A stretch of DNA of 64,000 nt from Phoronis australis (lineage: Eukaryota > Animalia > Phoronida), in NCBI GenBank assembly GCA_002633005.1, contig NMRA01000416.1, positions 10,541 to 74,540 on the forward strand, given 5' to 3'. The position numbers and the translations under genes were made by a program. Under the pieces are notes generated by a model that saw only the letters and a list, made by a program, of their open reading frames with translations, had not been told where the DNA came from and searched no databases. The stretch's first letter is position 1. Every line of letters starts with the position of its first letter. Below are positions 1 through 64,000 of this stretch, piece by piece.

Positions 1-71
1 TATAGCGTGAAATGGTTCTTAAAAGAACCGTTGAATAATTCAACATAAATCACACAGTATACCATGCTCAC

Positions 72-260
72 TCAAGTACTGAAGGTCCTCTTCATTCAAG
101 TTTTCATCTGGGAAGGTAGATTGGTTGAAAACAGAGGAGATGACAATATCGATGACAGTTGTAACACCTTAGAAAGTTAGATAGATATTACCGTTCACCA
201 ACGTTGTCACGAACCCTGCATCGTTCAGTTCTTGTTCCTGTATCCACAAATAATCCTGAA
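72..260 (-). pseudogene. Exon-like segment with one in-frame stop
   Basis: Strong tttttttcctacag acceptor and GTGAGC donor, 189 nt, phase 1-1. Reads QDYLWIQEQELNDAGFVTTLVNGNIYLTF*GVTTVIDIVISSVFNQSTFPDENLNEEDLQYL. Confidence 0.3.
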
Positions 261-1522
261 CTGTAGGAAAAAAATGACAAACAACACAACGAATCAAATT
301 TCGAAAATCATCGCCTTCGTGCGATTCCGTGTTGCTGTCACCAGACTAATGTTCTTCTCCAACGTCCATCGAAAAAATCGACGTTGCAAGTGATGGAAAC
401 TTGTCTACGCTCTCGTCCTTTGTTTCTAACTTTTAACCCATTTTTAATAAAGGGGTGTATTGTTTTTGTCTTAATCGTGTTAAATGCATATATATGAACT
501 GGTCTCATTGAGGTGCATAGCAAATCAATTAACTATAACAAATTAAAGTTTTGAAAATATAAAGAGCAGTGACAGACTCCCTAAAAATCAGGCTTGTTTT
601 CGAAAGGTTTGCGCCATTGGTGATCCGATTGGTTCAATCGCTTGCGGCGGGAAAAATGATAGACCCAGTTATCGTGCGCGTGACGATTGGTTCAATCGCT
701 TGCGGCGGGAAAATGATAGACCCAGTTATTGTGCGCGTGTACACTGTATCAATGCTTTGAATCTTATTTTTATTTGTCTAATCTGTTGATACAGTAAATT
801 TCCTTATTTATGCCCATCCTGATTTAACCCCGACTTGAGCTCCTTGGGTTCTACCATATTGGGGCTGTCCAGGGACTCACGTGTATGCGCGCACCCAGTC
901 TTCAAAATGGGGGGCTCGAATTCCTGACGTTATGGACCTGTTGTTAACAAGAGAGCGGGCAGACCTTTTTGCCCACTTCGCCAAATGGGGGGGGCTCGAA
1001 CCCCCTATCTGAGTGCGCGCATGACGTGGTGCTTACTCGAATGAGTTTCATTTTATAAATAGCGGCTATTTCCAATTGTGTAGGTGAAGTAAATTAACAA
1101 AGTGGACGATTATCATCACCGGTATTTCATCATTAGTATTTTTGTCGGCCTCTCAAGTTTTCCGTGGCTAGGGATTGTCACATCTGTAAGGTAGACGTGT
1201 TTCAGTGAACCTCCATGTTTGTGGCGTTATTTACACCTGACCAAACTTTGAAAAAGAAGCCCGCGTTTAAACCAGGAGCTGCATTGGGTGCAATTTGTGT
1301 AGACGTTTCATGCGCGTACCCAGCCTCTAATACGGGGGCTCGAATCTCTGGCAAAGTGGACCTTTTGCTAACAAAAAGCGTGAGAACTAAAATAAAAAAC
1401 GGGGTACTGCCGTATTGTGGACTTTCGTCTCTTTCTCTTGGACTTTTCCCCTGGGTGCGCGCATGCGTTTGTCTACGTTGCTAGTTTTTATAAATGTGGG
1501 CCTGTCTGTAGCCAAGTACGGT

Positions 1523-1730
1523 AAATTCATAAAAGGTCACGTGCAGTGCTACTCAAGTTCATTACAAATTAAAAATCCGAACTTTCAAACCGTTTGATCT
1601 GAGTTGACATCTCAAATCAAAATTATAAATTCATAAAAGGTCACGTGCAGTGCAACTCCAGTTCATTACAAATTAAAAATCCGAACTTTCAAACCGTTTG
1701 ATCCGAGTTGACATCTCAAATCAAAATTAT
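1523..1730. repeat. ~104-bp tandem duplication
   Basis: 'aaattcataaaaggtcacgtgcagtgc...ctcaaatcaaaattat' occurs twice. Confidence 0.9.
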
Positions 1731-2161
1731 GAAAATGCCACATAAAAGTATGAAATTGAAAATTAGCACACGTCAGCTTCACGTCCCTACCACCCCCTTG
1801 CTACCTCTTAGGGTTCATTTCCCTTGCTTCCGAGGTTTTTCGTTATTCTGGTATTTTCATAGACTGCAGCGTACTTGGCTAAGATGGTTCAAGTTTTGTG
1901 CGGCATACAGTCGACATAAATAATTGAGTATGTAGCCTGCTGTTGAATTGCGGGATAGATTTTGACAGGTCCAGGTATTTATTTCTGAAGTATTAATGTA
2001 ATCTTTATTTGTGTTAAAGGTTTTACTAGCGTAATATTTATTTGTACACGAATGTGAATTTGTTGAAATCGCTGATCCAAATCCTGGCCAAATCTGCGCA
2101 TTATGCTGAGACCAACCGTCTGATCAGGGCCACCTAAGAGTAATTTGGTTAATTCGCTCAT

Positions 2162-2678
2162 TAGACTATGGCTGAAGGTCCTCGTAAGGACAAGAGTTCA
2201 CCAGTCACTACCATTGGAAGAAATTTAGCGGACATTTTTCGTCAAAAAGTTTACCAGATAGTTTTCATCAAAACGGAGAAAAGAAAAATGGATTTGTGAA
2301 GACAGGATTAAGTAGTAGGCCTACCAGAGCCTCTTAAAAAACACCCATCTTCGAAGTGTCGTGAACAAATGTATGAGTTTTTTTTTGGAAGAAAAACTTC
2401 CATTCACGTCGACGCAAGAACATAACTTTTTCTCCCAAAGCGGATTTTGTGGTCTTCGTACACTATGGAAGCTAACGCCTCTGCATTTCGCCTGCGTAGC
2501 CGAACAACCGGCCACACAGCAACCGACCATGATTAGCTGACGACGTACTTGCCGGAAATTACACCAGATAATTGAGCCAGGTGTCGCCAGTGAATAATGA
2601 CGTAAAGGCTTGTGCGTAAGACCACAGATTTCGTCCATTGAAAGTAAACGGAGTTGGCGGTCCATGTACTATAGTCTA
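2162..2678 (-). mobile_element. Short DNA-transposon derivative with a frameshifted THAP domain
   Basis: MVGCCVAGCS...GVSFH, then ICSRHFEDGCF in a shifted frame; short inverted ends TAGACTAT ... ATAGTCTA. Superfamily not resolved. Confidence 0.65.
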
Positions 2679-2919
2679 TGATTTCATTGTGTTCATTCAT
2701 TATCATCCGTCAAATCGGCAATTTCCGAGATGTGATCTGCGGCGTGCGCGTATGTGTACAAAACACGTGATTGTTATGTTCCTGGAGTACGAAAATTAAG
2801 AAGGCTTTAACATGCCGTTTTTATTGACAGGGACACAATAAAACGAATTTGGATTTTGACTATAGTCTTGATACAGCGATCTGACTGACCACTGCGACAG
2901 TGTCTCCGTTAGACCCAGA

Positions 2920-3225
2920 AATTTCACACAGCCCGGGTAGTTCATTTCGTCCCCAACATGTAGATCGAGCCTTGGACTATTAATACTCCATGGCAGAGCT
3001 AACGACAGTCGGCCTGTGCACACAAAATCTGTGAGTTAACCAGCACTCACCTTGCACGTTACAGCCGACAGAAATTTCACACAGCCCGGGTAGTTCACCT
3101 CGTCCCCAACATGTAGATCGAGCCTTGGACTATAATACTCCACGACCACGGTAGAGCTAACGACCGTCGGCCTGTGCACACACAATCTGTGACTTAACCA
3201 GCACTCACCTTGCACGTTGCAGCCG
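2920..3225. repeat. ~150-bp tandem duplication
   Basis: 'agaaatttcacacagcccgggtagttca...cactcaccttgcacgtt' occurs at ~2917-3066 and ~3070-3225. Confidence 0.85.
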
Positions 3226-4099
3226 TTTAAGTGAAAAACAATCTAGTAAACGCCATTTTCTTGCATAATCCTCCGCCTTTTGAAACAAAAAAGTCTGTCG
3301 TCGATGACCCGCACACGCACGCTCACTCACTCTAATACGCAGACGAACTTCAAAACAAAAGTCACGTGACAACAACATGTGTGTTCATCCAGAGATTTTT
3401 CTCATGTTGTGGGGTACGATGTAGCGCAGATTTGGACTTAATCGCAATTAATTTGGACTCCACATGAACTTTAAAAATTGTAAAACATTAGGAAAGATTT
3501 CAGGTAATTTGTTGAGTCGAAACTATATTTTTATTTAAGAGTTCAAGTTTTCCTATTGACAATCGCGATTCAGCGAAGCATCAGTCGGCACGTTTTCGCC
3601 CTGTGATGAGCACAATTTTTTGAAAAATTATCGTAATTTAACAACGGAAGTTGATAGCAGTGCACCACAATTTTGTAGAAAGACTGTCATAGGCTACAAA
3701 TACGTCACAGAGCGTAAATTTGATGAATCCTAGCTTCCGATTTTACTGACCCGTTTAGGAAACCGGGTTTCAACTGCCGTAGGCTGCAATGAGCGTCCCC
3801 TCCCCGTGAAATGAATTTTTCTAAGCGTTTATTAGAGCCAATACAGTATACATCTTTCCACCAAGGCTAGGTGATGCTACGACATTATTCTTTGTTGCAT
3901 TAGTAACTGGTCTTGGCTAATTATCATTTTATGGCCTGGTCATCCATTCAGCCAAAAGTAGTTCTAGAGGTGGCTTATCAGCCAATTATTCACCCATGCT
4001 GACTCACAATAGAAGCCTGATAAGAGTGAAGGTGGATAAATGCGATGTTCCTACAGTTTCTNGGATGTGTTCACGACATGGGTGATTGTGCAGAGGCAT

Positions 4100-4510
4100 T
4101 ATCCTAAAAATTGCTCAGGTTGGCTTGGTTTTGACTACCCTCCGCCGTGGAGTATTTGCTACAATTTCTTTCAAGGGAAATATTGTTGGGCAGTTTCCAA
4201 GATACGTTTTCTTGCCGCCCTCAAAATGAGCGCTGCATACTTTATGCCACGAAGTCGGAAAGAACGTTCACTAAATCGGCCTTTGCTAACAGCTCTTCCA
4301 ATGTTTCTGACCCATTTTTACGCAGCTCTTGATCCTTGGGAAACAGGTAGTAACTAAATTCTTTATGTCGCCAACTGTTATTATAGCAGCCAGTTACACA
4401 ACACGTATAACCTCCCTGTGGCCGGTTCGCCCCCACTCTTGCCGAAGTACTTGTTTACCGGCTTAACCACAATGCAACATTCTGACCCATTTCCAATATG
4501 GCGGCGTTGC
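4100..4510 (-). mobile_element. Degenerate THAP-domain fragment (DNA-transposon relic)
   Basis: [31 protein letters not shown], then after frameshifts WVRNIGR...AHFEGGKKTY...PTIFP. Element ends not defined. Confidence 0.7.
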
Positions 4511-5279
4511 AGCTCCGCTAACAGGCGTGCGTTCAGTAGACGCTGGGACCTACGCTAGGACCTAGCTAAAACCTAGTCAAAGTCACGTGTTCTCAATTAA
4601 AATACACGGCAATATCTCACGTAATCTCTCGGAAGTCTTGCTTTTTAGCGAGGTCCGAGCGTTACTGAACGGGAGGCAGATTTCATTTCCCATAACCTAG
4701 CTTCAAATGGCTAAACCGATCAGCGCCGTCTTGAGGCATGGGGACGAGGCTGACTGGCGCGTGCAAGTATGCTTGACTTCTCAGTAGACGAGTATGTATT
4801 CATCTGAATATTTTTGTGTGTCTTCTTTTTCATTTTTCCATACATCCTCTTTCTGCTTGACTTCTAGACGAGTATGTATTCATCTGAATATTTTTGTGTG
4901 TCTTCTTTTTCATTTTTCCATACATCCTCTTTCAACACCTTTTTCAGCGCGTAAAATCACCCGTTTTGTAATGAATTATTCAAGCTTCACTTAGTATGTT
5001 ATAAAACGTGCTTCTTATTTTTGTCTCACACCATTAATTGCTTTGAGGTTTTACTTTAGAAATTTATTTATAATCCATGGCTTTACTCAAGTGTCTCTCA
5101 CTCATAGGCGCATGCGCCTAGTTCCGGTCATAGGGGCAGCTTTATATAAGTGTATTCGCCGAGATACGCGCATATCAGATATGAATGGGCTTACCATTAC
5201 CATGCCATCCAGGTATTTGTATCATGCCAATATTGTTTTTATTTACTGAAACTTCTGCGGCTGTGGTACTCATATTTTG

Positions 5280-5460
5280 CATTGTAAATATAATAATAGA
5301 CCAGGCAGTAACAACAAAGGAGCTTAAAATTCGTGAGGCTTTACATATCAGTTGGTGCAAGCCCAATCTCAATAGGCAACTGACACACCACAGGTTGTCA
5401 TTGTTGGTATAGTTCATTGTCACTCCCTGTAACTGACTGTATCTGTGCTTCANCAATATG
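5280..5460 (+). mobile_element. Penelope-like retroelement 3' fragment (GIY-YIG C-terminus)
   Basis: IIDQAVTTKELKIREALHISWCKPNLNRQ matches the Penelope endonuclease tail pattern 'LKIKEALHI...KP.LN.Q'. Confidence 0.7.
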
Positions 5461-6294
5461 TAACTTTTAGAACGTTATGAAATATTTTTGAAAACTGTAC
5501 TCTCAAAAATCTGGTGTAGTTTTTTGCACATTTAGAAGTACACTTACACTTGTTTTAGAACTAAGCTTATGTAGGACCCTATGGACATGTCCCTGTATTT
5601 CACCAAATATCTACAAAGCTATAGATTTTAAGTCAATAAAAGTAGAAAGTAGAAAGCCAGTAGAATTTGATTTGTGATTTTACCAATAGTCTATTAATTG
5701 GGTCACGTGACCACGTACTTTCGGTAAAATTTAATAAACTAACAGTATAAATAACAAGACCGAATTTCGCAGGATAATATAAATGCTCAACACGAAATCT
5801 CAGAAACGCTGTTAGGGTTTACATTTTATTCAACATTTAAATTTTAAATGGAAAAGTGCTGTTGTTTGATAACCCCTGCACAAGTGAACATTTTAAAAAC
5901 AATTCCTAACGGCATTTTGCAGAACACTGCATAAAGAATAGTTTTTATCAGTCATTCATGGGATATGTTGTTGCAAAGTGAACAAATATGGATATTTTTC
6001 TGCGGTCCTACAAAACCTTGATTTCTAAATTATGCATTCTTCAGCATGAATTCAAAACTTTTCAAAAGTGGATATGACATGGAAATGTTACTTTCAGTTT
6101 TAAAACAAAATTGACGCTATAACACCCGAGACGTTTTTACAAGCTAATAGAAATTTTATTGTAAAAACTAAAATGTATGCGGGCTGTATTTTACGTGTAA
6201 ATGCTCATCTTTCGATTGAGAAGGACGCGTGAATCTTTTCATTGATATTTCGACTGTCACTATTGGCAACACAACTTCGACGTCTCCGCTGGTC

Positions 6295-7600
6295 ATATCA
6301 CCATCACCATCACCATCACAATCATCATCATCATTCTTCTTCTTTTCTTCTTCTTCAAAATTCCCTGCCATGTAGTTTAACTTAAGAAGTTCAGTCTGGT
6401 CTTCTGGGCAAAGTTTGTGGTTCGCCTCAAAGACGCCGTTAGGGCAGCTTTTCAGTAAATTTTCTGGTGTCTGGAGACCAGTGCCACACGGGCACTCGTC
6501 TGTGTGAGAGATTTTCAGGCAATGCATGTGGGAGAGAAGCTGACAGTTGCCAGTTCATAGCCTGAGGATGATGACCTTTTCTTGCAGATAAAGCTGGTAG
6601 ACATAGTCGTCTTCAGGCCTCAGACGTGGGCTTTCCCTCCTGGCATTTCTAAAGTGGCTTCGTAGGAGGGTTTTAACTTCTCCATACGATGATGAGTCTG
6701 CTCTAGTTTGCCTCCAGCCTTAGAGAGTCTGTCTGCTTCCCCATTGTCACTTATTTCGCAAAGGGAGGGAATACATTGCAGCACAACAGTGGTTTTGCTG
6801 CTGAGAATGTGCATTCCCTGCTTGATTATTGCAGCCCCTGGTCTCTTCCTCTAGTCTTGAGGCTCGGGAGAGATCGACAGTCTGTGAGGAAGACTGTCTG
6901 ATACGGCAGCCTTGTTTGCTGGTTCAGTGTCTCGGCTGCGATGTACAGTATGATGAATTCACAACCTCCCCCATTTCTGACGGCATTCTCAGCACAGCCA
7001 TCTGTATAGGCTCGGGTCCAGGTGGTGCGTTTCCAGGGTGAGGGCCTTCAGGACTGCCTCCTGTTTTATATGCATTGCACCAATCCCAGGGATGTCGAGA
7101 ATGACAGGAGGAGCTTCCAGTGACTATTCTTCAAAGCCTTGGAGTATTTCTAGACTTTGGTTGATTGAGGATAGCAGAAGCACCTTGATGAGGTGGTTTG
7201 GTCTCTGTCTCTTGGCGCGGTTTTTGGCTGAGGTTTGGAGTGTGTAGTGCAGGGGATGTGACGGAAGCCACGTCATTTTCTCGCTCTGTATCAGGAGTTT
7301 CTTATCCCGTCTTTCTTCCAGTGAGTTTAAGCCTGCAGTGATGAGCGTGGTCATGTCTTCTGTGATTAAGTGCAGGTCAGCCATATGATTCTGGACATTG
7401 GCTAAGCCGTCTGTGTTGGTTTTGGCAGCTTCAGACCATGCGTCATAAACCATCTGGCGTCTGACAGACCCTGCGTAAACTTGGGTCACGATCTCCATGT
7501 TAGCGCCCCACCTGGTACCAGTTTCTTACTTCGTCACAGCAATTTTCTTAGTAGCTTTGCAGCACATGGCAGCGATGTTTTCCGGCACCAAGTAAGCCCA
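6295..7600 (-). mobile_element. 5'-truncated, degenerate RNase H-type non-LTR retrotransposon (I group, Nimb/Ingi-like)
   Basis: Post-RT segment GTRWGAN...QVYAGSVR; RNase H motif VVLQCIPSLCEISDNGEADRLSKAG; zinc knuckle ECPCGTGLQTPENLLKSCP; (GAA)n(GAT)n tail at about 6295-6355. Confidence 0.85.
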
Positions 7601-7708
7601 TCATCATCCGTTTCTGATACTTCTTGAGGGATTCTTGAAATTGAGCTCTCAACAATGACCTAGCTGCCTGTCATTTGATTTTGGCTATTTGTAGAAGCTA
7701 ATTTATAG

Positions 7709-7950
7709 ATGCCAGAAATGGTGGACCAACACAAGAATGGGAGACTTGGCTTTCAAACATGACCTCAAAAAATTGTTTCACTGCGTTTATATGAAAAACA
7801 CTTCAGTGCCAACCAGTTTATGCGTCCTTCAGACAAGACAAGCGGCAAGTCCAGAAAAAGTCTACGCAAGGACGCAGTCCTAACAAATTTCAACATTCCA
7901 AATCCACCGAAAGCAACCTCGGGTCGCCGTGTTATACAGAAAAGAGCCAT
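7709..7950 (+). mobile_element. THAP-domain C-terminal half (transposon relic, exon-like)
   Basis: After a tttatag acceptor: CQKWWTNTR..., then after a frameshift LRLYEKHFSANQFM...LRKDAVLTNFNIPNPPK (degenerate CxxHF and AVP boxes). Confidence 0.6.
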
Positions 7951-8333
7951 TGGAAACCATAGCCATGATCAGGCAGCAACATATACGAAAAGCAAAAAAA
8001 TCAAATGTATTTCATCTTTGCAGAAATTGAAAGAAAAACCAGCAACGATAGAATGTGTGATAATTTTTTACTGTATGAATTAGGAAAAGGAAAATTTCAA
8101 TGCCACAATTTATTAAGTAATTTTTCATTCATAGAGTAAAAACCATTTAATAGGCATTATAGTTATTTTGTATGAGCATTACCATAGCACAGCACAGACC
8201 ACATGTGTCATATACATTGTAAACAAAGGAAGAAATGAGGAACAAATTTGTTTGAAGTTATCTGTGGTAGTAATGCTAAGAATGCTTAGGTAAAATGAAC
8301 AACACTTCGTGCAAATATTTTAGAAATTGACAG

Positions 8334-8392
8334 CAGCAGAAGCAGCAACAACAACAAAAACAACGACGACGACAACGACAACGACAACAACA
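8334..8392 (+). repeat. Compound (AGC)/(AAC)/(GAC) microsatellite
   Basis: Visible trinucleotide run. Confidence 0.85.
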
Positions 8393-10381
8393 TGACACTA
8401 ATACCAGTAGGGGTATTTAGTAACCGGTTATACTCTGAAACTTTTCAGGTGACTGCTCAAGTTTTGACATGTGGATCTCATGAAATGTCCGCTCTGGGCT
8501 TGTCTGCGGGAAACTAAGGTAACGCCTAAAGTGGTCCTTCAGCGAGCATTTTACTGAAAATCGGCAAAGACGAGTGCTGAATTTAATGAAATATAAAAAC
8601 CAATTGTCCAGTCAAAATGTATTCATGGGTCACAAGAACGTCATAAATGTCTGACTTTTAATGTTTTACTGTACTCTCAACAAATGTTGCACATTGCAAA
8701 TGGGACTATGCGGTAGCGCAGAACATGATAAGAGTGAGCTTCCTGCACCGCAGGTAAGCACAGGCCTGTCGGTGTTCCGTAGACACATTAAACTCGCAAA
8801 AACACAGAACCATGCAAGACCAAGAGAAACATAATCGTGCATTACAAGAAAAGCACATGATTACATCAGCTTTACTCGCTAAATCCTTGTGTGTGTACGG
8901 AACGCTTAGTATCGCTCATTTCTGAGTATTGTGTTCCCATCATAATTTTGGCCCACTCCTTTTCATAGACAAAGCTCCACCTTAACAATTTCTTAGTTAG
9001 TACGTCCATATTACGTAAAAGACACAAGTTTTTGTAGAAAAACCTACGCTTGACACGCGTTAACATATAGCGCTACTCAAACCAGTTATTGGCACTTATT
9101 CTGGCGTATGGTACATCTAAGCGTGACATGTAAGAACTATCAGTTGAAACGATCATTCAATTTCAGACCCGTTCCCATATCAATACAGTCGTCCCAAGCG
9201 GAACTACTGTCACGACTACGACAAACCTTACAAACGAGAGTAACGCCTCCAGCGAGCCAAGCACGTTGTCTTATCTCCCGAGCGGTTTGCCGCGTGGAGC
9301 ATCCAAAGCTTACTACGGGGGGTTGTCAGGGGAAGTGGTGCACGCCCCCGTCAAGGGCGAACTAAACCAGTGCGATAGAAAGGAAAAGAAACGTACCTTT
9401 AGCGTGCCATTCGCAGTTGGACATAGCTCGGTATGTTGTTGTGTTGCGTTTCACGAACAATTGATATTGCTTCCAGGTACATTTTTGGGTTCTCTGCTCA
9501 AATCGGCGAGGAAATGATCGATTTGTCGTTAGATGTAGCTGCAAGTCTACACGCACTAGAGCAGCCAGAAAAATTCAACATGGGGGGAGGGTGGTGTAAA
9601 CTTGAAATTGATGCTGACCGGTTGGTAAAGGGTGAGATGAGTGGCATCCTGCAGGCACTTTGAACTTTTCAGTTTTAACATTCTTGTTATTCAAAACCGA
9701 TTCGTAATGATATCCAGATATACGTGCTTAGTGATTTCTCTGAGGCGTACGAACGTCCGTCAACGAGTGTGTTCCGAATTCATTCGTAGACAAACTACAT
9801 ATATGAGCGTTTTTCGTATTCGTCCAAGAAATTTTAATCTAAAATTTAGGCATTTGAATTATGAGTTTCTTTCTTGCACATCGATATCTGCTGATGGAAT
9901 TCTTGCTCATATATTCCTACAGTCCGCTACAAGCAATGACCCAGACAGCAACGTATCCAGCAATAGCCTCACTTCCAAAAAACGGAAACGAAAGCAGGAA
10001 CAACAAAGTAAACAGCATAGGAAAGATATGGACTCAGCAACGTCGAAAACAGATATCAGGGCGAGAACTAAATCTCTCGCTGCCGCCTGGAAAAAGCCCG
10101 GCTGCGAGAGTAAAAATTGTAAGTGCTGACAAGACACGCACCAATGCAGTTTATAGCGAACGAAAAGGAGAGTAACAAAGGCATATTGCGTGCTTGATAA
10201 AACACGGTTTTATCACACACCCATTTAACCATCCAAGGCAACGAATCCACCAACCACCCAATTCTTTTTAGCTAAGGTAACGGCCGGAATACCGTCACGG
10301 CAGTAAACTGTTTGAAATAAAAATTAAAAATCTTTGATAGTGTTGGTCGTCATGCTGTACACGGACACTAGACCTCTTTAA

Positions 10382-11836
10382 AGGCGAAGGCAACCTCTTT
10401 TCATGTCATTTTTAGCAAAAATAAGGTTCGTTGGTTATCCCAGACATATTTTACACTTAATTGTAATTTTTCGTAATTTAATTAATTACTCGTCCTCTAC
10501 TCCGGAAGTGACGTTTTGGGAGACAAGAATTTCGCGCCAATTTGACTCTGCGTTGAGTTTAGTGTGAGGATCTGTACTACTTTTGTTTTCGGGCTGTTAC
10601 TAAAATTGTCGTCAACACTTCCCATCGACGAATTTTCTACGCCAAACTAGGTTGTTAGAGAACCCAATTTCGTTGGATTTAGGGATTTTTAGTTTGTATT
10701 AATCTGAAAATGACTGGAGTCGGCGACCCATATCACAGTGACAGTAGTGACTTGATTAACGGAGACATTGGTCATATAGCAGTGGTGACGAGGATTTCTT
10801 TCACCTTGGGTGGGTATACTTTGAATGTTTGAGCCCGAGTATAATGAGGCAGAGTATGCACAGGCACAACTGTCCCACTTGCCCCAGTGTCCCGCGACAC
10901 ACTCCCACTGGATGGTGACCTGAGCACCCAAACTGCTTACATCCCGCAGTGTGACTCCCTCGCCACACACCTTGGTCTTTCTAAATAGCTCCAATGCTTT
11001 AGACAAGTCCACAATAAACTTATCAAAGTTTGGCTCACCGATCTGTTCGTTGGACGACGAACTGTCCTCTTCACTGGGTGTCGAACTGGGCGTGTATTCA
11101 CTCCCACAACTCAACATCGCTGCAGGGCGAATCACCGCTAGTTCCCAGAATTGCACGCTCTGTACCTTCGGAGGCACGGGTGACAGTAGATGAAGTACCT
11201 CCAGTCACTGTAGTGGCCATAGCTCGCGAGGCTTCTCGCTTCAAAAAACGCACTTCTCGGGGGTGGCGACGGAGCACTGCCGGAAAGCAACAGCTACGGT
11301 ATCGCACCCTTCTTCAGGCGTTGTTTCGCAGGGACCTTCATCAATTTAGCGTACATATCCTCCTCGTAATCTGACGGCAGAAAATGCTTGCCACACACTC
11401 GGTAACCTTCCACTGCTTTGAACGTTGCGTTGACGGGTAACGCTGCGTTCTTCACACGAACGAGCCAAGTACAGCGACGTGTGTCATCCTAAACGATGCA
11501 AAGCCTGGTATTCCCAAAGCGCGCGTGAGACGATGATGAGTACATCCCGGTACGCAGCAACAGTGTGGCATGTTGTCTGACTCGTAAACAAAAGCAAACG
11601 ACGACCGAACTTATCACAACCGAGGTAGAACAATGCCCGACTCGACAGCTCTCACAGACAGACTATATGAAAAGAAACTGGCGCGAAATTCTTGCCTCCC
11701 AAAACGTCACTTCCGGAGTAGTGCACGAGTAATTAATTAAATTACGAAAAGCTGTAATTAAGTGAAAAACATGTCTGGGATAACCAGCGAGCCTTATTTT
11801 TGCTAAAAATGACATGAAAAAAGGTTGCCGTCGCCT
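10382..11836 (-). mobile_element. Kolobok-type DNA transposon, internally deleted, with disrupted THAP and transposase N-terminus
   Basis: TTAA TSD (10378-10381 and 11837-11840), AGG...CCT ends and ~160-bp TIRs. ATG at 11571 gives MPHCCCVPGC...TWLVRVKN...RVCGKHF...KGAIP, followed by KFIVDLSKALELFRK...GAQVTIQWECVAGHWGKWDS. Confidence 0.88.
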
Positions 11837-13764
11837 TTAATTTTCTCAATTAAGACCCAACCCATCATGTTTTGTTGATATCTTCTCCACCTATGAGCTA
11901 AATAAAAAGTGCCCAACAGCTCTGTCGCTGCATGCTATCGCTGCACATCAGTGTGTTGTTACAATTTAAGTCGAATGCACATGCGAGAAATGTACCACTG
12001 TTACATTTTACGACGTCATACTTCATGAGTTTGCATGGTATTAATTGTCACACGGAGGAACACGGTTCACACACTTAACGCCTTCTTTCTCGGATTGTTT
12101 GAATGAAATTCTGTCAAATGTGTCAGCTCGACTTTATAGATGTGTCCCCATGTGCTTTCCATTGTTTTTTAACATGAGTAGTTTCTTGGTATAGTCAAAA
12201 ATGTACCCCGTACAGTTTCAACTCCATACGAAATGAGTTTCCAGGATCAGGTAAAAAGTTCTTATTGCTAAAGTGTTCATGCAAGCTTTTGTTGGCGCTC
12301 ACGAGTCATAAACCAATTGTGACATTACAGTAAACATACTTCCCTTGGTAAGCACAACAGAAACAATGACATTGTATTTTAGCAATTTTAGCTAATATTT
12401 ATCGCACTTCTCCGGGAACAAACGACAATAGCAAATAGTTTCACGGAGAATTCAATTTCGGAAGCCAATTTGATAAAAAAAACACCCGTTTTAGTCCACG
12501 GAACTTTGATTTATTTCAGCCAGTGTTTTATTGCCTTAGAGTCATCAATAATGCTCCGCACAAAAGAAGCAAGACCAACATTTCTGATGCCACCTTAGTT
12601 ACGAATGATAATTTCTTAAAGGCATTGTGGTGGATGGAAAAGCATTTATCTGAGGGCAGGTTGACAGATTTTGCCAATGCAACAGCAAAAGATCGCCTTT
12701 GAGAAGGGCGAGTCAATAATTTAAAAAACAGGTGACATAGCAACTTATTTTAAACAGCTTAAAAGCTGAAAGAAATATCATTGTTCCTATGACGTCAAAT
12801 CTGTTTGAATAGTGGTGGTAACAACAGATCAAATTGTGATGGGTAAAAATGGTAAGCCTAGCTGGGGAAATAGAAAATATTTTGGTACTCTGAAAGGACA
12901 TGATCATTTCGCTCAAACTGACTGTCGGCCTTCCGGACTACAAAAACGTGTACTTTCTTTTTCTATAATCTTTTAATATAAAATATCAATTAAAATTTCT
13001 ATTTGGTCAATGTTCGTTACTCTGAAGCACATATACATAAAGACAGAAATTGGACATTCTAGTATTAATGGACATAAAGTCAAGTGTCTCATGAGGCGCC
13101 ATTTTTGTGTTGCAGCTCGCTGTCAACAACACTTGTGGTTGTGTAGGCAGATAAGGGAATTAGGTATTTTAACCCTTTTGCTTCATCGCACATATGATAA
13201 GAAGCGCATATTAAACATCGCAGACTTCGACGTTGGCCGTTTTTGTTCCATACAATCCCCTTTCAATGAAACCTAGTTCAAATCAATCGGTTTAATCACT
13301 GTGTTCTTCTAAAAATATTGGGACCCGTTTCACATAAAGTTGTTGCGTGTTTTGTATGTCCGTTACCAGCTATTCTAATGACCGGTGACCGCAGCCACAT
13401 CCGAGTAGTCGTTATTTCTCGAAAAATGTCTGCCTCCAGAGATCAACTTAACGCAATTTTTGAACTTACACATCATTGTGGAACGAGCCCCAGTTTTTTG
13501 AAAAGGAATGTTTTCAGCAAGAGACAAAAATGGGTATCCTCACGTTTAGATGTAAGTCGCAAGTAAAATATTACAGTATGAATTCCGTTCTTCGTGGCAA
13601 ACTACAGAATATTTACAAATACTGTGCTTGTCGATAGTTGAAAATAATCAATTTTTGAAATGGCTCACGTCTGAATAAGACTTTACATCTCAACCTCCTC
13701 GTTTCCAAAAAGTAGGCATACTCTGCATTCACAACTACCGGGACGTTTCTCACAAAATCTTTAA

Positions 13765-14242
13765 AGGAGAATGCAACCTTTTTCATGTCATTTTTCAGTA
13801 AAAATAAGATTCGTTGATTATCCCAGACATATTTTTTAGTTAATTACGGCTTCTTGTAATGTAATCAATTACTCAAGCCATTTCGGGATTCAAGAATTGC
13901 GCGCCAACCTGGTTCTGCGCTCGAGTTTACTATGAGGATCCGTACTACTGTTGTTTTCGCGCTGTTTTTGTAAAACTGTCGTCACCACTTCCCATCGACG
14001 AGTATTCTATGACAATAAGTAGTACGTCATTAAAGAACTCAATTACGCTGGATTTAGGGATCGTTTAGTTTGTAGTAACCTAAAAATGGCTGGAGTCAGC
14101 GACCCATAGGCCTATCACAGTGACCATAGTGATGCGAGTGACGGAGACATTGATCATAGCAGTGGCGACGAGGAATTTTTTTCACGGACAGTGGGTGCAT
14201 ATCATTAAACCCGAGTATAATGAGTACGCACATGCAGGCACA
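13765..14242. mobile_element. Truncated relative of the 10382-11836 Kolobok-type element
   Basis: TTAA|AGGAGAATGCAACC start; colinear with 10382 to ~10868; the other end was not found. Confidence 0.8.
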
Positions 14243-14344
14243 GGCAGCTGTTGAGAGGAATGGGGCAGAGACAGAGGACAGACGAGGTTGGACGCCTTGG
14301 AGTAAATGCACGGTGTGCACTGTTGTGCCTACCACAATAGGATG

Positions 14345-14483
14345 CCTATGCTGTTAGCCTCGAATGGCAGATACAACCGTGTAATAACCCATAAAGTTAT
14401 CTCACTAGTGAGATAACATTTTGGCGGGAAACCGAAGCCGGATTCGAACCCGGGCCTCAACAGTTACCACTACACCACGCAGC
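14345..14483 (-). mobile_element. tRNA-derived SINE head
   Basis: The minus strand has an A-box TGGTGTAGTGG and a B-box GGTTCGAATCC, but no complete cloverleaf. Confidence 0.6.
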
Positions 14484-15030
14484 GGCTGACGTCATCAATC
14501 GTGAAGATAGAGTACTTAAATGGGCAAGCGCAACAATCCCATGTTCAGCAAAGGACATTGCACCGACATTTATAGGGTATGAAAAATAAGACGCATAATT
14601 TCCATAAAAACGATATTTTAATTCAGTGAAATTTTCCTTTCGTGTTCTCTCACTTGTAAATCACCGATCTCCAATTTGAATGCAGATGTCATGTGGTCGG
14701 GATCCTTTGACTTGAGCATTATAGTCAGTTACTAGTGGTAACCTACTTTAGCAGACAATCTATTCCCGGTCGAAGCTTAGCGAGATAAAATTTGTAGTAA
14801 GCTATAATAGTTGCTAAACCTTAATTTATAGATTCACTTTATTTCTATTTTGTTTTATTCTACAGTTGGTTTTGAGTAAAAGCATTATTTTACAAAAATA
14901 TCTCGGCTTTTCTTAAAAGGTCACGACCTCCGACCCCGGGCCTCTGACATAGAAAGTAGTTACAAAGCCGAGGCAGTCGAGAAAGGTAAATCGATTCATT
15001 GGAATGTTTCTCGTTCAGTATGTGGTATAA

Positions 15031-15159
15031 ATAGATTATTACATGTTCTCAGTCCTTATCCCCTTATCTAGAGCCCTCGTGGATTTTGTAGAATAATTCT
15101 CCATAATCCACCCAGGCTCTAGATAAGGGGGATAACGACTTCGCCATGTAATAATCTAT
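15031..15159. mobile_element. Small fold-back MITE
   Basis: ATAGATTATTACATG ... CATGTAATAATCTAT ends, with an inner pair TTATCCCCTTATCTAGAGCC / GGCTCTAGATAAGGGGGATAA. Confidence 0.75.
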
Positions 15160-15226
15160 ATATAGTTGTAACATTTTACATAATTTCACTAAAATCTAAA
15201 TAATTTCATAAAGTTGGTAGGGAACA

Positions 15227-15386
15227 CATAGATTAATTCTTATTGACACAACCAAGCAAAAACGCTGTACCATGACAATTTCGGCTACTCACAGCAGCCA
15301 TCTTCGGAAGCATGGCTGCTGTGAGTAGCCAAAACTGTCATGGTACAGCGTTTTTGCTTGGTTGGGTCAATAAGAATTAATCTATG
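15227..15386. mobile_element. Near-perfect 160-bp palindromic MITE
   Basis: Arms of ~75 bp with few mismatches around a short loop; ATAGATTA...TAATCTAT ends like the neighbouring element. Confidence 0.85.
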
Positions 15387-16370
15387 AATTTTACGTAGTT
15401 GTTACATTTTACATTGAATGCACATGACAGTTGTTAAATTTTACAAAATTGTTACATTTTACAGCGGATTAGAGTCCCCTTTTTGTGGATGCAAAATCAC
15501 TGCAGGAAATCCCCAATACAATGCAAGAGGAATGAATAATATTTTTCAACAGTTACAAATTTCAAGTATAATTTTTTGTATGTAAGAATAACAAATGTAC
15601 AAAAAATAAGTGCATATCAAAGATATCATAAAATAAGCCCATCCATGGAAACACTGTATACATGCACCTCAATATGGCAATGCCTTACCATTCACAAAAA
15701 AACCTTTTCTCACCAAAAGAGTGAAGTCTACAGTTATTTAAAAAAAAAACACGCAGCTCTAGTAACACCAATAACATTTCTTCTTATCCCAGCAAGCAAA
15801 TTGTCACTTCCCAACTTTTCAAAATCTCACTACAAAGCAAAAATGCACAGGATTTTTATCACGTGTTAGTTGGTAAGAAAATGTAAATACAAAGTGAACA
15901 CAATTGAACTATCATGTTCATCCTATTTAATTATCATATGAAGAGATTTGATAAAAGAAAATTCATTGTTCTGTAGTTATTGTGCGCAAAATTGGAGAAG
16001 ACCTGCTACTAGGTAATATGGAAAAATCTCACCAATTCTGAACAAAAACAGTTTTTAAAAATCTATCTTTTTCATTTTTCAAAGACTTCTAACATTGTTG
16101 AGAATGCTCAAAAAATGGAAAAACATTTGACAGCAGCTATTGAATAGAACATACAAACAGTTATTTAGTGCTACTTATCTTTTATGACATCAATGAAAAT
16201 CACCTGTCCTGATTTGGTGAGATTTCACAACCATAACAATTAAAGCCAAAATTTCATTTATCTGTTGCTTCAAATCTGACGCAAAATTCTCTGGACACTA
16301 ATTAGTTATTATAGTGAAACCTAACTGAACTGAACCTGTCTAGTTATCATAATGATTGCCAGCAACTGCT

Positions 16371-16693
16371 TCAGCAGCCTTCAGAATAGGTTCCGTGACC
16401 ACAATTATCAGGGTGAGTATTTGTTACTCCAGCATCTTTAAATTCTTCTTTAATCACCGGGGAAACAATAGAGTACCCATGGTCTGGCCATCCTACAGAG
16501 TTACCATGGAAACACATGGGATGATGATCACTGGGGTACCAAGAATTCTGCTCTTCAACTTCTGCACCATGGGAGGTTGAGGTGTGCAGTGACTCGTCCT
16601 GACTGGCCAAGTAGCTGGACAACGGACACGACACCATGGGGCTGAGGTGGAAGTTGGTCTCGTCACGACTGTAGCTAATGAATGGCTGGCCAC
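16371..16693 (-). CDS. RFX probable last coding exon (GQPFISYSRDETNFHLSPMVSC...YSEGC*)
   Basis: ctctcag acceptor, phase 1 compatible with exon 13, 106 open codons of low-complexity S/H/P-rich tail. No homology support. Confidence 0.65.
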
Positions 16694-19600
16694 CTGAGAG
16701 ATGAGATAATTTAACAGCAGGGGGTGCTGTCTACTGTCAAACTCTGGCATGAGAAACAATCTCTGGCTTAATGCACTGAGTAGGTATAACATAACGGTGC
16801 TTAGAACCTTCTGGAGTACAAAATTTTAACTTCAAAGCAATTGGTGATTCAAAAATTAAACATGATCAGTATTTGACAAGGAATTCAGAAATGGTATTGG
16901 TTTATGTTCAAACATTCTATAACTTAACTTTTATTTTTTAACAGCACAGCCCAGTCAGGCTAGATATGAGATTAAAGCAATTATCGAACAAAACAGAGCT
17001 GACCCTCCAACCATAATTGCCAGAATGAACCTAATTAGTCCTGTACGATATTGGCTACAGGGATCATCTTCCCAACTAGTTCATGTGCTATTCAAAAACA
17101 AGTTGTACTCAATGGGAGAATGCAGTAATGTGAGGGGTTTATCTCCTGATCCCCATTAACCTCCAAAGACAATAACAAAGAGCTCCCTGATTGTATTTGT
17201 TCAGTGATGAAAGAAATCCTTGGGGCTGGTTTCATTAAAAATTTCTTGTTTCTCTGTAAGTTCAAAGATACTCTTTCATTACATTCACCTATTTACAACA
17301 CCGGATAAGTTTCATCACTTGAAAGAAACCACAAAAATATAAAGATTTCCCAACTTTCAGCCTTGTTTGTGAATTCCCATATTTTACTATTAATTTGTTG
17401 AAAGCTTTGTTTAATGCGATGGCTGAAACTACCCAATGCGCAGCTGACCCCAGGCACTTTAACTGGCTACATGACGGCATCCTCCCATTCAGTGACTTTA
17501 CCAGATGTAGAGGGTTGTGAGTGTGTGATAACATCTAGCTCCTTTTTTAACTGCCAAGCACAGTGTTTTATCTGGTATGACAACAGGCAGGCCAATTATC
17601 TACCAGGCTTATTACAGACCACGTGTGAACACAGTCAAACCCAGAGCAAATTGGTACGTTCGGAAATGGAATAGATTGTCATAACTTTGGTTGTAATTGG
17701 GCGATTTTGTCGATTCAAAAATTAAACATGATCAGCATTTGATGAGGAATTCAGAAATGCTATTGGTTTATGTTCAAATATGTTGTAACTTAACTTATAT
17801 TTTTAACAGCATAGCTCAGTCAGGCTAGATAAGATCTTATTGCAGATTAGAGCAATTATCAAACAAAAGAGAGCTGGCCTTCCAACCACAAGTGCCAAAA
17901 TGAAGTTAATCAGTCGTGTAAGATATTGGCTACAGGGGTCATCTTCCCAACTTGTTGTTGGGCTATAGAATCGAACAAGCTGGGATCAACGTGAAAACGC
18001 TGTAATGATAAGTCTTAGGGATCAGCACTATGTTCCATAGACCCCAAAACACCACCTTATAATTGTGGCCAAAAATCTGTAAGGGAACAGAAACGGTGAA
18101 TTCCTACCTCATATAATTTATGAATTCAGTGCAGTAATTCAAAATTCTAACCTGACTGATGAATGACCACCACAGTTGCTAGTACAGGCTAGAAGTTCCC
18201 CACCATCCTGCTCTCAAAACACTCGCGTTTCACCAAACCTGATTTTGCAAGGTGTTGCCATATCATTACGGCGTTTTCCAGTCGCTACTAACTTTTTCGA
18301 TTCTATAGCCCAACAACAAGTTGGGAAGATCACCCCTGTAACCAATATCTTACATGAATGATTGAACTCCACTCTGGCATTCATGGCTGGAGGGCTGGCT
18401 CTCTTTTGTTCGATAATTGCTCTAATCTCCGATCAGATCGTATCAGCCTGACTCGGCTGTGCTGCTAAAAATGAAAGTTAAGTTATAACATATTTGAACG
18501 TAAACCAATAACATTTCTGAATTCCTTGTCAAATGCTGATCATGTTTAGTTTTTGAATCACCAAAACTGCCCAACTACAACAGAAGTTAAGACAACCTAT
18601 TCTGCCAGGTTTCAGTAACCCTTTGAAGCCTGGGAGATAATTGGCCAGCTTGTTGTCATATGGGACAAAAGACTGTGCTGGGAAGTTAACAAAGGAGCCA
18701 CATGTCATCCCACGTTCAGAACCCCTTACGTCTGGAAAAGTTGCTAAACGACAGAACGCCGTCATGCTTACCTTACTTGCAAGAGAATGGTCTACGGAAC
18801 ACTGAACATTACTTACAGCACCTGGCCACAGGTAATTTCACCTGCTAGTCGCAGGGATCAGTACTTACTACAGACAGACTGGTGCAGCTTCATCTCATTC
18901 AACTCGTACTCATGTTTTTGCACCTGTAGGGTCATGTAGTCTCTCAATGTCTGGTGGACAAGGTGGAATGAACCTTTAATGAAAATAAAAAGGTACACTT
19001 TCAGGTGGGACCGTGACGCCAAAGCAATTTGTACACCTAATGATGAAAATGGAGATAATTGTGAAAGGTCCCTTCCTGACCTTCACTTAAAGCCACATAC
19101 AGGACCATTATTGACCTCTGACCCTGTCTACAATAAGCTTGACATCTCAAACCTTAATAATTCACACAAGTTGGCTGTTGTGACAATATTTTATGTGTCT
19201 AGCAAAGTATCTTAACTTCAAATACGAAATATATACCATGTACGTAGTGAGAAAAAAGATTTAGCAGAACCACCTTCAGCTGCATGGTAAATTGTTTACT
19301 ACTTATCCAAGTTCAAAGGTTACAGAGCTGTCACACAAATTGAATTTCCCGCCAGGCATACAGCAGTTCCATATGCACCCATAGTCTTTTCATGCATTGA
19401 GCCATAACACTGAGTCAACAATGGAGGTGGACTGCATAGAAAGTTGCCAAGAAAAACAAAGACAAAACGTCCTGAGGGAGTTGCACATCTGCATGCATAC
19501 GACTGTTGAGAATGAATGCATCGAGTCCGAGTCGACATACGATGGTCTGTGAAGTGTGTTCTTGAACACAGCAAGTTGTGAAAAAAGATAAATCTTCACC

Positions 19601-22600
19601 AAATTCATTAATTTTATCAGTAATTTGACGTTCAGCTGTTTCGATCTAAAGCTCAAGGTGCATTTCAACTACTAACTCAATTTCTATTGTCTATTTCATA
19701 GTTGCTTGCTTGATTTCTCTCCTTGACACGTGGTGTGTATCACGGTGAACTGTTGACCTACTTACTGGTAACTCCATCAATGACCAAGTTTGACTCGAGG
19801 GACAAGAAACACGACTTAAAAATTAAAATGTTTTAGTGATAATTAAATTATTTACACACTGCAAATTCAGTTGATATTATGACAGAATGTTGAAATACTT
19901 AACATTAGGTAATGGCACGTATATGTTATATTGACCAATTTGTAATGTTTACACTTTTTTCAGGTTCGGTAAATCGACGACTTAATATGAGACTAGGAAC
20001 ACGAGTTCTTGAAAAGGGCTCAGTAAATTTCACTGAAACTTTACAGTTTTGATATTTATTTATCAATGTTAAAAAATGTTTTTTTTTAGGTTTTTCCTTT
20101 TAAATGCTTAGTTTTGGTGTATGCTATTTTTAGAACTTAAAGTATCTTAAGTTAATTTGGTATCAAAACAATTGAATTAAATGAGCAACCAAAAATTCCT
20201 ACCAGCATTTTTGAGGCAAATTGTGAAGTTCTCAGGGTTTCTTTAAAATTGACTACAGGGTTATTTTGCTATGAATGCGCCTTTCTTAAAAATGAAATTT
20301 GACTTAAAAAGGTGATTATGCAATAATAATAATGACACATACTACAATGGAGGTCATTTTATAAGGTTTAAGATAACCTTTAACTATGCAATCTAAAAAT
20401 TTAAAAAATATACAAAAGACTGCCGGATTACTTTTGACAGAATCTAGTTGCACATGCAGCACAGGCAGATTAATGTCCTTCTAATTTACTGAAACACTAT
20501 GTTCATAACTCTCATGAGAGTAGACGATGAAGTCATGTTTTTCATCAAAAATGCAGAAATATCCCAATCTTATGAACAAAAAAACAAATAACTGTCCTCT
20601 TGTAAGGCCAAAAAAGCAAAGCTGAATCTGGTGGCCGTTTTTTTTTGAAAAGTGAGTTGGTGATGCCGTATCTTTCGATTTCGTGACATTTTCGAAAAAG
20701 AAAATACTTCTGAGACAAGCAAAAATTACATTAGCGAATCGTGGTGTTTCAAACCTTGTGTACCCTTGCTTACTTACCTTTGTGCAATTTTTAAAAACTT
20801 GAAACCTTGGGTGATAATGATGCGAGTGAGTGATTCTTTTTTCCGTGTGAGACTGCAGGTCTCAAAATGAGTCAGGGTGAAGACTAGACCCAACTATGTT
20901 TTTGGCCTTACCTTTTAACTTCCTAACCAGTTGATTTATTGTTCAAACTATTAGCCCAGGTTATAACAATCTTAAGCCAGTCAATAATCTATCCTTAATC
21001 CCACATTCAGGTAATTAACAAATTGACAACTTCTCTTCAACTTGCTTTTAATCTGTCAGAAAAAAATATGCAAAAATTACTTCTATTTAACAAATAAATT
21101 GGGTATGCATACAAAAGTTTAGCTTTAATCGACAACTTCTCATCATCTCTGACATAATATCAGTTCCTTATGATATGTCAATTTCAACATTACAACTCTT
21201 TTAATTTGTAATTCCGTAAATATGGGAGGCAACATTGTTCCTTATTATTCAGTCCAGGCCAGTGACACCTGCTAATCCTCTGTGACAGCTCCATTTACAG
21301 TGTCACTATGAAAAAATACACAGATTTCTAATACAACCGTGAAAGTCTCACTGCATCCAGGGGTGTGCCTATAGGGACAAAAATTCAAAAAGACTAGAGA
21401 TAATCCTTAATCTCATGTTTATCAATCATGATTTGACCTGAATGTGTCAACAGGTTTCAATGAGCTTATGACANATGCATCCAGGGATGTGCCTATAAGG
21501 ACAAAAATTCAAAAGGACTGGAGATAATCCTTAATCTCATGTTTATCAATCATGATTTGACCTGAATGTGTCAACAGGTTTCAATGAGCTTATGACAACC
21601 AACATGTCACAACTGAAGGTTGGGTCTATATAAACTGAAGCTGCCAGCTTTGTCAAACCAATTGACCACTGACAGAGCAAGAGAGTAAATCATGAAGGTT
21701 TCCAACAAGAAACACTGCAGGCAGAACAGAAACATCAACAAGAGTTACGGTCGACTGAAAGCGCTCAACATACACTTGCGGGATGTTATGTTGCGATATC
21801 GTGATGCACACAAAGTGGGTAATGTGCTTCGCCAGGTGCAGTTGATTGCCCACGCCAGCCAGGTGAAAGAAGAGTGTGACCGCATGGCCACTGAAGTGAA
21901 TGAAGTTCAAGGTCACGGCATTTTGTGGGATGAGACATGATGGTAAAGAAACACACTGGTGTACCATCATGATTAAACAAACAGTCCTTTTAAGGACTAT
22001 CTACACCTTCCAAAGAGAACTGTTCACTAAATGATTTGGTTCCATGTGGCTAATATCATTTTTCACTTCATGTTCAAAATAGATATTCCTGCACTTTTTG
22101 CGCATTACTGCTACCTTTTCACATAGCTTTCTTAAGGTACTTTTAACACAGAGATGAACTACTCGACAACAATTTTGTTGTTTCAATGAGTCAGTTATAA
22201 TGTGTAGGGTGAAATGAAGATCTCAAGGTGCATTTTAAGTACCAACTTGATTTCTATTGTCTATTTCAGAGTTGGTTGCTTGATTTCTCTCTCTGGCACC
22301 TCGTTTGTATCAAAATGAACTGTTGACCTATTTACTATTGATTCCTCCTTTGACCAAGTTCGATTCGAGGACAAGAAAGCGACTTAATAATTAAAATGTT
22401 TTAGTGATAATTAAGTTAATTACACACTGCAAATTCAGTAGACATTACAATTAGTGAATGTTGAAATACCTAACAGGGCTATGGTATGTATAGGTTATAT
22501 CAACGAAAAACAAGTTTTCACCAAGTTGTAATGACTGCCGGTTTTTCTTGGCTTCCGCAAATTGACCTAATTTGAAACTACGAACACGAATTCTTGAAAA

Positions 22601-25600
22601 CAGCTAATCGAATTTCACTGAAACTTTCCAATTTTAATATTTAGTCATCAATATCAAAATAACAGGATTTTCCTTTTAAATGCCTAGTTTTGGTGAATGG
22701 TAAGATAGGCAAATACAAGTGCTATTTTTACAAAAATACCTTATGTTTAGCCAGTTAACTTGGCATTCAAAAATTGTCAATTAAGTTAAATGAGCAATCA
22801 AAAATTCCTAAAGGGTTATTAGGCAAATTGTGAAGGTTCCATTTAAAAAGAGTTTCTTTAAAATCGACCAAGGGGTTATTTTGCTATGAATGTACCTTTT
22901 ATAAAATCGAAATTTTGACTTAAAAAGGTGGTAATACAATGATAATAATGGCACATAGATATAAACATATTTTTATAATCTCTGATCCTAGTTGTTTCAG
23001 AAAATATATCAGAACTTTTACTAGTTCACATAACCGGCTTTTTTGATGAGTTAGAATGGAGGTCACTTTATAAGGTTTGAGATAACCTTAAGCTATGCAA
23101 TCTAAAAATTGAAAAAATATACAAAAGACTGCCTGTTAACTATTGACAGAATCTAGTTGCACATGCAGCAAAGGTAGATTAATGTCCTTCTAATTTACTG
23201 AACCCTACGGCCATAACTCTCATTAGAGTAGACGAATGAAGTCATGTTTGTCATCACAAATACAGAAATATCCCAATCTTACGAACTAAAAAACAAATCA
23301 CTGTCCTCTTGTCAGGCTAAAAAAGCAAAGCTGATTCTGGCCGCCGATTTATTGAAAAGTGAGTTAGTGATGCAGTATCTTTTGATTTCCTGACATTTTC
23401 AAAAAAGAACCTGCACCCAAGACGAGCAAAAATTAAGTTGGCGAATCGTGGCTTTTCAAACCTTGTGTACCCTTGCTTACTTACCTTTGTGCAACTTTTA
23501 AAAACCTTGAAAGCTTGGGTAAAACTGATGCGAGTGATTCTTTTTCAGTGGGAGACCACAGGTCTCAAAATGAGTCTGGGTACAGACTAGATCCAACTAT
23601 GTTTTTGGCCTTACCATTTAACTACCTAACCACTTGATTAATCCTTCAAACTATTAGCCCAGGTAATAACATTCTTAAGCCAGTAAATAATCTATTCTTA
23701 ATCCCACAATCGAGTACTTAATATATTGACAACTTCATTTCAACTTGCTTTTAATCTGTCAGAAAAAATTATGCAAAAATTACTTCGATTTAACACTTAA
23801 ATTGGGTATGCATACAAAACTTTAGCTTTAATCGACAACTTCTCATCATCTCTGACATAATGTCAGTTCCTTATGATATGTCAATTTCAACATTACAACT
23901 CTTTCAATTCATAATTCCGAAAACACGGAAGGCAACATTGTTCCTCATTATTCAGTCCAGGCCAGTGACACCTGCTAATCCTCTGTGACAGCTCCATTTA
24001 CAGTGTCACTATGAGAAAATACACAGATTTCTAATCCAACCGTGAAATTCTCACTGCATCCAGGGGTGTGCCTATAGGGACAAAAATTCAAAAGAACTGG
24101 AGATAATCCTTAATCTCATGTTTATCAATCATGATTTGACCTGAATGTGTCAACAGGTTTCAATGAGCTTATGACAACCAACATGTCACAACTGAAGGTT
24201 GGGTCTATATAAACTGAAGCTGCCGGCTTTGTCAAACCAATTGACCACTGACAGAGCAAGAGAGTAAATCATGAAGGTTTCCAACAAGAAACACTGCAGG
24301 CAGAACAGAAATATCAACAAGAGTTACGGTCGACTTAAAGCGCTCAACATACACTTGCGAGATGTCAGGGTGCGATATCGTGACGCACACAAAGTGGGTA
24401 ATGTGCTTCGCCAAGTGCAGCTGATTGCCCATGCCAGCAAGGTGGAACAAGAGCGTGACCGCATGGCCACTGAAGTGAATGAAGTTCAAGGTCATGGCAT
24501 ATCGTGGGATGAGACATGATGGTAAAGAAACACACTGGTGTACCACCGTGATTAAACAAACAGTCCTTTTAAGGACTACCTACACCTTCCAAAGAGAACT
24601 GTTCACTAAATGATTTGGTTTCATCTGGCAAATATCATTTTTTACTTCATGTTCAAAATAAATATTGCTGCAGTTTTTGCACATAACTGCTACCTTTTCA
24701 CATACCTTTCTTAAGCTACTTTTAACACAGAGATGAACTACTCGTCAGCAATTTTGTTTCTTCCATGATTCAGTTATTATGTATCGAGTGAAATGAAGAT
24801 CTCATGCTCAATGTGCATTTTAAGTACCAACTTGATTTCTTTTGTCTATTTCAGAGTTGATTGGTTGATTTCTCTCCCTGGCACCTCGTTTGTATCAAAA
24901 TGAAATGTTGACTGACTTACTACTTATTCCTCCTTTGACCAAGTTCGATTCGAGGACAAGAAAGGCACTTAAAAATTAAAATGTTTTAGTGATAATTAAG
25001 TTTATTACACACTGCAAATTCAGTAGACATTACAAGTGAAAGTTGAAATACCTAACAGGTTTATGGTATGTTTTCACCAAGCTGTAATGACTGCCGGTTT
25101 TTCTTGGCTTCCGCAAATTGACCTAATTTGAAACTACGAACACGAATTCTGAAAACAGCTAATCGAATTTCACTGAAACTTTCCAATTTTAATATTTATT
25201 CATCAGTATCAAAATAACAGGACTTTCCTTTTAAATGCCTAGTTTTGGTGAATGGTAGGATAGGCAAATACAAAGTGCTATTTTTACAAAAATACCTTAT
25301 ATTTAGGAAGTTAATTTGACATTCAAAAATTGTCAATTAAATTAAATGAGCAATCAAAAATTCCTAAAGGGTTATTAGGCAAATTGTGAAGGTTTCATTT
25401 GAAAAGAGTTTCTTTAAAATCAACCAAGGGGTTATTTTGCTATGAATGTACCTTTCTTTAAATCGAAATTTTGACTTAAAAAGGTGGAAATATAATGATA
25501 ATAATGGCACATAGATATAAACATATTTTTATAATCTCTGATCCTAGTTGTTTCAGAAAATATATCAGAACTTTTACTAGTTCACATAACCGGCTTTTTT

Positions 25601-28600
25601 GATGAGTTAGAATGGAGGTCACTTTATAAGGTTTAAGATAACCTTAAGCTATGCAATCTAAAAATTTAAAAAATATACAAAAGACTGCCTGTTAACTATT
25701 GACAGAATCTAGTTGCACATGCAGGAAAGGTAGATTAATGTCCTTCTAATTTACTGAACCCTACGGCCATAACTCTCATTAGAGTAGACGAATGAAGTCA
25801 TGTTTGTCATCACAAATACAGAAATATCCCAATCTGACGAACTAAAAAACAAATCACTGTCCTCTTGTAAGGCCAAAAAAGCAAAGCTGATTCTGGCCGC
25901 CAATGTTTTGAAAAGTGAGTTATTGATGCCGTATCTTTTGATTTCCTGACATTTTCAAAAAAGAAACTGCACCCGAGACGAGCAAAAACTAAGTTGGCGA
26001 ATCGTGGCATTTCAAACCTTGTGTACCCTTGCTTACTTACCTTTGTACAACTTTTAAAAACCTTGAAAGCTTGGGTGAAACTGATGCGAGTGATTCTTTT
26101 TTCAGTGTGAGACCACAGGTCTCAAAATGAGTCTGGCTCCAGACTAGACCCAACTATGTTTTTGGCATTACCATTTAACTACATAACCACTTGATTAATC
26201 CTTCAAAATATTAGCCCAGGTAATAACATTCTTAAGCCAGTAAATAATCTATCCTTAATCCCACAATCGAGTAATTAATAAATTGACAACTTCGCTTCAA
26301 CTTGCTTTTAATTTGTCAGAAAAATTATCCAAAAATTACTTCTATTTAACACATAAATTGGGACATGCATACAAAAGTTTAGCTTTAATCGACAACTTCT
26401 CATCATCTTTGACATAATGTTAGTTCCTTATATGTCAATTTCAACATTACAACTCTTTCAATTCATAATTCCGAAAACACGGAAGGCAACATTGTTCCTC
26501 ATTATTCAGTCCAGGCCAGTGACACCTGCTAATCCTCTGTGACAGCTCCATCTAGAGTGTCACTATGACAAAATACACAGATTTCTAATCCAACAGTGAA
26601 AGTCTTACTGCATCCAGGGGTGTGCCTATAGGGACAAAAATTCAAAAGGACTGGAGATAATCCTTAATCTCATGTTTATCAATCATGATTTGACCTGAAT
26701 GTGTCAACAGGTTTCAATGAGCTTAGGACAACCAACGTGTCACAACTGACTGTTGGGTCTATATAAAGTGAAGCCACCAGCGTTGTCAGACCAATTGAAC
26801 ACTGACAGCGCAAGAGAGTAAATCATGAAGGTTTCCAACAAGAAACACTGCAGGCAGAACAGAAACATCAACAAGAGTTACGGTCGACTGAAAGCGCTCA
26901 ACATACACTTGCGGGATGTTATGGTGCGATATCGTGACGCACACAAAGTGGGTAATGTGCTTCGCCAGGTGCAGTTGATTGCCCATGCCAGCCAGGTGAA
27001 AGAAGAGCGTGACCGCATGGCCACTGAAGTGAATGAAGTTCAAGGTCATGGCATATCGTGGGATGAGACATGATGGTAAAGAAACACACTGGTGTACCAC
27101 CGTGATTAAACAAACAGTCCTTTTAAGGACTACCTACACCTTCCAAAGAGAACTGTTCACTAAATGATTTGGTTCCATGTGGCAAATATCATTTTGTACT
27201 TCATGTTCAAAACAGATATTCCTGCACTTTTTGCGCATTACTGCTACCTTTTCACATAGCTTTCTTAAGGTACTTTTAACACAGAGATGAACTACTCGTC
27301 AGCAATAATATTTGTTGACTCAATGATTAAGCTATCATGTGTCGAGTGAAATGAAGACCCTTCTTCTAAAAATTACACAATGATCCAGACAAAATTTTTG
27401 TGTATAAATTAAAACATAAGTTTTGTTTGATTTCACACTCTGCTTAGAGAATCAAACATCCCATCAACGTATACTTTCGTTTTTTACAAATATTTCTGTT
27501 TTTATTTTGTCTGATACATTATTAGTTTTTCCTTTATTGTTTGCACTTGTGAGAACGAAATAAATTAAAAAAAACTATAAATTCTTGTATTTCCAACCTA
27601 CAGGTCAAAGGCAATAAAACTCTAGCTTTCCTCATGCAGTTGGTAGTAAATATACCACAAAATTAGAATGTAACACTATGGTTAAATGGACATTCTTGGC
27701 AAGAAAAGTACTTTGAAAGTAGCAGCAACACAAAATCGAACTCTCAATCTCCGCAGTAGCAACCAAATACTCAACAACTGAGCCACATCCCACACATTAA
27801 ATAGCAGAGTAGTTTAAATGCTTTTATAGTAAAGACACCACCCTTGATTTCAGCGAATGTCTACATCCAGCTTTTATGTTATTTTGTAACATGCATCAAT
27901 TCGGAATTGTCAAGGTATGAGGTGTAACCGATTCACAGATGCAACATATAAGTCAAACTAAAGGAGAATGCCACCCGATTTAGTCTTTTTTACCGTCTTA
28001 ATTGGTCTATATCCACATTGCCTCTTACGGTGGACCTCACCTTGCCAAGAGGTGTCACGTTAACCTGTAAGGAAGGTAAGAAATGACGCAGCGATGTCAG
28101 TGGTTCATCTGCAGACTGAATGCCGCCATATTGTGGTGCGTCGTTCCCGCTTGTCCGAAATATGAAGCTGCGTTGAAAGTGGGTATATCGTGTTTTCGGC
28201 TTCCTCGAGAGCCCGAAGTGGCTCTTGTTAGTGAAGAATGAAAAGTACACTGTTAATAGCAAGTATGAGGCCGTGAAACATCTCCGTGTCTGTGGCCGGC
28301 ATTTCGTCGACAGTGATTTCTCTGATGAATTCCGGCTAACCAAAGAACTATCCATACATTCCGTTGCCTGTGCATGTTCACGGTGCCTCTATAGTATTTC
28401 TTGATCAGTGTATTCAGGTTCGAACTTATAGCCTAACGATCCTACCCGTAAAGTCTTCGCCAGATGAGCTCTCGACTAAGTCGGGATTGGCGCCGGGTGA
28501 GTTGCCATGTAGACGTTTATTATTCTGCGTTCTGTTTCAAAATGAATTATTCTCACCCTAACCAATGCTTATATAAAACTGAAACAAAGTCTGTCTCACT

Positions 28601-31600
28601 AGATACAATTTGTGCCTGGATTCAGATGCAATAAAGGTAATTGACCAGGCATCGGGGCTGTGTGAGCGCATGCTAATTCAGTGTTTGCTGAAAGAAATCT
28701 GTTGTGAAACAATAACTCGATGTTATATGCTATGGTCACATGTTAGGGGAATCCTTATTTAGATAATTATAAAAATACATTATTCAAATCATTGTTACTG
28801 AACAACCTTTGCCTTGACAGGTCTGTGGAAGGGAACCTGACTTCGCGCCCCCCAACAAGTAAGACGATTTTTAGTTTCATGGCTAATTCCCCTAAATAAT
28901 TACATGCACATTTTTTTGGCTCACTATTATAGGGTTTTCGTGACTGGAGATCTATGTTCATGATATCCAGTCCCGAAGACAGCGACACCGGGCCTGATCA
29001 GGTTCCGAGCCACTGGACGGGAGTAACAAGTGTTTTGTGTTTAGAACTGAAAATATCGCAAGTCTAAAAGTACAACACACAGTTATGTTCCGCCGTCTGT
29101 ATTTCACAGAAGAATGATTCGAATTTATCACCAAACAGACCCTAACTCCCGCAATTCGACTATGGTAAATTGGTCTACTGAACTCTGTAGGCTACGGTAC
29201 GTTCAAATACCTATAAATTCCTAAAAGTGAATTAAAACAACACATTTGTTCAAGAACTCGATATATTTGTTAGGGGTTTACATCGAATTTTGATGATTTA
29301 TTGGACGTGTAAAAACGATGAATTGAAGCGATAAGTTGAGCATGCTGTGAACGACTGAACACACTGCGTTTGAACCGATTACGTCACTTGTTAATTTCAA
29401 CACCTCCGTCTGCCGTTAGGTGTCAGGTAAAACAACTGAACTTGCTGTTATCGAGTGGAACTACTCGATCTAAATTCATATAAAATAGGTTGTTTTTTGG
29501 GTGGCATTCTCCTTAAGTTTATAGTAATCGAACAAAATACTTGTTGCGTTTCCCCAATCACGAACGTTAATAACAGCATAATTGAAAGGAAATAACTATT
29601 ATGGGGAGAAAATTATAATTACAAAGTGACTTAGCCACGTTACTAGCTTTCCTGTCAATTCCCCTTCATTCTTGGTCATGAGGAAAAACTCTTCTGACGA
29701 TGAATTTGTCTTCTGCCCAGTGGTCACGACGGGGCATTCCGGGTCATCTTGTCTGAATACCTTTGGAGTGTACTTAAGATGAACAGATACCAAAAACACC
29801 TACCATAGGACACTGCTCCTTCTAGGTAGAGCTCCTTCAATATACAGTGTGCCGTCAGGTTCCATTTCAACATAAAGTCCTGGCCAATACGACTGAAGCA
29901 GAATGTTGACTTGGATGCTACCTTAGATTGTAAACAGACCATTTTAATTTTAAACTATGTTTTGCATTTCTTTGAAAGTAAATCTGTTCAAAAACAACAA
30001 CAACAAAAAATAATTCAAGAAGCACAGTTTGATTCTGGTATGTTTTTTTGAAAATCGATCTGTTGGTGAGGAATTTTTTTGCTTCACATTAATTTGGTAA
30101 AAAAATCCGAGACCAGCAAAATTGATGCATGACTTGTTTGGCAAATGAGCCATTTCAAATGTTGCTGCTGACATGCCTTTGTGATGTTTTTCAAAAAAGA
30201 AACTGGATACCGGATACCTTGGCTGAAATTGATGCTGGTGGATGTATATTTAATCGGTGAGTGCAGGTCTCAAAATGAGTTGGGGTACACACCAGAACCA
30301 CCTTTTCTTTGTTTTTGACTCTTCAACTTAAGTTTCAAACTAGTCTAACACGATAGCACACAATTTCTGTTACCAAAATGTACATCAAAACTGTAAGCGA
30401 CTCAAGAAAACGCTTCAGAGTTTATTGAATTTGGCTGACACTTAAATTGCATATTATGAATACATTGTATCCGTGACTTAAATGACTCATTTGGCAATTT
30501 AGGATCTGATGAGTATAGTGAAACCTCAAAGCACTTTGATTAAGGATCCATCATGACAACTAAAGAGCAAAGATGTCCTGTTTAACTGTAAATTTTAAGG
30601 CCCAATTTTCAAATCTTTAGTTATCAGGGCTTGGAATGACCAATGACAAAAAACGCGGAAACTTTTACGGCCCAAAACATGCGCACTACCCAGACTTGAA
30701 ATAGTCGATGTGAACCTTTCGCCGACAAACATCGCTAGAACTAAAAAAAAAAAAACGTTACCACCATCAGTAGCATGCGTCTGCGTCTTTTTATCTCGTC
30801 CATCCACTCCTCCACTCCCATTCCCACACATTTTTGGCTGCAGAGCCGTAGTATTTGTCACCACGGTTTACAGTCACACGAGATGCCATTGAAAATCCCA
30901 CCACACTATCCCAGATGCCCCGGCAATGTTGACAATTTACGTTCCTCCGAAACATAAAGAGCAACTTCCGCTTTTCGAGGTGAACGTCGTCGGCAACGCC
31001 GCGGTAGGAAAGGAATTTGCCACGGAAATTTTATATCAAATCCGATTTTTTTACGCGGAAATATAATAAAATGCGCTGACAGAACATTTGAAAAAAGCGG
31101 AAATCCGCGTTTCCGCGGAAAATTCCAAGCCCTGAGTTATTGTGATAATAAATCACGAACTGCTTCATTGTTTTTGGAATATTCACATTACCTTTTTGAC
31201 AAAGCGGTCTACTAGACTTCTGATCCAGACAAAGTACTTCTCCATTGTCACAAGCTGTTCCAGCATATTTCCAAACTCCTGAAGGTCTAATACAACAGCA
31301 AACAGTCTATAATTATTGCACGTATTCAACATCAACTAAACAAAAGAGGTGGAAGGGATATTAATTATGTTACCAATCAACTGACCCATCTTTGAGGAGT
31401 GAAGTGAAGTGCAACAAAGAATATTTTGAGGGCAGTCTAAGCTGCTTTATGGCGATTATTAAAAAGGAATAAAATATTTAATATTACCATTATGATGGGA
31501 CACATAATTTTTGCAATGACAAATTTCACGTCTCTTGATTTCTTTTAAGAGAAAAATCAAATTCTGATTAACCTAGGTTAACACTTCTAGTTTTCTATGA

Positions 31601-34600
31601 TAATCTACTAACTATATCCAGAGTAGAGTTTGTATGCAATCATTTCAAATTTGTTCCTTTTGTTTGATGTTTCAAATCAACCAGTGGAGGCTTACACTTC
31701 ACAATTCTCTTGGAGTCCCTTGTTGCCTGCACACCCATTGTCCAGGTGCACTGTGACACAACGGCATTGAAGTCCAGTTTCAGCCAATCAACTCTCATTA
31801 GTATCACACTGTCGTAACAGTGAAGTATCGTTCGACTGAAGGTGACCTCGTGGTTTAGTTCAGCCTTTTTTTGCAAGATTCCGCAAAAGGATTTTACAAC
31901 TGAAATATTGACACGAAGACAAGATAATGCACCATAAGGTGTACCAAAAGACTCATGAATTGCATCCATTCAAAGAAAATACACTACAGATCAAACGTAT
32001 CCACTACACAAAATTGACCCTGAATTCCCAGTCACAACGGTTGGACACCAGCCGAAGTCATTGACATAGCAGCCCAAGTCATTGACATAGCAGCCTTTCA
32101 TCCTGATTGTGAATAAAAGGGGATTTACCAGAAATTTAGTGAAGTGGAAACTATATTCTAGTTGATAATTGGTGTAATGACAGTTCATGGTCAATCATTT
32201 TTAGCTGTGAATGGTATCAACCGTCATGACAGACAAACAGCATTTTGTCCGATTGCTTTTCGTAATGTACTGTAACTCTCCAACATCTTCATTAAGTTCA
32301 AGGGCTTGAATTTCTGGAATGTGAAATAAATTGTAAACCAACATGACACATTTGCTAAGTATTGGAAAATTAAGCCCATGAATAACAAGAACAATGCAAA
32401 TAGTATGATTCTAGGGGAGTTTATTTCTAGTATAAAAATGGGCATTATATATGGCACAGAAAACAGAAACATTTTTAGAGCAACGCGGAGCGTTGAAATG
32501 CGCCCACAATTGCACCGCATACGGTATCCTTCTAGGGTTGTTTATTGGTACCATAAATTGGCCAGTAGAGGGCATACTTTGCAAAATGGAAAGGCATGGT
32601 CATAGTCTCCTCAATAGGCTAGGGGCAAAATGTGAGTTATCTTCATAATACAAGCACATCCTATACACCATTTGCTTAAAGCACCACAGAAACATAGAAT
32701 TAAAAACAAATTTACCAACATACGAGATTAGCACAGCATTAGAATGCCAGAAACAAATTTCTACTTAGAACTTTTCCTTCACAGTCACGAAGTAACACAA
32801 AGTATACACCTGAAGACCTATGAAAATACAGAGGTCAATGTAAAATACTAAAATTGCCACTAGAGGCAAATACTAAAATTGCCACAAGAGGCATACCGGT
32901 AGTCAGAATCATCCTAAAGTCGTCATCGTCCGTTGTCAACATCACATAAATACACTTGCTAAATTTAGTAAAGATCCTGCAAACGGTTTGGGAGATACAG
33001 CCATGGGCGCAAAAAAACAAAACTGCCACTAGGAGGCGCCACAGTAGTCCAAATCGTCTGAAAATCATTGTCAGCTGTCTTCCTTATAGTAAGCACATAC
33101 ACGCCAATTTTCACAATCATCCTTTGAGCGGTTTGGTTGATAGAGGGGTGGACGCAAAAATACAGACTCGAAAACAGTAAAAATGGCCACTAGGTGGCGC
33201 AAACTACGTCGAATCCATCTGAAAACAGTAGGATAGCGTCATCTCACTAATAGGTGCCTACATACCAAATTTCATGAAAATCCGTTCAGGACTTTTGAAG
33301 ATACAAAGGTAAGCGTAAAAAACTAAAATTGCCACTAGGGGGCACACCGGTAGTCGGATCCGACCAAAAGTCGTCATCTTCCGTTGTTAACATCATATAA
33401 ATATACTTACACAATTTTTAAAGATCCTGCGAACAGTTTAGGAGATACAGCCATAGGCGCAAAAAAACAAAACTGCCACTAGGAGGCGCCACAGTAGTCG
33501 AAATCGTCGGAAAATCATCGTCAACCGTCCTCTACATAGTAAGCATATACATGCCAATTTTCACAATCATCCTTTGAGCGGTTTGGTTGATAGAGGGGTG
33601 GACGCACAAAAACAGACTCGAAAACACTAAAAATGGCCACTAGGTGGCGCAAACTATGTCGAATCCATCTGAAAACGGGAGGATAGCGTCATCTCACTAA
33701 TAGGTGCCTACATACCAAATTTCATGAAAATCCAATAAGGACTTGTGAAGATACAAAGGTAAGCGTAAAAAAATTAAAATTGCCACTAGGGGGCACACCG
33801 GTAGTCGGATCCGTCCAAAAGTCGTCATCTTCCGTTGTTAACATCATATAAATATACTTACACAATTTCGTAAAGATCCTGCGAACGGTTTAGGAGATAC
33901 AGCCATAGGCGCAAAAAAAAAAAAACTGCCACTAGGAGGCGCCACAGTAGTCGAAATCGTCGGAAAATCATCGTCAACCGTCCTCTACATAGTAAGCACA
34001 TACATGCCAATTTTCACAATCATCCTTTGAGCGGTTTGGTTGATAGAGGGGTGGAAGCACAAAAACAGACTCGAAAACAGTAAAAATGGCCACTAGGTGG
34101 CGCAAACTATGTCGAATCCATCCGAAAACGGCAGGATAGCGTCATCTCACTACTAGGTGCCTACATACCAAATTTCATGAAAATCCGTTCAGGACTTTTG
34201 AAGATACAAAGGTAAGCGTAAAAAACTAAAATTGCCACTAGGGGGCACACCGGTAGTCGGATCCGTCCGAAAGTTCGCACATGCCGTCCCATTCATGAAT
34301 GGAACATATGTGCCAAATTTCATGAACGTATGTCGAAGGGTTTTGGAGATAGAGCAGCGGACGCCGGACGGACGGACGGACAGAGATGACGGCATAATGC
34401 GTCCACATATAAATATGTGGGCGCATAAAAATGAAATAGCCACTAGGGGGCACAGCACTCGTCGGATCCATCTGAATTTCATCGTCATTCATAGTCAACT
34501 TCATATAAATACACTTGGCTGCTAAATGTAATAAAGATCCTGCTGAAGGATTGGGAGAAACAGCCATGGCCGCAAAAAAATCAAAACTGCCACTAGGAGG

Positions 34601-37600
34601 CATCACAATAGTCGAAGTCATTGGAAAATCTTCAGCAGTCCTCTTCATAGTAGGAACATACATGCCAATTTTCACAATCATCCTTAGAGTGGTGTGGTTG
34701 GGCGGACACCAAAAAACAGACTCGAAAACAGTAAAATTGGCCACTATGTCGCGCAAAATACCTCGAATCCATCCGAAAACGTGAGATGCCTATCTGCCAA
34801 ACTTTATGAAAATCCGCTGAGGACCTTGTTTGAGGTAAACCTAAAAAACTAAAATTGCCACAAGGGGGCACACTGGTAGTCCGATCTGTTTGAAATATCG
34901 CTCATGCCATACCATCCAGGAAAGGAACACACTGTGCAAAATTTCATCACCGGTAGATTTTGGAGATATAGCGGACGTCAGAGAGACAGGCATGACGACA
35001 TGTGGGTGCATAAAAATGTGTAGGTATTCTAGAATTCTTAGGTCTCTTTACCCAAAGAGCTAGAAGCCTTTTTTGGTCATACCTTGCTGACTTATTCTGA
35101 GATTTAAAACGGTAGAAGTTAAATAGGTTTTGAAGTTATGATTTTTAATGAAACAGCCCTAATGTTTTTTGGCCTTACCTTTCATCTTCCCACAAGCCAG
35201 TAGGGGGTGTTGGCCGCCAATGGCTTCACATGTCCACTTCACCAAGTTTTTGCAGAACACTTGAATATCTTGCAGGAGTCTAAAATATTGATTCATTAAA
35301 ACATCAATGCTAAATGCGTTTGATACCACACCCTGAATACAAAGCATTTACATGCATGTGCACAGTGCAACAAACTCCCACCTGCCTTCTAGTTCATAGA
35401 CAGAAGAAAATAAGGATTTTGAAAATGGTGGAAAAGATTTTACTGGAAAAATGCCGCACAGTAACAGGCCCAACGAGAGGCACTTGACCCTGTAGCTGGG
35501 TTGAAGCTCCATGGCTGAAAAAAACGCCAGCAGCCGTAGATGGCCCAACAAAGTACCCGCCTCTTGGTTCTGCATTTACTTCCACAGAGGAAACATAATG
35601 TCCTACTGTCTATTGAACAGAATCTGTGTATTAGACACATAATAGACACACTTAGTTACACTGGGGAGTAACAGTAGACTATACTAACAATGACAACCTG
35701 TGGTGTGGTAGTTACCTATTGAGTAACTGTGTCTAAGTATCATTACTTCTTGTTTGGCCTAGCAAGATGGCCACTGTTTTTGCTTCCGAGGATGGTGTTT
35801 TAATAAATGAAGAAACACGTTCAGCCAATTTAAATCCATCATTGTTTTTATAAAATAATGTTGCAACTTGCTATCATGGAGATCTTTTGGAAATCTCATC
35901 AGAGATCTAGCAAGGAAATATGGATCTGTCAAAGTCATTTATCACTCAATGGAAGTGAATGAGCAACAAGATGCAAGCATTTTGTCAGGTAATTTAATTC
36001 ATTTTCTATTGTTCCTAAGATAATACACATTCACCTTGGGTACAGTAATTAATACAAAAAATGTCTTTACAGGATAACCAGGATCTAAATTACAAAAGGC
36101 AGCATCAAAAATGGTAGCTTTCCCCTTTACAACAAGTGGAAGTGACGGCGATGATGAAGGTGACAATACTCACAGCACAGGCAAAGTCTGTACAATACTT
36201 GGCACCAACACATTCTCCACGACGGAGTACAGCACAGAGTCACAGAGTGCGATCAGCTCGCAGGTGTACTTATGCTTCATACTACTGACGATGTGTGGGG
36301 GAACAGACTTCCAGAAGTTCAGTAACATGGAGTGTACCTGGACAAAGTAGAGTGCTGGGACTTACCAGTTATTGCAGGCACATGACAGTCATGCCCATAA
36401 CCATCATGAATATTTGCTTTTAAAAGTCACATTTTCCTTACTTTTGTCAATTACATTGAATGAGTATTTGACATTGCATGACACCTTATTATTATTTCAA
36501 ATAATAACCATACTGACAACTGATATGTTTGAAACAATACAAATGAAAATACTCATCAATGTTTTATCTTTCTACATGTAATTAAAAAAGTGACCACCAG
36601 AACAAGGATTGCAGTCCATCATCATTTCCAACAAGTTCACAAATCATAGAGCAAATTTTGCGAAATTGATTAATTGTGTTAGGTCAATTAAAATTGACCT
36701 AACTAATTAAAATTGACCTAACACAATCAACATGGAATTTATTCAATTAGCCATGTTACACAGCAAGATCCATCTCACTGTTTAATGATGTCCACTTTGC
36801 CTTATACTGACCTGCTTGAAGTCTGCCCTTACGAGACACTCAAGGAGTCTCTGACAAAATGACTTGTAGAGCTGCAGCACTACCGCCACCTGTGGAGATT
36901 ATGATATGAGCTATAGAGCACCTTAACTGAACTAAGGACAAAACACACAAAAATTCCAACCAAGGCAGGCGCCTGTATACGAATGTCATGGTCGTGTTCA
37001 ATAACTGTCTAGCAGCAAGAAAATCAAGCCAAAATCACATGGTCTCGTTTAAAATACATGATGAGATCTTGCTTTTCTAAAGCTGAGACACTAGCCTTAT
37101 TGAACTTGACCCACTAGGCCATACATGAAGCTAAGTTGAATGAGATCATGTGCAAAGAATTACAAGTGGCATAATATCCATGCCGTATGCCAAAAACAAA
37201 CAAAATTTTGACTTACGGTGCTTACAAAGAAAAGTTAGACTCAAATTATTCCTCAGTAAAATTCAGGGTGACTCCAGGACTGCAGGTCTGAAATTTTGTA
37301 AGGTGTTAGTTTGGTCTGATGAACTAACGATCAGTCAGTTCTTCTTGAGTCCAGTCATCACTTCTTCACAAAGTAGGTAATAAAACGAGACCAATTTTAC
37401 AACGGTATGACGTAAGTTTCTCTAATAAGTATACTATTAGATTAATGCAGCTTCAAACATTTTCGAAAGAATTGTTTCAACTCCAAACCCACGAGGTTAG
37501 ACACATGCTTATCGCTTTTCTAGCGATTGATTGAATCTACTTTGCAAAGCAGCTGCAGTACACTGTGAAAAAAGTACATGTGAAGTAAGAGATAAAATAC

Positions 37601-40600
37601 ATAATAATTGCTTATGATAGAAAATGCCAACACAAATTATGTAATTTGAAAGTGACTACTCTTTGTGACCTGATAACAAAATCAATTTCAATAAAAATGA
37701 AACAGGCTTTCATTCGACTGTACTTGTACACAAAGTCAGCATTACCACGTCAAGCATCTCAGCTGGACAGTGAACTCCTTGGACACTTGGGAAGCCAGGT
37801 ATAATGATACTTGTATGACCCAGGTGTATATCGCTACCCCCTACACCGTCAGCATCAACTTGGCTCTGAAATGATTGTGGACAAATACAACACGTAGAGT
37901 TCAGTCAAAATTAATGTACCTCATTCAGTTATATCGTGGATAGAAAAAAGAACAAAGTGGAGTGCTAAAATGCGCCCACGACTGCACTGCAAACAGTGTT
38001 GCTTCTAGGAGTGTTTATTTGTATCATAGAAAATTGGCCATTAGATAGCACAGAATACATTGAACCCATCCAAAAATGGTGCAATCGTGAGCATGAGATC
38101 GAAACAGTGAAACGTCAAATTATCGATTAAATTAATGAAATGGTGTGTTCGTAAACACAAGTCACAGAGGTAGTGCGCAGCAACTCAGACGTTATGCATT
38201 CATTCTCAATTGTCGTATCAACACACAACTCCCTTCATTTTCACCAGCATCTTTCTATCCTACGTACACCTTACTAACTCAATATTTCAGTGAATTGAGA
38301 GGACTGAGGGCACCTACGGAACTGCTCTATGCCTGGTGGAAGATTTGATTTGAGTGACAGCACTGTAACCTTTGACCTCGGATAAGTAATAAACAAATTT
38401 TCCCAGAGAATGAAGATAATTTATTAAACATAATGTGAAATGTTGTAAAGACGGCCCATTTTTGAGAATAAGGTTTGAGATATCGGTAACAAGAAAAGAA
38501 TCATCATGGCATTCCGTTATTTAATTCCTGGTATTTCAACTACGGTAAAACTTACTCACTAGTCACTGACGGCCATTTTTCAAATGCATCATGGGGCGGT
38601 TGTCTGCTCAGATACATCTGATGACATCATAGAAAATTTGTTTACTAAGTCTTGTAAATATTATAACAGAAAACAGTTCTTGTCACTGGAGAACACACAC
38701 CATAAATGGAAGCACAATTCCACTACAACTTTCATTGTGGGGCAAGTAAGACTAAACAAGCGCCATATTAATGTAAAAATTGAGTGAGTCCCCATGGAAT
38801 GCATCAAATGAACTCAAAGATTTTTAGCAAATCTTTTGTATACAATATTCTTGTGGCGTACACCGTATTATCACACTACAGTAAATCTCAACACCTAAAA
38901 CACCAGGCCTGTACTCCGGAGAAACAAAAAACCCCGAGAATACAAGATTATACAAGACTTCATGCCATATCCCCACGCATTGAAAGCAAAGCACAAGACC
39001 TGACTGTTTAGCTTTACTCTTGGAATTCTTAAATCTGCAAAGGAACTTAGCCGAGATTTCAATAATGATACCAGATCTTTACCAGCCGACAACAGTCCCA
39101 GAATGCATTTGAAAAACAACTGGTAGCAGCATTGTAGATAAAATCCCCCAAATCCACTGTGATCGCACAACATTACAACAGACTGCAACAACAATACCGC
39201 CACGAGTCAGGATAGTGTTGAACAATGCTAACATAATATACATGTATAACAAAATCTTGAAAGTAACAAAATGAATTAAACAAAAACAGAACACCAATGA
39301 AAACTCAAAATCGTAAGCCAGAGAATTTTAAGAAACTTAATTAACGGTAGATTTTTTCAATGAATGTATTACCATAGTAAAGTTTACATCCAACTTACAA
39401 CAGTGCGACTATGGGAAGCTACCGTGGCAAGGGTATTCAAACTAAAGATACAACATCAAAAGATGACCTGAGGTTCATAGATTCAGACAAGAAGATGCAC
39501 TGTGAGTGTTAAAACGAAGAGCCGAGTCACAATATAGTCAATGGTATACACAGAAAACATCAGCATTTAACACACTTTTATCTTACTGACAGTATGGACT
39601 TTGTCATGCAGTTCAAACATGACATTCCTGTATTTGAATGTCTTGGCCCTCCAGCAAAAACACCGTCTCTTGCACGCTTATTGGCTGCTCAGGTCGTTAT
39701 CAAAATTGTTTGGAGCACTAACTAAAAGAACTAAAAACAGTACAAACGTGGACTTCCGAACGCTTTCCAAACTGTTGAGGTTTGAAATGTGTTAGCATTA
39801 TTTGTTAAAGTCAATTCACGCAACAAGCATTCATATATTTGTGACCTTTCTAAGTGTAAAGGAAAAGAACATTGTTAAAAAATGATGCGGGTGGGTGTTT
39901 GTTTCGTAAAACAACGATGTGCAGGTTTCCAAATAAGCTGGCTGCACACTATTTTCTTTGGCCTTACCCGACTAAACTTTCCTCTATTCCTGCCATGCGG
40001 CAGGTAGAACCTAAATCGTACCTGTTCACCCTCTGAGTCAGACTGAGAATATCACTGTACGGTGACTGGTCCTTCACCTTGATCCCATAGTAGTGATACC
40101 TGACCGGTATAAACCAGAATTAAAACAGTATGCAGCTGGCACCTTGTTCTATGCTACTTCAGAAATGTACGCAACGTGTTACACTCAAAGTGACAAAGAC
40201 ATTCCCTAATCTGTCAGATTATTACAGTAAGCAGAGTGTCTTGAGGAAACCACATTCGTCAAAAGGTCAGTTGCATTCATGAGAAAAAAAAACATTGTTA
40301 CGGAAAATATTTTCATGTTCCATCAAAAGGAGAAACTGGTTAATCTGGATCAGTCATGGTTTTGACAAAGAAGCACACATGTGACAGGCAAAATTTTGAA
40401 AACAAGAAGAAATATTCCAGCAAAACTCTATACTCACTTGGAGTTTCCGCGGTTACCGAGTCTCCTGGTTTTTATTCTTGGAAAGACCATGCGGATCATT
40501 TTGCCAAATCCCGCCGGGTTGGCTGGTTCAAAGTTATAGCGAACACAAAAGTCCAGATAGTGGCTGTATACCACACTCCTAGGTAAGCTGATACCATCAT

Positions 40601-42963
40601 GTTCTTCATACTGACCCTTCAGCCTATAACAACCCAATCTGTTTAGAAACAGCAGGCTGGAAATATTTTCTGGTTAGGTAAGCTACACACTTCTCGACAC
40701 ACAATACCTAAAAATTCTTCAATTTGGGACAAAAATAATTCCTAAAATTGACATATTTTTATTTTTCAGAGGTCTATCACATTGTTGCATACGTTCAAAA
40801 ATTAAATGTTGTTTCGGAATAGCTACGCAATGCAAATTGTACTTAAAGCAAACTAAATTTTCCTGAAAAGTTATTTTTCTTGTGAAAAATTTGACAATAT
40901 AAAATTTCATTGGTCCACCATATTGTGTCCCAAACCGAAGATTTTTTACCATAATCTGCACATAGAAAGTTACGTTTGCTGATTTTCTTTGACTTGAGCA
41001 CTGCCTACAGCGAAATGGAGGCTATTTTGCTAAACTTCCTTCTGGAACAAGCGGCATAGGAATGGATCTGAACAAATTCATTCAGAAATATATTCAGCCA
41101 AAGTTTATAAACTCAATTTTTTATTGATAATCAAAGCTATAAGATGCTGAAGAATATGGATGCTAGCAATTACAGCACATCATTACTATGAAGATGTGCA
41201 CTGCAAATAAACATTTTGATATATTCTGATGTAACATCTTTAAGCATTGTTAGAAGACAGACAACAGATAATCCAAACTACATATCACAGTGGTTTACCA
41301 GGCAGTAAGTGTGTCGCCTTGCCAACAGCCACAAGTGGGCCGGCATGCCAAAAGCTGAGCCACAAGTTTGTCAGCATACCAAGGGCCATGAGAGTGCCGG
41401 CATGCCAACTGCCTTTCCACAAGCATGCCGGCATGCCAAAAGCTTAGCCACAAATGTGCTGGCTTGCCAACATCCACAAGTGAGCCGGCATGCCAACAGC
41501 CTATCCACAAGTGTGTTGGCATGCCAAAGGCCTCGCCACAGGTCAGCATGCCAACAACGTAAACACAAGTTTGCTAGCATGCCAACAACCTAGACAAAAG
41601 TGTGCTGGCATACCATCAGCCTAGCCACAAGTGTGTTAGCATGCTAACAGCCTAGCCACAAGCCTGTCTGCATGCAAGAAGCCAATAGCTCCAAGTGTGC
41701 CGACATGCCAACAGCCTAGTCACCAGTGTTCTGGCATGCCAACAGTCTAGTCAACAGTGCGTCGGCATGCCAACAACCTATCTACAAGTGTGCCAGCAAG
41801 CCAACAGACAATCCACAGGTGTGCACCAAGTACTGAACAGTATACTTACCATTCAGCCGAGGCCGGGGCTTGTATTTGACACGCTGAGAACAAATCTCTC
41901 CCATCGCCACCACGTGACTGTGTTCTACATGCAGTCTGACACTGATAATCTGCCCTCATCTTTAACATCGCCTTGCGAGCCTGCTCAAGTTCTACCATCT
42001 CACTGTCTGAAATAAGTTTGAGGTAACATGATAAATAACACAACAGATTAAATTAATTGCAGGAGGACGGTCTGGTACATGTTGTACCAGACGTGCACAG
42101 GCCGCTCGCATGGGCCCATTGCACTGATCATCTGGTCCAGGAACCATTTTTACGCTTTATAGGTAAAACCGAGTTGAGGAGCTAGAGACCTGACTTAAGG
42201 GTCTAGCAGTGTGCCCAGTGAGACCCGTACAACCTTGAGTAAAGGAAGCGATTTAACATCTATTTCACACATGCCTCCTCAACAAACTACAAAGATACAG
42301 TAAAAAATTTCCTTAAGTTATGAGTAGCAAATCACCTTCAGGTTAGCAGTGCTTGTTCTCATGCAGTCGCTTCAAATGGCGAGATTTTTGACAAAATTCG
42401 GAGCCATGATCAACTCATAACTATCAGAAATAACAATGTTGATAGAAGAGAATTGGAAAAACAAGAAGCAAACCAGCAGTCTGTTTCACGAAAAATGACT
42501 TCAGACCTTCAAGACAGAAACTTGATCTTACGATCCCACTCCACAATTGCGGAATAAAGTTTAGCCAAGTAATTATGAGCGTCTTAGTCGAGAAATAATT
42601 TATAGAAATTACCTCGGTAAGTGCCAGTTATGTGTATAACCTCAAGGATAGCATTTTTATTCAAGTGACATTTAAATACTTCTCAGAAATAGTCATGTGC
42701 AGCCTAAGACTAGTTCCTGACTTTTGTCTTAAGTCACCTTTCATGAAACAGATCCCTAAAGTAACACAACGTGAATTAAGAAATGCACACTAAGCTATAC
42801 CTATCTGAATACCGATTGGTTCCATAAGTGCTGCATTGAGAGTTATCTCCCCTGACAGTTTGGAAGGAAGATGCAACACACCGTACTTCTGGACACTGTC
42901 CAATAACTGACCAGAGTTGACCATTCTGGTTCCACATGTTGCAGAAACTTTATTCATTTCCAT
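16371..42963 (-). CDS. RFX4: RFX-family winged-helix transcription factor, RFX4/RFX6-like, 14 coding exons, about 605 aa
   Basis: Exons joined by hand at GT-AG sites with matching phases: 42912-42963, 41850-42006, 40438-40623, 40022-40099, 39591-39627, 37746-37865, 36812-36889, 36174-36337, 35179-35279, 31696-31899, 31192-31286, 29804-29921, 18869-18973, 16371-16693. The total is 1818 nt and open throughout. It contains the RFX DBD ([27 protein letters not shown]...[30 protein letters not shown]) and the dimerisation motif (QDFMLKW...ILKELYLEGAVSYGSFHLVH). The family is certain; the paralog name is tentative. Confidence 0.88.
16845..18770. repeat. Direct plus inverted repeat complex in the last RFX intron
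   Basis: A ~290-bp block at 16845-17135 is repeated directly at 17712-18010. Region ~17460-18010 is repeated inverted at ~18260-18770. Confidence 0.85.
18869..18973 (-). CDS. RFX coding exon 13 (SFHLVHQTLRDYMTLQVQKHE...)
   Basis: The G-SFHL motif continues exon 12 across a 10.8-kb phase-1 intron; ttaaag acceptor and GTAAGT donor. Confidence 0.9.
20606..20907. mobile_element. PIF/Harbinger (Tourist-like) MITE, also present in units 2 and 3 of the array
   Basis: TAA|GGCCAAAAA ... TTTTTGGCC|TTA termini with TWA flanks; homologous copies near 23315-23610 and 25871-26167. Confidence 0.6.
21692..21940 (+). CDS. Intronless 82-aa unknown protein, copy 1 (nested antisense in RFX intron 12)
   Basis: The ORF is intact in three copies. 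TATATAAA at 21627, AATCATG start context, ATTAAA at 21972. Versus copy 2 I counted 10 synonymous and 7 non-synonymous differences. Confidence 0.75.
   Translation: MKVSNKKHCRQNRNINKSYGRLKALNIHLRDVMLRYRDAHKVGNVLRQVQLIAHASQVKEECDRMATEVNEVQGHGILWDET
23727..24270 (+). promoter_or_regulatory. Putative promoter of the 82-aa gene (copy 2): TATA box plus TGACA/TGTCA cluster
   Basis: TATATAAA at 24206-24213 and 13 TGACA/TGTCA pentamers in about 530 bp. Equivalent regions lie in front of copies 1 and 3. Confidence 0.6.
24271..24519 (+). CDS. Intronless 82-aa unknown protein, copy 2
   Basis: Same layout: TATATAAA at 24206, ATTAAA at 24551, no indels in the ORF. Confidence 0.75.
   Translation: MKVSNKKHCRQNRNINKSYGRLKALNIHLRDVRVRYRDAHKVGNVLRQVQLIAHASKVEQERDRMATEVNEVQGHGISWDET
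26825..27073 (+). CDS. Intronless 82-aa unknown protein, copy 3
   Basis: Same layout: TATATAAA at 26760, ATTAAA at 27105, no indels in the ORF. Confidence 0.75.
   Translation: MKVSNKKHCRQNRNINKSYGRLKALNIHLRDVMVRYRDAHKVGNVLRQVQLIAHASQVKEERDRMATEVNEVQGHGISWDET
27962..29513 (+). mobile_element. Kolobok-type non-autonomous element with decayed THAP (copy A)
   Basis: CTAA|AGGAGAATGCCACC ... GGTGGCATTCTCC|TTAA; colinear with 44297-46005; retains RVCGRHF. Confidence 0.85.
29804..29921 (-). CDS. RFX coding exon 12 (VASKSTFCFSRIGQDFMLKWNLTAHCILKELYLEGAVSY)
   Basis: Compare 'QFLLKWS...VIRDLTL.SA.SFG'; aag acceptor and GTAGGT donor. Confidence 0.88.
30625..31134. mobile_element. hAT-like MITE with 6-bp TSD
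   Basis: 13-bp TIR CAGGGCTTGGAAT; AGTTAT duplicated at 30619-30624 and 31135-31140. Confidence 0.85.
31192..31286 (-). CDS. RFX coding exon 11 (LQEFGNMLEQLVTMEKYFVWIRSLVDRFVKK)
   Basis: Compare RFX4 'YQEFDHLLEEQ...WLDTMVDRCVVK'; tag acceptor and GTAATG donor. Confidence 0.88.
31696..31899 (-). CDS. RFX coding exon 10, dimerisation domain (VKSFCGILQKKAELNH...MRVDWLKLDFNAVVSQ)
   Basis: Aligns to the 'F...L.R.TSLNHL...M..DW..VD' pattern; tttcag acceptor and GTAAGC donor. Confidence 0.88.
32845..35016 (-). repeat. Helentron-associated (HINE-like) element carrying a higher-order satellite (~451-bp unit made of three ~150-bp subunits)
   Basis: Unit starts at 32881, 33331, 33782 and 34234. (GGAC)n microsatellite at ~34365-34382, and a hairpin ATGCGTCCACATAT...ATATGTGGGCGCAT followed by an A-run at ~34397-34431. 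A second end lies near 35016. An inverted fragment occurs at ~62560-62720. Confidence 0.8.
35179..35279 (-). CDS. RFX coding exon 9 (LLQDIQVFCKNLVKWTCEAI...)
   Basis: Matches the C-domain 'I-R-x-F-A-K-x-L-x-x-W' pattern; tttag acceptor and GTAAGG donor. Confidence 0.88.
36174..36337 (-). CDS. RFX coding exon 8, B/C domains (VHSMLLNFWKSVPPH...CDSVLYSVVENVLVP)
   Basis: LL-x-FW...PPH and CDS-x-LY...VL-x-P motifs of RFX4/6; cag acceptor and GTGAGT donor. Confidence 0.93.
36812..36889 (-). CDS. RFX coding exon 7, B domain (VAVVLQLYKSFCQRLLECLVRADFKQ)
   Basis: Matches the RFX B-domain pattern Y-x-x-H/F-C-Q-R-I/L-L; cag acceptor and GTCAGT donor. Confidence 0.9.
37746..37865 (-). CDS. RFX coding exon 6 (...TSIIIPGFPSVQGVHCPAEMLDV)
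   Basis: Resembles the RFX4/6 'TLLPEFP' segment; tttcag acceptor, GTAATG donor, 120 nt. Confidence 0.8.
39591..39627 (-). CDS. RFX probable micro-exon 5 (NVMFELHDKVHT)
   Basis: A phase-2 to phase-0 exon is needed between exons 4 and 6. This 37-nt segment has a tacag acceptor and a GTCAGT donor and fits. There is no homology support. Confidence 0.5.
40022..40099 (-). CDS. RFX coding exon 4 (YHYYGIKVKDQSPY...); alternative in-frame donor at 39968
   Basis: The YHYYGI motif completes the DBD. cag acceptor, with two phase-2 donors 54 nt apart (GTACGA and GTAAGG). Confidence 0.9.
40438..40623 (-). CDS. RFX coding exon 3, core RFX DNA-binding domain
   Basis: Translates as [62 protein letters not shown]; tag acceptor and GTGAGT donor. 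Confidence 0.97.
41305..41825 (+). repeat. ~30-bp minisatellite in RFX intron 2
   Basis: About 17 degenerate copies of ACAAGTGTGCCGGCATGCCAACAGCCTAGCC. Confidence 0.9.
41850..42006 (-). CDS. RFX coding exon 2 (..SEMVELEQARK...QAPASAEW)
   Basis: tttcag acceptor and GTAAGT donor. It ends in TG, completing the conserved W at the start of the DBD (PASAEW/LKGQY, compare PATLQWLEENY). Confidence 0.8.
42912..42963 (-). CDS. RFX coding exon 1 (MEMNKVSATCGTRMVNS)
   Basis: Poly-T acceptor ending at 42970, GCCATGG start context, and a phase-1 GTCAGT donor compatible with the next exon. An upstream non-coding exon is implied. Confidence 0.6.
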
Positions 42964-44296
42964 GGCTACCTAAGAAAAAAAAAGCCAATGCTGTACATCT
43001 ACAATTAAGCAATAGTTCCTTACAATTAGGGTCCCAGATTTTAAATTGGGACCAGTTTGGTGCCTGATATTTAGTAGAGAAAACCAGTTCTCAAAATACG
43101 GGATCTACAAGTGGCAGCTGACGAGGTTACGTATTTTCTTCCTAAATGTATTCAAACATGGTGTTGGCATTTTACATCTACATAGACAGAACATCAGAGC
43201 AGTCATTAACTTAATTCTTATTTTCACTTTTCTTTTCCTCTTGTCTGTAGCAATCTTTGTGATACATAATGTTACTTTTTATAATACTGCCATTCTCATT
43301 ACTGGGTTTTTGCTTCTTTTAACTTTTTGTTATTTAAATAGTGCTGTTGTTTTACATTACTTGTTATTTGTTATTCTGAAATTGTACTGTCAGAGTCATC
43401 CAACTGGTCACGCGTTCTACTCTGAGTCTCATGCTTCTTATGGCAAACACAAATGACGTCAACTGAAATACCGGTACTTTGTCCACGGTCATAGTACGCC
43501 CTGAAAAAGTTAATAGTGACCACAAAAGCAGACTTGGAATTCTTCGCAAAAGTCCTCTAATTCCCAAAGACATATATCGAGGAATGAATAGAACCAAAAA
43601 TGGTTGCTGAAGAAAGCATTTTTTATGTGACAATTTTAAGTGTAAAATGTATTTTAACGAGGTGAAAGCCTCACATTCAGTATTGGCATTATCCTGTAAG
43701 TTAATTAGCTCTTAATATACATGGAGATTTACAAACGCTGGTCAGAGTTAACAATATCACGTGGATTCTTTTAATATACAACTAAGCTATATTGAAACAA
43801 GTAAACAACACACAGTGACTTAACCCTAACTGGTACGAAAAAAGAAGCAAGTAGACATGAGTATTAAAATAAAGTAATGAAAACAGGTATTTAAAACCAA
43901 CATTCCTTTGGGAAGTGGCCCTTTGTCAATATCAACGCAAATTTACTTATTCGTCTTTTTGTATTATTTAATGATGAACCAAGTTAAAACTGCTCTCCAC
44001 ATTGCAGACATTAACTCTTTGTAAATGCCAGAGAAAAACAATTTGGGTGTAATAACAATCACCATTGTTAAGAATGTAGTGCTAGCTATTACCTTCCACT
44101 TCATTAGCTCAGATCTACATCAATACAAAGGGCTTGCTGATCAGTATCATAAAAGTTGTCTGGGGCTTAGGGAATCAGAGCGGTGACCAGTGTAAGCGAG
44201 AAATTCTCCACATGTAAAAAGTGGTAAGATAAAACCTGACACAAAATTAGTGTCATTAAAAACTACAGTCTTCCTTCAGTAAATTTAACTATTTAA

Positions 44297-46005
44297 AGGA
44301 GAATGCCAACCGATTTAATTAGTCTTTTTCACCATCTTAATCAGTCTATATCCACATCGCCTCTTATACGGTCGACCTCACCTTGCCGAGAGGTGTTGCG
44401 TTAACTTGTGAGGAAGGTGAGAAACGACGCAGCGACTTCAGTGGTTCGTCTGCAGAGTGAATGCCGCTATATTGCGGTGCATCGTTCCCGCTTGTCCGAT
44501 CTATGAAGCTGCGAAGAAAGCGAGTAAATCGTTTTTCCGACTTCCTCTAGAGCCCGAAATGCTTAGGAAGTGGATCGCGGTAGTGATGAATGAAAGGTAC
44601 GCTGTTAATAGCAAGTATGAGGCCGTGAAACATCTCTGTGTCTGTGCCCGGCATTTTGTTGACGGTGATTTCTCTAACGAATTCTGGCTTACCAAAGAAC
44701 TATTCATACGTTCCGTTGCCTGTGCAGCGTTCACGGCGCCCGAGTCTCTTAAAGTATTTCTTGATCAGTGTATTCCCGTTCAAAGTGATAGCCTGTGAAA
44801 CCTAACGATCTGACCCCTGAAGACTTCGTCGGATGAGCTCTTGACTAAGTTGGGATTGGCACCGGGCGAGTTGCTATGTAGACGTTTATTATTCTACGTT
44901 CTGTTTCAAAAATGAATTATTCTCATCCTAACCAAAGTCTGTCAAATTTGATACAATTTGTAATGCCTTTGCAGTATTCGTGAGTGCAAATGTTGAGAAG
45001 CCAGCAATGAATAAACCACTGCGTTACCGGCTTATGGTGCCGCCAACAAAGGTAATTGACCGGGCACTGAGGCCGTGTTAGCGCATGCTAATTCAGTGTT
45101 TGCTGACAGAAAGCTGTTGTGAGACAATTATTCGATTTTATATGCTATGGTTACATGTTAGGGGAATCTTTATTTAGAAATACAAAAACATCATTCTAAT
45201 CATTGTTACTGTACAATCATTGCCCTGACGGTCTGTGGAAGGGGAACCCGAATTCGCGGCCACTTACAAGTAAGTAGATTTTCATTTTCGTGGCTTATTC
45301 AACTAAAAAATTATGTGCACATTATTTCTTTAACTCACTATTATAGTCTTTTCGCGACTGGAGGTTTAGTTTCCAACTCAAGTTGGTTTATGTTCGAGCC
45401 AGTCCCGGCGGCAGCAACGGGCCTGATCGGGTTCCGAGACACTAGCCAGGATAACAAAGTCAGTCCAGCCGCCGACGGGCCTGATCGGGTTCCGAGCCAC
45501 TGGCCAGGATAACAAGCGTTTTTGTGTGTTTAGAATTCAAAAAATCACAAGTATAAATAACACAGATCTAGGTTTTACTGTCTATATTTCACGGAAGAAT
45601 ACTTCCAATTTATCTTTGAACAGACTCCAAACTCCTGCTACGGACCTTGGTAAATTGGCCTGCGGAACTTTGTAGGCTACGATGTGTCCACATATCAATA
45701 AATCCGTAACAGCAAAAAAACAACACATTTTTATAAGAACTCGGTGTATTTTTAAGGGTTTTACATCGAAGTTTGATGATTTATTGGAGTTAAACCGATG
45801 AATTCAAGCGATAAGCTGACACCAGTAACCCGTGTTGCAAACTGCTGAACAGACTGCATGTGAAACCAATTACGTCATTGAATAATTTCAACACCTCCGC
45901 CTGTCGTCTAGTGTCAGGTAACGTAACCAAATGTGGCGTTGTAGAGTTGAACTACTCGATATAAATTGATACAAAATAGGTTGTTTTTTTGGGTGGCATT
46001 CTCCT
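44297..46005 (+). mobile_element. Kolobok-type non-autonomous element with THAP ORF (copy B)
   Basis: TTAA TSD at 44293-44296 and 46006-46009; ~14-bp TIR AGGAGAATGCCA. ORF 44457-44798 reads CIVPAC...FFRLP...KW...CVCARHF. Confidence 0.88.
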
Positions 46006-47134
46006 TTAAGGGTGTTGAAAAAATGGCGTTCTACCGTTACTCGGCTGCTAAAGTTGTAGAGTGATCTTCTACGTGGGCTTAATGCCATCAACGCGTCACC
46101 AATTGCAGTTTCTATTTTTGCAACGATTATTCAATCGACTGTTGTTCTTTCACGAGGTTGTGTACACGTCACAACAAATTACCGGAACTGGTTTCACTTC
46201 ATTATAAGATTTTAGAATTTTGATACCGAAAAACCAAATTACAGAACAAATTTTGCTGCTGCGAAAATGTCGCAATAATTTAGGAATGGCACGTGCGTGT
46301 GACATGAGAGCGCTGTTTTCAAAACAACAACATACTTTCATTGTTACAAAAGGTTGAGAATGACGCAAGAAAATGACGTTTGTTACATTGTTTTTCACTT
46401 AAAGTTGACTTAAACGGTTACGCCGGGCAAGGTCGGTTACCGGATACCCAGACTTTACATGCACCCGTCCGGTCGTTGGTTCTACATGTTGATACAGGTT
46501 TCACGGTGAGTTGACGAGCAGAACTACCCTGGCTGTCTGCAATTTCGGGGTCTATGGAAGAAAAACACGCAGTGGTACCTAGCTGTATTTTGTCTATTTT
46601 GACGATGAATCTTCATAGGCTGGCTCAACTGGCATTCAAAGTTCGCTCCCTGTCTTGTTCAATTCTTGTTACATAATTAAGATTTGTTTTTACAAAGCTC
46701 AACAAGCAAACAAAGCGAAAACTCCTGTGCATAAAAACTAAGCCCGTATTGAAGCGGAATTGAAAAATACCTCACCAGTCAAGGAAAATTCCTAAGAAAA
46801 TATTTGAGATGTCTGACCATTTTGGAACACATGCGTTTGTTTACGTGAACTGCAAGCGGCATCTGTTGGACGATTACGCGCCAAACATTTGTTACAATTT
46901 TTTGCTTTTGCAATGCTGCCGTTAGCTCCGTCTTTTAGGATCCTGGGTGAAAAGTATTCAAGAGTTTTGATCTGTTCCTAAGTAGGTGACTTTTCACTTT
47001 TAATCCAATTCGACGAACAATACCAATAATGTATTAGAGATTAGTTGTCTCCCCCAGTCCACGTGATGCGAAAGTTCATTCAAGGAGCAGAACAGTGTTC
47101 GTCTGTCAAGAAATGTGACTGTGAGCCTTTAAAA

Positions 47135-47183
47135 ATGGGCGAAAGTTCTGTCCGTGTCGAAGAGCATTTGCGCGTGAGGATCG
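47135..47183 (+). CDS. Possible first coding exon of an unidentified plus-strand gene (MGESSVRVEEHLRVRI)
   Basis: AAAATGG start context and a phase-1 GTAGGT donor in a CpG-richer zone; downstream DNA becomes T/G-skewed on the plus strand. No homology, and no second exon found. Confidence 0.25.
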
Positions 47184-47635
47184 GTAGGTATATAGCTATG
47201 ACATATACAGGATTGTCTTTAATTCTGAACCGGGAATTCATCTACCTGCAACGACCAGACTGATCCAACGGGGAACGGGATCGAATTTCTTGGTGCAAAA
47301 GCTGTATAAACATACAGCTGTGTATACATATAAAAGCTTGCTGTTGCACTAATGTGGGTTAAAAACTGACCAAGTAAAATTTGACATAAGATTAATGCCA
47401 CCTACTTGCTAAAACATATGCTGTTATTTTGTTGCTGAAGTAGAAAGTGCCACCGCCTCGACTGGCCCTAGTAGAGACTGTGGTCAGAACAGTCCTTGAT
47501 TTAGAGAACGAGGCGATCAATGAATAACGGGCCCGTTATGTAGTGGATGAACTGGGTCTCTAAATCAGGGACTCCTATACCCAACCAGTGTCATAGAGAG
47601 AATAAACTGAAAGCTCTTGTAGGAGCTTCAATTAC

Positions 47636-47985
47636 GCCGGAAACTTTTTTGGCGAAAAATGCCTTAATTGCTCTGATTACAACATCAAAGTCACATTGCT
47701 ATAGAGGGACATCTTAGCCAGGAGGCCATCCATTCTTTAATTCCTCTCAACTCAAACAAATACTTATGTAATCAAATTTTTTAAGTGCAGTCCTTCATGT
47801 AGTTGCCCAAATCAGCAACTGGTCATTTTTACGCTGCATGCGCTACCGCGCATTTGTTTGAGTTGGAAGGAATTAAAGACATCAACGGTCTCCTAAAGTG
47901 TCCTTCTATGTGCAAGAAGTTCTTATGGCAATGCGACTTTGATGTTTTAATCAGTGTGAAGCATAATTTTCCGAAAAGCTTCCGG
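47636..47985. mobile_element. Old fold-back MITE
   Basis: Imperfect inverted arms: AACATCAAAGTCACATTGC / GCAATGCGACTTTGATGTT and CAACTCAAACAAAT / ATTTGTTTGAGTTG. Confidence 0.65.
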
Positions 47986-48036
47986 TATATCTCTTCTGGG
48001 GCCAGTTGAGACAGTGCCACTCTGTACTGCTAAAGG

Positions 48037-48616
48037 TCGCTGGTTCCCTGCGTGCTTCTAGGTGGTAGCCAGCACGCAGGTATCACTTAATTTTCCTTGG
48101 AAAATTTTTTTATACCGGCGTTTCTGATTAGCTGGTCGAATTCTCAACAAACAGTGCGTTACGCAAACAAACTGGCATGACTGATGGAGGAAGTGTAAAA
48201 TTTGGTCTGTTGTAGAGACAAATCGGTGCTTAAAGTTCATGTTCAAGAAATTTGAATCCTAGTAAATTGTGGTTTCACCTTTTTGGAGTGCATCTTTCTA
48301 CTGTCGCTGACTTTTGCTTATGTTGCTGTCCTGTATTCATACAGTATGAATAACACACGAGCTAAATCGGCCAGATGATGGCGTGTTTATTCTGCATGTG
48401 TGTGCTTCAAGAACGCGGCTATTAAACATTTCTGCAGTCACAAAATAGTTGCTGCTACGCTACATGACAGGCTAAAAATCGTTCATAACCCTCCGTTTTC
48501 TCGTTTGTAAAGCTAACCAGTACCTGCCAAGGTTACATCATCCAATAATACAGCGCGTGCTACTGCCTGCTACCTGCGTGCTGGCTACCACCTAGCGGCA
48601 CGCAGGGAACCAGCGA
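48037..48616. mobile_element. MITE with ~45-bp TIRs
   Basis: TCGCTGGTTCCCTGCGTGC..CTAGGTGGTAGCCAGCACGCAGGTA is inverted at 48571-48616. Confidence 0.8.
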
Positions 48617-50239
48617 GCTGCTATTAAGTTGAGTGGGTGTGGTTCTTGTGCCTTGGCTGCCAGCACCATGAAATAGAGTGTCACCTATTGGCCAATTTCT
48701 GTTTTTGCTGATCCTTCAATGTAAGAATATATGTGTACTGTTCTTCTTCCCTAAGATTACTATATTTACCTTTCAACTGCAGTTGGACACCTTTGAAGGC
48801 TGCTCAAGTCTTTAAATCCTTCCAGCTTGAACAAATATTCCCACAGTTACATGAAGTCTAAGCTTTAGACTTAACATAGTCATAGATAATAATCAACAAA
48901 GAAGCATATTGAAATATCTGTTTCACAACACAGTTTTTCTGAATAATTCTTTGTTTTATGAACAAAGTCGTGAACTGAGCCAGTTTTATATATTTATGAA
49001 TGTAAGCCATTTTGGTTGTGATTGCATTGCTGCGCACATAGGGATTGTGTTTATTGTTGGCCATGGGACTGGGTCAGATTTATTTTTGTAAATGTCCTAT
49101 TGATTTTACTTTAGTCGGAACATAGCTGGATTCACTCCTGGGAATAATGTAGACAAATTAGTCCCCTTTGTCTCAAGTTTGTCAGAAGGTCACTGTTCTT
49201 CAAGACCTATTTTGTGACACATCTAATTGCTGGAGACTTGTTTGAAAAATTAGCAACCTTGGCAACTTTTATGGTAACAGGACTTACACGTAAATGGGCG
49301 AGAAAGCATGTACTGTTCACCCCAGAGTATCCAATGAATTCCTCAGCACATCAAAGGGTTGATGGCGCTGTCAGATTGAAGTGAGTTAGGCGCTATTCGT
49401 GGGCTTGGATGAAAAAAGTAATTTGGTTGAGCCGTACCATTACGGGATCACCATATGTACATGTATGGCATCCACAGGCAATGAATCGCCTAGAATTTGT
49501 TGCTTTTTAGTATATTTTCACTCAGAAGGTATTTCCAGCAATCCAGACGTGAGGGTAGCGTTGGCGGACCAACTTGTTCCAGATCATATTATTGTTGCAG
49601 ATTGGAATAACAACTGTTCATTGTTTATAAATAAAAACTTGATTACAAATTGTTCATCAGTACAAATGACATGGATTTAGGTATAATTAAAGGAGTAAAT
49701 GCAGCGCCATGTGAAAAATAAAGTCTTGTATGCTAGAAGGTTGGAAATAAAAGGCACTATTAAACACACCTTAAAGTTATAACTACAACATAAAATATTG
49801 ATAAGATATTGATTTATCAGCACCTTTCGAGCGCGTACACCTTTTGTGAGATGAGGGGAAGACAATGATAGTACAACACGAGACATGGGTCTCCTTTCTC
49901 TTGTACCATTCGCCTATGCCTTGTTTACATGTATACTGTAAAAACTCCATTTGAGAGTCTCTAAATGTTAGGACATTGATATTCTGGCAAAATCTCTCCA
50001 AATTTGGATAAAAATAATTGTCAAAATTGCACTTTTTTCATTTGTCAATGTCTTCTGCCATTGTTGTGAATATCCACACTTTTTCAAAATGTTTTCTGAT
50101 TGTAGCTATGGTGAAGAAGACGAACATGGTAAAGCATCAATTTTATGCTACCTATCTTTTATGAAAAAACAAGAAAATAAAATTTCACTCGTCTACCATA
50201 TCTTGTACTGCAGAGAAACCAAGGAGAATTTTCCCAATG

Positions 50240-50645
50240 TGATCAAACCTAAAGGCTCAAAAAACTTTCCTAGTCTTGATAGATTGGGCATAAGACATGT
50301 CATTCAAGTTTTGACGGGCCACTGTAACCTAGCAAGACACACATTACTTGGCAAAGGTGGCCCGAGTGTGGTACTGACGATGAAACCCTTAAACACCCGA
50401 TAGAGTCTTGCCCAGCTTTTTATTGGCTAAGGAGCACGCTACTGGCTAGCACTGTTACATGCCTACAACATACAGTGCATGGCAACAAATGGAAGAGTCT
50501 GTCCATTTTCTTAAAGGAGACGGGCAGACTTGAAAACTTCCTTCACGAAGAACCATAACGTGGCTCCTGTGTTTTTAGCTCGGGTGTTTTGTGCAATTGG
50601 CCCAACCATGAGGCTTGCATAGTAAATGACACCAAACCATCCACA
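50240..50645 (+). mobile_element. 3' fragment of an RNase H-type LINE
   Basis: IQVLTGHCNLARH, then the zinc knuckle ECGTDDETLKHPIESCPAF in a shifted frame, and a terminal HFLKETGRLE. Confidence 0.7.
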
Positions 50646-53600
50646 CTCTTTTTTATATATATTTTGTACAGAATGGGTGAGACTTTTCCGTAAATTGAAT
50701 TTTCTTGATTCTAAAGATTGGGTTGGCCATTTTGGTGAAGTTACCCAGAAATCCATTGCATGCGACCTGGTAGTGCTAATTGATTTATGTTTTCAAATAC
50801 TTGAGCTTCAAGGCCTGCTATTCTTGTGGTCTATAATAAATTATGGAAATTATTAGTGGAACATTTAAAACCTATCGGTAACACCTGTAAATTTGGTTCC
50901 TACAGTATGTTAAGAGCATCGCTCTTAGCCCACTAGTGCCATAAATTGCCAAATGTAATGAACTGTTAGGCATATTGGTGTGCTTTTGTCTATGTTACTG
51001 CGAGAATCACCTTTTAATTCAAGCAGCTGCGAATAACACCCCCACGCAATGGTGTTCTATTCAGACCCCTATTCAATAAAATTGTTATCGGTCTTTTGTT
51101 GTTTGTGCTGTGATCTCACGATGACGCATCATGACACGAAGAGGCAGCTTCACCTATCATTTTACTGGCTTACATTTGCGTGATTTAACTAGCGTTTTCT
51201 TTTTATCTTTCTAAGGCTTTGTTAGGACTATCTAGTTAGCCCAATACATCTAACATAACAAAATTCCTTTGAAGTTAGGCTTTAACACTTTAACCATGGT
51301 GTAAGTTGTTTACAAGGTAGATTCTTTTGTTACATTCTTGTTCGGGACGAGTTGCTAGGCAGCACGGGCCACAAAGAACTTCTTATTTCTTACTCTTTCA
51401 ACTCTTATCACACATCCTTCATAAAGATTTTGATGCTTCTTTTTTCTTTCTGATTTCTGTTCTGTACTTGTACATATTGACCAGAAACAAAATATCTGAT
51501 GTAAATGCTTTTCAAAAGACAGTAGAGCTCATCTTTGCTGTCCAGACTCCCTATCGCTTTCTGGAATATCATTCAAATAGGGAATTGTAGGGTAGGCTGT
51601 TGCTGCTTTCAGGATGTGATTTCCTTCCATGAAAGTAATTGTTGACTTTCATAGAGTTTTGAAAAATGTGATAGTCGCATATTTTATAAAAAGAAATCTT
51701 TATTTAGCATTGCTGTCCGTAACCTTTCTTGGAACCCTTTATTGATGCGCCAAATATGCAAGTCATTTGTGATGACTTCAATTAATTTTAAATATTTCAC
51801 AAAAATTAATCAGCCATTCACAGGCCTTTTGATGTTTGGCACTTAAACAGTTGTATCTTTATAATGTGGAAGACAATTATGAATGTGTTCTTGTATTTTT
51901 ATTCTCCTTCCCAAATCACAGATAAAGTGATGACTTGAAAGTTGGAATGTTGTTTTAAAAAGTGATATCACTGTTTGAGTGTAAATCAAAAATATGTGAC
52001 CTTTTCCGTATGATTGGCAGTGCTGTCAGCAATGTTGTTGAAACATACGTCCTTATTTAACTTTTAGGCATTCCTACTCAAGGCAAAAAATGACAATTTA
52101 AACAAAAAATAGTAGTCCTGTGTCAATAAATGATTTTCTTGATGTTTCAAAGCATGATTGAGCATTTTCAGTCACTAAGATTTCAGAAAATGTGTACTTT
52201 TGGGGTTGGAAACGGATGTTAATATTAGTTACTTGTTGAAATGTGCAAGACTTCATGAAGGTTGACAACTACCTTGATGTCTTCTTGATTGTTTTGATGT
52301 CTTTAGAATGACCCTCTCACTCCTTGGCTAATGAATTAAGCACGACTGCTGTTGAATCAAAGTGTTTTTCGATATATTAAATTTACCTGTTGAATGTTCT
52401 TTGATTGATGAAAGCCACATGAGCTATACCAGGGATGCAATTGTAGTCGTTGTCTGAAGACAGCGATCTTGTAAAGTTGTCACATTTAGAATTTTCCATA
52501 GTCTTTCTAGTTTTACAGCTCCATGCTATTGTTCAAGAGGAGCTTTTGCACCCAAAATTAGGTAATGAGATATAAGTCTGGCTTGCAGGCATTACTAAAA
52601 TTGATGGTTTAAAGTAAATCTTAAATGACAAAGTGCCGCTTGTCTCCAGATCATGATAAGTGTAGGAATTTTGTCGCCTATGCTGTTATTATTTTTGTAG
52701 AACTACTGATGGCTTCTCTATGACAAGTTTTAATGCTCTAACTAGTGTCGAAATGATGCACAACCAGGACCTAAAATCTCACTTTAAAACCATTGTTAGG
52801 TGTTGGTTGTTAATTTGGTCTCAATACTTTGTAGATGGGTTGGACATGTGATGAGATGGCTTGTAGGTTGTATAAATTTGCATGCAGTTTTCCTAATTCT
52901 TGCCTCAATCTTGATAGGTCGGCCTTTCACATTGGTCATTTCCATTGTTGGAATGCTTTTCCTTGTGTATACAATTTAGTCACAAGGTACTCCCATTTTT
53001 AGAACCAGTTTGATGGAGAAAACTGAGAGAAGGAAAAAGATTTTGTGGCATGATGTTGACAGATATCATCTTCTTAAACTTACTAAAATGTTTGCTTGCT
53101 GTGATTGAAATGTTATGATGATTATATTTCACTGAGTGTTGACAGGTGTTATCATCAGCTGTCTTGAGTAAATAAACATCATCTCTTGCTGCTAGAATGT
53201 GTAGGAGTCAGTAAACTTGACTATGTGGCAGATATGACTGACTGATTTGTTCATTAAATAGACCCACCTACACATGATGTGGGCGATTGAACATGCATGA
53301 AATTGCACATTTTGTGCAATAAGGATTTGAAATAAGTAAACATCTCCAGAGGGCTCAACATCAGCGACTAAATGCTCGAAAATACAAGTACAAAAACTAA
53401 AATACCAGTAGTTATTTGGAGAAACATTCTGCGTTTTTTGGTTGCCACTTTTTATGAACCCAAATCTGGGAATAGGTTTTTTGAGCGGACATTTTCGTGT
53501 TACAATTGATCGATTTGTCTATGCAACTTGGCCCGGTTTTAATCGTCTGCTCATGACTATGCTAGTCATGATCTCGGTGTGACAAGCTATCACAGCTTAT

Positions 53601-54520
53601 GTGCTATTGGCATGCTGTTGCCATAGCCCGTCCACTGTAAGATACTTACAAACACAATTCTCAATACTAAACATTTCCTGAAACAGAGATTCATCTGCCC
53701 TCTTGTCTCAATGAAATGAACCTGTGTTCTAATAAATGATGTGTGTGTTGATGTTTGCGGTAACTTATTGGACACCTTAGATGAAAACATTTTCATTCTT
53801 CATTGTGCATATGTCTTTTATAACCGCAATTCTCGTTTGCAAGACGGTGTAATAAGGGTGCAAAACAACAGTTGCGCCCCCTATGTAGTAATTGATGCGG
53901 AAAATGCGTGCGTTGCTCCGATATATTTCTGAAAAATCTTGTCAACTTGCCACAAATCTTGAAGTAGATCTTAAGTGTCATATGTAACAACCTTGTTTTG
54001 AAGGAGGTTTCTAAAACAATTGGGCTTCTCCAAAGGCGTTTCTATATAAATATTTATAAACAAAGTACAAGTAACACGTTGACAACTTTTGAGCAAGCCA
54101 TTTACGACCATAAACATACCGTACCTGTGGTAGCTAGGGTTCTTAGGTGCTTGTAAATAGGCCTTTTCATACTGACTTAACTCCGGTCTGAGCAGAGCGT
54201 CGACGTAAACTGCGAAGTTAACTAAACCGTTCATACTGGCTTCGGTAGATAACGGACTTCCAAGTAAACTGTAGGCGGCGCTGTTGTCATCGAAGTAATC
54301 GCAAGGTAGTGCTGCACGGTAAGATTTTTTTAATGTGACAATTAGGAACATTTACATGTGCTGATTGACATAAAACTAATTTTTAATTCGATTGATGATT
54401 ATTAAGAGCAAAATATAAACAACTATTAACGACGGCACTACCCTGTAATTGTTGAAGATAACAGTGGCACCTGGCGATAACTTCGATGGGACCCGAAATT
54501 GACCGTTCATACTGCATAGC

Positions 54521-55394
54521 CAGTGGCGGATCTAGGATATCACAAGGGGGGGCCCAACATTTTGTCTATAAGGATTTGCGCAAAGCACGTTTGTAGATGC
54601 GCATAGCACCAAATGGGGGGAGTGTGGTTTTTTCCTCTAAAAATCAAGCATTGTCCTTGATTCCTGAAGTATTATCCAAGAAAAAAGGCAAAAAAACACG
54701 GAGAATGTGTCCAACAGGAAAAACTGCATTAACCACAGACTCGAACCCACGACCTGGCGGATAGAGCGCGTGTGCTTTACCACTACACCACTACGATTTA
54801 ACTCCTAATTTGATAGGCCTACTAAGAGACCTACTTGTTTATGGTCCACAGCGTTTGTGCATGAAACCTACTTTTTTGTTATGGTTATTACACGTTTTAT
54901 ATTTTGTGCAATCGGTTCGTAACAAATTTGTTGTATTTAAAATAGTCTTCAATTGCCCAAAAGACCGTTTTTCGTGTTGGCAATAATGATGTGATTGCTT
55001 TGGAAATCGTCACAGTTAAGGTTTGACAAAGAGAGAATTATGAGTTTCTAAGTGATTCACTAAGGCTTTGATTAAAATTCACATCTTACCAGCAGCTTCT
55101 GTTTTTTCATCGTCACTCAGCTTCCATTTTCTTTAAAAAATGAAACAATTTTCGCGGGAGAGCCTATACTTAGCCATAGTTCCGTTACGATTGCTCAGTG
55201 TTCCGACTTTGACACTTGAAATTGGATCTGAGCCCCCCCCCAACACTAAAAGTGCACGCATTTAAATATTGTTTCATCCATATAATTTTAATTACCAGAG
55301 TTAATTAATAAACTCAACATTTCCCTACGATCTTGCTGTTTTATTTTTTGCGGCAGCCAAAGGGGGGGCCCGGGCCCCCCTAAATCCGCCTATG
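54521..55394. mobile_element. hAT-like MITE with 5-bp TSD, containing a tRNA-derived segment
   Basis: CAGTGGCGGATCTAGG ... CCTAAATCCGCCTATG; ATAGC duplicated on both flanks. A-box and B-box on the minus strand at 54731-54791. Confidence 0.8.
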
Positions 55395-57817
55395 ATAGCT
55401 GCGTCAATACTTGGCTATTATCCACCTGTTTACTGCGACATTAAAAGGTTGGCATTGTTATCTTCGATCCAGGACCGAAGTTAAGCGCGTTCATACTGAC
55501 CGCAACCCCCAAAACATTGACACCTCGATGCTAATATGAAAGTTGTTAATGACATAAGATTTTCTTTAGTGCAGATGATGATAGAAATGCGAGCCTTTGT
55601 GGTGACCACAACCAAACAGGCTGTGTTTTGAACTAACAATGGTCTGTGTTGCCTGAAAATAAGTAAAGTGCCTATTTATTTAATCTAATTGTAACTGAAG
55701 ATATTTTCAAGAATTTCCCGGATTCCACAACCCTGCTTTGGTCAGTGGTTGATTTGAAAGGCTAAATCTTGAACGATTAGTAAAATTTGGTGATTACTAT
55801 GGGCTGTGACTGTGAATCACCTGCTGAGAAGAGAGACAAGTCATCTGACTGCCTGGTAATTTGTTCTATTTTTGTGTGCTGTCTGTTTCTGTGGACAATC
55901 ATCCTTTGACACACTTTACACACTTGTGGTTTTATGTTCACTTCCTGCTTCACCTTTTTGTGTTGACTATATAAATAATATGGGACTAGTTAAGTGACAG
56001 AACAGAGGATTACTGTTGTGTACCATTGAAGGGCTACAAAGTAAACAATCTTGGGACACAATATGATAGAGGGTGCAATATCATTTGGGGAATTTTCTCA
56101 ACAAAAATAACTTCTCAACGAAAATTTCTTTGCTTTTAGCATGGTTTGAGTTGCTTAATATTTTGTAAAGTTTGAGCCTTTGCAGCAATATGATAATCCT
56201 CTGGAAGGCAGAAATATGGCAATTATAGCATTTTTTCATCCCCAATTAAAGAATTTTTACCATAGTGATGTCAGTAGCATTCCTTATTGAAGAAAAATCT
56301 TGTTAGAATGGACACACTTGTTATTCCTTATCATTTTTCTCAGTCTGAAACCTGAGTGGGTTCTGATTATATCCTCCAGGTGGCGTGTAGCTGGCCAGTA
56401 GTGCCTCAACTTATGACACCAACAAGACTGTGTCAGCAAATGTGGCAAATAAAGAACTTAAAATCAGCTTGTGCGTGACTGAATGACTCCAATCTCAGGT
56501 TTTGTAGGTGGATGAGATGGGCTGAAAAATTCATAGCTAGGATTGTGTACTCAGGGTCCTGGAGTGTCGGATCTATACCAAATAATATACAAAATGCTCA
56601 TAAAGTTTTGAAGTGAAAAGCATTCTACGCCTTTTTGGATACTTTAAAAATTGTGTTATAACTGATTAAAAATGTTCTTGCTTTAAGGCTGATAAACCAC
56701 GCCTAATATCAAAAATGTTTGGCTTGTACCACTTAACTATTATGAAATAATTCTTGAACTATTCCTTAGTCAAATTAGATGTTTTCTGGGTTGTGAAAGA
56801 ACTGACAGCTAGTTGTTGCTTGAGACCTGGCTCTAGATACAAGATGGCTTGTCAAAATGGTGTCTCGTTCTCTACCTAGTGTGGGTTCAAGCGATAACCA
56901 ACTATCATTTTCTTCCTAGCCTACACACAACTTCTCATCTGAATTAACCAGTTTAATAGTGTTAAGTAATCAAAACCAATATTTTTGATAGAATGAGGTA
57001 TTGTATCCGCTTACAATATTTGGGTGGTTTCAGATATTTTCAGTATAATATCGGCATGATACAAGTATTGATATAGAAGCCAGAGTATTTGGTATCGGTA
57101 TCGAAAGAGGATTTGTATTGAGTTGGCATTATATGTTGTGTTATCCTGCTCAATTGTAAATGTGGCTGCGTGTCCATTACACAACGGACACTATGTAATC
57201 CACAGCTCATTGGTCTTGCTCTGTTGTCAGTTTTTTACAATTTGATGAATATTAGTATAATTACAATGCAATTTTTTATGTGTTGCAACCTTTTCCTCAT
57301 TTTTGCAACTAATGCCACATTGTTGATGATAACAAAAAAGTGTAGAAAAATGATTGGCACTTGCAAAACGTTTAACTCTGGGTATAGAAATGCATTCATC
57401 CTTTAGTGCCCTGTGTGTCCTAGATAATTGCTGTGTTTTTCAACTTAGCTTTAAACTAAAATTGTAACATTAGAGGGCTGTTTCTGTTTATCCATGTATT
57501 GGAAAAACAATTTTATCTAGCTAAGAACCACTCTGCCTGTGTTGGTCATATGTGTATCAAATTACATCTGGACACATCTGATTTGGTGCCATTGGTTGAT
57601 CAAGGTTGTTTAAGGGAGAGGGAGGACGGGGGAGGGGGGGGTACAGCAATTTCCAAAGGATTTTTTCTCCTTGTAAGCCCTAAAAGCAACATGCTGACAG
57701 AGTTTTTGTCTTTGTGCGTGTCTGCTTATATGGAGTTGTGAAACTGATGGTTTTTGTTTCGTCAGTTATCAGTTTGTATATGGTGTCAAGCAAGTATTAT
57801 TTTCATCTTTGCTTGCA

Positions 57818-58922
57818 TTGCATTCTCAAAAAGGCAATGAAAAATGAAGTTCTTAATTTGGCTCCTATTTAGAATGTACGCCCTAGGTTCTATTTCTGGA
57901 AACAAAAATTGAGATGATTGGAATAGTTGAGATGATAAGCTGAGAAATAGCAAGTGTTTATTTAAGGTGGAAGTACTGGCCTTATCACATGATATTAATC
58001 ATTTTTAGCAAAAGTTGTTAACCTTGTACCTTTAGTACATGTTAGGTTAACACAAGGGTTGAGCATATAGCAAATGTTTTTTAGTTAATGTGTAGAGATA
58101 CTGATTTTTGTGCAATAACCAAAAATGGACGGATTTCGGACTGAATTGACATATTTCCTGAGCAGATACTATAATTCTAATAAGTTTGGTTGTTTATTAT
58201 CAACATTTAAGAATGGAATCAAGTTCGACAGAAATTCATGTCGCAAGTCAATCCACAATAGTTCAAGTACCGTAATCGTTCGGGTTAACGCCCATGCTCA
58301 GTTAACCGCCCACCCCCTACTTTAGGTGAATTTCGATTTAACCGCCCACTGCTCAGTTAACCGCCCCCCTGCTATTTTTGAAGATTTCCAATTAACCGCC
58401 CACTGCTCGGTTAACCGCCCATCCCCTACTTTTGACGATTGGTGATTACCGCCCTGTGCTAATAGGAAANTTGCATTCTCAAAAAGGCAATGAAAAATAA
58501 AGTTCTTAATTTGGCTCCTATTTAGAATGTACGCCCTAGGTTCTATTTCTGGAAACAAAAATTGGGATGATTGGAATAGTTGAGATGATAAGCTGAGAAA
58601 TAGCAAGTGTTTATTTAAGCTGGAAGTACTGGCCTTATCACATGATATTAATCATTTTTAGCAAAAGTTGTTAACCTTGTACCTTTAATACATGTTAGGT
58701 TAACACAAGGGTTGAGTATATAGCAAATGTTTTTTAGTTAATGTGTGGAGATACTGGTTTTTGTGCAATAACCAAAAATGGACGGATTTCGGACTGAATT
58801 GACATATTTCCTGAGCAGATACTATAATTCTAATAAGTTTGGTTGTTTGTTATCAACATTTAAGAATGGAATCAAGTTCGACAGAAATTCATGTCGCAAG
58901 TCAATCCACAATAGTTCAAGTA
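57818..58922 (+). repeat. Near-identical 450-bp direct duplication separated by an N
   Basis: 57818-58269 versus 58471-58922 differ at only a few positions; N at 58470. Confidence 0.9.
58270..58469 (+). mobile_element. Tc1/mariner-pogo-like MITE left end (TA|CCGTA), truncated at an N
   Basis: TA|CCGTAATCGTTCGGGTTAACGCCC with repeated TTAACCGCCC subterminal motifs; related ends at 60606 and 62342. Confidence 0.75.
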
Positions 58923-60279
58923 GTTGTTCAGTCTTTCTGAAGGTGGCACTGTCCGCTTTTCAGTTTTTTTTAATTAAAACATCGTGTGCAGCATAACTTA
59001 ATGGAACTATGGCAATTCCCAGATCATTTTTATGTTTTATTATTTAGCACTTGGAAAAAGTAAAACGGAATTTTGCCAATTTACAAATGTTTGCCAACTA
59101 AGTTCAGTGAATTCATGGTGCTACGAGATACCTGCTGTTTCTTTTTTATCTTCAATTCTTTTTAAATCCTTTTTATTTTAACTGAAAATATGAGGCTTTT
59201 GTTTACATTTAATTACTTATTGTTCTTTTTTCTTTATTGATACAGTCATAGTCCATGATATTAAGCTGTGTTGTATCTAGTGTTTATTTTAGCCAGCTGG
59301 TGTCACCACCAGATCAATGTATTTTTAACTTAATACATAATAAAAGTGTTTCTTTTACATATTTTATTTCCACAACTCAGTTCATTCGTGGGTTGTGAAA
59401 ACAATCGTTAAATCTGGCTATGAAAAATTATTCAACTGACGTCAGTTGCTCTTATTAAAAATGCAGCGTCGGGTTGGCAACAATGTGTATACGCATGCTT
59501 ACGCAACAATCGGGAGTTCGACCTTTGACAAAATGGGTCTTGGTATATTTTCCAGGAGTATTATAAGCGTGAAAAGAGTGTACATCTTAAGACAGTCTGA
59601 AGTCACTTGATGATCTATTGATTTTCTCTTAGGATCATCTCAGACTAATGACCAAAGTATGACCACCTATTGTTTACTCATAGATTTCCACCTCCACAAC
59701 AGTGTCAAATGATTTCTTTGAGAAGGATCTTCTCTTTATCAATTATGTGTACAACATTCTTGTTCAAAATTTTTCAGAAGTTGTGTGCGTAAGCCATGCG
59801 CTTACCATAATAGTTGATCACTCTAGGGCTACCTTGACATCAGTCTTCACTTGTGAGTCAATTAAAACTTCAGTGGATGACAGACAATGACTTGTAATAT
59901 GGGTATCACAAGAATTTTTTGCCAAACTAGATTGATCTTTACTCAGTTTGTGAGTTATGTACTTGCTGGGAGCTAGCATCCATGAAGACATGGGCACTTT
60001 TAGGTAAATCTCAGTCGTGTAATTTTAGGATGGACGCTAAGCAGAGCATAGCGCTTAAAAGTTAGAATTGGAAATTTCTTGGGTGGGATGTGGGTGGAGC
60101 ATGGCTGTCAAAGTGGACAAATACGGTAATGCAAAATTTAATTATGAAATACCAATATATAGTATGCATGGTCTTTCTCTGACTGGAAATTGTCCATTAA
60201 TTGTGAATTGGCTAATTTTTTAAATATACAGTATTTATTTCAATACCAAAGTTTCTGAAAGAAGATTAATTTAATGTCA

Positions 60280-60460
60280 CTTTTGGGTAAGAAGCCACCA
60301 AACTCATCTGGTTTAACGTCAGGTCCCATCTTGGGAACAGGTGAACCGCCACTGGTCGGGATTTCGGTGTCTATGTGGTCATTGTCACGTGCACTCTTGA
60401 TTGTATGCCAGAGCAGGCCCACTGCTTGTTGTGATACCACCTCTGAGATAAGATAAGGCA
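60280..60460 (-). mobile_element. Possible DIRS-type tyrosine-recombinase relic
   Basis: One minus frame reads SRPVAVHLFPRWDLTL, resembling the DIRS YR 'RP....FP.WDL' segment. It is otherwise heavily decayed. Confidence 0.25.
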
Positions 60461-62341
60461 CCTGAGATCCCCTACACAAACAGCCATAGCGGATAAGGTT
60501 GAACAGAATCTAATTTATTTTAGACCTACTCTGTATCTCCTCTGCTCGATATCCATTTGTTGACAGTCATTAACCAATCCGAAGCACATTGTCAGCAAGA
60601 ACTACCGTAAACGTTCGGGTTAACGCCCTGTGCGGTTACATTGGCGAAGCCAAAAAATCGGGTGGGCGGTTAACCAGACATGGGCGCTTAAACGTGAAAT
60701 TTCAAGAAATCGCGGGTGGGCGATTACTACGACAGACAACCAGGATGGGTGGTTAATCTTACCTCATGATCCCAGTCCCTACAGGTAGTTGGAACGCGTA
60801 GCACTTTTCTGAGCTTTATCGGCACGTCGCCAAATGATGGTAAAAATGTCATAACAGCGGATGATCCCAACAAAGGTTCAGTTGCCCTCAGATTAATTAT
60901 TTCAGTTAAATGTATAAAATTGCTGAGTAATAGCACGTGCCGTCCTGCAGTCTTGTTAGAGCTGTACCTGTAGAGCGCAGACGACCAGTGACTATGCAGT
61001 GCTCCTCTTGGATTGCACCTATCCTCACGTGGTGACAGTGCAAAGTGCCCGCGTGCAAGCTTCATGTGCTGCATAGGTCACAGCAGTCATGTGTTAGCTG
61101 TCAAGTTCTGAGTTAGAGAGCAGTTTTAAATTATTTGTAATAAAGATTGAAAAACCAATTCAGGTGTTTTTTGTGTTTGGGATGTTTGTGTTCGAGACTC
61201 TATGATTCAATATTTTCAACGTAAGGTTCTGTGGCTGTTATATTTCGACCGCCTGGCAGAGGTAGGCAGACATAAGCCAGTCGTCAATCAAAAGTTACCG
61301 CAAAGGCATTACTCAAAAACAAGTATTTGAGATCTTAATTTTAAAAAATATGAACACTATGAATGGGATGAATCTGAGGAAGAAGTAGTTCATACATGTA
61401 CCTGCATCGGTAAAAATGATTCAAAGACGAAGCCTCCATTATTCGGGTAACCGGCACAAGTGGTTTGTTACAACGAGATAAATATAACTAGAGTTGACAT
61501 CACATGGTTTTCGTTGAGCGGAGTGGTCCGCCATCTTGCTGATGAACCATAGTAGGTCATGATGCCCGTGTATTGTGCAGCATTTAACTGCGTAACTGCA
61601 CACTGCATCATTCAATACCTGTAATGTAAGGCAGAAGCTCATTTTGTTCAAAGGCCAGTGAATTTTATGGTGGTCCTACAAAAACAGCATATTTGGTTCC
61701 AATTGTGATTTTGTGAAGTTGATGCGATGTGCTAGTTTTAAGTTGTCCAAATTTTGGAATAAAAAATTCGTATTATGCCAGCTTGAAGTTCAGAATGGGT
61801 CGGTATACGTTTTTCCCTGCATCGCTTGATGTCGTCTGAAATGGTTCAGTCTCTCTTTCCCCCTGTGTCACCTGATGCCAGCTGAATTTGGTCGATTTTT
61901 TCTGTCTATAAAAGGAGTCGGTGGTTTTCAAAATGACCCATACACAGGTCAGAACCAATTTTGTAATTTTTGACCTTTTCAGGTTTCAGCTACGGAATTT
62001 GTTTGAATTCCTGGCCAAAATCTTTGAAAAGGAGTGGATGCTTGTTGATGAAAATAACGATTTGCATTTTTCTTAATTCGCATATAATTATACCTTTGAA
62101 GCTATGTGCAACTGTTTTGAGCTGAAAATATAATTCAAATAAGACAAAATTGCAGGGGAGAATTAAACAGCAAAAACAATTGTTCATCTCATCTCCTCTC
62201 TAGAAAGCTGTGTCTAGTTTTTAGTGTTAACTTGCGAAGTTAAAAAACCTTAAACCTGTTGAACCCTGAAGTGGACATTAGCAAACCATGTTCTTCAGCC
62301 GGGGCTAGTTCGAATGGATAAGTCAACAGGAAATGGACTTA

Positions 62342-62462
62342 CCGTAATCGTTTGGGTTAACGCCCATGCTCAGTTAACCGCCCACCCCTACTTTAGGTGG
62401 ATTTTCGATTTAACCACCCACTGCTCGGTTAACCGCCCCCCTGCTATTTTTGAAGATTTCCA
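62342..62462 (+). mobile_element. Second copy of the TA|CCGTA MITE end, truncated at an N
   Basis: Nearly identical to 58270-58390; N at 62463. Confidence 0.75.
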
Positions 62463-64000
62463 NATTTGTGTTGAATACATGAAGTTTTAAAGAACATACG
62501 AACAGTGCAATGCGTTGTTTTTACACGCCATGGTAACTGGTTATTAGTGACTGTTTTTATTTTTTTAGTTGGTTTTAGCATTGCCTTCTCTGTCGGCCAA
62601 GCTACTTTTAAGATAATTATGTAAAATGACAGATATCTTCTCACGGGAAGAGGGCATATACCAACGATTTTTGGACGGCGCCAACTACTGTGGCGCCTCT
62701 TAGTGGCAGTTTTGTTTTTGTTTTGTGTGAGTTTTTGTAGTATTGCAATATGATAATGATGATTGAAATAAATTGAAACCTGTTTGGAATGGCATCTCAA
62801 TTAGCTGTTTGGAATGACATCTCGATGTGTTGTTTCTGAGTTCAAATGTTTTTGTTACCCTTGTCATTCTTAATGTGTTATTGATGGAAAATCTGCGATT
62901 CCACCGCATGATGCGCAGATCCAAGGGGGTACTTTGGTATAAACATTAACATTGTGTGTACTTTATTTAAAATTCTGAACCCACCCAATCACTGCTGTAT
63001 TTTGACACAGGGTCTGTGATACAATGGTTTAAATTTTGAGACAGTAGAGTGTCAAAATGTACGCAATTACGTTTCCACTTAGGATAAACACCCAAAGTAT
63101 CACTGAGGGTATCACCAACAGTCTTACAGATTTATTTGTGACGGCGCAAACATCGAATACAGGCTAAGACAATTTTTCCATTTTCATAAAACGCGTGTAC
63201 ATGTTCTTGGTTGATACAACCTGAAGTAGACAATTACAGCCAGTTTTAGGGACTGTCTATCCAAGCATATGGTACTTCGGTGGCCAGCAGTGTTTCAGGG
63301 AAATTCATAGGCAGATTTATGAGGGTGGGCCCGGGCCACCCCTCCCCTTCGCTACCGGAAAAAATAAAACAGCAAGAGCGTGAGGAAATATTTAGTTCAT
63401 TTACAAACCCCCGTACTAAACATGCGGTTGAAACAAGATATAACAGTGTGTGCAGTTTTAGTTTGTGTTTGCATGTGTTTGTGGGGTGGCTCAAACCAGA
63501 TTGCAACTGTCCAAGTCAGATCGCCGACGCAATCGGTTTCCCGTCTTTTTGTTTTTTTCCCTGAGCTACATTTTAGGCTGGGTGCGCCCACACAATCATG
63601 CTTTGTGCGATTCCCGGAGACAAAATGTTGGACCCGCCCTCTTTTGATATCCTGGATCCGCAACTGAAATTTCAGTTCATCTTGTTTCAAGGTTGAGGGG
63701 AAGTTCATAAAATTACATGAGGCATTAAATATGATCGCTTTGGGCTAAAGCTGACAAAAGTTAACTTCATGTATATTTTAGGAATGCAATGGTTGATGGG
63801 AGTGTCTCCTTTCCTGCTGATCATCTTATGTGGCTTATAAACTACTAGTAATCAAGTTCAGTACAATTATAAGCTTAACAAAACGAGTTAAGAACTAGAT
63901 TCTCACGTGGTTAATGAAGCCATCGAGGTATTTTTAAACAATTATAAAAACTATGCGGTGTAATTCATAAACCGGCAAGAAATCCCAGGCCATAACGGCA

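Follow-up and report, generated by a model that had tools for sequence, protein, structure and literature searches.

Early zygotic genes of fly, zebrafish and mouse are short, intron-poor and evolutionarily young (PMC4654234). In mammals, the available portion of one source describes ZGA genes driven through TAATCC by K50 PRD-like factors (PMC11467316). For spiralians, the available portions of two sources describe an early TALE/PRD programme and give no binding preference for the TALE and PRD proteins specific to spiralians (PMC5322547, PMC12550047). Here we analyse a 64,000-nucleotide stretch of the Phoronis australis genome (contig NMRA01000416.1), hereafter the window, which holds a tandem array of small open reading frames (ORFs) whose upstream sequence invites comparison with these systems. 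Genes nested antisense in introns are known in themselves, as are tandem arrays that evolve in concert.

A tandem array inside an RFX intron

The array sits entirely in one intron of an RFX gene that is transcribed from the minus strand, with its ORFs on the opposite strand. The RFX DNA-binding domain exon is at 40437-40622 (Pfam PF02257, E 1e-22), and the features that frame the array are:

29804..29921, minus strand: RFX exon 5' of the host intron, BCD_RFX PF25340 positions 205-247 of 270
18974..29803, minus strand: host intron, 10.8 kb, GT-AG, phase 1
18869..18973, minus strand: RFX exon 3' of the host intron, read-covered on the RFX strand

The first of these exons matches BCD_RFX PF25340 at E 2e-4, under the curated cut-off. 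Both flanking exons have AG/GT ends, and their phase 1 join reads SYG-SFHL, the motif whose splitting had led the first-pass annotation to place the array antisense in an RFX intron; with both host exons read-covered, that placement holds. Reads show the spliced joints 29918 to 31189 and 31286 to 31696, while the predicted joint 29804 to 18973 rests on splice ends, phase and minus-strand cover of both exons.

As previously proposed, the array as assembled comprises three tandem units of ~2.57 kb, each with one 82-codon plus-strand ORF:

19652..22221, strand not applicable: tandem unit 1, carrying the most diverged spacer, a duplicated stretch of 123-124 bp and an N at 21474
22222..24806, strand not applicable: tandem unit 2
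24807..27357, strand not applicable: tandem unit 3

No fourth ORF copy was found in the window by tblastn, and 18500-30200 has no Rfam match. Spacers differ by 10-25% between units, yet each copy retains an intact ORF, TATA box and ATTAAA signal. The unit alignments contain 23, 26 and 10 indel events with none inside the ORF, in line with the earlier claim of indels confined to flanking DNA; because only ~1-2 indels are expected in 249 bp at those rates, the indel-free ORF is weak evidence alone. The copies form mosaics of each other: over 34 sites, the odd-one-out labels group into 10 runs, a degree of clustering seen in 0 of 100,000 permutations. As to the dosage amplification suggested at first pass, unequal crossing-over could have produced the tandem duplication and increased output over a brief period, and gene conversion may keep the copies similar in promoter and ORF. 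With a putative promoter in every unit, the location inside an intron is likely incidental.

The assembly itself offers another account of the copy number, in which the gene is real but assembly created part of the three-copy array, with alleles or mis-phased copies laid in tandem and a true number of two, or of more than three. The feature that raises this question is in unit 1:

21352..21597, strand not applicable: direct duplication flanking a single N (21474), inferred to be an unmerged contig overlap

The two near-identical 123-124 bp stretches differ at 5 mismatches, and N and duplication together are probably an assembly join or unmerged contig overlap; a similar case of an N between repeats occurs at 58470. 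Units 2 and 3 are 91-100% alike, and short-read mis-phasing could also produce the clustered odd-one-out labels. Against this account, neither unit junction contains an N, and the sequence at each is distinct from the other and from both array edges. Moreover, the unit 1 spacer is up to 28% different from units 2 and 3, with many indels, a divergence too large for unit 1 to be an allele of either. We consider an assembly origin for part of the array unlikely.

Coding constraint on the ORFs

The three ORFs are:

21692-21940, plus strand: 82-aa ORF copy 1, ATG start, single exon
24271-24519, plus strand: 82-aa ORF copy 2, ATG start, single exon
26825-27073, plus strand: 82-aa ORF copy 3, ATG start, single exon

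Copies 1 and 2 differ by 10 synonymous and 7 non-synonymous changes, exactly as had been counted by hand, giving a dN/dS of 0.16 (Fisher p 0.0004). The other two pairs, copies 1 and 3 (4 synonymous, 3 non-synonymous; dN/dS 0.19) and copies 2 and 3 (6 and 4; 0.17), share the same 17 sites, so the three comparisons are not independent. Synonymous changes account for 10 of the 17 variable ORF sites, where the mutation spectrum of the flanks predicts 25.8% (P=0.004; P=0.021 under a transition-only null), in a selection test that comprises 17 sites at one locus. The bias is strongest in the ORF frame, with 1-5 of 17 sites synonymous in the remaining five. ORF GC is 48-49% and GC3 55-60%, compared with 34% GC in the rest of the unit. 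Collectively, these sequence comparisons support protein-coding constraint on the ORF.

The antisense strand also has ORFs of 105, 87 and 87 aa that stay open in every copy. We dismissed these as shadows, since their frame has synonymous changes at 5 of 17 sites, no reads cover them, and the one scanned has no Pfam match.

Candidate promoter elements and an upstream motif cluster

Each ORF is bracketed by candidate core promoter and polyadenylation elements:

21627..21634, plus strand: TATATAAA TATA box of copy 1, at -65
24206..24213, plus strand: TATATAAA TATA box of copy 2, at -65
26760..26767, plus strand: TATATAAA TATA box of copy 3, at -65
21972..21977, plus strand: ATTAAA of copy 1, likely polyadenylation signal
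24551..24556, plus strand: ATTAAA of copy 2, likely polyadenylation signal
27105..27110, plus strand: ATTAAA of copy 3, likely polyadenylation signal

The arrangement described at first pass recurs in 3 of 3 copies, with TATATAAA at -65, an A at -3 and ATTAAA from 32 nt past the stop, and in none of the three does an ATG intervene between TATATAAA and the ORF start. Among 6 window sites where a TATA-like word precedes an ATG ORF of 60 or more codons, only the three copies have the A at -3. These elements predict a transcript of ~340 nt starting ~32 nt 5' of the ATG.

Upstream of each ORF lies a cluster of TAATC(C/T) and TGACA words:

20985..21632, strand not applicable: cluster of copy 1, including the duplicated 124 bp
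23621..24211, strand not applicable: cluster of copy 2, with 5 TAATCC, 10 TAATC and 11 TGACA
26175..26765, strand not applicable: cluster of copy 3, with 5 TAATCC, 9 TAATC and 10 TGACA

The 590 bp upstream of copy 3 contain 5 TAATCC (shuffle mean 0.36) and 10 TGACA (shuffle mean 2.12), counts equalled or exceeded in 0 of 5000 shuffles for either word. Taken family-wise over all k-mers, the rates are 5/500 and 7/500 respectively, ~1%, and 0 of 550 windows outside the array attain either motif count. The cluster counts as one observation because the copies are not independent, and it arises partly from short internal repeats. Variable columns number 8 of 118 within motifs compared with 58 of 543 in neighbouring positions, so the motifs are not clearly better conserved. 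In copies 2 and 3, the clusters likely act as enhancer or promoter.

TAATCC and TGACA are motifs of K50 paired-type and TALE homeodomains, respectively. A cluster of such homeodomain-type sites suggests that the array is probably active for a short time during early embryogenesis. Combining these observations, our leading reading, held tentatively and somewhat short of even confidence, is that the single-exon ORFs represent a lineage-restricted gene, fired in an early-embryo burst through K50 paired-type and TALE factors, that encodes a coiled-coil microprotein. Activation would come from Otx/Gsc/Pitx-like and TALE factors, at cleavage to gastrula stages.

Expression in available RNA data

We examined three raw-read RNA runs (18-19% of each read) and one contig run, all of unstated tissue. 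ORF depth was ~zero in 3 of 3 raw-read runs and in the contig run, with no coverage of 21655-21884 or 26679-26945 in any of the four and about one plus-strand read at the 3' end. The RFX exon bin had depths of 15, 14 and 1.6 where the ORFs had almost no reads. Near-zero depth fits stage-restriction and equally fits a silent gene. The earlier description of a functional gene under purifying selection is supported as to coding constraint (P=0.004 to 0.02), and its transcript is a prediction, with ~zero depth in 4 of 4 runs.

The same small gene might instead be expressed later, in an organ or a scarce cell type that the RNA runs, of unstated tissue, missed. The RFX family of the host gene governs ciliated cells, and genes of photoreceptors and anterior neural tissue are likewise controlled through K50 and TALE sites. 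The portions of the sources available describe TAATCC clusters as a Crx/Otx photoreceptor signature (PMC6779754) and Meis as active in anterior neural tissue (PMC9081933). We nevertheless find later activity rather unlikely: the architecture, that of a short, TATA-driven orphan in tandem copies without introns, agrees with early zygotic genes, and almost no reads appear in three deep runs that express RFX. Candidate later sites comprise photoreceptor, anterior neural and ciliary-band cells, and gonad.

Absent expression in all four runs would also be consistent with a recently silenced or decaying array, in which the synonymous bias dates from earlier coding constraint, acting on a gene or on imported cargo, and the copies are now dead. 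At 80% likeness, the distal spacer draws dispersed-repeat reads, as expected of spacers made of repeat debris, and copy 1 carries the radical changes R62C and S78L relative to copies 2 and 3. Yet ORFs, TATA boxes and ATTAAA signals have all stayed intact despite the spacer differences, and the array edges have neither TIRs nor a target-site duplication. The ORF and proximal 0.7 kb draw no repeat reads, unlike a dispersed repeat that is transcribed, and the protein has no viral or phage match, in a cargo check that covered array edges, repeat reads and viral relatives. Decay is, on these grounds, quite improbable.

An orphan, predicted helical protein

The predicted protein is helical and proline-free, with a basic N-terminus and an acidic C-terminus, much as the first-pass annotation had described. 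AlphaFold2 models one helix over residues 4-73 (pTM 0.44-0.45), a single long helix being a default prediction for shallow alignments; the suggested structural check thus returned a fold but no Foldseek match in the viral or PDB sets. Heptad segments span residues 15-39 and 48-72, with hydrophobic a/d positions in 7 of 8 and 6 of 8 cases compared with 26% elsewhere. This heptad face may pair with itself or with a partner coiled coil, and the basic N-terminal half would favour a nuclear site or one near nucleic acid. A secreted peptide or toxin was rejected, as there is no signal peptide or hydrophobic segment (highest 19-residue hydropathy 0.13).

The claim that no domain could be named also survives. 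Pfam gave only sub-threshold FliS_cochap and SPT16, PHROGs gave no match, and PDB sequences gave only RicA at E 0.44, with nothing for residues 5-60. A word-indexed protein search with copy 3 found no relative of near length, and when the alignment of the three copies was searched against longer proteins, none of 33 candidates passed at E up to 1. The loose likeness to small mollusc proteins suggested earlier found no member among 1.84 billion representatives at E up to 0.001 or in Atlas, whose best score of 0.83 falls within the shuffled-sequence range; at such cut-offs, remote relatives of so short a helix (82 aa) could go unseen. Pattern hits numbered 12 in viral and 151 in metagenome contigs, and none was confirmed. 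Literature searched by title and abstract start, mostly non-subscription and without supplements, held nothing on the gene or family, and stage-marker tables could hold relatives. The sole full phmmer hit, a 1769-aa repetitive wasp protein, was rejected as an artefact because its score sums 9 repeats.

VIA-align returned generic coils only, with 690 chains at Z 5 or more, none at 8 or more, and identities of 1-15%; this indicates a common shape and no family assignment. The modelled protein resembles coils such as the Sir4 C-terminal coil, SYCP1, lamin and ROCK in forming one long helix (Z 6.5-6.9).

A basic stretch followed by an amphipathic heptad of hydrophobic residues is also what bHLH (Id/HES) and bZIP proteins share with this one, and residues 10-25 are presumably loosely like bHLH helix 1. 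The product could then be a degenerate bHLH- or bZIP-like microprotein serving as a dominant-negative partner of transcription factors, in the mode of Id/emc. However, no HLH or bZIP match appears in Pfam at E up to 1 or in PDB sequences at E up to 10, and the single continuous predicted helix has no proline and no break after helix 1. The basic region of bZIP proteins carries an invariant N-x7-R at a set distance from the zipper, a spacing that is absent here. We regard this relationship as very improbable.

Significance and comparison with known systems

If expressed as predicted, the array encodes an unannotated microprotein without known relative, and its compact, motif-dense promoter would point to the homeodomain factors behind early spiralian-type transcription. 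Such genes escape notice, being under 100 codons, antisense in an intron and absent from available RNA runs. A bolder and decidedly doubtful extension of the early-embryo reading is that this is the first described member of a lophotrochozoan genome-activation microprotein family, in which TATA genes fired by K50-paired and TALE factors were tandem-amplified for dose and encode coiled coils titrating a partner in spiral cleavage. Were that true, the promoter would serve as a reporter for the factors that start the spiralian zygotic genome.

The genomic arrangement, nested, tandem and concertedly evolving, is ordinary. As in known nested intronic genes and concerted arrays, each copy has its own promoter on the opposite strand, tracts are mosaic in a conversion-like manner, and spacer diverges faster than gene; we see no mechanistic difference, and the kind of gene is familiar, its product undescribed. 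Early zygotic genes are the closer parallel. The 82-aa ORFs are likewise short, intronless and, with no homologue detected, apparently young, and they share the single exon, the ~340-nt predicted transcript, the TATA box and the near absence of reads. They differ in having no sequence relation to those genes and an embryonic expression that is predicted only. Finally, like mammalian K50 ZGA genes and the spiralian TALE-PRD programme, the array has an upstream cluster of TAATCC and TGACA, but unlike the K50 PRD-like and TALE genes of such programmes it is a candidate target and not itself a homeobox gene.

Coding constraint in the tandem array

The region 19652-27357 comprises three units arranged head-to-tail (2570, 2585 and 2551 bp), each with one plus-strand open reading frame (ORF) of 82 codons that begins with ATG. 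The first-pass annotation had described these three units and ORFs, all of which we recovered, and a tblastn search within the window returned no further copy.

21692-21940, plus strand: 82-codon ORF, copy 1
24271-24519, plus strand: 82-codon ORF, copy 2
26825-27073, plus strand: 82-codon ORF, copy 3

As that annotation had also reported, every copy carries TATATAAA upstream (at -65), an A at -3 and an ATTAAA starting 32 nt past the stop. The stretch between TATATAAA and the start codon is free of ATG in all three.

The pattern of variation supports protein-coding constraint on the ORF. Across the three copies 17 ORF sites are variable, to which codon positions 1, 2 and 3 contribute 6, 2 and 9, and 10 of these are synonymous, a share expected to be 25.8% under the flank mutation spectrum (P = 0.004) or 32% when only transitions are considered (P = 0.021). 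Copies 1 and 2 differ by exactly the 10 synonymous and 7 non-synonymous changes previously counted by hand, giving a dN/dS of 0.16. GC content is 48–49% in the ORF and 55–60% at its third positions, versus 34% elsewhere in the unit. The absence of ORF indels is weak evidence taken alone.

On the opposite strand, 115 codons without a stop overlie each ORF.

21653-22000, minus strand: antisense open frame over copy 1
24232-24579, minus strand: antisense open frame over copy 2
26786-27133, minus strand: antisense open frame over copy 3

Considered as a gene on the RFX strand, this frame makes 5 of the 17 sites synonymous and has no read cover. We regard it as a shadow, because the five frames other than that of the ORF give only 1 to 5 synonymous sites.

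Predicted protein

The microprotein has a mass of 9.6 kDa, a pI of 9.8–10.3, no proline and, by sequence scan, no hydrophobic segment. Its net charge is +10 to +11 over residues 1–45 and -3 to -4 over residues 46–82, and AlphaFold2 predicts a single helix over residues 4–73 (pLDDT 87, pTM 0.45), with a similar outcome from the three-copy alignment; the basic N-terminus, helical core and acidic tail proposed earlier agree with both. Hydrophobic residues fill 7 of 8 heptad a/d positions over residues 15–39 and 6 of 8 over residues 48–72, versus 26% elsewhere, and the register shifts around residues 41–44. A coiled coil would fit this pattern, and so would a helical hairpin. Pfam and other protein searches matched no domain, in line with the first reading, and the protein, family, structure, viral and metagenome searches run found no relative. 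A single phmmer match was an artefact of summed repeats, VIA-align returned generic coils only, and the features that define bHLH and bZIP proteins, when examined, did not place the microprotein in either family. It may loosely resemble small mollusc proteins, as suggested earlier.

Origin and assembly of the array

The array is most simply explained by unequal exchange that duplicated a unit in tandem, because its edges show neither terminal inverted repeats nor a target-site duplication and its two unit junctions differ from one another. The distal spacer is dispersed-repeat debris, and the ORF with about 0.7 kb upstream draws no dispersed-repeat reads.

The copies are mosaics, and the one that stands apart changes along the unit: copy 3 across the promoter, copy 2 over the 5' part of the ORF and copy 1 over its 3' part. 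These odd-one-out labels fall into 10 runs over 34 sites, a clustering reached in 0 of 100000 permutations. Gene conversion would fit this pattern, and short-read mis-phasing fits it also. An N at 21474 lies between two near-copies of 123-124 bp with 5 mismatches, and an N at 58470 is likewise flanked by near-copies. Both duplications are probably unmerged contig overlaps; therefore unit 1 may be composite and the array copy number of three is provisional. The synonymous bias stands in either case, because the substitutions are real variation. Within 57818-58770, the single N (58470) adjoins a direct duplication of ~650 bp; the remaining three Ns of the window lack one.

The host RFX gene

The array lies within a minus-strand RFX gene that covers at least 18.9–42 kb.

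40437-40622, minus strand: RFX DNA-binding domain (Pfam E 1e-22)
29804-29921, minus strand: exon with BCD_RFX match (Pfam)

The proposed host intron is supported: its flanking exons have AG/GT ends, would join in phase 1 and both have reads on the RFX strand. Exon 18869-18973 is read-covered on that strand, and the following bin drops to depth 0. Raw reads span the spliced joints 29918->31189 (35, 9 and 3 reads) and 31286->31696 (17, 13 and 2), and the libraries are stranded because the first mate lies on the plus strand for all RFX joint reads. These joints are far rarer in RNA run X3 than in run X1.

The nearest RFX relative found, an RFX4-like protein of Lineus longissimus (1 match among 3 candidates), shares 69% identity over the DNA-binding exon and maps to about nine window exons. 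On this match the source animal would likely belong to the nemerteans or to another lophotrochozoan group. With 20–58% identity in the other exons, the host (16374-42007, minus strand) is a divergent RFX paralogue. The Lineus model stops at the level of exon 31189-31286 and therefore may be truncated.

Several other repeats occupy the window. Two copies of a DNA transposon (27961-29515 and 44294-46006; 77–83% alike), which we take to be Kolobok-like, end in short terminal inverted repeats with flanks resembling TTAA. Remnants of a THAP domain lie at 44421-44795 (Pfam E 1e-9) and 28177-28401 (E 0.0013, under cut-off). The first copy sits in the same host intron as the array and attracts numerous reads that stem from related elements elsewhere. 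Two further RFX introns hold ~450-bp units of ~145-bp sub-repeats resembling a dispersed-repeat or satellite family (32850-34930) and a degenerate 31-bp minisatellite (41329-41854). A near-perfect hairpin (15227-15386; 75-nt arms, 96%, 10-nt loop) and nested inverted repeats of 65–158 nt around 16.8–18.8 kb (16841-18766) are likely MITE-type elements.

Upstream motifs and expression

A motif cluster absent from the first-pass annotation lies upstream of the ORFs. Of 2592 words tested in 590 bp (-650 to -60), three were the most enriched. TAATCC occurs 5 times in copy 2 and 5 times in copy 3, where the remainder of the window predicts 0.12; TAATC occurs 10 and 9 times; and TGACA occurs 11 and 10 times, against 2.1 expected. 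The clusters of the copies amount to one observation. The copy 3 counts were reached in 0 of 5000 dinucleotide shuffles, and its TAATCC or TGACA count in 0 of 550 windows beyond the array. Family-wise over same-length words, 5 of 500 shuffles matched or beat copy 3 for TAATCC and 7 of 500 for TGACA. Short internal repeats account for some of the sites, and the columns within motifs vary only a little less than the rest (8 of 118 versus 58 of 543). Excerpts of two papers give TAATCC as a K50 (Otx/Crx-type) motif (PMC6779754) and TGACAG as a Meis motif (PMC9081933); PMC12551290 contributed no specific point.

Three runs of raw reads and one of contigs, from unspecified tissues, showed depth 0 over 21655-21884 and 26679-26945; near the ORF 3' end they gave about one plus-strand read. 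The likeness thresholds (80 and 88%) would capture all three copies, and 18–19% of each raw run was read. The RFX exon bin, by contrast, reached depths of 15.3, 14.2 and 1.6. The earlier claim of a functional gene under purifying selection thus gains from the synonymous bias but finds no expression in these runs.

From the motif cluster together with this absence, a short burst of activity in the early embryo is the most likely setting, and the chance that this is an early-embryo gene is about even. The chief rival is activity in photoreceptor, neural or gonadal tissue. That the ORF is a working protein-coding gene we consider highly probable, and the full proposed mechanism is tentative, falling a little short of even. 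The microprotein gene is likely real and lineage-restricted: it has a single exon and its own promoter, forms a small tandem array and lies antisense within an RFX intron. Literature and protein searches yielded no description of its product; the genomic arrangement is of a known kind.
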